DNA of 64,000 nt from an uncultured Methylomirabilota bacterium (GCA_963705305.1 OY970067.1:2112001-2176000), one strand, 5' to 3'. Numbered from the stretch's first letter, positions 1 to 64,000 are shown. The notes: a model not told the origin generated them from the sequence alone. Made by a program: numbers and translations.

Positions 1-726
1 GCGCTGCTCTGGGGGATCCTGGGGGCGGTGATCTTCCGCGGTGTTTTCATCGCCGCTGGGGCGGCCCTGCTGGTGCACTTCGAGTGGATCCTCTATCTCT
101 TCGGCGCCTTCCTGATGGTCACGGGCTGGAAGCTTTTCCGGCAACCGGGGGTGCAGGTTTCCCCCGACCGGAATCCGATCCTCCGCCTTTTCCGACGGCT
201 CGTCCCGGTATTGCCGGAGTACCACGGCCAGCAGTTCCTCGTGCGCCGCGATGGACGCTGGCTGGCCACTCCGCTGGTCCCCGTGCTGATCGTGATCGGC
301 ACGACCGACCTCCTCTTCGCCACCGACTCCATCCCGGCCATCTTCGGCATCACCCGGGATCCCTTCATTGTGGCTGCCTCCAACATCTTCGCGGTCCTGG
401 GGCTTCGCGGCCTGTTCTTCCTGCTCTCCGAGATGCTGGGGCTGTTCCGCTACCTCAAGCTCGGGCTCGCCGGCATCCTCGTATTCGTGGGAGGCAAAAT
501 GCTGCTGGCTGACGTCTACCCCGTGCCGGCGGGAGCCTCGCTGGTCATCATCGGTGGTGTTCTGGCCGTCTCGATGGCGGCGTCTCTTGTCCACCAACTC
601 TGGCGGTCCCCGACGCAGCCAACCGGTCCCTGGTCCGATAGGATCTCGCAAGACCGGCCGGTGCAGGCAATCCACCCGCCGATGGCATCCGGGGCTGCTG
701 GCAAGTCGCGCGCACATCGGCGCTGA
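1..726 (+). CDS. TerC/Alx family membrane protein (5' partial)
   Basis: Frame is open from base 1 (ALLWGILGAVIFRG). Motifs TDLLFATDSIPAIFGIT and SNIFAVLGLRGLFFLL are typical of TerC. Confidence 0.9.
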   Translation, partial: ALLWGILGAVIFRGVFIAAGAALLVHFEWILYLFGAFLMVTGWKLFRQPGVQVSPDRNPILRLFRRLVPVLPEYHGQQFLVRRDGRWLATPLVPVLIVIGTTDLLFATDSIPAIFGITRDPFIVAASNIFAVLGLRGLFFLLSEMLGLFRYLKLGLAGILVFVGGKMLLADVYPVPAGASLVIIGGVLAVSMAASLVHQLWRSPTQPTGPWSDRISQDRPVQAIHPPMASGAAGKSRAHRR

Positions 727-742
727 ACAGGGAAGGAGTCCA

Positions 743-940
743 TTGGGGAAGACACTTCGCCGCATCTTGGGAGTGACCCTGATCGCCGCCGGAATGGTCG
801 GCCTGCTTTTGCCGGTCATCCCGGGCATCCCCCTCCTGCTCGCGGGGGTGGCCTTGCTGGGCCCCAATCACCCTTGGGTACGCCCGCTCGTGGCTCGGCT
901 TCGCGCATGGCGCCGGGAGGCCACGACACACCAGAGGTAA
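743..940 (+). CDS. Small membrane protein, PGPGW/DUF454-like
   Basis: TTG at 743 follows GGAAGGA. Product LGKTLRRILGVTLIAAGMVGLLLPVIPGIPLLLAGVALLG is a hydrophobic hairpin. Confidence 0.7.
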   Translation: MGKTLRRILGVTLIAAGMVGLLLPVIPGIPLLLAGVALLGPNHPWVRPLVARLRAWRREATTHQR

Positions 941-1376
941 GGGCGAGTAAAGATCGGGAACGCTGCAAGTTTGGCCAGCCTGCGCGAATACGTCTCGATC
1001 GTGCCCCGCCCCGCGTCGGACGAGAGACTTTACCCGCGTGGCCGGATTCTTCGGGCCGCGTCCCGCAGGGAAATCAATGTAGTTGCCCGCACCCCAGCTC
1101 GCAAGACCGGTACGGGAGCCCGCGCCTTCACACCAGGTTCGAGAGACCGTGCAGGCACGCATAGGCCCGCGCCCAGGAGGCCGTCTTCCTAGGTCTGGAT
1201 TCCTCCTCAGTCCTCACGCTCGACCTCGCGGGGCCGCTGATCTAATGACCGACTATTTCGCGGTGGCCACAGCTTTGCGCGAGCAAGCTACGCTGCCCGT
1301 CCTCATCCTGCTCATGAGGACAAACGAGCCAAGGAGAGAGCGAGCAATAGCGGATAGAAGCGGGGGGAACATTTTG

Positions 1377-1406
1377 TTGACAGGTCCGGCCGGATTGACC
1401 TATATT
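1377..1406 (+). promoter_or_regulatory. sigma70-type promoter of the thiamine operon
   Basis: TTGACA (1377-1382), 18 nt spacer, TATATT (1401-1406), directly upstream of the TPP aptamer. Confidence 0.7.
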
Positions 1407-1413
1407 CATTTTA

Positions 1414-1503
1414 CCGCTAGGGGAGCAGGCGCTGAGAGTCCTCGCCGCAGGGCGGGGACAACCCTCTGAACCTGACCCGGTTAATACCGGCGTAGGGAAG
1501 CGA
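1414..1503 (+). ncRNA. TPP (thiamine pyrophosphate) riboswitch aptamer
   Basis: GGGG...GCTGAGA...ACCC...GAACCTGA.C.GGTTAATACCGGCGTAGGGAA. P1 pairing CGCT/AGCG. Lies upstream of thiSGE. Confidence 0.95.
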
Positions 1504-1520
1504 GTCAGACGGCGATTCAG

Positions 1521-1554
1521 ACGCGGCGCTCCGAGGAGCGCCGCGTTCTTTTTT
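1521..1554 (+). terminator. Intrinsic terminator (riboswitch expression platform)
   Basis: Long GC hairpin ACGCGGCGCTCCGAGGAGCGCCGCGT followed by TCTTTTTT. Confidence 0.85.
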
Positions 1555-1573
1555 GCGCAGGCGGGGCATGGGC

Positions 1574-2026
1574 ATGGGGCCGATGAAGCGCACGTATCCT
1601 GATCGTCCGTTCGTGGCGGTGGGCGCCATCGTGGTCAATGATGGGCGCGTGCTGCTGGCCCGCCGGGGGAAAGAGCCGAGCCGCGGAGTCTGGTCCGTGC
1701 CGGGCGGGGCCGTGCACCTGGGTGAGGAGCTGAAGGCGGCGGCCCGTCGGGAGATCCGGGAAGAGCTGGGGATCGAGGTCGAGCTGACCGACGTGATCGA
1801 GGTGCTGGAGCGGGTCACGCGGGACGGCGAGGGCCGGGTGCAGTACCACTACGTGATCGTGGATTTCCTGGGGCGCTGGTCGGGGGGCGAGCCGACCCCC
1901 TCGGAGGAGGCGCTGGAAGTGGCCTGGGTCGCCCCCGAGGAGTTCCCGCAATACGAGATGACGCGGGGCACCGCCGACGTGATCCAGCGTGTTCTGGAGG
2001 CCGGGAAGCGGGCCGGCGTCCTGTAG
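1574..2026 (+). CDS. NUDIX hydrolase
   Basis: Nudix box GGAVHLGEELKAAARREIREELGI. Start could be the ATG at 1568, 1574 or 1583. Confidence 0.9.
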   Translation: MGPMKRTYPDRPFVAVGAIVVNDGRVLLARRGKEPSRGVWSVPGGAVHLGEELKAAARREIREELGIEVELTDVIEVLERVTRDGEGRVQYHYVIVDFLGRWSGGEPTPSEEALEVAWVAPEEFPQYEMTRGTADVIQRVLEAGKRAGVL

Positions 2027-2166
2027 CAGGCTGCCGAAAAAGGCCCATCTGCGGCGTTGGTGCGCTCCCGCGACGCTGCGGCGTACCCGTAAGTACGCCT
2101 CGCGTCTCAGATCGCGCACCGCCTTGCATCTGGACCTTTTTGAGCAGCCTGGGGGAAAGCGGGTTT
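2024..2166 (+). mobile_element. MITE-like repeat, copy A
   Basis: TAGCAGGCTGCCGAAAAAGGCCCATCTGC...GCATCTGGACCTTTTTGAGCAGCCTG. Homologous copies at 4444, 7295, 9220(-) and 47030. Confidence 0.8.
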
Positions 2167-2197
2167 ATTGGCGTCCTGTAGGGGCGGGGGGACTGTC

Positions 2198-2398
2198 GTG
2201 GAGATCCGGTTGAACGGCAAGGCGCGCAACGTCCGGGACGGCGTCACCATTCGCCAGCTCCTCGACGAGCTGGGGCTGCATCCCCAGCGGGTCGCCGTCC
2301 AGGTCAACCTGGACATCATCAAGCGCGACCGGTACGAGTCGGTCGTGCTGCAGCCGGGGGATACGGTGGAGGTGCTCACGTTCATGGCGGGAGGCTGA
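2198..2398 (+). CDS. thiS: Sulfur carrier protein ThiS
   Basis: 66 aa, IRLNG at the N-terminus, ends in TFMAGG (C-terminal GG), upstream of thiG. Confidence 0.93.
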
Positions 2399-2454
2399 GC
2401 GGACTGCCGTGCGCGGCAGGTTGCAGGATTCCGCCGGAAAGCAGGAGGTGGGGG

Positions 2455-3231
2455 ATGCACGGTCGGGAGACATTGAAGTTCGCCGGGAAGGAGTTCCGCT
2501 CCCACCTGATCGTGGGAACGGGGAAGTATGCGGATTTCCACGTCATGGCGAAGGCGCTGGAGGCCTCGGGAACCGAGATCGTCACGGTGGCGGTGCGCCG
2601 GGTCAACCTGGACCGGACCCAGGAGTCGCTCCTGGACTACGTCGATACAAAGAAGTACACCTTGCTGCCCAACACAGCCGGCTGCTATTCGGCCGAGGAG
2701 GCGGTCAAGTACGCCCGGCTGGCGCGGGAAGTCGGGATGTCCGAGATGGTGAAGCTGGAGGTCATCGGGGACCAGCGGACCCTCTTCCCCGACAACGAAG
2801 AGCTGCTCAAGGCCACCCGGATCCTGGTGAAGGACGGATTTGTCGTCCTTCCCTATGTGAACGATGACCCGATCATGGCCAAGAAGCTGGAAGACGCGGG
2901 GGCGGCGGCGGTGATGCCGCTGGGGGCCCCCATCGGCTCGGGCCTGGGCCTCCGCAATCCCCACAACATCGTGATCATCCTGCAGACGGTCAAGGTGCCG
3001 GTGATCGTGGACGCCGGGGTGGGGACGGCCTCGGACGCCGCGGTGGCCATGGAGCTGGGGTGCGACGGCGTGCTGATGAACACGGCCATCGCCGGGGCCA
3101 AGGATCCCGTCCTCATGGCGGAGGCGATGCGCAAGGCCGTCGAGGCGGGCCGCCAGGCCTTCCTGGCGGGACGCATCCCCAAGAAGTCCTATGCCAGCGC
3201 CTCCACCAGCATGGAGGGGATGATCGAGTAG
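2455..3231 (+). CDS. thiG: Thiazole synthase
   Basis: Motifs [35 protein letters not shown] and [11 protein letters not shown]. Confidence 0.97.
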
Positions 3232-3235
3232 CCCC

Positions 3236-3898
3236 GTGCAAATTCGAAGTTCGAAGTTCGAAGTTCGAAATTGGGGGGTGTACCTGGTCACCGACCGCCA
3301 GCAGGCGGGGGGACGCGATCTGCGCAACGTCCTGGAGCCGGCGCTGCAGGCGGGAGTGCGCGCGGTCCAGCTGCGCGAAAAGGATCTCGACACCCGGAGC
3401 CTGTACCGTCTGGCGGAGTCGCTCTTGCCGCTCACCCGGGCGGCCGGGGCGGCCCTGATCGTCAATGACCGCCTGGACGTGGCCCTGGCGATGGACGCGG
3501 ACGGCGCGCACCTCACCAGGAAGAGCCTGCCCGTGCCCGAGGCGCGGGCGCTTCTCGGGGCGGGGAAGCTTTTGGGGGTCTCCTGCCACTCCGCGGCGGA
3601 CGTGCGCGAGGCGGCGCGGGGCGGGGCGGATTTCGCCGTCCTGGGTCCCGTCTATGCCACTCCCTCCAAGGCTCCCTATGGCCCGCCGTTGACGCCGACC
3701 ATCCTGCGGGAGGCCCGCGCGGCCGAGCCGCTGCCGATCCTCGCTATCGGCGGCATCACGGCTGGCCGGATTCCCGAGGTGATGGCGGCGGGTGCGGACG
3801 GGGTCGCGGTGATCTCGGCCGTCATGGCCGCCCCGGATCCCGGTGCGGCGGCCGCCGAGCTGCTGGCCGCGATCGGTGCCGCGCGGGGGGTCGAGTAG
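3236..3898 (+). CDS. thiE: Thiamine phosphate synthase
   Basis: Motifs VQLREK, IVNDRLDVA, GVSCH, PVYATPSK and AIGGIT. The N-terminus includes a heptamer repeat. Confidence 0.95.
   Translation: MQIRSSKFEVRNWGVYLVTDRQQAGGRDLRNVLEPALQAGVRAVQLREKDLDTRSLYRLAESLLPLTRAAGAALIVNDRLDVALAMDADGAHLTRKSLPVPEARALLGAGKLLGVSCHSAADVREAARGGADFAVLGPVYATPSKAPYGPPLTPTILREARAAEPLPILAIGGITAGRIPEVMAAGADGVAVISAVMAAPDPGAAAAELLAAIGAARGVE
3243..3270. repeat. Heptamer tandem repeat (TTCGAAR)x4 in the thiE 5' end
   Basis: TTCGAAG TTCGAAG TTCGAAG TTCGAAA. Confidence 0.9.
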
Positions 3899-3939
3899 CC
3901 GACTGGTCAACTCGTCAATTGGCGACTTGACACTTGAAG

Positions 3940-4446
3940 ATGCACATCATCATTGACGGCTATAATCTGATCCGCCAGTGGCCGGAGCTGGCCATGCTGG
4001 ACCGGACCGATTTGGAGGCGGGCCGGCAGGCCCTGCTCGAGGAGCTCGGGGCGTACCGTCGAGCCAAGGGCCACCAGCTCACCGTGGTATTTGACGGGCA
4101 GGAGCGGGGCGGGGCCTCGGATGCCTTGGAGCGTGTGGCTGGGATCTCGGTCCGGTTCTCGCGGATGGGCGAGACCGCCGATGCCGTGATCGCCCGCCTG
4201 GCCGCGGAGGGCGGGGAGGGGACCGTGGTCGTCAGCTCCGACCGTGAGGTCATGGACGCGGCCCGGCGGGGCGGCGCCGCCAGCATTTCGAGCCCGGAGT
4301 TCCTGGCCCGGCTGGACGCCAGCCGGGTCGCCGTCCTGAAGGGCGGCGAAGAGGAAGAGGAGCGGCCCAAGAAGAGTGGGAAGGGAGTCGCCAAGCGCCT
4401 GCCCAAGGCCGAGCGGCAGAGGGCGCGCCGGCTTCGCGACCTGTAG
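3940..4446 (+). CDS. YacP-like NYN domain protein (putative RNase)
   Basis: Motifs IIIDGYNLI, VVFDG, TADAVI and VVSSDREV. Confidence 0.85.
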   Translation: MHIIIDGYNLIRQWPELAMLDRTDLEAGRQALLEELGAYRRAKGHQLTVVFDGQERGGASDALERVAGISVRFSRMGETADAVIARLAAEGGEGTVVVSSDREVMDAARRGGAASISSPEFLARLDASRVAVLKGGEEEEERPKKSGKGVAKRLPKAERQRARRLRDL

Positions 4447-4714
4447 CAGGCTGCTGAAAAAGGCCCATCTGCCGGGTACCCATCTGATGGGTGCCCAACC
4501 TTCGGCCGGGTACCCGCCCACTCGGGCACTCGTTGCGGCGTACCGGAAGTACGCCTTGACCCGCCTGCGGCGGGTGCCCCGCCCCGGGTACCCATCCCGA
4601 GGAATGGGTGACGCCGCCTTGCCGTTCGACGGGCTCACGGTCCCGAGCGAAGTCGAGGGACATCTGGACCTTTTTGAACAGCCTGGGTGAAATTGGTACT
4701 TCAGCAGCCTGCTA
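4444..4714 (+). mobile_element. MITE-like repeat, copy B (complete, 15-bp perfect terminal IR)
   Basis: TAGCAGGCTGCTGAA ... TTCAGCAGCCTGCTA. Carries a 39-nt hairpin insert at 4622-4660 and GGGTACCC hairpins. Confidence 0.85.
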
Positions 4715-4836
4715 TGGACGAGTTGTCCGGCGGTTGGAGAAGCTGGTCACAGAGGCTTCACGTCATCCCAGACGGGGAAGCGAGCATGGGCGAATCGGCG
4801 GAATATTATTCGACCTGGTACGAAGAGGAGCGCGTG

Positions 4837-5886
4837 ATGGTATCCAAAGCGGCTGAGCGGGTGGTGGACCTCCGCAGCGATACGGTGACGAAGCCCACGC
4901 CGGAGATGCGGCGGGCCATGGCCGATGCCGAGGTGGGGGACGATGTCTTCGGCGAGGACCCCACGGTCGCCAGGCTCGAGGCCATGGGGGCGGAGCGCCT
5001 GGGGAAGGAGGCCGGCCTGTTCGTGGCCTCTGGGACCATGGGGAACCAGGTGTCCCTGATGGCGCACACCCAGCGGGGCGAAGAGATCATCCTGGACGAG
5101 AACTCCCATATCTTCAACTACGAGGTGGCTGCTCTGGCGGTCCTCTCGGCCGTGCAGCCCCGCACGCTTCGCGGCTGCCACGGGATCCTGGACCCCGAGG
5201 AAGTACGGCAGGCCATCCGATCGCCCAACATCCACTACCCCAAGGATTCGCTCATCTGCGTGGAGAACACCCACAACCGCGGCGGCGGGACGGTGTACCC
5301 CCTGGAGACGCTCAAAGCGATTCGCCGAATCGCCGTCGAGAACGGGCTGGCCGTTCATCTGGACGGGGCCCGGATGTTCAACGCCTGCGTGGCCACCGGT
5401 ACGCCGCCGGCGGAGATGGCCGCCCAGGCGGATTCGGTGACCTTCTGCCTGTCCAAGGGGCTGTCGGCCCCGGTGGGGTCGGTGATCACGGGGACGCGGT
5501 CCTTCATCGATCGGGCGCGGCGGGCCCGCAAGATGGTGGGCGGCGGGATGCGGCAGGCGGGGATTCTGGCGGCGGCGGGCATCGTCGCCCTGGAGACGAT
5601 GGTGGACCGGCTGCGCGAGGACCACGAGAACGCCCGGATCCTGGCGGAGGGGCTTGCCGCGCTGTCGGGAATCCAGATCGCCCTCGACCTGGTCAGGACG
5701 AACATCGTGATCTTCACCGTCAAGCGGCCGGACCTGGACGCGGCCGGCCTGGTCCTCAAGCTCGGCGAGCAGGGAATCAAAGCACTCGCCGTCAGCCAGG
5801 ACCGCATCCGCATGGTGACGCACAAGGACGTGGATCGCGCCGGGATCCTCTGGACGCTGGAGGCCCTGAAGACGATCCTTGGCTGA
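4837..5886 (+). CDS. ltaE: Low-specificity L-threonine aldolase
   Basis: Motifs [32 protein letters not shown] and CLSKGL (PLP lysine). RBS GAGGAG at 4825. Confidence 0.93.
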
Positions 5887-5922
5887 ATTTCCCCTCCCGG
5901 GAGTTTCACCGGCGGAGGTGAA

Positions 5923-6852
5923 ATGGACCTGGACCTCGGTGATATGTGGGATTTTCACACGGATGCCAGGGTGCTCGTCTCCGACGTGCGGGACCGGGAC
6001 AGGTACGAAAAGCAGCTGGATCTGCCCACCTGCCGGCGCCTCGGCGGGATCTTCAGCGCGACCGGCCGCCTGGCGGATGCCCCGCGCGATGCGCAGTGGG
6101 CGCTGCTGGAATCGGAGGTCGCGACCATCCGGTCGCTGGCCGGCATGCCGGTCGTGCGGGCGGCCGCCGACCTGGCAGGAGCCGGCCGGCAGGTCCTGCA
6201 CGCCGAGGGCGTGTATTTCGTCCAGGGGATGGCCGACCTGGGCGGCCTGGACCGGCTGTGGGCCATGGGGTTTCGCAGCCTGGCCCCGCTCTACAACGAG
6301 GACAACGCGCTCGGGGGCGGGGCCCGCGGGGATGCCGGTCGCGGCCTGACGGACCTGGGGCGGCAATTCGTCGAGCGGGCCTGGCAGATCGGCTTCCTGG
6401 TGGACATTGCCCACAGCAACCACCGCACGCAGCGCGACCTGATCGATCTGGCGTTGGCGGCGGGCCGCCCCGTCCACTACAGCCACGGCTTCCTCGACGA
6501 GCCGGTGCTGGGGCTGTTCGGCCAGCGCGGCCTCCTGCGCCCGCAGGCGGAGCGGCTGGCCCGGACGGGGGGCCTCATCGGCCTGTCGCCCCACCCGGGC
6601 TTCGTGGGGTATTTCCGGCGCTACCTGGACGAAATTGACTTCCTGGCGCGCACCGTGCCGGCGCACGTCGTCCTGGGCAGCGACTTTTCCGGAATCACTA
6701 CGCCGCCGGTGACCTTCCCGGAGTTCGCGTCGGCGTCGGCCGTCCCGGCCTTCGCCCAGCGGCTGGCGGACATCCACGGCGAGGCCTTTGCCCGCGACTT
6801 CTGCGGCCGATCATTGCGGCGGATGCTGGAGCGGACGCTGCCGCAGCCGTGA
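5923..6852 (+). CDS. Membrane-dipeptidase (M19)-like amidohydrolase
   Basis: Metal-site pattern DFHTD, HAEG, GLTDLGRQFV, VDIAH, YSH, LGSDF. Confidence 0.7.
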   Translation: MDLDLGDMWDFHTDARVLVSDVRDRDRYEKQLDLPTCRRLGGIFSATGRLADAPRDAQWALLESEVATIRSLAGMPVVRAAADLAGAGRQVLHAEGVYFVQGMADLGGLDRLWAMGFRSLAPLYNEDNALGGGARGDAGRGLTDLGRQFVERAWQIGFLVDIAHSNHRTQRDLIDLALAAGRPVHYSHGFLDEPVLGLFGQRGLLRPQAERLARTGGLIGLSPHPGFVGYFRRYLDEIDFLARTVPAHVVLGSDFSGITTPPVTFPEFASASAVPAFAQRLADIHGEAFARDFCGRSLRRMLERTLPQP

Positions 6853-6965
6853 AGCCCGAGCGCCGCGCCCGCGGGAAGTGACGGGAAACACGAAAGCCCT
6901 GGAGAGTATCCAGGGCTCGTGCTGGTTCACAGATTCGCCGGCGTGCCGGCTGTCCCGCCCCCGCC

Positions 6966-7238
6966 CTAGCGCACCGCGTCCTTCAGGGTTTTCCCCGCCT
7001 TGAACTTCGGCAGCTTGGCCGCCCTGATCTTGATCGCCTCCCCCGTCTGCGGATTGCGGCCGTTCCGGGCAGCCCGGCGCCCGACAGAGAAAGTACCGAA
7101 TCCCACCAGGCTCACCCGCTTGCCCCGCTTCAAGGAATCCCGCACACCCGCGGTGAACGAGTCCAGCGCCGCCTCCGCCGCCTTCTTGGTGATCCCGGCA
7201 TCCTTGGCCATTCGAGCCACCAGCTCCGCCTTCGTCAT
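6966..7238 (-). CDS. hup: DNA-binding protein HU
   Basis: 90 aa; MTKAELV...VSLVGFGTF...GRNPQTGE...PKFKAGK. Confidence 0.95.
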
Positions 7239-7294
7239 GGGCGAACCTCCTCTCCGTGATCCACCGATTGACAGCCGGCAAAAACGATCAAGCC

Positions 7295-7628
7295 TGACAG
7301 GCCGCTGAAAAAGCCCATCTGCAGAGACCCATCCTTCAGATGGGTACCCCGCCCGCTCGGGCACTCGCTGCGGCGTACCGGAAGTACGCCTTGACCCGCC
7401 TGCGGCGGGTGCCCCGCCCCGGGTACCCATCCCGAGGAATGGGTGAGGCCGCCTTGCCATTCGACAGGCTCACGGTCCCGAGCGAAGTCGAGGGACCATT
7501 CGACGGGCCCTTCGACAAGCTCAGGGCGGTGAGCAGAGCCGAACCGCTCACGGTCCCGAGCGAAGTCGAGGGACATCTGGACCTTTTTGAGCAGCCTGGG
7601 GGAAAGCGGGTTTTTCAGCACGTTGTTA
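7295..7628 (+). mobile_element. MITE-like repeat, copy C, with nested 39-nt hairpin units
   Basis: Same core as copy B. 39-nt units at 7457-7495 and 7496-7573, the second interrupted by a related 39-nt unit at 7508-7546. Confidence 0.85.
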
Positions 7629-7688
7629 AACCATTCCGGGGAGGCTCATATCAAAGCGGCTCCAAGAGTGTCAAGGCAAAAAGCAGAG

Positions 7689-9011
7689 TCATCCCTTCTT
7701 GCGCCATGCCTCCAGACGCTTGCGAATCTCCCGCTCCAGTCCCCGGTCGGAGGGTCGATAGTAAATGCGCCCTTGCAGCCGCTCCGGCAGATAATCCTGC
7801 TTGACGTAGGCATCCTCGTAGTCGTGGGCGTACTTGTAGCCCTCCCCATAGCCGAGGTCCGTCATCAGGGGTGTGGGAGCGTTCCGGATGTGGAGGGGCA
7901 CCGGTTCGGCGGGAGCTGAGGCCACGTCCGCCTGCGCCGCGCCGAAGGCCTCGTACACGGCGTTGCTCTTCGGCGCGGTGGCCAGGTACGTGACGCACTG
8001 GGCCAGGGCCAGCTCTCCCTCGGGGCTGCCGAGGAAATGGTAGGCCTCCTTGGCGGCCACGGCCAGGGAGAGGGCGGCCGGATCCGCGTTGCCGATATCC
8101 TCCGAAGCGAAGCGGATCAGCCGGCGGGCGATGTAGAGCGGGTCCTCGCCGGAGGCCAGCATGCGCGCCAGCCAGTAGAGGGCGGCGTCGGGGTCGCTGC
8201 CCCGCAGGCTCTTGTGCAGGGCGGAGATGAGGTTGAAGTGCTCCTCCCCCGCCTTGTCGTAAAGGAGGCTGCGGTGCTGGGCGGCCTCCTGGACGATCGC
8301 CGGCGTGACGAGGCCGGTCCGGGCCGAGGCCTCGGCCAGCCGCGCGGCGAGCTCAAGGAGATTCAGCGCCGCCCGGGCGTCCCCGTTCCCCCAGCGCACG
8401 ATGGCCAGCAGGGCGTCCTCGGAAACCTGAAGGCCGCGCCGCCCCAGCCCGCGCTCCGGGTCCGACAGGGCGCGCTCCAGTATGGCCCGGATGTCGGGCT
8501 CGCCGAGCGGGCGGAGGACCAGCACCTTGGCGCGGGAGAGGAGCGGGGCGATCACCTCGAAGGAGGGATTCTCGGTGGTGGCCCCGATGAGCGTGATGGT
8601 GCCGCGCTCGACGTGGGGCAGGAAGGCGTCCTGCTGCGCCTTGTTGAAGCGGTGGATCTCGTCGACGAACAGGACGGTGCGCTGGCCCGCCCCGCGGAGG
8701 CACCGCTCGGCCTCGGCGATGACCTCTTTGATCTCCTTGATGCCCGCGGTGACGGCCGAGAAGGGAATGAAGGCGGCCCGGACATGGGAGGCGACGAGCA
8801 TGGCGAGGGAGGTCTTGCCGGTCCCCGGCGGGCCCCAGAAGATCAGCGAGGGAACCTCGCCCTGCTCCAGAGCCACCCGCAGGATCTTCCCGGGGGCTAG
8901 CAGGTGCGGCTGTCCGACGAACTCCTCCAGCGTCCGGGGGCGCATCCGATCGGCCAGCGGCGCCCCCCGCCGGGGTGGAGGAGATTCGCGCGGGAACAGC
9001 TCCAGGCTCAT
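7689..9011 (-). CDS. rarA: Replication-associated recombination protein A (MgsA/RarA AAA+ ATPase)
   Basis: Motifs PLADRMRP, GPPGTGKT, VDEIHRFNKAQQD, GATTENPSF and SALHKSLRGSDPD. Confidence 0.95.
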   Translation of the reverse strand: MSLELFPRESPPPRRGAPLADRMRPRTLEEFVGQPHLLAPGKILRVALEQGEVPSLIFWGPPGTGKTSLAMLVASHVRAAFIPFSAVTAGIKEIKEVIAEAERCLRGAGQRTVLFVDEIHRFNKAQQDAFLPHVERGTITLIGATTENPSFEVIAPLLSRAKVLVLRPLGEPDIRAILERALSDPERGLGRRGLQVSEDALLAIVRWGNGDARAALNLLELAARLAEASARTGLVTPAIVQEAAQHRSLLYDKAGEEHFNLISALHKSLRGSDPDAALYWLARMLASGEDPLYIARRLIRFASEDIGNADPAALSLAVAAKEAYHFLGSPEGELALAQCVTYLATAPKSNAVYEAFGAAQADVASAPAEPVPLHIRNAPTPLMTDLGYGEGYKYAHDYEDAYVKQDYLPERLQGRIYYRPSDRGLEREIRKRLEAWRKKG

Positions 9012-9082
9012 CGGTTCATCCGTACGGTCGATCCCGAGCGCTCGTGTAGTGCGTCCAGCGCTTCTTTCCTCGTGCGAGGCCT

Positions 9083-9202
9083 TCATGTCGGCAAATGCCG
9101 GCATCCAGGGCGCCTGTTCCGTCATTCCGGCGGATGCCAGAATCCAGGGATCCCCCCTGCGATCCAGTTCACGCTCTGGGCCCCGGTTTTCACCGGGGTG
9201 AC
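9083..9202. repeat. REP-like palindrome cluster
   Basis: TCATGTCGGCAAATGCCGGCATCCAG, GTCATTCCGGCGGATGCCAGAATCCAG and the inverted CTGGGCCCCGGTTTTCACCGGGGTGAC. Confidence 0.7.
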
Positions 9203-9219
9203 GAAAGACGGTCCCGGTG

Positions 9220-9287
9220 AGCGCGTACGTCGCAGCGCCGCGGGAGCGCGGCAACGCCGCAGATGGGGCTTTTTCAGCAGCGTGCTA
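9220..9287 (-). mobile_element. MITE-like repeat, copy D (left-end fragment)
   Basis: Reverse strand reads TAGCACGCTGCTGAAAAAGCCCCATCTGCGGCGTTG. Its TAG is the pyrE stop. Confidence 0.75.
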
Positions 9288-9893
9288 AAAGCGCACCGAG
9301 GCGATGAATGCCATGCACCGGTCGAACTGCTCGCCGGAGATGCGACCGGCGTCGCGCAGGTATGTCAGCACCGCCGAGATTCGGAGCGCGCGATGCAGCG
9401 CGTACCCTTTCTCCTGGAGGCGGTCGGCGCCGCCCTGCTCGCGATCCAGGAAGACGACGAAGTCCCGCACCGTGAGCCCCGCCTCGCGGAGCGGCTCGGC
9501 CGCCTCGAACTTGCTGGCGCCGTCGGTGATCACATCGTCGAGCATGACGACGACCTCGCCGGGCGCGAACTCTCCCTCGATGGCCCGCCGGATGCCGTGC
9601 TCCTTGATCTCCTTCCGCGCGTAGAGCATGGGGAAGTGCCCGGCCAGCGCCACGGCGGTGGCGATGGGCAGGCCGGCGTACGGGATGCCGGCGATCCGGT
9701 CGAAACGGAGGGGGCGCAGGACCTCCAGCAGGCGAAGGGCCAGCGCCTGAAGCACTGAAGGATGAGAGATGACGACGCGGAGGTCCACGTAGAAGGGGGA
9801 AAGGGCGCCGGATTTCAGCCGGAACTCTCCAAAGGTGATGGCCCGGATCCGGAACAGATCCTCCACCAGTTGTCCGTCGGCTTCAGTCAGCAT
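9285..9893 (-). CDS. pyrE: Orotate phosphoribosyltransferase
   Basis: Motifs [22 protein letters not shown] and the PRPP-binding motif [11 protein letters not shown]. Confidence 0.93.
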
Positions 9894-9934
9894 CTCGATC
9901 CTCGCTGGTACGGGGTCGACGGGGCAGACGGCGA

Positions 9935-10663
9935 TCAGGCGTGATCCCGTGCGGCGGCGCACTCCGCGGCGATCTCCCGCGCCGCTGCCGCCGGGTCGGG
10001 CGCGGCCAGGATGGGACGGCCGACGACCACGTAATCCGCCCCGGCCCGGATGGCCTCGCCCGGGGTGAGCACGCGCCGCTGGTCCTGCTGCTCCGACCGG
10101 GCCGGCCGGACGCCGGGCGTCACGATCAGGAAGTCCGGCCCGCACGTCTGCCGCAGGAGCGCAATCTCGTGCGGCGAGGCCACCACGCCGTCGAGCCCGG
10201 CGGCTCGCGCCGCCTCTGCCAGGTGCCGCACCTGCTCGGGCAGGCTCCGCATCGTTCCGAGCGCGGCCTGGAGGCCGGCCTGGTCCAGGCTGGTCAGGAC
10301 CGTCACGGCCAGGAGGAGCGGACGTGAGCCGTCCGCGCGCGGGGTGGAGGCCGCGCCGGCTGCGGCCTGCAGCATGGCCGACCCGCCGCTGGCGTGCACG
10401 TTCAGCATCCACACGCCCATCTCCGAGGCCGAACGGACGGCGCCGGCCACGGTGTTGGGGATGTCGTGGAACTTGAGGTCGAGGAAAACCCGGAGGCCGA
10501 GCTCGTGCATGGCCCGGACGGCCGTCGGACCCTGGGCGGTGAACAGCTGGCTCCCGATTTTGACGGCGGCCACGTGCGGGGCCAACAGGCGGGCCAGATC
10601 GGCCGCCGCGGCCAGCGTGGGGACGTCCAGGGCGGCGATCACTCGGTTGTCGGCAGTGGGCAT
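9935..10663 (-). CDS. pyrF: Orotidine-5'-phosphate decarboxylase
   Basis: Motifs [25 protein letters not shown] and VVGRPI. Confidence 0.96.
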
Positions 10664-10859
10664 TCACGGCTCCTGTAGATACAGTCACGAATTCGTCGAG
10701 CGTCCGGTCGCGCGGTGCCTTCCCGATATGTTGTGCAGCCGGCCGATGACCCGACGGTCGCATTGCCCGAGCGCCCGGCTTGAAGCGAAGGCTACCACGG
10801 AGGCGGAACGGGCGTCAACGAACGGCAGGGGGTGGCGGTATCCGGTCCCGAACATCTCA

Positions 10860-10931
10860 CCGCCAAGGCGCCAAGGAAACTTCGAATTTCGAAGTTCCAA
10901 GTTGAAAGGGGCGACCTTGGCGCCTTGGCGG
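10860..10931. repeat. 17-bp perfect inverted repeat enclosing a degenerate TTCGAA heptamer run
   Basis: CCGCCAAGGCGCCAAGG (10860-10876) / CCTTGGCGCCTTGGCGG (10915-10931). Confidence 0.85.
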
Positions 10932-11016
10932 CTCAATAAATTCAGTTTGAACTTGACAAACCAATGATTCGATAATTAGCCTAAATTTGCAAATAACATA
11001 AAGGAGGGTCACGGCC

Positions 11017-11586
11017 GTGTCCGACGAAAGACCTCTGAGTACCGGTGAAGTGGCATGGCTCCTCCACGTGACGCCGGTCGCCGTCCTGGGCTGGATCCGA
11101 GCCGGCAAGCTCAAAGCCTACCGCGTGCCCGGCGGGCGGCACCGGATTCCCCGGGCGGAATTCCGGAAATTCCTCTCCGATAACCACATTCCCCTCACGC
11201 TGGACGGACCGCTCCCCAAGCGCGTTCTGGTCGTGGACGACGAGCCCTCGGTGCGGGAGGCCTTTGAGGCCGTTTTGCAGGGCAAGGGGTACGAGGTGAT
11301 ATTGGCGGCAGACGGGCGCGAGGCCCTCAAGATTCTCGGAGCGGGCCACTTCGATCTGATCTTCCTCGACATGCTCCTCCCCAACCTCAGCGGCGGCTCG
11401 CTCATCCGGGCCATCAAACGCCGGGATCCCGAGGCCCTGGTGGTGATCATCACCGGCTTCCCGCATCACGAAGAGACGCTGGCCGCACTGGCGCACGGAC
11501 CGGCCATGCTGCTGGCAAAGCCGGTCAAGGTCTCGAACATTGAGGCGGTCCTCAAGATCGCGTTCAGGGAGCCGCGCGCCGACTGA
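11017..11586 (+). CDS. Response regulator with N-terminal excisionase-type HTH and C-terminal receiver domain
   Basis: LSTGEVA...WIRAGKLKAYRVPGGRHRI is the HTH. The receiver shows VLVVDDE, FLDMLLP, IITG and KP. Confidence 0.88.
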   Translation: MSDERPLSTGEVAWLLHVTPVAVLGWIRAGKLKAYRVPGGRHRIPRAEFRKFLSDNHIPLTLDGPLPKRVLVVDDEPSVREAFEAVLQGKGYEVILAADGREALKILGAGHFDLIFLDMLLPNLSGGSLIRAIKRRDPEALVVIITGFPHHEETLAALAHGPAMLLAKPVKVSNIEAVLKIAFREPRAD

Positions 11587-11722
11587 GCCCCGGCGCGGAA
11601 CAGATCCGGCCGGCCGGCAGCGATCACCCGTTCCCAAGGCGGGCGGTCGCCGGAGTCGAATCTTTGACGGACCCTTCGCGGCGCGTCGCACCATACGGCT
11701 GCCTGAAGGGGGGACAGCCGAC

Positions 11723-12391
11723 ATGCCTCTGATCGGGACCCTGCGCGACGTGAGCCTTCCCAGCCTGGTGCAGCTGCAGTGCATTGAGCGCCAGCGCGCC
11801 CAGATCTCTCTGGTCTGGGGGACCTGCGAGGGCCGGCTGGTCTTTGCGGACGGGGAGTTGATCTTCGCCAGTGTCGAGAACCTGAGGGGGGAGGAGGCGG
11901 TCCACGAGCTGCTCACGTGGGAGGATGCGGAGTTCCGCGTCGACTACGAGCCGACGAGCACGGAGCGGAATGTCAATACGCCGTGGGTGGCCCTCATTCT
12001 TGACGGGGTCCGCCGTCTGGACGAAGCGCGGGCCGAGCGCGACGAGCGGCTGGAGTCCCGGCTGCGGAGCCTGCGGGGCACCCACGGCCTGCGGGGAGGC
12101 GTGCTGGTCAGCGGCGCCGGGCGCGTGCGGGCGTCGGCTGCGGAGGGGCAGGCAACGGCCGAGGCGGCTCTGGTCGCCTTCGTGGCGGGCCGGCTGGAGG
12201 GCATCGGAGCGGCGCTGGCCTGCGGGCCGCTCGCGGAGGCTCTGCTCTCCGGGCCGGCGGAGAAGCTATGGATCACGAAAAAGGACGGCTCCTATCTGGG
12301 CTGCTGGCTGGACACACGGGCCTCGCTCCCTTCCGTGACGGGGCTCCTCCAGCCGTATCTTTCGCCTGATCGGGGGGCCGAAACGGTATGA
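11723..12391 (+). CDS. DUF4388 (PATAN-like) domain plus C-terminal Roadblock/LC7-like domain
   Basis: LIGTLRDVSLPSLVQL...GRLVFADGELIFA...GEEAVHELLTWEDAEF. C-terminal GLRGGVLVSGAGRV... matches the roadblock pattern. Confidence 0.75.
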   Translation: MPLIGTLRDVSLPSLVQLQCIERQRAQISLVWGTCEGRLVFADGELIFASVENLRGEEAVHELLTWEDAEFRVDYEPTSTERNVNTPWVALILDGVRRLDEARAERDERLESRLRSLRGTHGLRGGVLVSGAGRVRASAAEGQATAEAALVAFVAGRLEGIGAALACGPLAEALLSGPAEKLWITKKDGSYLGCWLDTRASLPSVTGLLQPYLSPDRGAETV

Positions 12392-12434
12392 ACAATTGGC
12401 GCTGGCGCTGTCCGTCATTGTCGAGGAGGCCGCG

Positions 12435-13448
12435 ATGATTTTCCCTAAAGGCGAAGTGATGTACGAGCACCTGAACACGACGTTTACCCAGATCGACGCC
12501 ATGCTCGGCGAGCTGAAGGCCACCCGGTTTACGGGCTACATCCAGCTGACGGCGCGGGATTACCTCGGCATTCTGCTCATCGGCGAGGGGGAGATCGCCG
12601 GCGCCATTGAGGAGACCGGCGGCCGGCGGACGAACGACGGCTCCTCCATCGAAGGCGTGCTGGCCAAGGCGCGCGAGCGGGACGGGCTACTGAGCGTCTT
12701 TCGGCTACCTGGGGAACTGGTCCGCCTGATGGGAAATTTCCTCCACGGCGAGCCCCTCTACAAGAATTTGACGAGCGACCTCACGAGCCTGGATCGACTC
12801 ATCGCGGGCCTGCAGGGTCGAGGCCACAGCGGTCACGTCGAGGTGCAGCTCTCGAAGAGCGGCGATAGCGGGACCGTTTTCCTGTGGGAGGGAAAGGTCC
12901 TGGAGAGCGTCTTCGACTGCCAGGGCGAGACCGCCGCCGGTGCAGGGGTGCTGGAAGAGCTCGTGCGCGCTGCGGCGGCCGAGGGGGCAGCGTTCAACGT
13001 GTACGGCTTGCCACCCGCGCCCCCTCAGGCGGCGGCGAAGGCCCCCGAGGGTGCGGGACTGCAGGAACAGCTGGGTTTGTGGCAGGAGGTGCTCAAGACC
13101 GTCGAGAGCGCGGTGGACGGCGCGACGAAGGCGGGCGCCTTCCAGGCGGCGTTCAGGCGCGCCTGCGTCGAGCTGGCGGAGACATTCCCATTCCTCGATC
13201 CGTTCGCCGCAGAGTTCGAGTATCACGAGGGGCGGGTCCGATACGACGGGCAGGCTGCCGCGGCCGTGGTCAATCAGGGGCTCTGCCGGGCGCTGGGGCG
13301 GAGCCTGCGGATGCTGGCCGGCCAGCCGGGCGGTCGCGACCTGGCGGGACGAATTACCTCGGCCGCCAATAGTCTGAAAAAGCGGTACGGCGGGCGGCTG
13401 GCGGAGATCGGGGCGGCGGACGCACTGGCCGACGCATTCGGGGCCTGA
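12435..13448 (+). CDS. Hypothetical protein with two tandem PATAN/DUF4388-like repeats
   Basis: Internal repeat YEHLNTTFTQIDAMLGELKATRFTGYIQL...GILLIGEG vs YKNLTSDLTSLDRLIAGLQGRGHSGHVEV...GTVFLWEG. RBS GAGGAGG. Confidence 0.7.
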   Translation: MIFPKGEVMYEHLNTTFTQIDAMLGELKATRFTGYIQLTARDYLGILLIGEGEIAGAIEETGGRRTNDGSSIEGVLAKARERDGLLSVFRLPGELVRLMGNFLHGEPLYKNLTSDLTSLDRLIAGLQGRGHSGHVEVQLSKSGDSGTVFLWEGKVLESVFDCQGETAAGAGVLEELVRAAAAEGAAFNVYGLPPAPPQAAAKAPEGAGLQEQLGLWQEVLKTVESAVDGATKAGAFQAAFRRACVELAETFPFLDPFAAEFEYHEGRVRYDGQAAAAVVNQGLCRALGRSLRMLAGQPGGRDLAGRITSAANSLKKRYGGRLAEIGAADALADAFGA

Positions 13449-13463
13449 GGCGGCGGGGACGGA

Positions 13464-13979
13464 ATGGCGAATATCGTCACACAAGAGGCCTCCTCGGCCT
13501 GGAGCGGAGGGCGGCTGCTCCGCCTCAAAGAGCGGTGCCAGGGAGTGCTCGAACAGCTCGCACAGGTCCCCGGTGTGGACGGGGCCTGCCTCTGCGACAA
13601 TCATGGGGCCGTGGTCGGCATGCTGCTGCCTGCCGGATGGAACCGGCGACTGTTCGAACGGATCGGACTCGCCCTCTGCCAGTGCTGGGCCGCCATGCAT
13701 GCGCGGTGGCCGCTCAAGGGCTGCGAGGTCCGGTTCGAGGGCAAGGTGGTGGTGGCGCGCGATCTGGGCAACGCCCTCGCCGTGGCGGTGTGCGGCCCCG
13801 ACGCGAACCTGCCCATCCTGCGGATGGCGCTGAATGTCGCCGCCAATCCCTTCGAGACGGACGCCGAGCTCCAGCGCGACCTGGCGGGCGCGGCGCCCTT
13901 GCGAGCGAAGACGCTGAGCCGGGAGCTGGATGGTCCGGCCCGTACGCTGTTGGAGAAAGGGGGACTCAAAGCCGTCTGA
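13464..13979 (+). CDS. Roadblock/LC7 (MglB-like) domain protein
   Basis: LEQLAQVPGVDGACLCDNHGAVV...EVRFEGKVVVARDLGNALAVAVC...NLPILRMALNVAA. Confidence 0.7.
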   Translation: MANIVTQEASSAWSGGRLLRLKERCQGVLEQLAQVPGVDGACLCDNHGAVVGMLLPAGWNRRLFERIGLALCQCWAAMHARWPLKGCEVRFEGKVVVARDLGNALAVAVCGPDANLPILRMALNVAANPFETDAELQRDLAGAAPLRAKTLSRELDGPARTLLEKGGLKAV

Positions 13980-14069
13980 GGTCTCGAGACGTGGACAGGC
14001 GGGTTCGGTCCGCAGCCCCGGACGCACTCATGAAGGATACGGCGGGGCGAACGGAAGGAGGTGACGCTC

Positions 14070-14543
14070 ATGGTGGCGGCAGGCAACCTTTCCCGCGTGA
14101 TCTTCAAGCTGGCCAACAAGGAGCTGTCAGGTGAGGTCACGCTGACACCCGCGACCTGGCGCGTGCTGGTGCAGTTTGACGGCGTCCGCACCGTGGCCGA
14201 GATCGCCCGGGCCCTGGGGATGGAGGAGTCGGCGGTGGCGCAGGTGGCCGACAAGCTCTCCCGGTCCGGCATCCTTCAGGTGGCCACGGGCGGCGGCGGA
14301 CCAGCGCGCCCCACGATCAACGGGGCGTTCTTCGACCAGCTCCTGGCTGAGTTCGCCCGGGTCATCGGCCCGCTGGCCGAATTCACCCTGGAGGACGAGA
14401 TCGGCTCGATGGGCGAAAGCCGGGAGGGCTTCCCGCGGGATCGGATCCCGGAGCTGGTCGAGCGTCTCAGCCAGGCGGTTCCGGATGAGGCCCGCCGGGT
14501 GAAGTTCCAGCAGATCATGTTGGGGGCGATCCGAAAGATATAA
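14070..14543 (+). CDS. Winged-helix protein with a helical C-terminal domain
   Basis: WRVLVQFDGVRTVAEIARALG (wHTH); C-terminal ARVIGPLAEFTLED...FPRDRIPELVERL. RBS AGGAGGT. Confidence 0.7.
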   Translation: MVAAGNLSRVIFKLANKELSGEVTLTPATWRVLVQFDGVRTVAEIARALGMEESAVAQVADKLSRSGILQVATGGGGPARPTINGAFFDQLLAEFARVIGPLAEFTLEDEIGSMGESREGFPRDRIPELVERLSQAVPDEARRVKFQQIMLGAIRKI

Positions 14544-14603
14544 CCCCCCGGAGGTCAATGCCGGAGCACTCGCCCGGCATGCGATCATCGAAAGGAGAGC
14601 GCT

Positions 14604-15881
14604 GTGGCAACGACAACCGCATCGGCAATCGAGGCGCCTGCCGTCCAGGAACGGGGGGGTCACTGGTCGCTCGGCCAGTGGCGTCTGCGGTCCAAAATGA
14701 TTCTGATCCTCCTGCTGGTCTCCCAGATTCCGCTCATTGCGGTCGCCGCGTTCACGATCTACATGGCGCGCGGGGCCCTGCTCCATCAGGCCAGCATCAA
14801 CATGCTGGGGGTCGGGTCCGAGGTGGCGCGGGAGCTCGATCACCAGCTGCTGGGGTGGCAGGAGGACATCGTCACCGTGAGCCAGCTCCCCGAAGTGGTG
14901 GCGTACGCCATGAGCCCATCCGACGCATGGGGGCAAATCGCCCTGGCCTCCCTCAAGGCGGAGGCGTCGCGGAAGAACTACGGCTCCATCGCGGTGGTCA
15001 ATCGCGAGGGGAAGATCATCCTGTCCTCCGCCCCCGGAGACGTGGGGACGGATGTCTCGTTCCGCCCGTATGTGATCGAGGCCCTCAAGGGCAAGGCCTA
15101 CATCTCGGATCCGTCGGTCTCCGTGATCACCAACAAGCCCTCCATCTTCACCAGCGCCCCGGTGCGTGACAGCAACAATCAGGTGATCGCGGTGGTCCGC
15201 AGCCGGCTCGACCTGTACGGGCTCTGGGATCTCGTCGAGCAGGCGGCCCAGCAGTCGGTTCCCGGGACCGTGGCCATGCTGCTGGACGACCACGGGATCC
15301 GCATCGCCCACAGCGCCAGCAAGGGGAACCGGGAAGGGGTGGTGAAGACCCTGCTGTATCGTGCGGTGGCTCCGCTCGACCCGGAGACGACGAAGCAGAT
15401 CGTGGCCGAGAAGCGCTTCGGCACGGCCACCACCGAGCGGGTGAATGTCCTGCCGCTCCCCCAGGTGGCGGCCGCCATCAAGGCCCGCGCGGCGACGACC
15501 TTCGAGGCCGCGGCCGACAACAGCACCGTATCCCACCAGTCCGCGTCGGTGCCGCTGCAGGCCATGCCCTGGCACCTGGTGCTGCAGGCGCCGGATCCGT
15601 CCTTCACCAGCGCCGCCGTCCGAATGACCCAGGTCACGGCGGCCGCCGCCGGCCTCTTCGCCCTGCTGATCGTCCTGGTGGCGATCCTGATCGCCCGGGG
15701 AGTCACCCGCCCCGTCATGCAGCTGACCGAGGTGGCGGACCGCATCAGCCTGGGCGAGCTGAGCGCCAAGATCGAGATCGAGCGCAAGGACGAGATCGGC
15801 GATCTGGCCGAGGCGCTGCGGCGGATGCAGACCAGCCTGCAGGCCGCCATCGAGCGCCTGCGGACCCGGCGCACGACCTGA
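14604..15881 (+). CDS. Membrane sensor, TM-Cache-TM-HAMP, with no cytoplasmic output domain
   Basis: Two TM segments; dCache-like DVSFRPYVIEALKG...ISDP...APV; HAMP TRPVMQLTEVADRISLGEL...DEIGDLAEALRRM; stop follows shortly after. Confidence 0.8.
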   Translation: MATTTASAIEAPAVQERGGHWSLGQWRLRSKMILILLLVSQIPLIAVAAFTIYMARGALLHQASINMLGVGSEVARELDHQLLGWQEDIVTVSQLPEVVAYAMSPSDAWGQIALASLKAEASRKNYGSIAVVNREGKIILSSAPGDVGTDVSFRPYVIEALKGKAYISDPSVSVITNKPSIFTSAPVRDSNNQVIAVVRSRLDLYGLWDLVEQAAQQSVPGTVAMLLDDHGIRIAHSASKGNREGVVKTLLYRAVAPLDPETTKQIVAEKRFGTATTERVNVLPLPQVAAAIKARAATTFEAAADNSTVSHQSASVPLQAMPWHLVLQAPDPSFTSAAVRMTQVTAAAAGLFALLIVLVAILIARGVTRPVMQLTEVADRISLGELSAKIEIERKDEIGDLAEALRRMQTSLQAAIERLRTRRTT

Positions 15882-16078
15882 CCTCGACGGGGGTGCCCGC
15901 GGCCTGAAGGCGGGACCCCGCGCTCGACAATATGGACTGCCGACGGCAGTCGCCTGCGGCCCTCCGGATTCCTTCATCGGGGGGCCGCGGTCTTTTCGGC
16001 GGAGGCGGCCGGGGCTGCCGGCGCCTCCCTGCGCTGCCGTCGTTGACACGGCCCCTCTCCTCGGCTTACAGTTCGCGT

Positions 16079-17254
16079 ATGCGCCACCCATGGAAAGCCG
16101 CCCTGGGCCTCCTGATCGGCGTGAGCCTGGCGGGCGGGCCGGTGTGCGCCCAAGACCCCGCTCCCGCTATCCGGGCAACCATGGGGGTGGCCGGCGATCT
16201 GCTGCTCAACCTGGATGCGGACCGGGCCGAGGTCGAGTGCTCGCGCCTACTGGCCCTGCCCGAAGGAGAGGCCGCCGGCCGGTTCTGCCTGGGCGTGACG
16301 GCGCTGACCCGGGCCGGGGAAATGGACGATCCGGATCCGGACCTGGATCGCTTTCTGGATCAGGTAGCCCGGGCCATTGCCGCCGGCCAACGCCTGGAGC
16401 AGACGCGGCCCGCCGATCCCGAGGTGAAGCTGCTGCTGGGGCTAAGTCACGGAAGCCAGGCACTGGTGCAGAGCGGCCGGGGGCACTACGTCGCCGCCTG
16501 GCAGGCCCTGCGGGACGGTCTGCGCTGCTTCCAAGAGGCGCTGGCGCTGGATCCGTCCCTGACGGATGCCTACTACGGAATCGGCCTCTACGATTATGCC
16601 TTGGGACGCCTGCCCGGCCTCCTGCGGCCGGCCGTGGGCCTGGTGCTGGCGCGCGGGGATGCGACCCAGGGGTTGCAAGAGCTGGAGCGGGTGGCCGAGG
16701 GCGGAGCCTATCTCAAGATGACGGCCCGACTGGCCCTCCTGGAGCTGTACGCAGGACAGGAACACAGGTACACCGAGGCCCTACGGCTGGGTCGCGATCT
16801 CCTGGGGCGCTACCCAGGCAATCCGGATGTGTACTTCGCCACGGCCTCTGCCGCCTCGGAGCTGGGGCGGTTTCCCGAGGCCCTGGCGATCGCCCGCCGT
16901 GCGGGGGAGAACATCGCGGCCGGCGCGCCGCATTTCCCGCCGGCGCTCCGGTCCCGCTACGAGCAGCTCCTGGGGAAGATCTACATGGACCAGGGGGAGT
17001 ACGCCGCCGCCCTGCGGTTCTTCCAGCAGGCGGTTGAAACCCCCACGCCGCCGCGCTACCGCTGGGTGACCGCCTGGGCATGGACCCGGTCGGGAATGAT
17101 CTTCGACCTGGAGGGAGACCGGGCGGAGGCCGAGCGGCGATACCGCGAGGCCCTGGCGATTCCCACCGACGCCCCGGCCAAGGACGTGGCCCGGCAGTAT
17201 CTGGAGAACCCCTATCGAGGGCGGCCGGGCTCCGCCCGGCTTCCGACTCGGTAA
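16079..17254 (+). CDS. Exported tetratricopeptide-repeat protein
   Basis: N-terminal signal peptide; TPR-like ALALDPSLTDAYYGIGLY and LLGKIYMDQGEYAAALRFFQQA. Confidence 0.75.
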   Translation: MRHPWKAALGLLIGVSLAGGPVCAQDPAPAIRATMGVAGDLLLNLDADRAEVECSRLLALPEGEAAGRFCLGVTALTRAGEMDDPDPDLDRFLDQVARAIAAGQRLEQTRPADPEVKLLLGLSHGSQALVQSGRGHYVAAWQALRDGLRCFQEALALDPSLTDAYYGIGLYDYALGRLPGLLRPAVGLVLARGDATQGLQELERVAEGGAYLKMTARLALLELYAGQEHRYTEALRLGRDLLGRYPGNPDVYFATASAASELGRFPEALAIARRAGENIAAGAPHFPPALRSRYEQLLGKIYMDQGEYAAALRFFQQAVETPTPPRYRWVTAWAWTRSGMIFDLEGDRAEAERRYREALAIPTDAPAKDVARQYLENPYRGRPGSARLPTR

Positions 17255-17284
17255 CCGCTCACGCCACGAAAGGATCGTCCACCC

Positions 17285-18871
17285 ATGCCGAAGCGAGGTA
17301 AGGAACACCGCGGGGAAGACGCCGCCGACCACCTGGTCAGGCACTCGCGCCGATCGCACCCCTGGCTCCTGCACGCCGTGATCTTCGTGTGCGGCGGCGT
17401 CCTCATGGCTCTCGAGATCGTGGGAAGCCGCGTGCTGGCTCCCTACTTCGGCAACTCGATCTTCGTCTGGGGAAGCCTCATCAGCGTCGTCCTGGCGGCC
17501 CTGTCCCTCGGCTACTGGCTGGGCGGGATGGCGGCGGATCGGTGGCCGCGCTACTCCGTCCTGGCAGGGCTGATCGGCGTCCCCGGGCTCATGATCGGGC
17601 TTCTCCCCTTTGTGTATCCCGCCCTGAACCAGGCGATCGCGACGAGCGAGCTGGGGGCGCGGCTGGGCCCGCTGCTGTCGTGCCTGGTGCTGTTCCTCCT
17701 TCCCAGTGTGTTTCTGGGGACGATCTCGCCGTTCGCCGTTCGCCTCCAGGCCAGGGCGGTGGCCTCGGTGGGGACCACGGCGGGGGGCCTGTACGCGGTC
17801 TCCACGGCCGGGAGCATCGCCGGCACGCTGCTCACGGCCTTCTACCTCATCTCGGTCCTGGGCGTCGCCAACATCGTCCACGGCCTAGGATTCGTGCTGC
17901 TGATCGTGGCCGTGGTCGTCTTCCTGGCGGAGCGACGGCGGCTGGGGGCCGGCCTGGCGATGATCACGCTCGCCATCCTCCTGGCGGCGGTCGTGTGGGC
18001 GGCCAGGACGCGCGCGGCGGAGCCGGGCCTGCTGCTGGACACGGACTCCTTCTACAACCACATCCGGGTGTCCGACGAGGGCGGGAGCCGCTACCTGGAC
18101 TTCGACAACCTCCGGCAGAGCGGCATGCTCCAGTCCAACCCCTGGGAGCTGCAGCTTCGCTACACCCGGTTCCTGGCGCTGGCGCTGACCCTGCAGCCCG
18201 ATCCCCGCCGGGTGCTGGTGATCGGCCTGGGCGGGGGATCGTTCCCCAAGCGGCTCTACCGGGATTTCCCGCAGATCACGGTGGACGTGGCGGATATCGA
18301 TCCGGCGGTCCGGCGCATCGCCACCCGGTACTTCCAGGTGCCGCAGGACGGCCGGATGCGACTCCACGTCCAGGACGGACGGCGCTTCGTCCAGGAGAGC
18401 GACGCCGCGTACGATGCGGTCTTCCTGGACGCCTACAACTCCGACACCATCCCCTTCCACCTGGTGACGCGGGAGTTCTACCAGGCCGTTCGGGCGCGGC
18501 TGGCCCCCGGCGGGGTCGTCGTCTCGAACATCATCGGCAGCCCGTACGGCCCCCGCAGCGGTTTCTTTCGGGCGATCTACCGGACGCTGGCCACGGTCTT
18601 CCCGACGGTCTACGTGGTCCCCACCTACGATACGCGAAACGGGCTGTTCCTGGGAGACATCAACATCATCCTGCTGGCCACGCAGGAGTCTGCCCGCCTG
18701 AGCCGGGGCGAGCTGATCGCGCGGGCGGGACGCGCGGAAGGCAAGCTGGTCCCGGCCTCGGATCTGGCCGAGTACGCCTCCTACCTCGTGGAAGCGCCCA
18801 TCCCGGTTGGCGACGTTCCCCTCCTTACCGACGACTTCGCCCCGGTCGAGCTCCTGCGGGAGGCGTCCTGA
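17285..18871 (+). CDS. Fused MFS-like membrane domain / spermidine-synthase-like SAM-binding domain
   Basis: N-terminal TMs (MALEIVGSRVLAPYFG); VLVIGLGGGS, DGRRFV, VFLDAY and LTDDFAPVE. Confidence 0.85.
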   Translation: MPKRGKEHRGEDAADHLVRHSRRSHPWLLHAVIFVCGGVLMALEIVGSRVLAPYFGNSIFVWGSLISVVLAALSLGYWLGGMAADRWPRYSVLAGLIGVPGLMIGLLPFVYPALNQAIATSELGARLGPLLSCLVLFLLPSVFLGTISPFAVRLQARAVASVGTTAGGLYAVSTAGSIAGTLLTAFYLISVLGVANIVHGLGFVLLIVAVVVFLAERRRLGAGLAMITLAILLAAVVWAARTRAAEPGLLLDTDSFYNHIRVSDEGGSRYLDFDNLRQSGMLQSNPWELQLRYTRFLALALTLQPDPRRVLVIGLGGGSFPKRLYRDFPQITVDVADIDPAVRRIATRYFQVPQDGRMRLHVQDGRRFVQESDAAYDAVFLDAYNSDTIPFHLVTREFYQAVRARLAPGGVVVSNIIGSPYGPRSGFFRAIYRTLATVFPTVYVVPTYDTRNGLFLGDINIILLATQESARLSRGELIARAGRAEGKLVPASDLAEYASYLVEAPIPVGDVPLLTDDFAPVELLREAS

Positions 18872-18954
18872 CCGGCGGCGCGCCTTCCACGCGGGCGGGG
18901 GCCGGCGGTTTTTTCGACTTGACGGCGGGGGATGTCTCTGCTAAAAGAGACCCA

Positions 18955-19632
<678 letters not shown>

Positions 19633-19706
19633 GATCGGGCCGGGGGCCCGGACGGTGCGGGATCCCCCTTCGAGGAAGAGGGGACGGCCCCGGGCGGAGG
19701 TGGACC

Positions 19707-20639
<933 letters not shown>

Positions 20640-20668
20640 GGCGGTTCGAGGGGCGGCGGGCGAGAAGT

Positions 20669-20696
20669 CTCGGACCTCGGACCGCGAACAGCGAGC
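20669..20696. repeat. Degenerate heptamer run between pyrB and pyrC
   Basis: CTCGGAC CTCGGAC CGCGAAC AGCGAGC. Confidence 0.55.
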
Positions 20697-20705
20697 GGAG
20701 CGAGC

Positions 20706-22007
20706 ATGCGAATCCTCATCGAAGGCGGACGGGTGGTCGATCCGGCGAACGGACGTGATGCGGCGCTAGATCTGGTGATCGAGGACGGGCGCATCGCCGA
20801 GGTGCGCGCTCCCCAGCCGGGGATCCCGGGTTGCCCGCGGCCGGAATGCGATCGGGTGCTGGACGCCCGGGGCAAGGTGGTCTGTCCGGGCTTCGTGGAC
20901 GTGCACGTTCACCTGCGCGAGCCGGGTCGCGAGGATATGGAGACCATCGCCAGCGGGACGCGCGCGGCGGCGCGCGGCGGCTTCACCTCGGTCTGCTGCA
21001 TGCCCAACACCAGCCCGGTCAACGACAACCAGTCGGTGACCGAGTTCATCCTGGACCGGGCACGCAAGGAGGCGGCGGTCAACGTCTTCCCCATCGGAGC
21101 CATTAGCAAAGGACAGCAGGGGGAGGAGCTGGCGGAGATCGCGGAGGTGGTCGGCGCCGGCTGCGTGGCCATCTCCGACGACGGCAAGCCGGTCATGAAC
21201 GCCGAGCTCATGCGTCGCGCCCTGGAATATGCCAGCATGTTCGACATCCCGGTGATCCAGCACGCCGAGGACGCGCACCTCACCGGGAAAGGGGTGATGC
21301 ACGAGGGCCGGGTGAGCACGCAGCTGGGGCTGAAAGGCATCCCGGCCGCCTCGGAGGCGGTCATCGTGGCGCGGGACATCCTGCTGGCAGAGCTCACCGG
21401 GGGCCACTACCACGTGGCCCATGTCAGCACCGCCGAGGCCATCCAGCTGATCCGGGACGCCAAGGCCAGGGGCCTCCACGTGACCTGTGAGGTCGCCCCC
21501 CACCACTTCGCCCTGACCGACGAGGCCATCTGCAGCTTCGACACCAATGCCAAGATGAGTCCCCCGCTGCGGTCGGCCCGCCACGTGGCGGCGCTCAAGG
21601 CGGCCCTGGCCGACGGGACGATCGACGCGATCGCCACGGATCATGCCCCGCACGTGATTCAGGACAAGGAGGTGGAGTTCGACTACGCGGCCAACGGGGT
21701 GGTGGGGCTGGAGACGGCCTTCGGCCTCGTCATGACGGTTCTGGTGGAGGGCGCGGTGCTGAGCCTGCCGCAGGCTGTCGCGCGGATGACCTGCGAGCCG
21801 GCCCGCGTCTTCCGTCTGGCCAAGGGGACGCTGAGCGTGGGGGCGGACGCGGACGTGACCATCGTGGATCCGGCCCGGGAGTGGACGGTGGACGTCAAGC
21901 AGTTTGCCTCCAAGGCGAGGAATTCCCCCTTCCACGGCTGGAAGCTGCGGGGGCAGGTGCTGTGCACCATCGTGGGAGGCAAGGTCGTGTGGGAGCTGCA
22001 GGGATGA
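20706..22007 (+). CDS. pyrC: Dihydroorotase (type I)
   Basis: Motifs [21 protein letters not shown] and IATDHAPH. Confidence 0.95.
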
Positions 22008-22035
22008 GGCGGCGCCGCGGGGAGCGGGCATGGGG

Positions 22036-23301
22036 ATGAAGCCGGCACTGCTGGCCCTGGCCGACGGGACCATCTTCGAGGGACGATCCTACGGGGCCGA
22101 AGGGGAGGCCGTCGGCGAGGTGGTCTTCAACACCTGCATGAGCGGGTACCAGGAGATCCTCACCGACCCGTCCTACAAGGGGCAGATCGTCACGATGACG
22201 TATCCCCTCATCGGCAACTACGGCGTCAATCCGGAAGACGTCGAGTCCCGGCGGCCGTTCGTGGAGGGCTTCGTTATCAAGGAGGGAAGCCCCCTGGCCA
22301 GCAACTGGCGGGGACGCCAGCCCCTGGAGGCCTTTCTCCGCGACCACGGGATCGTGGCCATCCAGGGGATCGATACGCGGGCCCTGACCCGTCACATCCG
22401 GGATCACGGCGCGCAGGAAGGGGTCGTCTCCACCGCCGACCCGGATCCCGGCAGCCTGGTTGCCAAGGCCAAAGGGTCGCCCGGGCTGATCGGCCGGGAT
22501 CTGGTCAAGGAAGTCTCCTGCCAGCAGCCGTTCGGCTGGAGGCAGGGGGTCTGGGAATGGCCGCGCGGCTACGCGGACGGGAGCGTCGCGCACCCCGAGC
22601 CGCGGAGCGACGCGGCGCAGCTCGGCCTGTTCGCCGCTCGCGGGGCGCAGCGCGGGACTCGCTATAAGGTGGTGGCCTACGATTGCGGCATCAAGTGGAA
22701 TATCCTGCGGCAGCTGGTCAGTGCCGGATGCGACGTGACGGTAGTGCCGGCCGGGACGACCGCGGACGAGGCCCTGGCCCTCCAGCCGGACGGCGTCTTC
22801 CTGTCCAACGGACCGGGCGATCCGGAAGGGGTCCCGTACCTCATCGAGGCGGTGCGCGGCCTCCTCGGCAGGCGGCCCATCTTCGGCATCTGCCTGGGGC
22901 ACCAGATCCTCGGGCTGGCCCTGGGGGGCCGCACCTACAAGCTGAAGTTCGGGCATCACGGCGGGAATCAGCCGGTGAAGGACCTGACCACCGGCAAGGT
23001 GGAGATCACCTCGCAGAACCACGGGTTCGCCGTGGACATGGCGTCGTTCCGGGAGGCGCCGCGCGACCTCCTGCTCGGCGGCCCGGAGGACGTCGTCCTC
23101 ACCCATGTGAATCTCAACGACCGGACCTGCGAGGGCCTCATGCACCGGCGGCTGCCCGTGTTCTCGGTGCAGTACCACCCCGAGGCCTCGCCCGGTCCCC
23201 ACGACGCCAGCTACCTCTTCCGGCGGTTCGTCGGGATGATGGAGCGGGAGCGGGGAGGAGACGTATCCTCGCCGTCGGCGGGACTCCAGAAGGGGGGATA
23301 G
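22036..23301 (+). CDS. carA: Carbamoyl-phosphate synthase small subunit
   Basis: Motifs [23 protein letters not shown] and [12 protein letters not shown]. Alternative start at 22030. Confidence 0.96.
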
Positions 23302-23421
23302 GATGTCGGACCGCCCCACGGAAAACAGCAGCGGATGGAGGAATTGGTCCACAAGCGGCGGGGCTGACCGCCGGACGCACCAACTGAATGTGAATTTTGC
23401 ATATTGGGGTCAGGAGAAGGT

Positions 23422-23625
23422 ATGAAGACGAAACGGAAGGAGCCAGAGATTGTTCTGCGGAATGGAAAGCCTGCAGCGGTGATCCTCGATATCGAGAAAT
23501 ACCGAGAAATGCTGGAGAGACTTGAGGACGTGGAGGACCTGAAAGCTCTGGCCGCAATGCGCAAGGGGCAGCTTCACTTCGTGCGGCTTGAAGATTTCTT
23601 GAAGGAGTATTCGCCGCGTGCATGA
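23422..23625 (+). CDS. Type II antitoxin, Phd/YefM-like
   Basis: IVLRNGKPAAVILDIEKY pattern; overlaps the start of the toxin gene. Confidence 0.8.
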   Translation: MKTKRKEPEIVLRNGKPAAVILDIEKYREMLERLEDVEDLKALAAMRKGQLHFVRLEDFLKEYSPRA

Positions 23626-23872
23626 TGTCCTGCTCGAACGGGCGGCCCAGCGAGATCTGAAAGGCCTCCCCGCGGCAGAATTCGCGCGGGTGGTAGCCAG
23701 AATCCGGGGACTGGTGGGTAACCCGCGGCCGCCAGGCTCGCGCAAGCTCAGGGGCTCGCAAAGCGATTGGCGTCTCAGGATTGGCGACTATCGAGTCATT
23801 TATGAGATCGACGATGGGGCTAAAGTTGTTCGCGTGATGCGAGTGAGGCATCGATCAGAAGCGTACCGCTAG
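23618..23872 (+). CDS. Type II toxin, RelE/ParE family
   Basis: NPRPPGSRKLRG...WRLRIGDYRVIYEID...VRHRSEAY. Confidence 0.9.
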   Translation: MHDVLLERAAQRDLKGLPAAEFARVVARIRGLVGNPRPPGSRKLRGSQSDWRLRIGDYRVIYEIDDGAKVVRVMRVRHRSEAYR

Positions 23873-24281
23873 GCCAGTTCGGTAAATTGACGTCGCGCGT
23901 GCGATTTTAGGTCTTCACGAAGCCGAATCTCTGGTTGTTCTAGGTTAAGCATTGGCATGAGCCAGGCGGTGAGTGTGCGTAGGTCGTTCGTTGGTCGGAT
24001 GAATGTCGAACCCATTCCGTCGCCCTCCCGGTCTGCCTTAGGCAACTTGTTCGCGAACGTGAGGAGTGAGTTGCGCGGGGGAACCCCGATGCCGCTGGAA
24101 GTCTTGGCCTCCAACTGTATGCAGAGCATTTTCGTGGCGCGGCACCATAGAATCGAGGGTGAACACTGGATTATCCTGAGATACAGAAGGGTGCTGGCTT
24201 GCCGAGTCGCCCGAGTCCTTGCGATTCCGGTGTATTATCCCATCGATCTATTCAGCCTTGCCGATGGCAGCGGAGCCCGCA

Positions 24282-27533
<3,252 letters not shown>

Positions 27534-27542
27534 GGATCGTGC

Positions 27543-28439
27543 GTGCGCGCAACCATCGCGTTCAACCGGCGGCTGTCGGCCGCCTACCTGCACCTGGGGG
27601 TCAGCGCGCCGGGATTCCCGAAGGAATTCCGGGCGGGGCAGTTCGTCATGGTGCGTCCCCCGTGGGTCGGCGATCCTTTCCTGCCCCGGCCATTCTCCAT
27701 CTATCGCCTCTCGGCGGGGCGGGCCGCCGAAACCCATCTCGGGGAGGCGATTCCCATCGTCGAGGTTCTGTACAAGGTGGTGGGGAAGGGGACGCAGTAT
27801 CTGGCCCGGCTGGAGCCGGGACAGGCGGTGGAGCTTCTGGGCCCGCTGGGCAACGGCTTTGCGCCGCCGGCTCGCGGGGAGTCGGCCGTCCTGGTGGCGG
27901 GGGGCATCGGGGTGCCGCCCATCGCCGCGGTGGCGAGGGAAATTCGAAATTCGAAATTCGAAATTCGAAGTGTCCATGTGTTTCTGGGTGGGAAGACGGC
28001 CGAGGACATTCTCTGCCTCAAAGACTTTGAGGAGGCGGGCACATCCGGCGTGCACGTTACCACCGAGGACGGCAGTCTGGGGACCCGCGGCCTCATCACC
28101 GACCTCCTGGCTCCATTCCTGGCGTCCTGGTTGGGGACCGGCGCGGCGGCGCTCGGGCCGCCCGGCAGCCGGGAAGGGGCGGACCGGCGGAATACCGGGT
28201 CGCCGGATTCTCCTCCGGCGATCCGGCTGTACACCTGCGGCCCCCCCGGGATGCTGGCGGCCGTGGCCTGCCTGGCGGAGGCTTGCCGGGTGCCCTGCCA
28301 GGTCTCCGTCGAGGCGAACATGGCCTGCGGCTTCGGGGCATGCATGGGCTGCGCCGTCGAGCGCCGGGGCGAAGAGCGAAGTTACCGGCTGGTCTGCAAG
28401 GACGGCCCGGTGTTCGATTCGCGGGAGCTGGTATGGTGA
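27543..28439 (+). CDS. pyrK: Dihydroorotate dehydrogenase electron-transfer subunit
   Basis: Motifs GQFVMV, RPFSI, GPLGNGF, GGIGVPP, MACGFGACMGC and VCKDGPVF. Confidence 0.92.
   Translation: MRATIAFNRRLSAAYLHLGVSAPGFPKEFRAGQFVMVRPPWVGDPFLPRPFSIYRLSAGRAAETHLGEAIPIVEVLYKVVGKGTQYLARLEPGQAVELLGPLGNGFAPPARGESAVLVAGGIGVPPIAAVAREIRNSKFEIRSVHVFLGGKTAEDILCLKDFEEAGTSGVHVTTEDGSLGTRGLITDLLAPFLASWLGTGAAALGPPGSREGADRRNTGSPDSPPAIRLYTCGPPGMLAAVACLAEACRVPCQVSVEANMACGFGACMGCAVERRGEERSYRLVCKDGPVFDSRELVW
27943..27970. repeat. Heptamer tandem repeat (TTCGAAR)x4 inside pyrK
   Basis: TTCGAAA x3 plus TTCGAAG, translated as EIRNSKFEIRS. Confidence 0.9.
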
Positions 28440-28476
28440 ACCGATGTTCCGCCGCATCGCTTCTCCCGGAGTTGCC

Positions 28477-29460
28477 ATGAGCGGCGTCCCGTCCGGCGCG
28501 GGCCAGTCCTCGCCCGCCGTGGATCTGTCCGTGGATCTGGCCGGGATTCGGATGCAGAATCCCGTCATGAGCGCCTCCGGGACCTTCGGGTACGCCCAGG
28601 AGTTCGAAGCCTACCTGGACCTCAATCGCCTCGGCGCCATCGTGGTGAAGACGATCACGCGGCTGCCGCGGGCCGGCAATGCTGCCCCGCGGATCGTGGA
28701 GACGCCGGCGGGCATGCTGAACGCCATCGGCCTGCAGAACGTCGGCATCGATGCGTTCCTGCGGGAGAAGCTGCCGTACCTGCGGCGGCTCCGGCCTCCC
28801 CTCATCGTCAACGTGGCCGGGGAGTCGATCGAGGATTTCCGGGAGCTGGCCAAGCGGATCGGCGATCACGAGGGGGTGGCGGGCATCGAGCTGAACGTGT
28901 CCTGCCCGAACGTGGCGGGGGGACTGGACTTCTCCACGGATCCCCGGCTGACCCATCAGGTGGTCTCGGCCGCACGGGAGGCCACCCGCCTCCCCATCAT
29001 TCCCAAGCTTTCGCCGAACGTCACGGATATCGCCGCCATCGCCCGAGCGGCGGCGGAAGCGGGCGCCGACGGCCTGTCCCTGATCAATACGTTGGTGGGC
29101 ATGGCCATCGACGTGCGGACCCGGCGGCCCAAGATCGCCAACGTGACGGGGGGGCTCTCGGGACCGGCCATTCGCCCGGTGGCGGTCCGCATGGTCTGGC
29201 AGGTGGCCCGGGCGGTCCGCCTGCCCATCATCGGAATCGGGGGAATCGCGACGGCGGAAGACGCCTTGGAATTCCTCCTGGCTGGGGCGACGGCCGTGGC
29301 CGTGGGCACCGCCAGCTTCATCGATCCGGCGGCGAGCGTGAAGATTATCGAGGGGCTGGAGCAGTACTGTGCGGCGAACGGCATCGCGGCCATTCGGCAG
29401 CTCGTTGGCGGCCTCCAGGTTCCTCCGCGGAGCGACGGATGCGTAAACAGAAGACAATAG
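28477..29460 (+). CDS. pyrD: Dihydroorotate dehydrogenase, class 1B catalytic subunit
   Basis: Motifs NPVMSASGT, NAIGLQN, ELNVSCPN, KLSPNV and GGLSGPAIRP. Confidence 0.95.
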   Translation: MSGVPSGAGQSSPAVDLSVDLAGIRMQNPVMSASGTFGYAQEFEAYLDLNRLGAIVVKTITRLPRAGNAAPRIVETPAGMLNAIGLQNVGIDAFLREKLPYLRRLRPPLIVNVAGESIEDFRELAKRIGDHEGVAGIELNVSCPNVAGGLDFSTDPRLTHQVVSAAREATRLPIIPKLSPNVTDIAAIARAAAEAGADGLSLINTLVGMAIDVRTRRPKIANVTGGLSGPAIRPVAVRMVWQVARAVRLPIIGIGGIATAEDALEFLLAGATAVAVGTASFIDPAASVKIIEGLEQYCAANGIAAIRQLVGGLQVPPRSDGCVNRRQ

Positions 29461-29954
29461 CCCAAGAGAGGAGAGCCGCGCGATCGCTCCAGGGCTGGCT
29501 GTGGGGGTGGATGGCGCTCTCGGCGGCCGGCCTGCTCGTCGCCGGCTACCTGAGCTTCGAGCGGCTGACCGGGGGCAACCTGGTGTGCAGCCGCTGGGCG
29601 CAGTGCGATACGGTGAACAGCAGTCCCTACGCGCGATTTTTTGGCGTTCCGGTTGCTTTCATCGGCTTTGCCGGATACCTCTTGTTATTGGGGCTGGCCC
29701 TGGCGGCCCTGGCGGCGGACGGCGGGAGGCCGCGCCGGCTGCTCCTCCTCGGCTTTCTCCTCTCATTGGGCGGAGTCGGGTTCTCCGCCTACCTCACGTA
29801 CCTCGAAATATACGTCATCAAGGCCGTCTGCTCGTGGTGCGTGGCCTCGGCAACTATCATCACCCTGCTGGCTGTCTTGGGGGCTTTGGCCCTCTGGCGA
29901 ACAGCCACGCCCTCTCCGCGAGCCTCAGCGAATTCCAGGCCACATCGGCGGTAG
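29439..29954 (+). CDS. Vitamin K epoxide reductase (VKOR) family protein
   Basis: Loop cysteines CSRWAQC, SPYA motif, CSWC redox motif and several TM segments. Confidence 0.88.
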   Translation: MRKQKTIAQERRAARSLQGWLWGWMALSAAGLLVAGYLSFERLTGGNLVCSRWAQCDTVNSSPYARFFGVPVAFIGFAGYLLLLGLALAALAADGGRPRRLLLLGFLLSLGGVGFSAYLTYLEIYVIKAVCSWCVASATIITLLAVLGALALWRTATPSPRASANSRPHRR

Positions 29955-30742
29955 TCTCACCCTCCCAGCAAGCGTATCCGAGCTCGTACGGCGGGAACCC
30001 GGCCGGCAAGGTCTGCGGCTTACATCCGCATTAGCGAAGCCGTATGACTATAATGCAAGGAGTTGAGTCAACAGGGGTGGGGGGATGGAAGAAAGCGAAA
30101 GCAAGGCAGCATTCGAGTGCTTCCCGGCTCTCCGTGCAGGAGTCGAATTCGTCGCAGAGTGAAACAATGCCTGATCTGCACCAGCTAAGGCGAGGTTCGG
30201 ATCCCCAGCCGGACTCGATAGCCTCTGGAAGGTTGAGATTCAGGGGGGTGTGTGGCCTGAAGAATGATTCTGACCTGTTTTGATGCCCCTCGGTAAGTCG
30301 ATGAATTACCAGGGGCTTTGTCTCTTGTCTCGGCTGGCATGGGTTGGTCTTGGGTGGGCTGCTGGCCTTCGCGGGCAGACCCTTCGCCTGCCTCTAACGG
30401 CGTGTGGGACCCCCGCTGGCGGCAGGAGCCGATTTGGACTACCATTCGGGCGGACCAATCGGTGGGGGCAAGCTGGTGACGCAGCTAACTCGGGCATGGG
30501 GTGGTGGGCTTTGGTTCCGCGGTCAGAGAAAAGCAGGGGACACGGGGGGCAGGCGGGGTGCTTCGCAGCGGATTTCCGGCTTGGGACGGGGAGGGCTGCA
30601 AGGGAGAGCAGCGGGTGAACGTGGCGTTGGGAAGACGGTAGACAAGCCTGCCCGCGTCGTTGATTGCGACAACCTTACGGCTGCACTTGACAGGATGAGG
30701 CTGTTGCTTCAATAAATGACAGTCCATTTGAGGGAGGGGACC

Positions 30743-31669
30743 GTGACAGACGATCCGCACAGCCTGACACGACGGGAGCTTCTGCTAGGGGCGGCCGCCG
30801 GCCTAGCTCTCAGCCTGCCCGGCGTTCCACGATCCGCCGGAGCGGCAGCGGGGCCCGACCTGGCCGTAATCACCGGCGAGCCGGGGGCGGCTGCCCGCAA
30901 GGCCGTCGAGGCCCTGGGGGGGATGTCGCGCTTTGTTCAAAAGGGCAATCGCGTCGTTCTCAAGCCCAACATGTCCTTCGCCAGCGGGCCGGATCGCGCC
31001 TCGAACACGCATCCCGCCCTCGTCCAAGCCGTTGCCCAGATGTGCCTGGAAGCGGGGGCCGAGCAGGTCATGGTGGTGGACAACCCGCTCCAATCCCCCG
31101 AGCTCTGCCTGCGGCGCGCGGGCGTGGCGGACGCCTGCAGGAGCCTGAAGAACGTCTACGTCCAGATGTTCACCGACCACAAGTTCTACCGGGAAGTGAA
31201 GGTCCCGCAGGGCAAGGTCCTCGACCGGGTGGAAGTTCTCAAGGAGGTGCTCGACAGCCAGGTGCTGATCTGTCTCCCGCAGGCCAAATCCCACTCCGAT
31301 ACCGGGGTCAGCATGGGTGTGAAGGGCCTGATGGGACTGATCTGGGACCGCCGGAGCTTCCACAGCAAATACGACATCAACCAGGCCCTGGCCGATCTGA
31401 CCACGGCGATTCGCCCCAGGCTCACCGTGCTGGACGCCACGCGTGCCCTGACCACTGGTGGTCCGGGCGGGCCCGGCGAGGTCGTGAAACCGAACCTCGT
31501 CATCGCCGGCACCGACCCGATCGCGGTGGACTCCTTCGGCGTGTCCGTAGCCCCCTGGTACGGCCAGCACTTCAAGGGCCGCCAGGTGGAGCACCTGCTG
31601 GCGGCCAGCCAGCGGGGAGCCGGAAAGATCGACGTGGAGCAGCTCAACATCTTGAAAGGCGCTGCATGA
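30743..31669 (+). CDS. DUF362 domain protein with a Tat signal
   Basis: TRRELL signal; ALGGMSRFV.KG..VVLKPN, THP, PQAKSH, KGLMG and DPIAVD. Confidence 0.85.
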   Translation: MTDDPHSLTRRELLLGAAAGLALSLPGVPRSAGAAAGPDLAVITGEPGAAARKAVEALGGMSRFVQKGNRVVLKPNMSFASGPDRASNTHPALVQAVAQMCLEAGAEQVMVVDNPLQSPELCLRRAGVADACRSLKNVYVQMFTDHKFYREVKVPQGKVLDRVEVLKEVLDSQVLICLPQAKSHSDTGVSMGVKGLMGLIWDRRSFHSKYDINQALADLTTAIRPRLTVLDATRALTTGGPGGPGEVVKPNLVIAGTDPIAVDSFGVSVAPWYGQHFKGRQVEHLLAASQRGAGKIDVEQLNILKGAA

Positions 31670-33303
31670 GGAGTGCCGTTCAGGGCCTCTCGCTGGCCCT
31701 GTTCACGGTCCTGTTCGCGCTGGCCAACTACCGGCTTCCGGATTGGCTGCCGGCCGACATCTATTTGCGGCTGGACCCCCTGCTTGGCCTGAGTGCGATC
31801 CTGGCGGGCCGTGCGTGGGTCGGCCGGGCCCTCTGGGGGCTGGGACTGCTCCTGGCCACGATCCTCGTCGGCCGATTTTTCTGCGCCTACGTCTGCCCCC
31901 TCGGCGCGCTCCTCGATTTCCTGGACCTCGTCCTCTTCCGCCGGGTAAAACGGCGCGCGCTCGATTCCGATCCCGCACTCCGCCCGGTCAAGTACGTGGT
32001 GCTGACCCTCTTCATGGCTGCCGCGGTGGCGGGGTCTTCGCTGGTCTATCTCTTGGACCCGATCTCTCTCCTCACGCGCACCTACACCTTTGCGCTATTT
32101 CCCCTTTTCGTCGGCGTGGTGAATATCCTGCTGGACACCTTCCGCCCTGTGGCCGAGGCGATGCGCTGGATGAACATCGCCAACCTGTCCTACGCGCAGC
32201 CCGTGTTCTATATGACGCTGATCACGTTCCTCATCTTCGCAGGCATCATTGCTTTGGGGCGGCTGACCCCCCGCTTCTGGTGCCGATATCTTTGCCCTCT
32301 CGGCGCGCTCCTGAGCCTCTTCTCGCCCCTGGGGCGCTGGCGCCGGACGGTCGGGCCGGAGTGTCCCGCCTGTGGGATCTGCCAGGATGCCTGCCCAATG
32401 GGGGCAGCCACGGACCAGAGCGGGACGCGACTCGCCGAGTGCATCCAGTGCCGGACCTGTGTTGCACAGTGCCCAGAGGATGCCATCACGTTTCCGGCCT
32501 CACCGCGATTGCTCCCCGCGCGGGAAGCCTCGCAGCCGGACCTGTCCCGCCGCGGGTTCCTCTATTCCGTGGCCGGCGGCCTAGGGCTGGGGTTTGTGGT
32601 CCAACAGTCGCCCTTCACGCCCCTCCAGAACAAGGCCCAGCTTATCCGCCCGCCGGGGGCCCTGCCCGAGAACGAATTCCTCACCACCTGCATCCGCTGC
32701 GGCGAGTGCGCGAAGTCCTGCCTCACCAATACCCTCCAGCCGAGCCTGTGGGAAGGCGGCCTGGCGGGCCTCTGGACGCCCAAGCTGGATCTCCGCTTTG
32801 CGGCCTGCGAGCAGGAGTGCAATGTGTGCGGCAAGGTCTGCCCGACCCAGGCGATCCGGTCGCTCAGCCTCGAGGAGAAGACCCACGCCAAGCTCGGGAC
32901 GGCCATCCTCCGCAAGGAAATGTGCCTGGTCTGGGCCCAGGATAAGCTCTGCCTGATGTGCGACGAAATCTGCCCCTACCATGCGATCGTCTTCCGCAAC
33001 ATCGACGGATATCGCCGGCCGGTCGTCATTGCGGCCCATTGCAACGGCTGCGGCTACTGCGAGCAGCGCTGCCCCGTCGAGGGCGACTCGGCAATCGTGG
33101 TGGCTCCCATCGGACAGATCCGGATGCGCACCGGCTCGTACGTCGCCGAGGCCAGGAGGCTGCAGCTGGATTTCAAGCCCAATCCGGCCGACGACCTGTT
33201 CATCCTGCGATCCGAGGGGCTCAAGGTCCAGCCGGGGGAACAAGAGGGTGGGCCGAAGGCGACGTCGCCGGCGGGGGAAAAGCCCAAAGGCTTCCTGCCT
33301 TGA
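31666..33303 (+). CDS. Membrane polyferredoxin (NapH/MauN-like TM part fused to a NapG/MauM-like ferredoxin)
   Basis: GRFFCAYVCPLG and RFWCRYLCPLG; several CxxCxxC motifs; IRPPGA...CIRCGEC. Confidence 0.88.
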   Translation: MRSAVQGLSLALFTVLFALANYRLPDWLPADIYLRLDPLLGLSAILAGRAWVGRALWGLGLLLATILVGRFFCAYVCPLGALLDFLDLVLFRRVKRRALDSDPALRPVKYVVLTLFMAAAVAGSSLVYLLDPISLLTRTYTFALFPLFVGVVNILLDTFRPVAEAMRWMNIANLSYAQPVFYMTLITFLIFAGIIALGRLTPRFWCRYLCPLGALLSLFSPLGRWRRTVGPECPACGICQDACPMGAATDQSGTRLAECIQCRTCVAQCPEDAITFPASPRLLPAREASQPDLSRRGFLYSVAGGLGLGFVVQQSPFTPLQNKAQLIRPPGALPENEFLTTCIRCGECAKSCLTNTLQPSLWEGGLAGLWTPKLDLRFAACEQECNVCGKVCPTQAIRSLSLEEKTHAKLGTAILRKEMCLVWAQDKLCLMCDEICPYHAIVFRNIDGYRRPVVIAAHCNGCGYCEQRCPVEGDSAIVVAPIGQIRMRTGSYVAEARRLQLDFKPNPADDLFILRSEGLKVQPGEQEGGPKATSPAGEKPKGFLP

Positions 33304-33358
33304 CCGAACGCACCCGGACCGTCGTTTCCTGAGCGGCATTGACAGGAGGGCCCGATCA

Positions 33359-34555
33359 ATGGAAAAGAAGCTGGTGATGGGGAGAAGGGATTTTCTGAAG
33401 ACGACTGCGACAGGGCTCGGCGGCCTCGCCTACCTGCGCGTCACCTTGAGCCGGCCGCCGGACGCGCCGGAGAAGTTCGAGGGGACCCGCGTCCTCGGCA
33501 GGACCGGTATCCGGGTGCCGATCGTGTCGATGGGGGTGATGAACACCGACAACCCGGAGCTGGTGCGCGCCGCCCTGGACGCCGGCTACGTCTTCCTGGA
33601 CACCGCCCAGAGCTACCAGCGCGGCACCAACGAGTCCATGGTCGGCGAGATCCTCAAGGGCCGGCCGCGGAGATCCTTCATCATTGCCACCAAGGCCACC
33701 CTCCCCAAGGACCAGACCACCGGCGGCTATGGGCCGGACGCCACGGAAGAGGCGTACACCAGGAAGATCGACACCAGCCTGAGGAGCCTCGGGCTGGACT
33801 ACATCGACATCTATCACCACCATGGGGTCTGGACGCGGGGGGCCACGCTGCACGAGCCGATCCTCTCGGCCCTTCAGAAGGCGAAGCAGGCGGGCAAGAT
33901 CCGATGGATCGGCGTCAGCACGCATCGGAACGAGCCCGAGGTGGTCGACGCCGCGACCGACTCCAAGGTCTACAACGTCGCCCTGGTGGCCTACAACTTC
34001 CGCCAGCAGCACGCGGAGGAGGTGGGGAGGGCCATCGCCAGGGCGGCTGGCGCCGGCCTCGGGATCGTGGGGATGAAGTCGATGGGGGGGAATCGCGGAG
34101 GGGCGTATGCCTCCACCCAGATCGACCCGCGCGCATGCATCAAGTGGGTGCTGCAGGATCCGAACGTCGCCACCGTGATCTGCGGCTTCACCACCTTCGA
34201 TCAGATGGCCCTCGACCTCGCCGTCCTCAAGGACCTCACCCTGACCGCGTCGGAGCGCGAGCAGCTCCGGAAGGGGGCAGTAACGGCCGGCCTGTACTGC
34301 CAGGGCTGCGGGGCGTGCGTGGGCCAGTGCGCACAGGCGCTGCCGATCCCCGACCTGATGCGCGCCCGTATGTACGTGTACGGGTACCGGAACCTCGTGG
34401 CGGCCCAGGATCTGGTGCTGTCCCTGGCGCTGCCGGACACGGTGTGCGGAGACTGCGGCGCCTGCCCTGTGACCTGCACGAATCGCTGGAACGTGTCCGA
34501 GCGGGTTCGTGACGTCATCCGCCTGCGGGACGTGTCGCCCGGCCGTGTTGCCTAG
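33359..34555 (+). CDS. Aldo/keto reductase with C-terminal 4Fe-4S motifs and an RR signal
   Basis: GRRDFLK; LGRTG, DTAQSY, ATK, GKIRWIGVSTH; CQGCGACVGQC and CGDCGAC. Confidence 0.88.
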   Translation: MEKKLVMGRRDFLKTTATGLGGLAYLRVTLSRPPDAPEKFEGTRVLGRTGIRVPIVSMGVMNTDNPELVRAALDAGYVFLDTAQSYQRGTNESMVGEILKGRPRRSFIIATKATLPKDQTTGGYGPDATEEAYTRKIDTSLRSLGLDYIDIYHHHGVWTRGATLHEPILSALQKAKQAGKIRWIGVSTHRNEPEVVDAATDSKVYNVALVAYNFRQQHAEEVGRAIARAAGAGLGIVGMKSMGGNRGGAYASTQIDPRACIKWVLQDPNVATVICGFTTFDQMALDLAVLKDLTLTASEREQLRKGAVTAGLYCQGCGACVGQCAQALPIPDLMRARMYVYGYRNLVAAQDLVLSLALPDTVCGDCGACPVTCTNRWNVSERVRDVIRLRDVSPGRVA

Positions 34556-34576
34556 GCAACCGGGGGAGGATCGCGC

Positions 34577-35443
34577 ATGAAGAGGGGGAGCGCTCTCGCT
34601 GCCGTCCTGCTTGGGGTGGCCCTATGGGGAGGCCCGTCGCTGGCGGCCGACGCAGTGCCGTTCGCGTTTCCTGCGGTGAACGGATGGACACTGGTGGGCC
34701 CGCCCCAGGTGTTCTCGCCCGATACGCTCTACGAATACATCGACGGCGGGGCCGATCTCTACGTGAAGTACGATTTCGAAGCGCTGCAGGTCGTCGAGTA
34801 CCGGAAGGAGAAGATGTCGGTGAGCGCAGAGGTCTACCGCCACCGGGACGCGGACCGCGCCTTCGGCATCTACAGCCAGGAGCGCGTGCCAAGCAGCGAG
34901 TTTCTGGCGCTCGGGACCCAGGGCTACTACGAGAACGGGGTCTGCAACTTTATCCAGGACCGCTATTATGTGAAGCTGAGCAGCGAGAACACCGGCGCGG
35001 ACGACCGGGAGATCCTGCTGGCCTTCGCCCGGCGGATTTCGCAAGAGCTGCCCGCGCGGTTCGCCTTGCCGGCGGTCCTGTCGGTATTTCCAGCCGACGG
35101 GAAGACGCCGAACTCGGAGAAGTTCATCGCCAAGGACTTCCTCGGGTATGGATTCCTCCACGCGGGGTTCCTCGCCGACTACGAGCGGTCGGGTCAGAAG
35201 TATCAGCTCTTCGTCATTGTGGGCGACAGTCTGGAGGATGCCCGCGCGATGCTGGGACAGTACTTGAAGCAGATCAGGCAGGAGGCGAATCTGGCAGAGG
35301 GAGCGTACCAGGTCAAGGATCCCTATCACGGAGAGATGACGCTGTTCTGGAAGGGGAGATACATCTGGGGGACGGTGAAGCTGGCGGACCCCGGCCTCCG
35401 CTCCGCCTATCTGAAGCAGTTTGAGGGCCTTGTGGTCCCCTAA
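34577..35443 (+). CDS. Exported protein, DUF6599-like
   Basis: Signal peptide; LYEYIDGGADLYVKYDF and AFGIYSQER motifs. Confidence 0.7.
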   Translation: MKRGSALAAVLLGVALWGGPSLAADAVPFAFPAVNGWTLVGPPQVFSPDTLYEYIDGGADLYVKYDFEALQVVEYRKEKMSVSAEVYRHRDADRAFGIYSQERVPSSEFLALGTQGYYENGVCNFIQDRYYVKLSSENTGADDREILLAFARRISQELPARFALPAVLSVFPADGKTPNSEKFIAKDFLGYGFLHAGFLADYERSGQKYQLFVIVGDSLEDARAMLGQYLKQIRQEANLAEGAYQVKDPYHGEMTLFWKGRYIWGTVKLADPGLRSAYLKQFEGLVVP

Positions 35444-35626
35444 TCGCCGCCCTAACGGGCGCGATCGTAGATCTATCAGCAGACCGTTTGCCGTTGACAC
35501 GCCCGGCCCGGGGGGCGTAGGCTCCCGTCGGCGGTTCCCGGCACCGCTCCGCTTCCCGCGAACGCAGCAGCGTGAATGCGCCCGCGTCCGGGGGGGTGCC
35601 CCGCGCGAGTTCAGGCAGATCGACGC

Positions 35627-36874
35627 ATGCGATTCCCAACCGGGCTGCGCGCCCTCAACCATCGGGACTTCCGCCTCTTCTTCTCCGGCCAGTTCATCTC
35701 GCTCATCGGCACCTGGATGCAGAGCGTGGCGCAGGCGTGGCTGGTCCTCGAGCTGACCAACTCGGCATTCAAGCTGGGGCTCATCAGCGCCCTCCAGACG
35801 GCGCCCATGCTCTGTCTCGCCTTCGTGGCGGGGGCCATCGCCGACCGGCTCCCCAAGCGCCGCGTCCTCGTCGGCACGCAGTCGGCCCTCATGGGCCAGG
35901 CGCTCCTCCTGGCCGTCCTCGTGTGGGCGGGCGTCGTCCAGTACTGGCACGTGGCCCTCCTGGCGACCTGCTACGGCCTGGCCTTCACCCTCGATATGCC
36001 CACGCGGCAGGCGTTCGTCGTGGAGATGGCGAGCAAGGCGGACCTCCCGAACGCCATCGCCCTCAACTCCAGCGTGGTCAGCGGCGCCCGGATGGTGGGC
36101 CCCGCCATCGCCGGCCTCCTGATCGATCGGTACGGGACCGCGCCGGCCTTCGGGCTCAACGCGCTGAGCTTCCTGCCCATCATCCTCGCCCTGGCGGCCA
36201 TGCGGGCCGACGGCCGGCCGGGCCCCGCGCAGGGCACCACCGTCCGCGAGGAGATCACCGCCGGCCTGCGCTACGCGGTCCGCACCCCGCTTGTGGCCCT
36301 GCCCCTGAGCCTCCTCCTGACCCTGGGGCTCTTCGTCACCAACCACAACGTCCTGGTGCCCCTGCTGGCCCGGGACGTGCTCCACGCGGGGGCCCACGGC
36401 TTCGGCCTCCTCATGGCCGCCGTGGGCACGGGGGCCATCGTCGGGGCGCTGGCGCTGGCGACGCTGCTGACGGGCCGCCCGCCCTTCGCCCTGCTCCTGG
36501 GCACGGCCGGCACTGCCGCGGCCCTCACGCTGCTGCTCGCGGGAATCCGCTCCTTCTGGGCGGCCCTGCTTGCCCTGACCTGCGTCGGGTTTGCCCAGAT
36601 GGTGTTCGTGGCGGCCTGCAACACCACGCTCCAGTTGGTGGTCCCGGACCGGATGCGGGGCCGGATCATGAGCGTCTACGCCTTCGTGTTTGTCGGCAGC
36701 ACGCCCTTCGGGGCGCTCTTCGTGGGCACGACCGCGGACTGGGTCGGGGTCTCGGCGGCGTACGGGCTGGCGGGGGGGCTGGCCCTGGCCTCGATCCTGG
36801 GCCTCGGCCTGCTGGGGTGGGGGGGGTGGGCCGCTTCAGCCCCTCCCGTCGCCGAGCCGCCGTCGGGGGCCTGA
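35627..36874 (+). CDS. MFS transporter (EntS/MFS_3-like)
   Basis: DFRLFFSGQFISLIGTWMQSVAQAWLV, GAIADR and MRGRIMS; about 12 TM segments. Confidence 0.9.
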   Translation: MRFPTGLRALNHRDFRLFFSGQFISLIGTWMQSVAQAWLVLELTNSAFKLGLISALQTAPMLCLAFVAGAIADRLPKRRVLVGTQSALMGQALLLAVLVWAGVVQYWHVALLATCYGLAFTLDMPTRQAFVVEMASKADLPNAIALNSSVVSGARMVGPAIAGLLIDRYGTAPAFGLNALSFLPIILALAAMRADGRPGPAQGTTVREEITAGLRYAVRTPLVALPLSLLLTLGLFVTNHNVLVPLLARDVLHAGAHGFGLLMAAVGTGAIVGALALATLLTGRPPFALLLGTAGTAAALTLLLAGIRSFWAALLALTCVGFAQMVFVAACNTTLQLVVPDRMRGRIMSVYAFVFVGSTPFGALFVGTTADWVGVSAAYGLAGGLALASILGLGLLGWGGWAASAPPVAEPPSGA

Positions 36875-37244
36875 GTGCTCCCTACCTATTTGAAACCCGT
36901 GACGAACTGTTGCGAGTTTCTGAGGTGATTCCAACCAAAGAGTTGGGGTCTTTGCCCCGGGGGTCTTCCCCTTGACAAGCCGTCGGGCTCGGCGTAGCGT
37001 TTTTTGTGGGCGCGGGTCGAGCCCATACCCCTCGTGGCCAGAGCGTCGGGTTCGCGTCCCGACGCCTGCTCGTCGACGCGTGCCGGGGCAACCCAGCCCC
37101 GCGGTCTTCGCTATCCATCATGCCGACCTCTTCGCCAAGCGGGTGGGGACCGAGACCGCGCAGCCTGGGCGGGTTAAGAGTAGTCCTCCGGCTCTGTTGT
37201 CGTGCAGTCGACGAGGGAGCTCAGGAGGAGCAAGGAGTGCCGCC

Positions 37245-38069
37245 ATGACCATCGTGGCGATTTCCCGGGAAATGGGAAGCGGAGGGTACGAGATCGGCGC
37301 TGCTGTCGCCAAGGCGCTAGACTTCGCGTACGTGGACCGGCAGATCCTTCTGCAGGCCGCGCACGCCATGGGGGTGCCGGAGGCGACACTCGTGGAGGTC
37401 GTGGAGCACCGCCCGTCCCTGTGGGAGCGCTTCGACACCGAGAGAGGGCGCTATGTCATCTTCATTGAGGCAGCCTACTACGCCTTCGCGGAGAAGGGAA
37501 ATCTGGTCACGGCCAGTCGCAGCGGGCCGTTCTTTCTCCGGGGCATTCGGCATGCGGTTCGGGTCAGAATCATGGCCCCCTTCGAAGTCCGTGTGCGTCG
37601 GGTCATGGCGCAAGAAAAGGTGAACCAGAAGGCGGCCACGGCCAAGGTCTACAGGTATGACCGGGAGATGGCCGGGCGTATCGACTATCTCTTCGGGGTG
37701 GACTGGAGCCGGCCCGAGAACTACGACCTGGTGCTCAACACCCAAGATGATGCCTGGGACTTCTACACCGACTTCCTGGTGCGGGCGGCCCGGCACCCCC
37801 GGTACCAGCCTACGCCGGAATCCCTGCAGCGGATCCGCGACCTCAGCCTCGCGGCGCGGGTCCGCGCCGCCATCGCCACGGATCCGGTGGTCAAGAGCCT
37901 CAATGTCGAGGTCGCCGCCCAGGCGGGACACGTGGTGCTGAAGGGGACCGTCTTCAGCGTGGCCATGATGGACGCTGTCGTCGAGGTGGCGAAGCGCGTC
38001 CAGGGGGTCACCAGCATCTCGAGCGAGACCGTGGAGATCCCGCGGGTCTACCCGGGCCCGCTCATGTGA
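37245..38069 (+). CDS. Cytidylate-kinase-like protein with a C-terminal BON domain
   Basis: IAISREMGSGG-type P-loop variant, YDLVLNT; BON-like NVEVAAQAGHVVLKGTV...VQGVTSI. Confidence 0.8.
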   Translation: MTIVAISREMGSGGYEIGAAVAKALDFAYVDRQILLQAAHAMGVPEATLVEVVEHRPSLWERFDTERGRYVIFIEAAYYAFAEKGNLVTASRSGPFFLRGIRHAVRVRIMAPFEVRVRRVMAQEKVNQKAATAKVYRYDREMAGRIDYLFGVDWSRPENYDLVLNTQDDAWDFYTDFLVRAARHPRYQPTPESLQRIRDLSLAARVRAAIATDPVVKSLNVEVAAQAGHVVLKGTVFSVAMMDAVVEVAKRVQGVTSISSETVEIPRVYPGPLM

Positions 38070-38623
38070 CGCCAAACGAGTTGATGGGCTGGCTGGGGAC
38101 GCGCGGTGCTCCGCCAGAACGTTGTCCATGCTGGCCGGCTTGGAGTCCTTACTGACGGGCACGATTGGGGGACATGGGTCCGGTTCTTACGGAGCAGATT
38201 CAGTGTGTTCGCGGCCCCCGGAAAGAGACACCCAAAAAATCGGTCAAGCGGACAGGAGCCGCGTGGGAGGCTTGCCGGCAAGGCTCCCTCCTCGGTCCGA
38301 ACGAATAGGTGCCTCGGGGGAGCGGGTTGCCCAGACGGGCTCGTCGGCTGGGGAGAAATGCGGACCCGGCACGTGTTGGCATGGGAGGTGGGACGCCCGC
38401 CCCGGGGAACTGGTGCCGCGATAGGCGAGACGACCGAACGGTTCCGGGTCAAATGGTGCGGATCGATGACCAACTCTGTGGGCCTCGGCGACACGATCTC
38501 GCGCAGTGACGGGAACCGAGGGGTCATCGTGGCCGTGGGTTCGATCGCCTCGGTCCCCGGTGCCGAGGCGGTGGAGGCTGGTCCCGATCGGGTCGCCAGG
38601 GCGCAGCGGCGCGAGCCACGGCC

Positions 38624-39766
38624 GTGGTGAAGCCGGCTCGGCCCCATCGCTTTCACACGGCCTTGCGGGTAACGAACGCCGCGGGCTTCCTCTTCAACTC
38701 GTCGAGCGCGTTCTTCCTCCTGTTCCCCATCTACCTCCAGCAGCAGGGCAGCTCCCCCGCCCAGATCGGCCTCGTCGTCGGCCTCCTCCGGGCGGGCTCG
38801 CTAGTCGCCCGCCCGCTGGGGGGCCGGCTCCTAGACCGCCTCGGCCGGCGCCGGGTGATTGAGGTCGGCGCGCTCGTGGCCCTGCTGGCGATCCTGTCCC
38901 TCTTCGTGTTCCCGCAGGTCGGCGGGCCCTTCCTGCTCCTGCGCGTTTTCCAGGGGATCGGGACCTCGTGCATCGACTCCGGGCTGGGCGCGGTGGTGGC
39001 CGACCTGGGCCCGCCCGGCGCACGGGCGCAGGTGTACGCCATCTACACTGTCTCGATCAACCTGACCTCGGCCGTCATGCCCGGCCTGGGGGAAGCCCTC
39101 ATCCGCTGGGCGGGGTTCTTCCCCCTGTTCGGGGCCGCGGCCCTCGCCCTGGCCGCCTGCTTCCTCCTGGTCCTGCGGCTCCCGGAAACGGCGCGGCCGC
39201 GCGTAGAGCGACCGGCGGCCCGGCCGGGGCTCCCGCCCGGCTCGGGCCCGCTCCTGCTGGGGAGCCTGCTGGTCGGGTGGGTCTTCGGCACCCTGTCAAC
39301 CTTCGTCCCCGTGGCCCAGATCGCCGCCGCCCCGGGGCGGGTCGGCCTGTTCTTCTTCGCGTATTTCGCCGGGCTGTTGGCTGTGCGGCTGGCGGGGGGC
39401 CTCGGGGTGAGCCGCCTGGTGCAGCCGACGATGCTCCTGCCCGCGTACGGGGCCCTAGCCATCGGCTTGGCGGCGCTGCCCCTCGGGCATGGCGTGCTCC
39501 GGTTGGTCTTCGTCGGGCTCACCTGCGGCGCTGCGCATGGGGTGGTCATGCCAGTCCTCTATGGCATGCTCCTCGTCGGGCTGTCCCGCGATCGCCGGGG
39601 GTGGGCCGTGGCGCTCTACTCTGGGGCCTACGACCTGGGCGTGGTCCTGGCCTCTGCGGGCCTCGGAGTGATCGCGGAGGGGATCGGCTACCGCGGCATC
39701 TTCGTGGTGGCGGCGGTTGTCATGGCCCTCGGGGCGGGGGCGGCCCACCTGTGGGGGCAGCGGTAA
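38624..39766 (+). CDS. MFS transporter
   Basis: Motif A GGRLLDRLGRRR and many TM segments. Start is uncertain. Confidence 0.8.
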   Translation: MVKPARPHRFHTALRVTNAAGFLFNSSSAFFLLFPIYLQQQGSSPAQIGLVVGLLRAGSLVARPLGGRLLDRLGRRRVIEVGALVALLAILSLFVFPQVGGPFLLLRVFQGIGTSCIDSGLGAVVADLGPPGARAQVYAIYTVSINLTSAVMPGLGEALIRWAGFFPLFGAAALALAACFLLVLRLPETARPRVERPAARPGLPPGSGPLLLGSLLVGWVFGTLSTFVPVAQIAAAPGRVGLFFFAYFAGLLAVRLAGGLGVSRLVQPTMLLPAYGALAIGLAALPLGHGVLRLVFVGLTCGAAHGVVMPVLYGMLLVGLSRDRRGWAVALYSGAYDLGVVLASAGLGVIAEGIGYRGIFVVAAVVMALGAGAAHLWGQR

Positions 39767-40059
39767 GGGCCGTGCGGGATCGCAGGCGGAGCCGCCGCCG
39801 CGGCGGGCGGCCCCGTCAGAGCAGGTTTCGGGCCATGCCGCCCTCGGCTCGCTCTCCTTTCCCGTCGTAACCACGCTCCGACACCTGCCAGCGACCCGTC
39901 CCCCCGGGGACGGGGCGTGCCATCCATCCGCGGGAAACCCCGAGCCGCCGTAGTATGGAAATGGAATGCGGAGGGCAAGAACGGCGCGCGACTATTCTCA
40001 CGTCTGAAGGAGACGGCATCGATTCGAGTCCGAGCCGGCTCCCCGAGCGGGAAAAATCT

Positions 40060-42018
40060 CTAGCCGTTACACAAAGGTGTTGAATAGCGTCGGGGGTTGG
40101 AGTACAAACCCCTTGTGCTTACTGCGCCGAAGGGGAGCACTGCCCTCGAGAAGATTTCTTCCGTAGGCAAGACGCCGCGGATCCCGCCCCCTGCAGATGG
40201 GATCCAGGTGAACTTCTGTAAGAATCCCCGGTGCCCAAACTACGGGGTGCCGGCCCTTGCGTGGGTCTCGCGTACGCCCATCGCCTTCGGCGCGATCCAC
40301 GACCACTATGAACTGGACCGGGCCACCCCTCCGTCAGTGCCCCTCCTACACTGTCAGTTCTGCCGAGAAGAACCGCCAATCAAGAGCAATCGGGCCATCG
40401 CCGAGGAACAGCGACGACTGTTGGCATGCCTGCAGCTCCGCCCGGCCCCCGCCTGCCCTACCCTGGGGTGCGCGCACGGCAGCGTTCCCATCACCCGCGG
40501 CCCCGGCCATTACCAATCCTTCGGGAGGAGCCATTCGGGATCCCAGCGCTACCGCTGCAAGGCGTGCCATAAGACGTTCTCGGTGGGGATGGCCACGGTT
40601 CGGCAAAGAGCTCCCCATAAGAATCGGACGATCTTCAGCCTCTTGGTGAACAAGGCCCCGTTGCGCCGGATCTGCGAGGTGGCCAGCATCGCGCCGCCGG
40701 CCCTGTATGGCAAGGTGCGGTTTCTCGCGACCCAGTGCCAGGCGTTCATCGCCGAGCGGGAGCGTCGACTCCTCGATGGCTTGGCCTTCCGCCGGTTGTA
40801 TCTCGCGACCGATCGCCAGGAGTACATGGTGAACTGGTCCCAGCAAGCCGATCGCCGGAATGTCCTCCTCCATGCTGTCGGGACGGCCGACACCACCTCC
40901 GGCTACGTGTTTGGCGTGCACCTGAACTACGATCCGGCTCTGGAGCCTGCCGTGGTGGAGGCCGAGGCCCAGGCCTGTGGGGACTTGGGTGCGAAACGCC
41001 CCTTCCGCCGGTACGCCCGTTGCTGGCTCGCGGCGGATTACACGGAGGGCCTCCACCGGAAAGCTCGGCGAGGCCGCCGCGGGAAGGCGCCGCTGTCGGA
41101 GGAGATTCAGGCCACTTACGAGGAGGCGCTCGAGCGCGAGGATGTCGAGGCTTTTGAAGTCCAATCCCCGGATCGGCGGCTCCCGGCCAAGGGGATGCAG
41201 ATCCATGCCGAGTATACGCTCTACGGCCACTTCTTCTATCTGCGGGCGCTGTTCGGCGGGGTCGAGAAGCTCCGGTTCTTCCTCGATCAGGACTCGGGCA
41301 TGCGCGCCGCCTGCCTCGCCGCCTTCCAGCCGGAGATTGCCGCGCGCCGGGCGGACGCCTTCTACGTGCGGATCGCCTCCAAGCTGACGATCGCCGAGAA
41401 GCGCGCCGCCATCGCCGAGAGCCGAGCGGCCTTCCGGGCGGCGCGCCAGCGGCATCCCAGCCTCTCCGACACCGAGGTCAAGCTCCTTCTGATCAAAGCC
41501 CAGATGCGGGAAATGGCAACTCTGGGGAAATGGCAGGACAAGTGGCTGTCCCACCCCTTTCCCCACATGGGGGAGCCCCGCAAAGCCGTCTGCTGCCTCA
41601 CCGACTACGGGGACTACGACGAGGACCACCAGGCGTGGCTCTACAACAAGGCCTCCTTGCATGCTATCGACTGCTTCTTCATGCAGGTGCGTCGCCGGCT
41701 CTCGATGCTCGAACGACCCATTGCCTCGGCCAGCGCGCTCCAGCGAACCTGGTATGGGTACAGCCCGTACGATCCCGAGAGCATCGTGAGACTCTTGACA
41801 ATCTTCCGGGTCTACTACAACTACTGCTTGTCGGGCAGGGGAGGAACCACACCGGCCATGCGATTAGGGTTGGCTAAAGGAAGGGTGAGCCTCGAGGACA
41901 TTATCTACTTCTGACGCAATGTCGACGCAGCATCCCATCAGCCCTTTGGAAGCAGAGGGCGTTCCGTCTCCAGGCCAAAGGGGTCCGAACCGGATCAACA
42001 CCTTTGTGTAACGGCTAG
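40060..42018 (+). mobile_element. Insertion sequence, 1959 bp, 24-bp perfect TIRs, 9-bp target duplication
   Basis: CTAGCCGTTACACAAAGGTGTTGA (40060-40083) / TCAACACCTTTGTGTAACGGCTAG (41995-42018). GAAAAATCT at 40051-40059 and 42019-42027. Confidence 0.93.
40097..41914 (+). CDS. Putative transposase, Cys-rich, IS1/IS6-like features
   Basis: Only long ORF on this strand inside the TIRs. Zn-ribbon GSQRYRCKACHKTF, acidic motifs LATD / FLDQD / AIDCFF, C-terminal YYNY...TPAMRLG. Confidence 0.8.
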   Translation: MEYKPLVLTAPKGSTALEKISSVGKTPRIPPPADGIQVNFCKNPRCPNYGVPALAWVSRTPIAFGAIHDHYELDRATPPSVPLLHCQFCREEPPIKSNRAIAEEQRRLLACLQLRPAPACPTLGCAHGSVPITRGPGHYQSFGRSHSGSQRYRCKACHKTFSVGMATVRQRAPHKNRTIFSLLVNKAPLRRICEVASIAPPALYGKVRFLATQCQAFIAERERRLLDGLAFRRLYLATDRQEYMVNWSQQADRRNVLLHAVGTADTTSGYVFGVHLNYDPALEPAVVEAEAQACGDLGAKRPFRRYARCWLAADYTEGLHRKARRGRRGKAPLSEEIQATYEEALEREDVEAFEVQSPDRRLPAKGMQIHAEYTLYGHFFYLRALFGGVEKLRFFLDQDSGMRAACLAAFQPEIAARRADAFYVRIASKLTIAEKRAAIAESRAAFRAARQRHPSLSDTEVKLLLIKAQMREMATLGKWQDKWLSHPFPHMGEPRKAVCCLTDYGDYDEDHQAWLYNKASLHAIDCFFMQVRRRLSMLERPIASASALQRTWYGYSPYDPESIVRLLTIFRVYYNYCLSGRGGTTPAMRLGLAKGRVSLEDIIYF

Positions 42019-42118
42019 GAAAAATCTGGACACTGGAGGGAGGGAATTTAGGTGGCGTGAAGGATTAACGAATCGCGCCTCAGCGGCAGACCGGGGTGCG
42101 CGCCCCGCGCCGGGTGAA

Positions 42119-43039
42119 TCAGTGCCGCATGAGCACCGCCGCGGCGGGCCGGGACATCTTGCTGTTCTCGTGCGCCGCCCCCTGCACGACCTGGAGTTGC
42201 CACCCGAACGTGCACTTCAGCTCCGTGGCGCGGTGGCCGGCTTCCGTGAAAAAGTTCTGGCCGCGCTCGAAGCGGTAGGCGCCCTGGGCCATCGCCTGCG
42301 GCGTCTTACGGAGCTCTCTGTGGTTGGGGTCCGTGTCCCGGTCGCCGAGCATGAGAATAAATTCCCGACCGAGGCTCGTTTTCAGCGATTCCTCAGTGGC
42401 GGGAGAACCGCCGAGTCCGTAGGGAAAGTTGATGTCGAACCTCGGCATCGTGTACCACCCTGGATTGGCGGCCACCGCTCTGGCATACCGGGCGTCGGGC
42501 AGCAACAGCACGAGGCGATGCACGAACTGGCCGCCTTCGGAGTGGCCGTAGATGAAGTACTTTGCGCTCCGATTGCCGGTCGCCTCCCTGATGGAGTCGA
42601 AGAGATGCTCGATGACGCTGAACGACCACATCGACGCATCCTGAAGCTTGCCGTCCCTGCCGACGACGCTGGCGTAGGAATACCCGCCGCCGCCCCATCG
42701 TTCCGGGTCGAACAGCGGGGCGACCACCATGAATGCGTACTTGTCGGCATGCTCGATCCACGTGTCGCGATAGCCCTTGGCGTTCTTGCCATGGCCGTGC
42801 ATGACGAAGACGATCGGCGCCGCGTCCGGCTTGAGCCCCCTGGGCAGGTACGTGTAGACGGTGATCTCCTTCGACGGGTCGCCTTTCTCGTCTACGAAGG
42901 AGAAGCTGCCGGGTCCCGCGGCGATCCTGATCGTGGGGCCGGCAGCCGACACGGTCTGTGACCATATCAGCGTCCACACGAAAAGCACCAGCATCGGCCT
43001 GCACAGATGCGCGCGAGAAAGAAGATGTCTCACGGGCAT
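42119..43039 (-). CDS. Exported alpha/beta hydrolase (esterase/depolymerase-like)
   Basis: Signal peptide; FVMHG, nucleophile elbow GHSEGG, GDRD and a C-terminal His (GAAHE). Confidence 0.8.
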   Translation of the reverse strand: MPVRHLLSRAHLCRPMLVLFVWTLIWSQTVSAAGPTIRIAAGPGSFSFVDEKGDPSKEITVYTYLPRGLKPDAAPIVFVMHGHGKNAKGYRDTWIEHADKYAFMVVAPLFDPERWGGGGYSYASVVGRDGKLQDASMWSFSVIEHLFDSIREATGNRSAKYFIYGHSEGGQFVHRLVLLLPDARYARAVAANPGWYTMPRFDINFPYGLGGSPATEESLKTSLGREFILMLGDRDTDPNHRELRKTPQAMAQGAYRFERGQNFFTEAGHRATELKCTFGWQLQVVQGAAHENSKMSRPAAAVLMRH

Positions 43040-43629
43040 GAAGTCCTCACAGAATAACAGCCCATCTGCTGAACCCGTCTGGACTCTGGAAACACAAGGA
43101 CTTACAGAGGGGGACTGACGAAGTGGGGATGTTATATGCTTTTCGCATAACACCCCGTGGATTGCAGGAGAGCAATCGGGCGAACCATCAGTGGGAGTGT
43201 ATCGCCGGGCTCACGGGCTGTCAACCACAATCCCGCCCCGTCGCAGCAGCCTGGCCGCTTACCAAACATGTTGACAGGCCGGACCGCAGGAGGCACCGGT
43301 GTGGAGAATTACACTCCCATTACCACAGGTTACGGCGCGCCCGCGCGGCGGGATGGCTGCGGAAGAATTGTTCCGGGAATGGCCAATTCTCCTCTGGCAT
43401 GCAAATCGTGCGCTTCCCTACAAATCGCACGGTGGCATCAACATTTTGGTGAACGGCTAGCGCAGGAACAGGAGGGGCGGAAAATATTCCCTGTAGGGCG
43501 TTGTTGACGGAGTGGAATTATCTGCCCGCCGTCCGCCGGGCGACGGGTAGGACGCGAGGTGCGGTCACCTGGGGCATCGACTAGAGAGGTGGAAGACTCC
43601 ACCGCCCGCCCGGTCGAGGTGGACGCTTC

Positions 43630-44520
43630 TCAGAGGCCGATCCCCTGGCTGAGGAATACGACGGCCGAGAAGAAGACGCAGTAATAGCCGAAGTATCTCC
43701 AGCGGCCCCGCTCCAGCCAGGAGGACAGCCACCACAGCGCCACCAGCCCCGCCAGGAAGCTGCCGCACATGCCGAGAACCCCCGGCAAGATCAGGGCGGT
43801 CGGGCTGGCGCCCGTGATCGCATGGACGCCGGAGGCTCTGAGGAGCCGCCGAAGCTCCAGCACGATCACGGGCGGCGTCAGGAGCACCGCCAGAGCGAAG
43901 CTGAAGTCTTCCGCCAGATCTCGGCGAATGCCATAAAGCAGCGCGGCGGAGATCGTGCCCCCGGACCGCGAGAATCCCCGGAACGGGAGGCAGAGCCCCT
44001 GAATCGTTCCGACCAGGACGGACGACACCACATTGAGACCAGCGGGTTTCTCCGCGTTCTCCCAGATCCCTGCCGCGATGATCAGCAGTCCGCCCGCGAG
44101 GAGCGCCGCGCCGATCAAAGGCAGGTTCCGAAAGAGCTGCTCCACCTCTCCGTGCGGATATCCAAGCGCTCCTTCCAGGATCCCCTGCTCGATGATGATT
44201 TTCATGGCCAGCCCGAGGACTCCCGTGCACGCGGTCGCGAGAATGATCATCTTCAAGAAGTGGCCCTTCTCGATGTTGCCCGCCGCATCGGGCGTCACTT
44301 CCGCTGGTGCCAGCAAGCGCTTCCAGCGCCGCCAGAAGTAAATCAGCACCGAGAACATCGTTCCCGTATGCAGCATGACGAGCAGGAACGTCATCTCGGG
44401 CGACCCGGGATCGAGCCCCATGAGACGCTCTGCCACGATGACGTGGGCCGAGCTGGAGACCGGCAAGAGCTCTGTCAGTCCTTGAATCCCCGCCAGGATC
44501 ATGATCTGCAGGACATGCAT
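43630..44520 (-). CDS. uppP: Undecaprenyl-diphosphate phosphatase (BacA family)
   Basis: Motifs QGLTELLPVSSSAH, GFSRSGGTI and DFSFALA. Confidence 0.9.
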   Translation of the reverse strand: MHVLQIMILAGIQGLTELLPVSSSAHVIVAERLMGLDPGSPEMTFLLVMLHTGTMFSVLIYFWRRWKRLLAPAEVTPDAAGNIEKGHFLKMIILATACTGVLGLAMKIIIEQGILEGALGYPHGEVEQLFRNLPLIGAALLAGGLLIIAAGIWENAEKPAGLNVVSSVLVGTIQGLCLPFRGFSRSGGTISAALLYGIRRDLAEDFSFALAVLLTPPVIVLELRRLLRASGVHAITGASPTALILPGVLGMCGSFLAGLVALWWLSSWLERGRWRYFGYYCVFFSAVVFLSQGIGL

Positions 44521-44735
44521 TTTGCGCGTCTCCCGAACCCCGAGCAAGCAGGACAGGATCGAACGAGCACCGGGGCCCTCAGGCCCAAGACGGTAGCAGG
44601 CTACCGGAAGAAGGTGCGCGGGTCAATGGAAGCGGTCAAGGCGCTCAGTTCGAGGCCGCCTCGGCTCCGCGGATATAGCAATTCTGCGCAATGAGAGGAG
44701 AAGTTTCTGCCGGGATGAAGGGTCAGGCGACTGGC

Positions 44736-45371
44736 TCAATGCTGGCGGACGTGGGCCAGTGCCGCCGTCAAGCCCAGTCCGATATACACGCTGCCGACCA
44801 CGTAGCGCCCTGCCCCCGCGACCGCGGGAGAACGCTTGAGCCACTGCCCGACGGTACCTGCCAACAGCGCATACATGGTGTCGCTGACCATGGCCAGCAT
44901 GATGAAGAGGCATCCCAGGAGGAACATTTGTCCGGCGATGGCGCCTCGGGACGGGTCGACAAATTGCGGCAAGAAGGCGACAAAGAAGAGAGCGGTCTTC
45001 GGATTCAGCGCCGCCACCAGCACCCCTTGCGAAAAGATCCGCCGAAGGCTGTGTGGGCGGCCGTTGCCGGCCACGTGCATAGCCTCGCGGATGAACAGCT
45101 TCCGAAGGCCAAGGTAGGCCAGATAGGCGGCACCCAGGTACTTCACAACCGAGAAGGCGAGGGCAGACGAAAGGAGCAGGGCGGACAACCCGAGGGTCGC
45201 CGCAATGACATGCGAGAAGTTGCCAACCTCAATCGCGCACACCGACACGAGGCCCGCCCGCCGGCCCTGGTCCACGCTCCGGGCAATGATGTACAGGACC
45301 GCCGGCCCGGGGGTGAGCAGCAAAATCACCGATGCGAGCATGAACAGGGACAGATGCGTGAGATCCGGCAC
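44736..45371 (-). CDS. LysE/RhtB family translocator
   Basis: Motifs TPGP, KYLGAAYL and LNPKTALFF..FLPQF. Confidence 0.92.
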   Translation of the reverse strand: MPDLTHLSLFMLASVILLLTPGPAVLYIIARSVDQGRRAGLVSVCAIEVGNFSHVIAATLGLSALLLSSALAFSVVKYLGAAYLAYLGLRKLFIREAMHVAGNGRPHSLRRIFSQGVLVAALNPKTALFFVAFLPQFVDPSRGAIAGQMFLLGCLFIMLAMVSDTMYALLAGTVGQWLKRSPAVAGAGRYVVGSVYIGLGLTAALAHVRQH

Positions 45372-45857
45372 AGGGTATCTCCTTGGCTGGTGACGGGACA
45401 GCCCGAAGGCGAACGTCGCAATGCCTCACGTTCTTCGAGAAGTGTCCAAAGAGTCCTTCGGCTATTTGATCGGAGGCTACCGAGGAGCGTGGGCGGTGTC
45501 AATCAGAAACGCCGAAGCACTCCCCGCACCGGCGGCACGGAGGCTTCGGATATCGGATACAGGATGAAGAGGTAGGGGTCTAGCGAGTCTTGGGAGCGAT
45601 CGGCGCGGCGCCGGGCCGTCCTGGCGGACAGGGTTTTGACGGGGGGGGCGAGAGCGCGCGTCGTTCGAGTTCCCTCTGGCACGCCGGGCGGAGCGGCTTC
45701 CGACGGGTTGCAAATCCTCCGTGATCTATCCGCGCGAACCAGTTCGGGCAGGCGGTTTCCTTCGCTCCCTGCCTGTGTTATGATCCGTGAACGCGGCTCG
45801 AAACCGCTGTGAGGGCGGGCGGGCAGCGCGATCGGGGACTGTGCGAAGGAGGCGTGA

Positions 45858-46997
45858 GTGGCTGCCAGGCGAGCGCAGGACATTTCTCCGTTCCTGGTCA
45901 TGGAGGTGTTGGAGCGCGCCGGGGAGTTGGAGGCCAAGGGGGACCAGATCGTCCACCTCGAGATCGGCGAGCCAGACTTTCCGACGCCGGCCTGCATCCA
46001 GGAGGCGGCGGTCCGGGCCCTGCGCGAGGGGAAGACCGGCTACACCCACAGCCTGGGGATCCTCCCCCTCCGCGAGGCCATCGCCGAGCACTACTTCACG
46101 GAGTACGGGGTCCAAGTGTCGCCCGAGCGGATCCTGGTGACGGCCGGCACCTCGCCGGCCATGTGGATGATCTGTTCGGCCCTCCTCGAGCCGGGCGACC
46201 AGGTCATCCTGTCCGATCCGCGCTACGCCTGCTATGCCAACTTCATCCAGTTCTGTGGCGGCGAGTCGGCGAGCGTGGACGTGTTCGAGGAAGATGGGTT
46301 TCAGTTCCGGCCCGAGGCCGTCCGGCAGCGGCTGGGAGCTCGCACCCGGGCGATCCTGATCAATTCACCGGCCAACCCGACCGGAACGCTGCTCTCGGCA
46401 GAGCGGATGGCGGCGCTGGCCGAGCTGGGGTGCCTGCTGATCTCGGACGAGATCTACCACGGCCTCGTGTACGAAGGACGGGCCCACTCCATCCTGGAGT
46501 TCACCGACCGCGCCGTAGTGTTGAACGGCTTCTCCAAGGCGTACGCCATGACCGGCTGGCGTCTGGGCTATGCCATCGTTCCCCCCGAGATGATCCGCCC
46601 GCTTCAGAAGATGCACCAGAACTTCTTCATCTCGGCCAACGCCTTCGTCCAGGCCGCCGGCATCGCCGCGTTGCGCGAGGGGGGGCCGGAGACGGCCCGC
46701 ATGCGGGCCGTGTACGACGAGCGCCGGCGCTTCATCATCCCGGGGCTGCGGCGGTTGGGGTTCGGCATCGCCTGCGAGCCGACCGGCGCTTTCTACGTTC
46801 TGGCCAACGCCAAGCGCTTCACATCGGATTCCCTGTCCTTTGCCTTCGATATCCTAGAGCGGGCCAAGGTCGGGGTGGCGCCAGGCGTGGATTTCGGTCC
46901 GAATGGCGAGGGCTACCTGCGTTTTTCGTATGCGAACTCCATGGAGAATCTGGCCGAGGCCCTGAAACGGTTGGAGGCTTTCCTGGCAGCGCGGTGA
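45858..46997 (+). CDS. PLP-dependent aminotransferase class I/II (aspartate aminotransferase-like)
   Basis: Motifs LEIGEPDF, NSPANPTG, SDEIY and GFSKAYAMTGWRLG. Confidence 0.93.
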   Translation: MAARRAQDISPFLVMEVLERAGELEAKGDQIVHLEIGEPDFPTPACIQEAAVRALREGKTGYTHSLGILPLREAIAEHYFTEYGVQVSPERILVTAGTSPAMWMICSALLEPGDQVILSDPRYACYANFIQFCGGESASVDVFEEDGFQFRPEAVRQRLGARTRAILINSPANPTGTLLSAERMAALAELGCLLISDEIYHGLVYEGRAHSILEFTDRAVVLNGFSKAYAMTGWRLGYAIVPPEMIRPLQKMHQNFFISANAFVQAAGIAALREGGPETARMRAVYDERRRFIIPGLRRLGFGIACEPTGAFYVLANAKRFTSDSLSFAFDILERAKVGVAPGVDFGPNGEGYLRFSYANSMENLAEALKRLEAFLAAR

Positions 46998-47029
46998 AAC
47001 GCCCGACTGCTCGGGCAGGCGGCCGCCGG

Positions 47030-47227
47030 TAGCAGGCTGCCGAAAAAGGCCCATCTGCGGACACCCGGCCTTCGGCCGGGTACCCCGCGCTCCCGCGACG
47101 CTGCGACGTACCCGTAAGTACGCCTCGCGTCTGCACCCATCCTCACGGATGGGTACCCGGCGCGCCGCCTTGCATCTGGACCTTTTTGAGCAGCCTGGGG
47201 GAAAGTGGGTTTTTCAGCAGCCCGGTC
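47030..47227 (+). mobile_element. MITE-like repeat, copy E
   Basis: TAGCAGGCTGCCGAAAAAGGCCCATCTGC...GCATCTGGACCTTTTTGAGCAGCCTG...TTTTTCAGCAGCC, with two CACCC...GGGTACCC hairpins. Confidence 0.85.
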
Positions 47228-47306
47228 GGAGAGAGGAGGAACGAGGATGCGCCGTTCGAGGGGACGGGTGCCGGCTTCCAGCCGGCACCGCGGGGGGAGC
47301 AGCGCC

Positions 47307-48743
47307 ATGATCAGGACCAGCGCCAGCTACAGTATCACCATGCGTGTGGAGATCCAGAATCGGCCCGGGATGCTGGGCCGGGTGACATCCGCCATCGGGA
47401 AGGCGGGGGGCGACATCGGGGCGGTGGACATCGCAGGGTTCGGCAAGGACACCATCATCCGGGACGTCACCGTGAACGCCCGCGACGAGGAGCACAAGAC
47501 TGCCATCACCAAGGCCGTGGGGAAGGTCTCCGGCGTGAAGGTGGTGAACGTGTCCGACCGGACCTTCCTGGCCCACCTGGGCGGGAAGATCACGGTGAAC
47601 TCCAAGCGGCCGATCAAGACACGGAACGACCTCTCCATGGTCTACACGCCGGGGGTGGCCCGCGTCTGCTTGGCCATCCACGAGGATCCGAAGCGGGCGC
47701 ACCAGCTCACCATCAAGAAAAACACGGTGGCGGTGATCACCGACGGGTCGGCGGTGCTGGGGCTGGGAAACATCGGCCCGGCCGCGGCCATGCCGGTCAT
47801 GGAGGGGAAGGCGGCCCTGTTCAAGGAATTCGGCGGCGTGGATGCTTTTCCCATCTGCCTGGACACGCAAGACCCGGACGAGATCGTGCGGACCGCCACC
47901 CTCATCGCCCCGGCTTTCGGCGGCATCAACCTGGAGGACATCTCGGCCCCCCGCTGCTTCGACATCGAGGAGCGCCTGCAGCGCGAGGTGAATATCCCCG
48001 TGTTCCACGACGACCAGCACGGCACGGCGGTGGTGGTGCTGGCCGCCCTGCTTAACGCCCTGCGGATCGTCAAGAAGCGGCTGCCGGATCTGAAGGTCGT
48101 CATCAGCGGCATCGGAGCCTCGGGGGTGGCCTGCACAAGGATCTTCCTGGAGATGGGGGTTCGCCAGATCATCGGACTGGATACCAAGGGGGCGTTGTAC
48201 CGCGGGCGCAGGGAGAATATGAACCCGATCAAGGAGTGGTACGCGCGCGCCACCAATCCCCGGAATCTCAAGGGGGACGTGACCAAGGTCATCGGGGGCG
48301 CCGATTTCTATCTGGGCCTGTCCGGGCCGGGGACGCTGCCGCTCAGGGCGGTCAAGAAGATGGGTAAGAATCCCATCGTGTTCGCCATGGCCAATCCGGT
48401 CCCCGAGATCATGCCCGAGGAGGCCTCCCCCTACGTGCGGGTCATGGCCACCGGCCGCTCCGACTACCCGAACCAGATCAACAACGTCTGCTGCTTTCCC
48501 GGTTTCTTCCGCGGGCTCCTGGACGCCCGGGCCTCGCACGTGAACTCGGCGATGAAGAGCGCGGCGGCCAAGGCCCTGGCGGGGCTGGTCGGGGCGCGGG
48601 AGCTGAACGAAGAGTACATCACCCCCAGCGTGTTCGACGCGCGGATCGTGCCGGCCGTCGCCGGCGCGGTGGCCGAGGCGGCCTACCGCACCGGAGCGGC
48701 GCGCCGGGCGCGCAAGTCCGTCGCGAGCTACCCGTCGGTGTGA
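47307..48743 (+). CDS. Malic enzyme with N-terminal ACT domain
   Basis: ACT NRPGMLGRV; YTPGVA, DGSAVLGLG, NLEDI, HDDQHGTA and TGRSDYPNQINN. Confidence 0.92.
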   Translation: MIRTSASYSITMRVEIQNRPGMLGRVTSAIGKAGGDIGAVDIAGFGKDTIIRDVTVNARDEEHKTAITKAVGKVSGVKVVNVSDRTFLAHLGGKITVNSKRPIKTRNDLSMVYTPGVARVCLAIHEDPKRAHQLTIKKNTVAVITDGSAVLGLGNIGPAAAMPVMEGKAALFKEFGGVDAFPICLDTQDPDEIVRTATLIAPAFGGINLEDISAPRCFDIEERLQREVNIPVFHDDQHGTAVVVLAALLNALRIVKKRLPDLKVVISGIGASGVACTRIFLEMGVRQIIGLDTKGALYRGRRENMNPIKEWYARATNPRNLKGDVTKVIGGADFYLGLSGPGTLPLRAVKKMGKNPIVFAMANPVPEIMPEEASPYVRVMATGRSDYPNQINNVCCFPGFFRGLLDARASHVNSAMKSAAAKALAGLVGARELNEEYITPSVFDARIVPAVAGAVAEAAYRTGAARRARKSVASYPSV

Positions 48744-48803
48744 GGGGGGGCAGGCCCGGAGACGGGATCCGAGGCGCCCCATGGACAATAAAGGAGAAAC
48801 GCG

Positions 48804-49187
48804 ATGAGCTGGCAATTTGATCACGCCCACTTCAAGTGCAGCGATCCCGAGAAGACCGTGGCATTCTTCAAGGAGCACTTCGGCGCCGCGGAGGTTTCCC
48901 GGTGGGAGGCGAACGGGATGCCCATCGTAACCATGGACATCGGCGGCCTGTGGTACAATTTTTCCCCCAAGCGGGCCAACGAGGTCGTGGATCAGGGCTC
49001 GGGCACGGTGCGCTACGGCGTCTATCACCTCGGCCTGCGGACCAAGGATCTGGCCGCCGAGGTGGCCCGGATGAAGGCGCGGGGGGTCGCGTTCACGCAG
49101 GAGCTGAAGCAGGTGAACCCCAAGACGAAGGCCGCCTTCATCCAGGGGCCGGATGGCATCTCGATCGAGATCCTGCAGCGGGACTAG
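48804..49187 (+). CDS. VOC/glyoxalase family protein
   Basis: Motifs FDHAHF, YHLGL and FIQGPDGISIEI. RBS AAGGAG. Confidence 0.88.
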   Translation: MSWQFDHAHFKCSDPEKTVAFFKEHFGAAEVSRWEANGMPIVTMDIGGLWYNFSPKRANEVVDQGSGTVRYGVYHLGLRTKDLAAEVARMKARGVAFTQELKQVNPKTKAAFIQGPDGISIEILQRD

Positions 49188-49260
49188 CGTCCCGTCCCTG
49201 AAAATTGGGCAATAGGTTCACCGCCCCCGCGGCCGCCCCTCTGAGCCCTGGGACCACACC

Positions 49261-49446
49261 CACCCATTCGGGCGGGTACCCGGTACCGCTCGACCTGCAC
49301 CCAGCCTAGCGGCCGGGTACCCGGGCGCCGCCGCCCTCGGAAGGGCGCGTCGCGCCGTGGGCGGGAGAAGGTGGCTCACGGCGAGTCCCCCATAGCCACG
49401 GCGTCCCGAAACCGGCCGACGGGTACCCAACCGTCAGGTTGGGTGC
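49261..49446. repeat. Cluster of CACCC-hairpin-GGGTACCC units
   Basis: Units at 49261-49282, 49297-49323 and (inverted) 49420-49446. The same unit occurs inside MITE copies B, C and E. Confidence 0.7.
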
Positions 49447-49612
49447 GGTCCGGGCTTTCGGGCCGCCCCCGGGGCGGTGTTTCTTAATGCGAACCATTGA
49501 GACGGGACACTGGGAGACCGCGGTGTCTGTCTACCCGCAGTCGGCCACTGGCTGAAGAGCAAAGGGAGGGGAGCGGCGTAGCGGGCGCCTTCCCCCGCCA
49601 TCGAGGACGGCA

Positions 49613-50302
49613 ATGACAGCTGCCAGGCGAGCCGCCCAGACGGCTGGCAAGAGTGGCAAGGCGGCTGCCGGCCCGCTCCAGGGCCGGCTGCAAGAGATCC
49701 TCCGGATCCTCCAGCGGACGTATCCGCAGGCGCGCTGCGAGCTGGATTTCCACACGCCCCTGGAGCTCCTGGTGGCGACGATCCTCTCGGCGCAGTGCAC
49801 CGATGCCCGCGTCAACCAGGTGACGCCGGCCCTCTTCAAGAAGTACCGCACCGCCAAGGCCTATGCCGAGGCGGACCCGGATGCATTCGAGCAAGAGATC
49901 CGGACCACCGGATTCTTCCGCAGCAAAGCCAAGAACATCATCGGATGCTGCCGAGACCTCGCCACGCGCTTCGGGGGGCACGTCCCCCGCACCATGGAAG
50001 AGCTGGTGACCCTGCCGGGCGTGGGCCGCAAGACCGCGAACATCCTCCTGTACAACGCCTACGGCCTGCCGGGATTCGGTGTGGACACCCACGTGGTCCG
50101 GGTGACCAACCGCCTGGGGCTGGTGGACACGGAGGACCCGGAGAAGATCGAGGCCGCCATCTGCAAGGTCCTCCCACCCGAGGCGTGGGGGCAGGCGACC
50201 CACTTGTTCATCTTCCACGGCCGCCGGACCTGCCAGGCCAAACAGCCGCGCTGCCCCCAGTGCGACGTACGGTCCTTGTGCCCCTGGCCTGGAAAGCCGT
50301 GA
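49613..50302 (+). CDS. nth: Endonuclease III
   Basis: LSAQCTD, HhH LPGVGRKTAN, VDTHV and FeS motif CQAKQPRCPQC..RSLC. Confidence 0.95.
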   Translation: MTAARRAAQTAGKSGKAAAGPLQGRLQEILRILQRTYPQARCELDFHTPLELLVATILSAQCTDARVNQVTPALFKKYRTAKAYAEADPDAFEQEIRTTGFFRSKAKNIIGCCRDLATRFGGHVPRTMEELVTLPGVGRKTANILLYNAYGLPGFGVDTHVVRVTNRLGLVDTEDPEKIEAAICKVLPPEAWGQATHLFIFHGRRTCQAKQPRCPQCDVRSLCPWPGKP

Positions 50303-50449
50303 CCGACGCCGGGCGGCCCGGCTGCCGGGGATGATCGAAGGGCCCGGAGAGGAATCACGACTGCTGGAATCCCCTTGACAGCCGGGAATCCAGCGGTGTA
50401 GATACAGCCGTGACATCCCCTCCATGCGGACGTCACAGACTGATCCCTC

Positions 50450-50480
50450 GCCTCCCCGACTCGTGGGGAGGCTTTTCTCT
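50450..50480 (+). terminator. Terminator-like hairpin in the leader of the FeS-FAD-MoaD operon
   Basis: GCCTCCCC-GACTCGT-GGGGAGGC followed by TTTTCTCT. Confidence 0.55.
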
Positions 50481-50642
50481 CTCCACCCGTCCGCAGCGGG
50501 GTCACCGTTATGGCCACCAGCTGATCTGCCGGTCCGTGAAAGGTGCGGCCGCTCGGGGCCCGCGGGAGTCGATCCGGTTCTGACGTCTCTCCAGCCATGG
50601 CGCCGATCGGCCTGAAACGAGGATACGGGAAGGGGGGCAGCA

Positions 50643-51134
50643 ATGGCAAAGGTCCTAGTGATCCATCCGGAGCGGTGTACGGCCTGCCGGGCCTGCGAGC
50701 TGGCCTGCTCCATGAAGCATCACGGCGAATTCAATCCCAGCCGCTCCAGAATCCAGGTGAATATCTTCCTCGAAGACGCCATGTATATCCCCACGGCATG
50801 CACGCAATGCGACCAGGCGTGGTGCGCCAAGATCTGCCCGACCAACGCGATCGTACGGGATCCGGCGACGATGGCGTATCAGGTCCTGAACGACAAGTGC
50901 GTCGGCTGCAAGATGTGCGTGCTGGCCTGCCCGTTCGGGAGCATTGTTCTCTTTCCCGAGAGGGGGAAGGCCGAGAAGTGCGACCACTGCCTGTCCGTCG
51001 ACGGCGACCCCGAGTGCGTGAAGTTCTGCACCCCCAAGGCGTTGGAGTATCTGGACGAGGACAGCGAGGTGCGGATGCGGCAGATGGCGACGGCGCAGAA
51101 GCTTCGGGAGACCTACAAAGAGGTGGCCGCCTAG
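50643..51134 (+). CDS. 4x[4Fe-4S] electron-transfer protein (DmsB/CooF/AorA-like)
   Basis: CTACRACELAC, CTQC...CAKICP, CVGCKMCVLACP and KCDHC...PECVKFC. Confidence 0.92.
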   Translation: MAKVLVIHPERCTACRACELACSMKHHGEFNPSRSRIQVNIFLEDAMYIPTACTQCDQAWCAKICPTNAIVRDPATMAYQVLNDKCVGCKMCVLACPFGSIVLFPERGKAEKCDHCLSVDGDPECVKFCTPKALEYLDEDSEVRMRQMATAQKLRETYKEVAA

Positions 51135-51174
51135 CGGGCGGCGGACGGCACCGGCCGAGCAGGAAAGTAGGTTC

Positions 51175-52509
51175 ATGGCCAGGGCAACGAAGAAGCACCA
51201 TGTGATCGTCGGGGCCAGCGCGGCCGGGTTGGCGGCCTTGGAGGCGATCCGGTCGGTGGACCGGGAGTGTGAGATCACTGTCCTTTCCAAGGAAAAGGCC
51301 CCGCTGTATTCCCGGGTGGGCCTCACGCATTTCCTGGACGGCACCGTGAAGGTCGCGGGGATGAATACCCACGGGCCGGAGTACTTCGCCCGGCTGGATG
51401 CGCGCCTGCTGGCCGGGGTGGCCGCCGTCCAGGTGGCGCCGAAGGCCAGAACGGTGAGGCTGTCCAACAGGAGGACGCTGAAGTACGACACCCTGCTAAT
51501 CGCCAGCGGGTCATCGGCGGTGATCCCGCCCATCAAGGGCGTGCACCTGCGAGGGGTCCACCCCTGCATCACACGGGCCGACGCCATTGCTATCCATCGG
51601 GGCCTGGCGCGAGCCCGGCGGGTCGTCGTCATCGGCGCCGGGCTCATCGGCATCCAGGCGGCGGATGCCATGGTGAAGCGGAAACGGAAAATCGCCCTGG
51701 TCGAGCAGATGCCCCACGTCATGCCGGCCATGGTGGATGCGACCGCAGCGCGGCTCTTCGAGGACCTCCTGCGTGAGCACGGCCACGTGGTGCGGACCGG
51801 CATCCGGGCTGCAGAGCTGGCGGGCAAGGCCGGCCGGGTGGCCGGGGTCCGGCTGGAGGACGGCACGTTCCTGCCCTGCCAGATGTGCATCATGGCCGTC
51901 GGCGTCCGCCCCAACGTCGAGTTCCTGGAGGGGACCACGATCCAGCGGAAGCAAGGGGTGCTGGTGGATGCGCACCAGCAGACCAGCATCAAGCGCATCT
52001 TCGCTGCCGGCGACGTGGCCGAGACCAGCGACATGTTCACCGGCCAGCGTGTGGTGATCGCGATCTGGCCGGAAGCCCTCAACCAGGGGCGGGTGGCGGG
52101 TCTCAACATGGCCGGGGTGCCCACGCGGTACGAGGGCTCGATGGCCATGAACACGACCTCGGTCCTGGGGCTCCCCATCGCGTCATTAGGGTTGTGGCAG
52201 GAGACGGACCAGTCCGAATACCGGATTCATGCCAGGCTGGATGAGGACCAGCGCACCTATCGCAAGCTGGTTTACAAGGACGGCCAGTTGGTCGGGGCCA
52301 TCCTGGTGGGCCCCAACATGAACGCGGAGGCGGGGATCCTCCACAATTTCATCCGCACCCGCCAGTCCTTCACGGTCTCGCCGGATCAGCTGGCGGCAGG
52401 ACCGATCTCGTGGGGGCGGATCTTGCGGGACAATCGACTGGCCGGAAGCGCGTGCGGCGGGGCGCTCGCGACTTCGGGCGCGTGGGGCGCCCGAGTTCCT
52501 CCAGGATAA
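51175..52509 (+). CDS. FAD/NAD(P)-dependent oxidoreductase (AorC / NADH:rubredoxin reductase-like)
   Basis: Motifs VIVGASAAG, VIGAGLIG, AVGVRPN and IFAAGDVA. Confidence 0.88.
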   Translation: MARATKKHHVIVGASAAGLAALEAIRSVDRECEITVLSKEKAPLYSRVGLTHFLDGTVKVAGMNTHGPEYFARLDARLLAGVAAVQVAPKARTVRLSNRRTLKYDTLLIASGSSAVIPPIKGVHLRGVHPCITRADAIAIHRGLARARRVVVIGAGLIGIQAADAMVKRKRKIALVEQMPHVMPAMVDATAARLFEDLLREHGHVVRTGIRAAELAGKAGRVAGVRLEDGTFLPCQMCIMAVGVRPNVEFLEGTTIQRKQGVLVDAHQQTSIKRIFAAGDVAETSDMFTGQRVVIAIWPEALNQGRVAGLNMAGVPTRYEGSMAMNTTSVLGLPIASLGLWQETDQSEYRIHARLDEDQRTYRKLVYKDGQLVGAILVGPNMNAEAGILHNFIRTRQSFTVSPDQLAAGPISWGRILRDNRLAGSACGGALATSGAWGARVPPG

Positions 52510-52534
52510 CCCGGCTGCGGGGCGGGGCACCGTC

Positions 52535-52792
52535 ATGCGGATCGAGGTCGCCCTGTACGCGGGGCTCAGCCAGTATCTTCCGCCGGGGGCGCAGAACCGC
52601 CGAGCCGCGCTCGAGGTCCGGGATGGGGCCACCGTTCGGGAGGTCATGGATCAGCTCGGAATGCCGCCCGACATCCCGGGCATCCCCGTGGTCAACGGCA
52701 TGCGAGCGGAGGCGGATACGGTCCTGAAGGACGGCCAGGCCCTGGCCATCTTTCCGCCGCTGGCCGGAGGCGGTCCACGGCACCGGGGCTGA
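52535..52792 (+). CDS. MoaD/ThiS family sulfur carrier
   Basis: IEVALYAGL...VVNG...LKDG..LAIFPPLAGG, followed by GPRHRG. Confidence 0.85.
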   Translation: MRIEVALYAGLSQYLPPGAQNRRAALEVRDGATVREVMDQLGMPPDIPGIPVVNGMRAEADTVLKDGQALAIFPPLAGGGPRHRG

Positions 52793-52954
52793 CCCGTCCG
52801 GTCGTTCTCCCTGGGGAGGTGCCGGTCCGTCGAGGGCCAGGACCCGCGCCTGCCGGCCACCCGGCTTCCACCGCCGGAATCGGAGAGCGATCGACAGGTT
52901 CGACTCCGTACCTCACACCGGCCGCAAGGCGTACCATCGCATGGGGGAGGACCG

Positions 52955-54235
52955 ATGCCGTTCCGTCTGGGCATCATCGCCGATGACTTGACGGGAGCCA
53001 ACGATACCGGGGTGCAATTCGCCCGGCGGGGCGCGCGGACCATCGTGCCGCTGGACTTGCACGACTTGGGCTCCCTGGCGCGCAACACGGACGTGCTGGT
53101 GCTCAACACCGACAGCCGCGCCCTCTCGTCCCAGGCGGCGGCGCAGCGGGCCCGCGTGGCGGCCCAGGCTTTGCGCAAGGCCGGCGTCGAGACGATCTAC
53201 AAGAAGATCGACTCCACGTTTCGGGGAAACATCGGGGCTGAGCTGGATGCGATCCTGGACGTGTATCCGGCCCCCCTGGCCGTTCTTGTGCCGGCGTTTC
53301 CGCCCGCGCACCGGGCCGTGCGCGATGGGATCTTGACCGTCCGAGGCACGCCGGTCCATCGGACTTCCGTTGGCCGCGATCCCGTGGCGCCTATCCGGGA
53401 ATCGCATCTGCCCACCCTCCTGCGGCGCCAGCAGCGGCGTCCCGTGCATCATCTCTGCCTGGCGGTGCTGCGGGGCGGCATTGCCGAGGCCGGCCGCACC
53501 CTGCGCGAGTGGCGGGATGGGCCCGGGGGAATCGTGCTGGCGGACGCCGTGACCCCGCACGATCTCGCCCGGATCGCCCGCCTCATGGTCCGCGAGGAGT
53601 TGTGCCGGGTGACGGCGGGCTCTGCGGGCCTGGCGGCGGCCTTGAGCGGGATGCTCTCCTGGCCCCGGCGCCGTTCCGGTGCGCGGGTGGCGGTGAAAGA
53701 CCCGGTGTTGTTCGTTGTGGGATCTCCGAACCCGGTGAGCCTGGGACAGGTGGCCCGGCTGGAGACAGACGGCCGCGCCAGTGCCGTTCGGGTGATCATC
53801 CGTGAGGTTGTGGCCGGGCGGGACCGCTTTCGCCGCGAGCTGGATCGGGTCGTGGGGAAGCTCTCCGCCGAGCTTCTGGCCGGCCGGAACGCGATCCTGA
53901 CCCTGACCCAGCCGTCCTCCGTAGCCCGGCGGCGCAGCCTGCGGCCCTCGGCCAGCGGGACCCTGAGTGATTTCCTCGGGCAGGCGGCGCGGCAGGCCGC
54001 CCGCAGGAGCCGGCTGGGTGGGCTGGTCTTGTGCGGCGGCGACATCGCGACGGCAGCCTGTCGAGCTTTGGGGGCGGCCGGCATCGAGCTGGTGAGAGAA
54101 ATCGAGCCCGGCGTGCCGTGGGGCCGCCTGGTGGGCGGCGAGCTGCGGGGATTGCCCACGGTGACCAAGGCCGGCGGCTTCGGCGAGCCGGCCGCGTTTG
54201 TCAAGGCCCTCCGGTTCCTCCGTCGAGGAGCCTAG
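52955..54235 (+). CDS. Four-carbon acid sugar kinase family (DUF1537)
   Basis: Motifs IIADDLTGAND, YKKIDSTFRGN, PAFP, GSAGLA, GGDIA and TKAGGFG. Confidence 0.92.
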   Translation: MPFRLGIIADDLTGANDTGVQFARRGARTIVPLDLHDLGSLARNTDVLVLNTDSRALSSQAAAQRARVAAQALRKAGVETIYKKIDSTFRGNIGAELDAILDVYPAPLAVLVPAFPPAHRAVRDGILTVRGTPVHRTSVGRDPVAPIRESHLPTLLRRQQRRPVHHLCLAVLRGGIAEAGRTLREWRDGPGGIVLADAVTPHDLARIARLMVREELCRVTAGSAGLAAALSGMLSWPRRRSGARVAVKDPVLFVVGSPNPVSLGQVARLETDGRASAVRVIIREVVAGRDRFRRELDRVVGKLSAELLAGRNAILTLTQPSSVARRRSLRPSASGTLSDFLGQAARQAARRSRLGGLVLCGGDIATAACRALGAAGIELVREIEPGVPWGRLVGGELRGLPTVTKAGGFGEPAAFVKALRFLRRGA

Positions 54236-54476
54236 TCCTAATCTGAAGATATCTCACCGCCATTCTGGACGATTTCTTGCTTGACACAGAGCCCTGTTCG
54301 GAATACATGTGAAATCTGAAATTTCTCCTATCCCGGACGCTCGGCAAGCGGTTCCATCCCGGCCTCGAAAGGCGTCGGCAATGCCGCGAGCGCGTACCGC
54401 CCACCCACCGACCGTTGCCTTTCCGAGACTTCCACCGGGCCCGGCGGGTGGATGGCAGCTTCTCGCGGGTAGCCCG

Positions 54477-55154
54477 GTGTCCCTCGCGATCCAGCACGAA
54501 AATCTCGAAGACAAGATCTACACCCGCCTCCGCGCCCTCATCGGCAGCCGCCGTATCCTGCCGGGAGAGCGCATTCTCCTGGACCAGCTGGCGCGTAGGA
54601 TGGGTGTGAGCCGGACGCCCGTGTTGAATGCGTTGAAGCGCCTGGCGCAGGAGCGGCTGGTCGAGCTGCTGCCTCGCCGAGGGATCTATGTCCGGCGCTT
54701 CACCAAGCGGGAGATGGCCCGACTGTTCCGGGTTCGCGAGGCGCTGGAGGGGCTGTCGGCCCGCCTGGCAGCGACGCGGATCGAGCGGGCCGACACGGAT
54801 CGGCTGGCGGAGCTCTTTCGGGGATTCGAGGGAAAGCTGACCCCGGCCCTGATCCGGCGCTACGTGGAACGGGACCGGCGTTTCCACTGGCGGCTGGTGG
54901 AGATCGCTGGAAACGAGCATCTGGCCGCGGCCATGGACTCGGTGAACATGATGTTCTTCGTGTACCAAGACGGGCTGGTGCGGCCCCCCGTGGAGACGCT
55001 TCCCGAGCACCGGGCCATTCTGCAGGCGCTGCGCCAGCGGGACCCGGAGGCCAGCGAGGCAGCCATGCGGCTGCATGTCCGGCGGTCGGTGGAGCGGCTG
55101 GAGCAGGAGGCGGACATGGAGGAAGCCGAGGTTGCGCAATCCCAAAACCGCTGA
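54477..55154 (+). CDS. GntR family regulator (FCD domain)
   Basis: PGERI...MGVSRTPV..ALKRL; DRRFH, AGN and EHRAIL. Start is uncertain. Confidence 0.88.
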   Translation: MSLAIQHENLEDKIYTRLRALIGSRRILPGERILLDQLARRMGVSRTPVLNALKRLAQERLVELLPRRGIYVRRFTKREMARLFRVREALEGLSARLAATRIERADTDRLAELFRGFEGKLTPALIRRYVERDRRFHWRLVEIAGNEHLAAAMDSVNMMFFVYQDGLVRPPVETLPEHRAILQALRQRDPEASEAAMRLHVRRSVERLEQEADMEEAEVAQSQNR

Positions 55155-55244
55155 ACGGGAAGGAGGGCGCACGGACGGGAAATCGGCGGGAACGTCATCG
55201 CGAGCGCACCCAGTGTGCGGCACATCCGGAATGGGAGGTGAATC

Positions 55245-56573
55245 GTGAACAGGAAGCGACGGCAGGAGGCGCAGGGCGGACTCGGGCGCCGAGCCTTCCT
55301 CAAGGGCACGGTCGTGGCCGCAGGCGCGGCGGCTCTGGGGGGCATTCCCGGCATCGTGCGGGCGGCCCAGGCGCCGGCGTATGCCAAGGGGACCAAGCTG
55401 CACATGCTGCAGCAGATCAACTTCGTCCCGGCGGGGGACAAGGTGTTCGTCGCGCAGGCGGCGGAGTTCGGCAAGCAGATGGGGGTGGATGTCCAGGTCG
55501 AGCTCATCGGGCAGAACGACGTCCCCACCCGAACCACTTCGGCGGTCGAGATGAAGTCCGGCCCCGACATCATCCTGATCCAGAACAACTTTCCTCTCCT
55601 GATTGCCGACAGCCTGGTGGACGTGAGCGACGTGGCCGAGGCGCTGGGCAAGGCGCAGGGCGGATTCTACGGATTGGCCAAGGCCAACGCGTTTGCCGGG
55701 GGCCGCTGGATCGGGGTCCCGCACGACGTGTACGCGTGGGCCTGGAATTACCGCGAGTCGTGGCTGCGCGAGGTGGGCTATTACAAGTTCCCGGAGACCT
55801 GGGACGAGTTCCGGGCCATGGGGAAGAAGCTGAAGGCCAACGGGCATCCGGTCGGCCAGGCCTTCGGCCACAGCACCAACGACCCCAATAACTACTGCTA
55901 TGCCCTCATCTGGTGCTTCGGCGGTGCGGAGACGGCCAAGGACGGCAAGACCGTGGTCCTGGATAGGAAGGGCACCCTGGAGGCGCTCAAGCTCAATACG
56001 GCCATGTGGAAGGAGTGCATGGATGATAGCGGGCTCTCCTGGGACGATGCCTCGAACAACCGGGCTTTCCTGGCGGGCTCCATCTCTGTGACCGGCAACT
56101 CGCCCAGCATCTACTTCGTGGCGCGCGACAAGTTCCCGGATGTCTATGCCGACATGGACCACGCCCCTATGCCCAATGGGCCGGCGGGCCGCTTCTATCA
56201 GCTGCCCGCCTATACCAGCATCGTGATGAAGTACTCCAAGAACCAGAAGCTGGCCAAGGAGTTCATCGCCTGGTACATGGCCAAAGAGCAGTATCGGACG
56301 TGGTTCGAGGCCATGGGGACGTTTTCGATTCCTCCGACGAAGATGTGGTACGATGATCCGCTCTGGGTGCGTGATCGCAAGTGCACCGTCTTTCGCGATG
56401 TGATCAAAGACTCCCTTTGGGCGGGCTATGCCGGACCTCCCAGCCGGCAGGCCTCAGAGGCCATGGCCAAGTACATCATCGTGGATATGTTCGCCAAGGC
56501 CATCCAGGGCGCCTCGCCGCAGGACGCCTTGAAGTGGGCCACCGGAGAGCTGAAGAAGATCTACAGCGCCTGA
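55245..56573 (+). CDS. ABC transporter solute-binding protein (carbohydrate family), Tat signal
   Basis: GRRAFLKG signal; PETWDEF and WDDASNNRAFLAG. Confidence 0.88.
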   Translation: MNRKRRQEAQGGLGRRAFLKGTVVAAGAAALGGIPGIVRAAQAPAYAKGTKLHMLQQINFVPAGDKVFVAQAAEFGKQMGVDVQVELIGQNDVPTRTTSAVEMKSGPDIILIQNNFPLLIADSLVDVSDVAEALGKAQGGFYGLAKANAFAGGRWIGVPHDVYAWAWNYRESWLREVGYYKFPETWDEFRAMGKKLKANGHPVGQAFGHSTNDPNNYCYALIWCFGGAETAKDGKTVVLDRKGTLEALKLNTAMWKECMDDSGLSWDDASNNRAFLAGSISVTGNSPSIYFVARDKFPDVYADMDHAPMPNGPAGRFYQLPAYTSIVMKYSKNQKLAKEFIAWYMAKEQYRTWFEAMGTFSIPPTKMWYDDPLWVRDRKCTVFRDVIKDSLWAGYAGPPSRQASEAMAKYIIVDMFAKAIQGASPQDALKWATGELKKIYSA

Positions 56574-56780
56574 GCATGCCTCCTCCGGCCCGGGGGCCGC
56601 TTCCGGCGCCCCTGGGCCGGAGATTGTGTCGTCTGATCGAGCGGGGCGCGTGCCTGCCCCGGTTGCGGGTGTCGCGGACCGGGATCCGGCGAAGCCCGAT
56701 GCCCCGGATCGGCCGGGCAGCGGGCCCGTGCGGTGTCCCTGCTTGCGACGCCGGCGCCATCCCCTTCATGGAGGACCAGA

Positions 56781-58124
56781 ATGAATCTGCATCGCTTTCT
56801 GCAGGAACGAGCTGAGGCCAAGCACCCCATCCGCGTCGGCCTGATCGGCGCCGGGAAGTTCGGAACGATGTTTCTGGCGCAGGCCCGGTTCACCCCCGGG
56901 ATCCACGTCCTGGGCATCGCCGACCTGAATGTCGAGCGCGCCCGCGAATCCTGCCGGCGCGTCGGCCTGCCGGCTGAACGATATGGGGCTCCGTCCTTCG
57001 CGGCGGCGCTGAAGTCCGGCGGGACCCACATCACCAATGACGCCATGGCCCTCATCGCCGCCGACGGGCTGGACATCGTGGTGGAGGCCACCGGCGTTCC
57101 GCCCGCCGGCATCCGGCATGCCCTGGCCGCGATCGCCCACCGGCGGCATCTCATCATGGTGTGCGTCGAGGCCAACGTCGTGGCCGGCCCCTTGCTGGCC
57201 AGGCGGGCGAAGGAGGCAGGGCTGATCTACTCCCTGGCCTACGGGGACCAGCCGGCCATCATCTGCGAGCTGGTGGACTGGGCCAGAACCTGCGGTTTCC
57301 CTGTCGTGTGCGCCGGGAAGGGGACCCGCTACCACCCGGACTTTCACGCCTCCACGCCCGAGACCGTCTGGGAGAACTTCGGCTGGAGCGCCGAGACCGC
57401 GGCCAAGGCCGGAGCCAACCCCAAGATGTTCAACTCGTTCATCGACGGGACCAAGTCGGGCATCGAGATGACCGCCGTGTGCAACGCCACCGGCCTCGTC
57501 CCGCCGCCGGACGGACTCGGATTTCCGCCGGTGTCGGCCGTCGAGGTAGCGAAGCATCTGAAACCCAGGGAGGCGGGCGGGGTCCTGCACCATGCGGGGA
57601 CCGTGGAAGTCATCTCCAGCCTGAACCGGGACCGCACGCCTGTTCCGGGGCACCTCCAGATGGGCGTGTACGTGACCTACGAGGCGCCGTCCGCCTACAC
57701 CCAGGGCTGCTTCAACGAGTACTGGCTCCTCCCCGACGAGACGGGCAAGTACGCCGGGCTGTACCGGCCGCTCCACCTGATCGGCCTCGAGCTCGGGGTC
57801 AGCGTGGCCTCCATCATGGGGCGCGGCGAGCCCACGGGCTCCCCCGTCGGGTGGCATGCCGACGTGGTGGCCACGGCCAAGCGCGACCTCAAGGCGGGAG
57901 AGGTGCTCGACGGGGAGGGCGGCTATATGGTCTGGGGGAAGATCATGCCCGCCGCCACGTCGCTGGCCAAGAAGGGTCTCCCGCTGGGCCTGGCCCACAT
58001 GAAGCTGGTGCGTCCGGTGGCAAAAGGCCAGCTCGTCACCTGGGCCGACGTCGAGGCGGATGCCAAGGATCCCACCGTGGCTTTCCGGCAGGAGATGGAA
58101 AAGGAGTTTGCCCCGAAGCGGTAG
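56781..58124 (+). CDS. NAD(P)-dependent oxidoreductase with C-terminal SAF domain (homoserine-dehydrogenase-like)
   Basis: Rossmann GLIGAGKFG; YGDQPA, NPKMFNSFIDGTKS, AKRDLKAGEVLDGEGG and LPLGLA. Confidence 0.85.
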   Translation: MNLHRFLQERAEAKHPIRVGLIGAGKFGTMFLAQARFTPGIHVLGIADLNVERARESCRRVGLPAERYGAPSFAAALKSGGTHITNDAMALIAADGLDIVVEATGVPPAGIRHALAAIAHRRHLIMVCVEANVVAGPLLARRAKEAGLIYSLAYGDQPAIICELVDWARTCGFPVVCAGKGTRYHPDFHASTPETVWENFGWSAETAAKAGANPKMFNSFIDGTKSGIEMTAVCNATGLVPPPDGLGFPPVSAVEVAKHLKPREAGGVLHHAGTVEVISSLNRDRTPVPGHLQMGVYVTYEAPSAYTQGCFNEYWLLPDETGKYAGLYRPLHLIGLELGVSVASIMGRGEPTGSPVGWHADVVATAKRDLKAGEVLDGEGGYMVWGKIMPAATSLAKKGLPLGLAHMKLVRPVAKGQLVTWADVEADAKDPTVAFRQEMEKEFAPKR

Positions 58125-58263
58125 CGGCGGGACCGAGGGCCGGCGGAGAGGGTGAAGCCGGCACGGGATGGAGGACGCAAGGGGAGTGACGGGAGAAGAG
58201 CGAGCAGGGGGATCGTGCAGCGGCTGGAAACGACGTCCCGTTCGGGAACAGGAGGAGGATGTC

Positions 58264-59601
58264 ATGAGCAGAGACCGAGGCCAGAAGAATGCCAGGGGCT
58301 GGGGGGCCATTCCGCGACGGACCTTCCTGAAAGGGGCCGCCGCAGTCACGGGCGCGGCAAGTCTCGGGGGCATCCCGGGGATCGTGGCGGCGGCCACGGC
58401 TCCGGCCTACCCCAAGGGGACGAAGCTGCACCTCCTCACCCGCATCAACTTCATCCCTGCCGGGGACACGCTGTTTCTGGCGCAGGGCGAGGAGTTCGGG
58501 AAGCAGATGGGGGTCGAGGTCCAGATCGAGCGGATCGGGGAGAACGACATCCAGACCCGTGCGGCGGCCGCGATCATGTCCCAGTCGGGGCCCGACATCG
58601 TCATGTTCCAAAACAACTACCCCCACCTCATGGCCAACGGCCTGGCGGACGTGAGCGACCTCGCCGAGGCCGTCGGGAAGACCCAGGGTGGCTACTGGGA
58701 CCTCTCCAAAGCCAACGCCTACGTCGGCACGCGATGGCTGGCGGTGCCCTACGGCGTTCTCTCCAACACCATGAACTACCGCGAGGACTGGCTGAAGGAG
58801 GCCGGCTTCAACACGTTCCCGGACACCTACGAGGAGCTGCGGGAGGTCGGGAAGAAGCTGAAGAGCATGGGGCACCCGGTGGGGCAGTGCTTCGGCCACA
58901 GCGTGAACGACCCCAACTCCTGGTGCTACCCCTTTGTGTGGGCCTACGGCGGCTACGAGGTGGAGAGGAACGGCAAGACGGTGGCCCTGGACAAGAAGGG
59001 GACCCTGGAGGCGATCAAGCTGAACACGGCCATGTGGAAGGACTGCTTCGACGAGGGCGGGCTGTCCTGGGATGATGCCAGCAACAACCGGGCTTTCCTG
59101 GCGGGAAGCATCTCGATCACCAACAACGGCGCCAGCATCTACTTCGTCGCCAAGGAGAAGTTCCCGGACATTGCCAAGGCCATGAACCACGCCCCCAATC
59201 CCCGCGGGCCGGCCGGCCGCTTCTACCACATGGCGACCCACAGCAGCGCGGTGATGAAGTACTCCAAGAACCAGAAGCTGGCCAAGGAGTTCATCCGCTG
59301 GTACATGGACAAGAAACAGTATGAGCCCTGGTTCATCGCCATGTCCAGCTACATGATCCCGCCGACCAAGGTGTGGTTCGACCACCCCGCCTGGACGACG
59401 GACCCGAAGCTGACGCCTTTCAGGGACACCATCAAGGACGCCCGGCACCTGGGGTACGCCGGACCGCCCAGCGCCAAGGCCTCCGAGGCGCTGGCCAAGT
59501 ACATCATCGTGGACATGTTCACCAAGGCCATCCAGGGGACGGCGCCGGAACAGTCGCTGGCGTGGGCCGCCGGCGAGCTGAAGAAGATCTACGGCGCCTG
59601 A
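58264..59601 (+). CDS. ABC transporter solute-binding protein, paralog of 55245, Tat signal
   Basis: PRRTFLKG signal; collinear with 55245..56573. Confidence 0.88.
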   Translation: MSRDRGQKNARGWGAIPRRTFLKGAAAVTGAASLGGIPGIVAAATAPAYPKGTKLHLLTRINFIPAGDTLFLAQGEEFGKQMGVEVQIERIGENDIQTRAAAAIMSQSGPDIVMFQNNYPHLMANGLADVSDLAEAVGKTQGGYWDLSKANAYVGTRWLAVPYGVLSNTMNYREDWLKEAGFNTFPDTYEELREVGKKLKSMGHPVGQCFGHSVNDPNSWCYPFVWAYGGYEVERNGKTVALDKKGTLEAIKLNTAMWKDCFDEGGLSWDDASNNRAFLAGSISITNNGASIYFVAKEKFPDIAKAMNHAPNPRGPAGRFYHMATHSSAVMKYSKNQKLAKEFIRWYMDKKQYEPWFIAMSSYMIPPTKVWFDHPAWTTDPKLTPFRDTIKDARHLGYAGPPSAKASEALAKYIIVDMFTKAIQGTAPEQSLAWAAGELKKIYGA

Positions 59602-59686
59602 GGACGGGACGGCTCCGGCCCAGGGGTCACGCACGCGGCCCCCGGGCCGGCTTTCACCAATTTCTCTCCCAGGGGAGATCGTATCT

Positions 59687-60667
59687 GTGGTCGAATCCGG
59701 ACGCAGCGCCAGCTCGGTATCGCGCGCCAGGTCGGGCCTCTCCGTAGGTTCCGCGCTCCGACGGCTGCGCACCGCCAGCGCGACGGAGCGGCGGGAGTGG
59801 CTGCTCGCCTTTTGCCTGCTCCTACCCGCCTGCATCATGCTGGCCCTCTTCGTGGCCTACCCGTTCGTCCGGGGGATCTGGCTCGGCTTTACCAATACGG
59901 TGGTGGGACAGGCGGGCACCTTCATCGGCCTGCAGAACTACGTGACGCTCTGGCACGACGACATCTTCCGGCGCGCAGCGACCAATACCTTCGTCTACAC
60001 GGGCGTTGCGACCGTCCTGAAGCTGGCGCTGGGGATGGTCGTCGCCCTGATGATGAATAACCTCCTGGGCTTCAAGCGGCTCCTGCGGGCCTCCATGCTG
60101 CTCCCCTGGATCGTGCCAACCGTCCTCTCGGCTCTGGCCTGGAAATGGATGTTCGACCCCACCTTCAGCATCCTGAACTGGATCATGTACCGGTTGGATT
60201 TGATCCGATTCCGGGTGGACTGGCTGGGCGGGCCCATCACCGCCATGACCTCGGTCATCCTGGTCAACGTCTGGCGGGGGATGCCCTTCTTCGCCATCAC
60301 GCTCTTGGCGGGGCTGCAGACCGTCAATCCCGACGTGCTGGAGGCCGCCGCCATCGACGGGGCGACGGCCTGGCAGCGCTTCTGGAAGGTGACCTGGCCG
60401 CTCCTGATGCCGGTTACCATGGTGGTGGTTCTGTTCTCCGTCATCATGACGTTCGCCGACTTCCAATTGGTCTACATCCTCACCGGCGGCGGCCCGGCCA
60501 ACAGCACCCATCTGTTCGCCACCTACGCGTACCAGCTCGGCATTGCCACGGCCAAGCTCGGCGAGGGGGCCGCGGCGTCGCTGGCAATGTTCCCGTTCCT
60601 CTTCCTGGTGGTGCTGTTCCAGCTCTGGTACGTCCGCCGCGGCGAAGGCGGCAAGGGAGGCGCCTGA
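59687..60667 (+). CDS. Carbohydrate ABC transporter permease 1
   Basis: FIGLQNY, LLPWIVP, EAA loop EAAAIDGA and GGGPANSTH. Confidence 0.92.
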   Translation: MVESGRSASSVSRARSGLSVGSALRRLRTASATERREWLLAFCLLLPACIMLALFVAYPFVRGIWLGFTNTVVGQAGTFIGLQNYVTLWHDDIFRRAATNTFVYTGVATVLKLALGMVVALMMNNLLGFKRLLRASMLLPWIVPTVLSALAWKWMFDPTFSILNWIMYRLDLIRFRVDWLGGPITAMTSVILVNVWRGMPFFAITLLAGLQTVNPDVLEAAAIDGATAWQRFWKVTWPLLMPVTMVVVLFSVIMTFADFQLVYILTGGGPANSTHLFATYAYQLGIATAKLGEGAAASLAMFPFLFLVVLFQLWYVRRGEGGKGGA

Positions 60668-61524
60668 TGGCAGCGGTGAGCGGGGCGCGGTGGCGGCGCT
60701 GGGTGGGCCTTTATCTCCCCCTCGGGGGGGTGATGGTCTTCACCCTGTTCCCTTTCTACTACATGGCCCTGACCGCCATCCGGCCGGATCGGGAGATGTA
60801 CATCCCCTGGAACCGGCCGAACTTCTCCCCCTTCTGGACCCTCCACCCGACGTTTGACAACATCGCCCTGCTCTTCCGCGAGACCCTGTTCGCGCGCTGG
60901 CTGCTCAACACGCTGATGATCGCCACCATGTCCACGATCATCTCCCTGTTTTGCGGGCTGCTGGCCGCGTATGCATTGGTGCGGCTCCGCTTCCCGGGCG
61001 GCGGCGCGCTGGGGACCGGAATCTTCGTCACCTACCTGGTGCCCCAGACCCTCCTCTTCATTCCGTTGGGGGACGTCATCCGGACCTTTCACCTGGCCGA
61101 TACGCCCTGGTCGCTGATCCTGACGTACCCCACGTTTCTTATTCCCTTCTGCACCTGGCTGATGATGGGGTATTTCCGAACCATTCCCAAAGAGCTGGAG
61201 GAGTGCGCCCAGATCGACGGGGCGACCCGCCTCCAGGCCATGGTGCGGATCATCTTTCCGGTGGCCATGCCGGGGATCCTCTCGGCGGGCATCTTTGCCT
61301 TCACCCTCTCCTGGAACGAATTTCTCTACGCCCTGGTGTTCCTCTCCAGCGCCAGCCAGAAGACGATCCCCGTCGGCGTCGTGAGCGAGCTGGTCCGCGG
61401 GGACACCTTCTACTGGGGCCCCATGATGGCCGGCGCCCTCCTGGGGTCGGTCCCGGTGGCCTTCATCTACTCCTTCTTCGTGGAGCAGTACGTCAGCGCC
61501 ATGACCGGGGCGGTGAAGGGCTAA
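60667..61524 (+). CDS. Carbohydrate ABC transporter permease 2
   Basis: IPKELEECAQIDGA, SWNEFLYA and AMTGAVKG. ATG overlaps the upstream TGA. Confidence 0.92.
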   Translation: MAAVSGARWRRWVGLYLPLGGVMVFTLFPFYYMALTAIRPDREMYIPWNRPNFSPFWTLHPTFDNIALLFRETLFARWLLNTLMIATMSTIISLFCGLLAAYALVRLRFPGGGALGTGIFVTYLVPQTLLFIPLGDVIRTFHLADTPWSLILTYPTFLIPFCTWLMMGYFRTIPKELEECAQIDGATRLQAMVRIIFPVAMPGILSAGIFAFTLSWNEFLYALVFLSSASQKTIPVGVVSELVRGDTFYWGPMMAGALLGSVPVAFIYSFFVEQYVSAMTGAVKG

Positions 61525-61616
61525 ATCGAAGGCGCCGGCGGCCTTTCCTCCCCCACCATTGCACGTGCAATCGTCCGCGAAATCGTCCGAGCGGCAGCCC
61601 CTCCGGGGGCTGCCGG

Positions 61617-61645
61617 TTGACAGGCGTGCCGGGCTGGTATGTAAT
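61617..61645 (+). promoter_or_regulatory. Putative sigma70 promoter for the SDR genes
   Basis: TTGACA, 17 nt spacer, TGTAAT. Confidence 0.5.
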
Positions 61646-61691
61646 CGCTTCGCCTTCTGGTACCCTCGAAGAGACGGACAAGGAGTGCGTC

Positions 61692-62456
61692 ATGAGTCTT
61701 GCTGGGCGGGTGGCAGTCGTCACGGGTGTGACGAGCGAGATCGGCTGTGCGACGGCGTTGCGACTGGCGGCCGACGGGGCCGCCGTGGCGGTCACAGGCC
61801 AGACCGCCGCCAAGCTGGAAACGGTCATCGCAGACCTGCGGAAGGCGGGCGCCACGTTTCATGCCAAAGCGCTTGACCTGTCGAGGGCCGAGACGGTGGA
61901 CGCGTTTTTCGGGGAGGTGGCACAAACGCTCGGGCCGGTAGACATCCTCGTGAACGCCGCGGCCTGGCGGCAGCGCCAGCACTTTCTGGAGACCTCGCAC
62001 GCCGACTGGCGGCGGACGTTCGAGGTGTGCGTGGACAGCTACTTCCTCTGCAGCCAGGCGGCGGCCAGGCAAATGGCCCTGCGAAAATGGGGACGGATCA
62101 TCCACATCGGCTCGATTGCGGGCTCGGTGCTCATGGTTCCCTTCACGGCCTACACGGCTGCCAAAGGCGCAGTCCACGCGCTGGCGAAGGCCATGGCCGT
62201 GGATCTGGCCCCCCTGGGCATCACGGTGAACGTCGTCGCCCCGGGGGTCGTGGAAACGCGATACACCCTGACCAACCTCACGCCGAAGCAGATCGAGAAG
62301 CGGATGGACAGGATTCCAACCGGGCGCCTGGCCTCGCCGGAGGACTGCGCCGCCGCCGTGGCCCACCTCGCCTCGCCCGACATGGGCTACGTCACGGGCC
62401 AGGTTCTCTACGTGGACGGCGGCTTCCTGAGCGCGGGCGTGATCGCCAGGGAGTGA
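61692..62456 (+). CDS. SDR family oxidoreductase (atypical cofactor motif)
   Basis: TGVTSEIG, VNAAA, YTAAK, VNVVAPG and YVTGQVLYVDGG. Confidence 0.88.
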   Translation: MSLAGRVAVVTGVTSEIGCATALRLAADGAAVAVTGQTAAKLETVIADLRKAGATFHAKALDLSRAETVDAFFGEVAQTLGPVDILVNAAAWRQRQHFLETSHADWRRTFEVCVDSYFLCSQAAARQMALRKWGRIIHIGSIAGSVLMVPFTAYTAAKGAVHALAKAMAVDLAPLGITVNVVAPGVVETRYTLTNLTPKQIEKRMDRIPTGRLASPEDCAAAVAHLASPDMGYVTGQVLYVDGGFLSAGVIARE

Positions 62457-62469
62457 CGGGAATGGAAAA

Positions 62470-62528
62470 CTGACAACCGACAATGAAAGACCGGTCAATT
62501 GGGTTGGTCGGTTGTCAGATGTCGGTTG
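62470..62528. repeat. 12-bp inverted repeat built from heptamer units
   Basis: CTGACAACCGAC (62470-62481) / GTCGGTTGTCAG (62507-62518), plus an extra unit. Confidence 0.7.
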
Positions 62529-62579
62529 CCCGTACTTCATTGTGGCATGTCGTACTGGAGGGGAGAGGAGGACTTTCGC

Positions 62580-63329
62580 ATGGAGTTCGCGGGACAGACG
62601 GCGATCGTGACAGGAGTTGCCCGGGGATTTGGGCGGGCCATCGTGCGGCGGCTGGCGCGCGGGGGCGCCCGGGTGGTGGCGGCGGACATCAACCTGCCCG
62701 GCGCCGAGGAGACGGTGGCCCTGACCAAGAAAGACGGCGGCGAGGCGACGGCGGTGAAGGTGGATGTGGCCTCGGCAGTATCCGTGGATGCCCTGCTCAA
62801 AGAAGCCCTGGCCCGGTATGGGAACCGGGTGGACGTCCTGGTCAACAACGCCGGGATCTGGAAGCTGGTTCCGACGGAGGAGACCAGCGAGGAGGAATGG
62901 GACCGGATCGTCAACGTGAACATGAAGGGGACGTTCCTGTGCTGCCGGGCCGTCATTCCCGTCATGCGGAAGCAGGGCCGCGGCCACATCGTCAATATCG
63001 CCTCCATTGCGGCGCGGAACGGCGGCACCATGGCCGGCATCCACTACGTGGCCTCCAAGGGCGGCGTCCTGGCCATGACCAAGAAGCTGGCCAAGGAGCT
63101 GGGGCAGTACGGCATCGTGGTCAACGGCCTGAACCCCGGCACCAGCGGAACGGAGATGACGAGGGACTGGCCGGCCAGTGTCATGGAGGGGATCGCCAAG
63201 AACACGCCGCTGGGCCGTCTGGTGGAGCCAGAGGATATCGCCGACGTGGCGGCCTTCCTGGCGTCGGATGCCGCCCGCTTCGTGCACGGCGAGACGGTGG
63301 AGGTGAACGGCGGCATCCTCTGCGACTGA
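62580..63329 (+). CDS. SDR family oxidoreductase (FabG-like)
   Basis: TGVARGFG, VNNAG, YVASK and GETVEVNGG. Confidence 0.92.
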   Translation: MEFAGQTAIVTGVARGFGRAIVRRLARGGARVVAADINLPGAEETVALTKKDGGEATAVKVDVASAVSVDALLKEALARYGNRVDVLVNNAGIWKLVPTEETSEEEWDRIVNVNMKGTFLCCRAVIPVMRKQGRGHIVNIASIAARNGGTMAGIHYVASKGGVLAMTKKLAKELGQYGIVVNGLNPGTSGTEMTRDWPASVMEGIAKNTPLGRLVEPEDIADVAAFLASDAARFVHGETVEVNGGILCD

Positions 63330-63340
63330 GAACCAAGAAC

Positions 63341-63799
63341 GATCCGCAGATTACGCAGATCGCGCAGATAGTGCCGAGGTATCTCAGATGCGAGGCTCCG
63401 AGGATGATCGCAGAACCTTCGCCATCATTGGTGCCGCCATGGAGTATCATCGCATTCTGGGGCCGGGATTCCTGGAGGCAGTTTACCGGGAGGCATTCAG
63501 CAAGGAGCTCCTGCGCCGAGAGATCCCGTTTCGGGCTGAGGTGGAACTGCCCGTCCATTACAAAGGCGAACGGCTGTCGACATCGTACCGGGCCGACTTC
63601 GTCTGCTTCGACTCGGTCATCGTGGAATTGAAGGCGCTTACGCAGGTGACCGGAGTGGAGGAGGCCCAGGTGCTCAACTATCTGAAAGCGACGGGATATA
63701 CAATCGGCCTCTTGATGAATTTCGGGGCGCGATCGCTGCAATACAAGCGCCTCATCTTCTCCCATAGAGAATCTGCGGGTTCTGCGTAATCTGCGGATC
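63341..63799. repeat. 19-bp perfect inverted repeats (9-mer units) flanking the GxxExxY gene
   Basis: GATCCGCAGATTACGCAGA (63341-63359) / TCTGCGTAATCTGCGGATC (63781-63799). Confidence 0.9.
63388..63789 (+). CDS. GxxExxY protein (PD-(D/E)XK nuclease-like)
   Basis: IIGAAMEYHRILGPGFLEAVY, YRADFV, IVELK, QVLNYLKAT and GLLMNFG. Confidence 0.92.
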   Translation: MRGSEDDRRTFAIIGAAMEYHRILGPGFLEAVYREAFSKELLRREIPFRAEVELPVHYKGERLSTSYRADFVCFDSVIVELKALTQVTGVEEAQVLNYLKATGYTIGLLMNFGARSLQYKRLIFSHRESAGSA

Positions 63800-63816
63800 C
63801 AGTTGAAGGAGTGGAT

Positions 63817-64000
63817 ATGGCGTGGCTGTTGATGCGGGGCGGGCACGTCTTTGATCCCGAGGATCGGGGCATCGCCGATATCTTGATCGTGGACGGGCGG
63901 ATCGCCGCGGTCGGGCCGAGTCTCGCCGTCCCGACCGGCATCGGCGACGGGGAGACCGTCGTGATCGCTGATCGGGTGGTGCTCCCAGGGCTGATCGACG
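63817..64000 (+). CDS. Amidohydrolase family protein (3' partial; isoaspartyl dipeptidase/dihydroorotase-like N-terminus)
   Basis: MAWLLMRGGHVFDPEDRGIADILIVDGRIAAVG...VVLPGLID; RBS AAGGAG; runs off the window. Confidence 0.75.
   Translation, partial: MAWLLMRGGHVFDPEDRGIADILIVDGRIAAVGPSLAVPTGIGDGETVVIADRVVLPGLID

Follow-up and report, generated by a model that had tools for sequence, protein, structure and literature searches.

The window, i.e. the whole stretch of 64,000 nucleotides from an uncultured Methylomirabilota bacterium analysed here, carries at positions 11017-15881 six codirectional ORFs on the + strand, which show the right GC3 bias and are separated by gaps of 15 to 136 nt. An earlier note, made from the sequence alone, had pointed to these six closely spaced genes as a candidate undescribed signalling system without kinase or GTPase; its observation is confirmed here and its interpretation is partly supported. 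The genes can be described as follows:

g1, 11017..11586, + strand: response regulator with HTH_17 and receiver (REC) domains
g2, 11723..12391, + strand: PATAN (DUF4388) domain (11723-12037) fused to a Roadblock/LC7 domain (12050-12391)
g3, 12435..13448, + strand: signature protein of the module, with a putative PATAN-like alpha/beta tandem followed by a helical C-terminal part
g4, 13464..13979, + strand: Roadblock/LC7-like protein with a helical extension at the C-terminus
g5, 14061..14543, + strand: winged helix (residues ~25-80) and predicted STAC-like four-helix domain (residues 87-160, 14319-14543)
g6, 14604..15881, + strand: Af1503-type receptor with TM, periplasmic dCache_1, TM, HAMP (15687-15845) and an 11-residue tail
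g8, 17285-18871: fused MFS/spermidine synthase (NF037959, 5.6e-79), two genes downstream of g6

For g2 and g3 the starts ATG 11723 and ATG 12435 were used in place of TTG 11540 and TTG 12396 from the ORF lister; the chosen start of g2 agrees with the start positions of its homologs. The first terminator-like site 3' of the module is found only after g8. Pfam searches of g1-g6 gave no match to families of histidine kinases, P-loop GTPases, MCPs or cyclases, and domains of these four kinds were likewise not detected in the 56 called window ORFs that were scanned, i.e. g1-g6 and 50 others, the latter being picks of the GC3 filter together with three listed ORFs in other frames over called genes. 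A kinase partner for the receiver protein, as a two-component system would have, was not found among these ORFs.

Judged from sequence comparisons, g2-g6 (11723-15881) represent a conserved five-gene module present in several bacterial phyla. Out of 1.84 billion representatives, 332 fall into the g3 family at E<=1e-30, and g3 relatives were located at 202 places in contigs taken from one genome per species, of which 80 loci were kept. In these 80 loci, which come from at least six phylum-level groups, the gene families co-occur, far beyond what would be expected by chance. In the 46 loci whose flanks extend for 5 kb or more in either direction, HMM searches found the g4-type Roadblock and PATAN each in all 46, and the g5 family and the HAMP-tail sensor in 43 each. 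The domains are shuffled between genes across loci: PATAN is fused to Roadblock in the window, to winged helix-STAC in L046, L006, L054, L064 and L074; REC-PATAN-Roadblock fusions occur in Desulfobacterota-type loci of alignment A3 (L006, L011, L013, L058, L061, L067, L076), and a REC-PATAN-g3 fusion in one case (P0142). In the genus of the window, three genomes share the five genes with 54-73% protein identity, at two different genomic places, and all five genes g2-g6 are intact. No recurring transporter was found in the scanned neighbourhoods, and no operator or target genes are conserved beside the module.

The six-gene system proposed earlier has to be reduced by one gene. The reading of g1 as excisionase-type HTH plus receiver is well founded (Pfam HTH_17 3.1e-10, Response_reg 1.5e-23), and its receiver has, by direct reading of the sequence, the usual acidic pocket, Thr and Lys residues. 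Four g1 paralogs with 66-71% identity exist elsewhere in the genome, g1 adjoins the module in G167 and not in G187, and the match in other phyla is confined to the REC domain. Hence, g1 is a local, lineage-specific add-on outside the conserved core, which may supply phosphorylation input or gene control.

Regarding the Roadblock and PATAN proteins, the N-terminus of g2 matches DUF4388/PATAN (PF14332) in Pfam with 61 bits at a cut-off of 25 (E 1.4e-16), and the profile of its C-terminal 110 aa (A4) finds the solved Roadblock/LC7 proteins 7f8f_A (3e-6), 7f8m_A (1.4e-4) and 9jue_D (0.0046), in agreement with the earlier assignment. For g4 itself the match to Robl_LC7 is below the cut-off (E 0.023), 9 of 25 family members match this domain, and the family profile A2 finds the solved Roadblock proteins 7yh1_D (5.3e-5) and 7f8m_A (0.0043). 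Both the C-terminus of g2 and g4 can thus be classified, from profile matches, as Roadblock/LC7-type domains, as had been claimed. The assignment of g3 as tandem PATAN-like protein is more indirect. The window protein itself has no Pfam match, and hhalign against PATAN covers only the first domain, with a probability of 42% (E 2.6e-4); in the family, DUF4388 is matched by 13 of 21 members (best E 2.3e-12) and DUF2226 by 5 of 21, and the AlphaFold2 model (pLDDT 83.8) displays two similar alpha/beta domains followed by a helical C-terminus. The putative tandem PATAN-like character consequently rests on the family matches and the duplicated fold. Searches against solved folds gave no Foldseek match at E<=0.001, the best VIA Z of 6.2 is not convincing, and no solved PATAN structure was found for comparison. 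The C-terminal helical domain of the g3 family contains the invariant motif PFLDPFAAEFEY in alignment A1.

The sensor g6 had been described as a TM-Cache-TM-HAMP protein without output domain, which is borne out by Pfam matches to dCache_1 (5.6e-20) and HAMP (9e-14). Since the HAMP covers residues 362-414 of 425, the protein ends 11 residues later (...ERLRTRRTT), and with dCache_1 and HAMP only it has no signalling domain after HAMP as an MCP would have. Among the related loci the sensor terminates 8-13 residues beyond HAMP in 68 of 69 cases; sensors of at least 745 aa carrying a g6-type HAMP were not found, which is weak evidence. The sensor domains vary among loci (dCache_1, sCache, 4HB_MCP or none recognised); the HAMP keeps 34-57% identity across phyla, and alignment A7 of the tail holds 10 invariant residues. 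The best solved matches of A7 are the Af1503 HAMP structure 4gn0_A (1.4e-14) and then 4cq4_A (1.5e-13), above all other solved HAMPs, which identifies g6 as an Af1503-type receptor. The start of g6 lies 60 nt behind the end of g5, and in most lineages the g5 gene and the sensor gene are adjacent or overlapping (1054/1056 in L054, 7234/7234 in L074).

The winged helix plus helical domain noticed in g5 could also be specified. The winged helix is MarR-like (own MarR_2 match 1.1e-4; family profile A6 against 7kua_A 6.6e-5), and its structural matches are all moderate, with 8hkr_B on top (Z 9.7) followed by protein-binding winged helices of GATOR1/SEA subunits (Z 8-9.3). In the AlphaFold2 model (pLDDT 81.0), four C-terminal helices span residues 88-102, 106-116, 126-138 and 143-159. 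Residues 87-159 superimpose on Af1502 (5a1q_B) with rmsd 3.0 over 68 of 68 residues at 19% identity and a Z of 7.1, which is moderate and within the range that the tool calls common for helical bundles. The sequence match of profile A6 to Af1502 (5a1q_A) is weak (E 0.11); according to its authors Af1502 acts as a singleton in sequence searches (accessible text of PMC4834066). The loop between helices 1 and 2 reads IGPLAE (residues 102-107), in which, across 16 sequences, G103 and P104 never vary and A106 is conserved to at least 90%, corresponding to the LGPx(x)A motif described for STAC in the same portion of that paper. Hence, the helical domain of g5 is most probably a STAC domain like Af1502, as judged from the model and the loop. 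The Af1503-type identity of g6 and the STAC domain of g5 are new compared to the earlier note. A weak match to DUF742 was obtained for 3 of 16 g5-family members (E 0.0018 or weaker) and not for the g5 of the window.

The prediction of a complex between a HAMP dimer and g5 scored 0.62 (runs 0.62, 0.62, 0.66) compared to 0.13 for the best of three controls, whereby this score is the model's own confidence and was obtained with custom alignments and a dimer, unlike the calibration of the tool. Solved complexes attained the same mark in 116 of 157 cases, mismatched pairs in 2 of 215. The runs share at least 97% of the contacts with a partner pLDDT of at least 73, and of the conserved residues, 9 of 15 in the HAMP (p 0.0013) and 5 of 11 in g5 (p 0.0017) fall into the predicted interface. 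The STAC domain of g5 is thus predicted to be an adaptor that docks on the HAMP of g6. Signalling by contact through the HAMP tail, as had been suggested, is supported by these predictions; however, the predicted partner is the g5 STAC instead of the Roadblock/PATAN scaffold that had been named.

The statement that the system has neither kinase nor GTPase is correct for the window, but it does not hold for the family. In 26 of the 80 loci, the pair mglB-mglA, encoding an MglB-type Roadblock protein and MglA, lies no further than 4.2 kb from g3, so that a GTPase seems often to be involved in the module family. Outside the genus, the closest loci with synteny are L002-L005, and all four possess mglB-mglA. 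The Pfam-scanned L002 encodes a REC-Ras fusion in addition, together with a histidine kinase and an OmpR-type regulator; a REC-Ras match was obtained by tblastn in L003-L005. The gene content of these loci indicates that the lack of both is a trait of the window copy. Furthermore, the genome of the window encodes one mglB-mglA pair approximately 770 kb away (mglB 1352074-1352565, mglA 1351477-1352055 of the contig), i.e. the MglA/MglB polarity module is present in the genome, not in the cluster, and the suggestion of a GTPase encoded elsewhere proved right. This MglA shares 52% identity with the cluster-linked MglA of L002, and the signature TVPGQ with Thr78 occurs in 8 of 8 aligned MglA-like proteins including it. 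Matches to pilB, pilT-like, pilMNO and pilD genes were also found in the genome of the window, and PilMNOP, PilB, PilD or pilin genes adjoin the module in 3 of 8 neighbour-scanned loci (L013, L059, L062), all of them of the Desulfobacterota type.

The link to MglA is not obligatory, because no MglA was found nearby in 42 of 42 Dehalococcoidia-type, 4 of 4 Acidobacteriota and 2 of 2 Clostridia loci. In the complete genome of Tepidiforma flava, which has the module, searches with a protein query, the Arf family and the MglA profile revealed no MglA. The earlier note had considered that homologous clusters might always include a kinase or GTPase that was simply lost here; the 42 Dehalococcoidia-type loci together with T. 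flava argue against simple loss. In G002, the module retains MglB and only a 46-residue MglA fragment is located elsewhere in the genome. In the genus of the window, MglA occurs in 19 of 21 genomes and g3 in 3 of 15 sampled ones, hence the two do not co-vary.

The best explanation for these observations, which we consider somewhat probable, is that g2-g6 form one kinase-free transmembrane signalling module acting via HAMP-STAC contact, likely on MglA/MglB and pili. The periplasmic double-Cache domain of g6 would bind a ligand, and the HAMP four-helix bundle is its sole cytoplasmic part, on which the STAC domain of g5 is predicted to place its conserved LGPxxA loop and to read the HAMP state by contact. 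In the cytoplasm, g5 may form a complex with the Roadblock domains (g4, C-terminus of g2) and the PATAN domains (N-terminus of g2, g3), as suggested by their co-occurrence and their fusions in other lineages. The most likely target of this complex would be the polarity switch MglA/MglB together with type IV pili, encoded elsewhere in the genome of the window; this target is proposed in analogy to MglB, to CvnB and CvnC of the conservons and to PATAN regulators that bind a pilus motor. It might also be assumed that the receptor holds g5 at the membrane and that ligand binding frees or alters g5, whose winged helix then binds DNA in a GTPase-independent gene switch, with g1 as second transcriptional arm and Roadblock and PATAN as modulators only. 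The MarR-like winged helix, the predicted HAMP-g5 contact, the adjacent or overlapping g5 and sensor genes of most lineages and the existence of the module in T. flava would fit such a switch. However, it leaves the constant retention of two Roadblock and three PATAN domains unexplained, the moderate winged-helix matches below 8hkr_B are all protein-binding ones, DUF742, weakly matched by some g5-family members, belongs to a family reported as GEF (accessible part of PMC11343762), and operator or target genes are not conserved beside the module. Taken together, we regard the gene switch as unlikely.

It is even less probable that the receptor-STAC pair controls a transporter, perhaps the MFS/spermidine synthase g8. 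No counterpart of g7 or g8 exists in any of the 80 related loci, both genes are not beside the module in G187, and no transporter recurs in the scanned neighbourhoods, although the STAC authors propose a regulation of solute transport, with transport genes around Af1503-like receptors in the available sections of PMC4834066, and in the window a transporter-type gene, g8, precedes the terminator-like site. Finally, the mglB-mglA pairs of L002-L005, the kinase, regulator and REC-Ras genes of L002, the REC-Ras matches of L003-L005 and the MglA fragment of G002 could point to a former mglA operon in decay, deprived of GTPase and kinase and no longer functional as a system. But this appears very improbable, given five intact genes, their conservation within the genus and the fact that the GTPase-less form is the rule in the Dehalococcoidia-type loci, where the invariant residues are preserved.

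If the preferred reading, the kinase-free module acting via HAMP-STAC contact, is extended to the family, Af1503-type receptors might represent the membrane end of a kinase-free pathway resembling G-protein-coupled signalling, in which the STAC adaptor reads HAMP while resting on a platform built from two Roadblock and three PATAN domains. This platform would control the state or the location of the pilus motor and of an MglA-type GTPase, or would act on another target in MglA-less lineages. We put this forward tentatively, as a possibility we still rather doubt. Af1503-type receptors have served for 20 years as model for HAMP structure, and to our knowledge their output has never been found; the module suggests what these "output-less" receptors talk to. 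If true, bacteria would have a third general route for signals across the membrane, next to phosphorelay and second-messenger synthesis.

Compared to known systems, the module is conservon-like and MglA/PATAN-linked, with a putative function. A conservon consists of the sensor kinase-like CvnA, the Roadblock protein CvnB, the DUF742 protein CvnC and the MglA-like GTPase CvnD. The analogy drawn in the earlier note holds in outline, as a HAMP membrane sensor, Roadblock, a winged-helix protein and, in the 26 related loci mentioned above, an MglA-family GTPase are shared, and some g5-family members show the weak DUF742 match. In contrast to conservons, which are described as Actinomycetota systems (accessible text of PMC13343842), g6 has no ATPase/kinase module (no HATPase_c or HisKA) as in CvnA, the window cluster has no GTPase in the place of CvnD, its g5 is without DUF742 match, and the module has two Roadblock and three PATAN domains.

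The claim of an undescribed system must be narrowed, because related parts are in print. Makarova and colleagues reportedly noted in 2006 PATAN genes in the neighbourhood of the MglA/MglB module. PATAN genes are 'occasionally' found near some mglA genes of Groups 1 and 5 (Wuichet and Sogaard-Andersen 2014, PMC4316618), and the searchable files of the supplementary table of that study mention PATAN 57 times and HAMP not at all. Shared features are PATAN genes adjoining mglB/mglA, the regulation of a GTPase by Roadblock proteins and the tie to type IV pili and gliding genes, whereas the description in PMC4316618 includes neither STAC and the HAMP-only receptor nor the second Roadblock and the g3 family, and the mglBA genes of the window genome are 770 kb from the module. 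In cyanobacterial phototaxis, PATAN-REC regulators of the PixG/PixE type bind to the pilus motor PilB1 (accessible part of 10.1101/2021.06.11.447907); here as there PATAN is a protein-interaction domain linked to type IV pili, and REC-PATAN fusions occur in Desulfobacterota versions of the module. However, the PixG/PixE type is driven by a chemotaxis-like kinase, while the module has no CheA or MCP and its PATAN is joined to Roadblock or STAC.

Closest is the pair of HAMP-only receptor and STAC protein already described as Af1503/Af1502, whose family is coupled to STAC proteins genomically and translationally and is described as archaeal with transport genes around; Roadblock, PATAN or GTPase are not mentioned in the accessible text (PMC4834066). 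The likeness comprises a sensor with TM helices and HAMP as the only cytoplasmic part, the Af1503 HAMP as nearest solved relative of the g6 HAMP, a neighbouring gene for a four-helix domain with LGPx(x)A loop and the close linkage of receptor and STAC genes. In contrast, the module of the window is bacterial, its STAC domain has a winged helix as fusion partner, joined in most lineages by PATAN, and the pair is always accompanied by the g3 protein and two Roadblock domains, often by mglB-mglA.

All six plus-strand ORFs between 11017 and 15881 of the window show the codon-position bias typical of real genes; the G+C content of the window is approximately 0.63-0.71 in 2-kb steps. The domain calls of the earlier note for these genes were borne out by Pfam and profile searches, in the case of g3 and g4 at the family level. 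The genes and the signal-like sites around them are:

11017-11586, + strand: g1, HTH_17 and receiver domain (Pfam)
11723-12391, + strand: g2, DUF4388/PATAN and a C-terminal domain
12435-13448, + strand: g3, without a Pfam match of its own, PATAN-like at family level
13464-13979, + strand: g4, Roadblock-like at family level (7yh1_D at 5.3e-5)
14061-14543, + strand: g5, MarR-like winged helix and helical domain
14604-15881, + strand: g6, TM, dCache_1, TM and HAMP, with the C-terminus 11 residues past the HAMP
10947-10976, upstream of g1: promoter-like site, consensus match alone
16043-16072, just within the listed g7 ORF: promoter-like site, consensus match alone
3' of g8: the sole terminator-like site of the + strand, consensus match alone

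The family profile of the C-terminal domain of g2 matches solved Roadblock/LC7 proteins (7f8f_A at 3e-6), and Robl_LC7 is matched in 9 of 25 members of the g4 family. In the g3 family, DUF4388 was found in 13 and DUF2226 in 5 of 21 members; DUF2226 has no match in the window's own genome. The statement that the cluster carries no kinase, GTPase, MCP or cyclase also stands, since none of these families was matched there or in the rest of the 56 called ORFs scanned in the window. Two further ORFs of the window with good codon bias, 40097-41914 (+ strand, 605 aa) and 42119-43153 (- strand, 344 aa), match no Pfam family at E<=1e-5. Among sequencing runs, no RNA run was listed as carrying this sequence, and one DNA run contains 0.38 of the sequence words.

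The alignment search for relatives of g3 yielded 202 encoding places in contigs from one genome per species. The best 80 of them were kept, and the locus counts describe this sample, with taxon names as in the record titles and gene calls made by our simple ORF rules. These loci span Methylomirabilis, Chloroflexota, Thermodesulfobacteriota/Desulfobacterota, Acidobacteriota, KSB1 and Clostridia. The conservation of the neighbourhood, on which the earlier note had made its proposal depend, was clearly found: HMMs from our own alignments, applied to every six-frame ORF in the best 80 of 202 loci, detected a g4-type Roadblock in 74, PATAN in 76, the g5 family (wHTH-STAC) in 69 and the HAMP-tail sensor in 68 loci. 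Among the 46 loci with at least 5 kb on both sides, the Roadblock and PATAN are present in 46/46 each, and the g5 family and the sensor in 43/46 each. The genes g7 (TPR) and g8 (MFS/spermidine synthase) were matched in none of the best 80 of 202 loci and were therefore rejected as parts of the system. The TPR gene (15932-17254), whose product probably carries a signal peptide, precedes the fused MFS transporter/spermidine synthase (17285-18871; NCBIfam NF037959, 5.6e-79). Both genes and the module form the centre of scattered pyrimidine genes, with a pyrE-like gene and pyrF on one flank (7689-10763, - strand) and a phosphoribosyltransferase, dihydroorotase, carA, carB and a pyrK-like gene on the other (19063-28439, + strand); this pyrimidine-flanked order is the same in the genus relative G167. 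Likewise, g1 was rejected as a core gene: four close paralogs exist, the module of G187, another relative from the genus, lacks a neighbouring g1, and matches in other phyla are limited to the REC domain. The paralogs lie at approximately 141111, 462943, 547679 and 3146960 of the window's contig and share 66-71% protein identity with g1; excisionase-type HTH response regulators are an expanded family in this genome.

Across the loci the domain content is constant, and the gene boundaries shift. In the window and in loci L002-L005 from Anaerolineae/Chloroflexota, the PATAN+Roadblock gene is separate from the wHTH-STAC gene, Dehalococcoidia-type loci carry a PATAN+wHTH-STAC fusion and a separate small Roadblock (134-aa ORF), and in the aligned Desulfobacterota-type loci REC, PATAN and Roadblock are fused. 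One database protein (P0142) joins REC-PATAN to g3. Such domain fusions are a classical sign of proteins working in one complex. Within the window's phylum, g3 occurs in 3 of 201 sampled genomes, the window's own included; all three carriers belong to one genus, in which it was found in 2 of 14 other sampled members. G167 shows the local order of the window (MgsA, pyrF, g1-g8, hpt), and G187 has g2-g6 alone at another genomic place. Hence, from its presence in few genus members and at differing places, the module is a five-gene accessory unit, which is probably mobile over evolutionary time.

HAMP is among the commonest signalling domains, and Af1503 is reportedly the source of its first structure. 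To our knowledge, the signalling target of receptors that end after the HAMP has stayed open. According to tblastn, a HAMP-bearing gene lies near g3 in 69 of the best 80 of 202 loci, and 68 of these 69 genes end 8-13 residues beyond the HAMP, the exception being L001 with 72 further residues. The extracellular parts vary between dCache_1, single Cache, a four-helix bundle and nothing recognised. The HAMP itself keeps 34-57% identity to that of the window across phyla, with ten invariant residues and the constant end ...AIERLRxRR; the next-best HAMP in the window's own genome has 41% identity over 61 residues (E 1e-7). Longer proteins with a g6-type HAMP were found among 0 of 1107 candidates at E<=1e-8, which is weak evidence. 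The top solved relative of the HAMP-tail profile is the HAMP of Af1503 (4gn0_A at 1.4e-14). Af1503-like receptors are described, in the accessible part of the CASP11 target paper, as lacking an effector, with the HAMP as their sole cytosolic part (PMC4834066).

The AlphaFold2 model of g5 (pLDDT 81.0) predicts a winged helix followed by four C-terminal helices. Residues 87-159 were compared with Af1502, the STAC-domain neighbour of Af1503 (5a1q_B): all 68 residues aligned with Z 7.1, which is moderate for a helical bundle, an rmsd of 3.0 and 19% identity, and the sequence profile of g5 matched Af1502 weakly (E 0.11). In the same excerpted source, an LGPx(x)A motif between helices 1 and 2 is common to the STAC-defining proteins (PMC4834066), and g5 carries IGPLAE at exactly this place, with G103 and P104 invariant. 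Given the moderate Z and the profile value, the STAC assignment draws jointly on fold, motif and gene context, and on this basis we regard g5/g6 as the Af1502/Af1503 pair in a bacterial and extended form. As a side observation, residues 1-81 of the g5 model have winged helices of GATOR1/SEA subunits among their top structural matches (Z 8-9.3), moderate scores that may reflect a generic winged-helix likeness. GATOR1/SEA proteins act, along with Roadblock and longin domains, as regulators of Rag GTPases.

The complex prediction that the earlier note had proposed for the HAMP tail was carried out for one pair, a HAMP dimer (two copies of alignment residues 34-95) with g5 as partner. It gave a score of 0.62 (runs 0.62, 0.62 and 0.66) whereas the highest of three controls reached 0.13, with at least 97% of the predicted contacts in common between runs and a partner pLDDT of at least 73. 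Of 157 solved complexes, 116 attain this score mark, as do only 2 of 215 mismatched pairs; this calibration is rough for our own alignments and a dimer. The predicted interface comprises the loop and flanking helices of g5 (residues 96, 99-109, 112, 139-141) and HAMP residues 51-54, 56, 77-78, 80-82, 84-86, 89-90 and 93. Conserved positions are enriched on both sides, with 9/15 for the HAMP (3.9 expected, hypergeometric p 0.0013) and 5/11 for g5 (1.1 expected, p 0.0017). Our searches returned no PDB entry with both Af1503 and Af1502, each of them appearing only as a separate entry. The HAMP-g5 contact is a prediction, not a measurement.

A GTPase that might take up such a signal is often encoded next to the module. 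Four of the best 80 of 202 loci, L002-L005, have the gene order of the window, with 44-52% identity over g2-g6 in L002, and in all four the sensor gene is closely followed by genes for an MglB-type Roadblock and an MglA-like GTPase. In L002, the one that was Pfam-scanned, a REC-GAF-PAS histidine kinase, an OmpR-type regulator and a REC-Ras fusion lie upstream, and the REC-Ras protein is matched by tblastn in L003-L005. This 341-aa receiver-Ras GTPase (L002 7169-8194; Ras 4.5e-40, Response_reg 4.8e-19; also in L003-L005) adjoins the module on its upstream side, with the kinase and the regulator preceding it. The linkage differs between taxa:

Loci with MglA within 4.2 kb of g3, among the best 80 of 202 loci
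All loci: 26/80
Loci with full flanks: 18/46
Closest Anaerolineae: 4/4
Syntrophobacterales/Thermodesulfobacteriota: 8/10
Desulfobacterales-type: 13/16
KSB1: 1/1
Dehalococcoidia-type: 0/42
Acidobacteriota: 0/4
Clostridia: 0/2

MglA was found elsewhere in both Acidobacteriota genomes searched. In the complete genome of Tepidiforma flava, which is a cultured carrier of the module, and in a 4-Mb Chloroflexia assembly, neither protein query, Arf family nor MglA profile detected an MglA, and Robl_LC7 had no match in either. The module family is therefore often, not always, wired to MglA. The earlier note had considered that related clusters might always include a kinase or GTPase that was simply lost here; L002-L005 agree with this, but the Dehalococcoidia-type loci do not, and a simple loss as the whole story was rejected in view of these 42 loci without MglA nearby and the Tepidiforma genome without a detected MglA. 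In a Syntrophobacterales chromosome (L006, 10035-10806), the MglB-type Roadblock after g3 is kept and a familyless 105-aa ORF replaces MglA, the only MglA trace found elsewhere being a 46-residue fragment (576753-576890 of the G002 contig); its close relatives L007-L010 keep MglA intact in this position.

The suggestion of a GTPase encoded elsewhere was confirmed for the window's genome, which has exactly one MglA match (52% identity to the L002 MglA, TVPGQ/Thr78 signature). An MglB gene precedes it, and the pair lies downstream of dnaX-ybaB-recR, at a distance of approximately 770 kb from the module; therefore the GTPase would act in trans. Since MglA occurs in 19 of 21 genomes of the genus, the module does not co-vary with MglA inside it. 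A mobile element nearby is suggested at the mglBA locus (1343000-1361000 of the contig), where genes for a GIY-YIG protein, a resolvase, an HTH_17 protein and a phage-type integrase occupy the flank opposite dnaX-ybaB-recR.

Type IV pilus genes adjoin the module in 3 of 8 loci scanned for neighbours, all three of them Desulfobacterota-type. L013 has a PilS/PilR-like kinase and sigma-54 regulator followed by PilM, PilN, PilO and PilP; L059 has PilD, MotA/MotB, MglB, MglA, the module, PilB and a pilin-like gene; L062 has MotA/MotB, MglB, MglA, the module and PilB. The window's genome contains pilB, pilT-like, pilMNO and pilD matches elsewhere. In accessible parts of the respective sources, the pilus motor of a cyanobacterium is a reported binding partner of PATAN-REC regulators (preprint 10.1101/2021.06.11.447907), and two PATAN proteins of Myxococcus, not studied there, co-occur with the pilus regulator SgmX (PMC11580455).

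The signature protein g3 is modelled (pLDDT 83.8, pTM 0.58) as two similar alpha/beta domains followed by a helical domain that contains the invariant PFLDPFAAEFEY motif. Its fold could not be placed, which does not show a new fold: Foldseek gave no PDB match at E<=0.001, the top Z in VIA-align against 48,161 chains was just 6.2, and our sequence searches found no solved PATAN structure. Every score for its C-terminal domain in the protein atlas search was below 0.9, so these matches serve as leads only. The family is not large; it counts 332 representatives among 1.84 billion at E<=1e-30, a number that rises to 849 at E<=1e-10 and to 1259 at E<=0.001. Two members of approximately 630 aa (P0081 and P0127) have a C-terminal DUF547 (2.2e-33 and 4.1e-31), either a fusion or a gene-call artefact.

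We lean, with some reserve, towards a scheme in which a ligand would bind the Cache domain, as the family suggests, and change the state of the HAMP, as is established for HAMP domains. The STAC domain of g5 is predicted to read this state by contact, and g5 may assemble with two Roadblock domains and the PATAN proteins, judged from co-occurrence and fusions. This complex could then act on MglA/MglB and the pilus motor, to which the neighbourhoods in other phyla and the known roles of MglB, CvnB/CvnC and PATAN point. Within this scheme, the steps from receptor through adaptor to platform are likelier than the output through MglA and pili. The winged helix of g5 would also permit a membrane-tethered transcription switch, which we consider unlikely, and regulation of transport, as proposed for STAC, appears more improbable still. 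That the module is a decaying remnant we find barely credible.

The earlier note had called this an undescribed system, which holds for the joined gene set but not for its parts. The module as a whole has no description in the full-text literature searched, and neither do the g3 family, the wHTH-STAC and PATAN-STAC fusions or the STAC-HAMP interface; the primary STAC paper lies outside that scope and may bear on both statements. Already known, from the accessible portion of PMC4834066, is the HAMP-only receptor with a STAC neighbour. PATAN genes near mglB/mglA are in print as well (PMC4316618), and the searchable files of its supplementary table name PATAN 57 times and HAMP never. Conservons, as far as the consulted sources extend, are sensor-Roadblock-DUF742-GTPase systems. 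The module supplies concrete candidate partners for HAMP-ending receptors, namely a STAC adaptor, whose predicted interface includes invariant residues, two Roadblock and three PATAN domains. In several phyla, it links these candidates with the MglA/MglB switch and with type IV pili, the pilus neighbours being all Desulfobacterota-type. Thus, three separate bodies of knowledge are brought together: Af1503 and its STAC neighbour, the PATAN genes near mglB, and the conservons.
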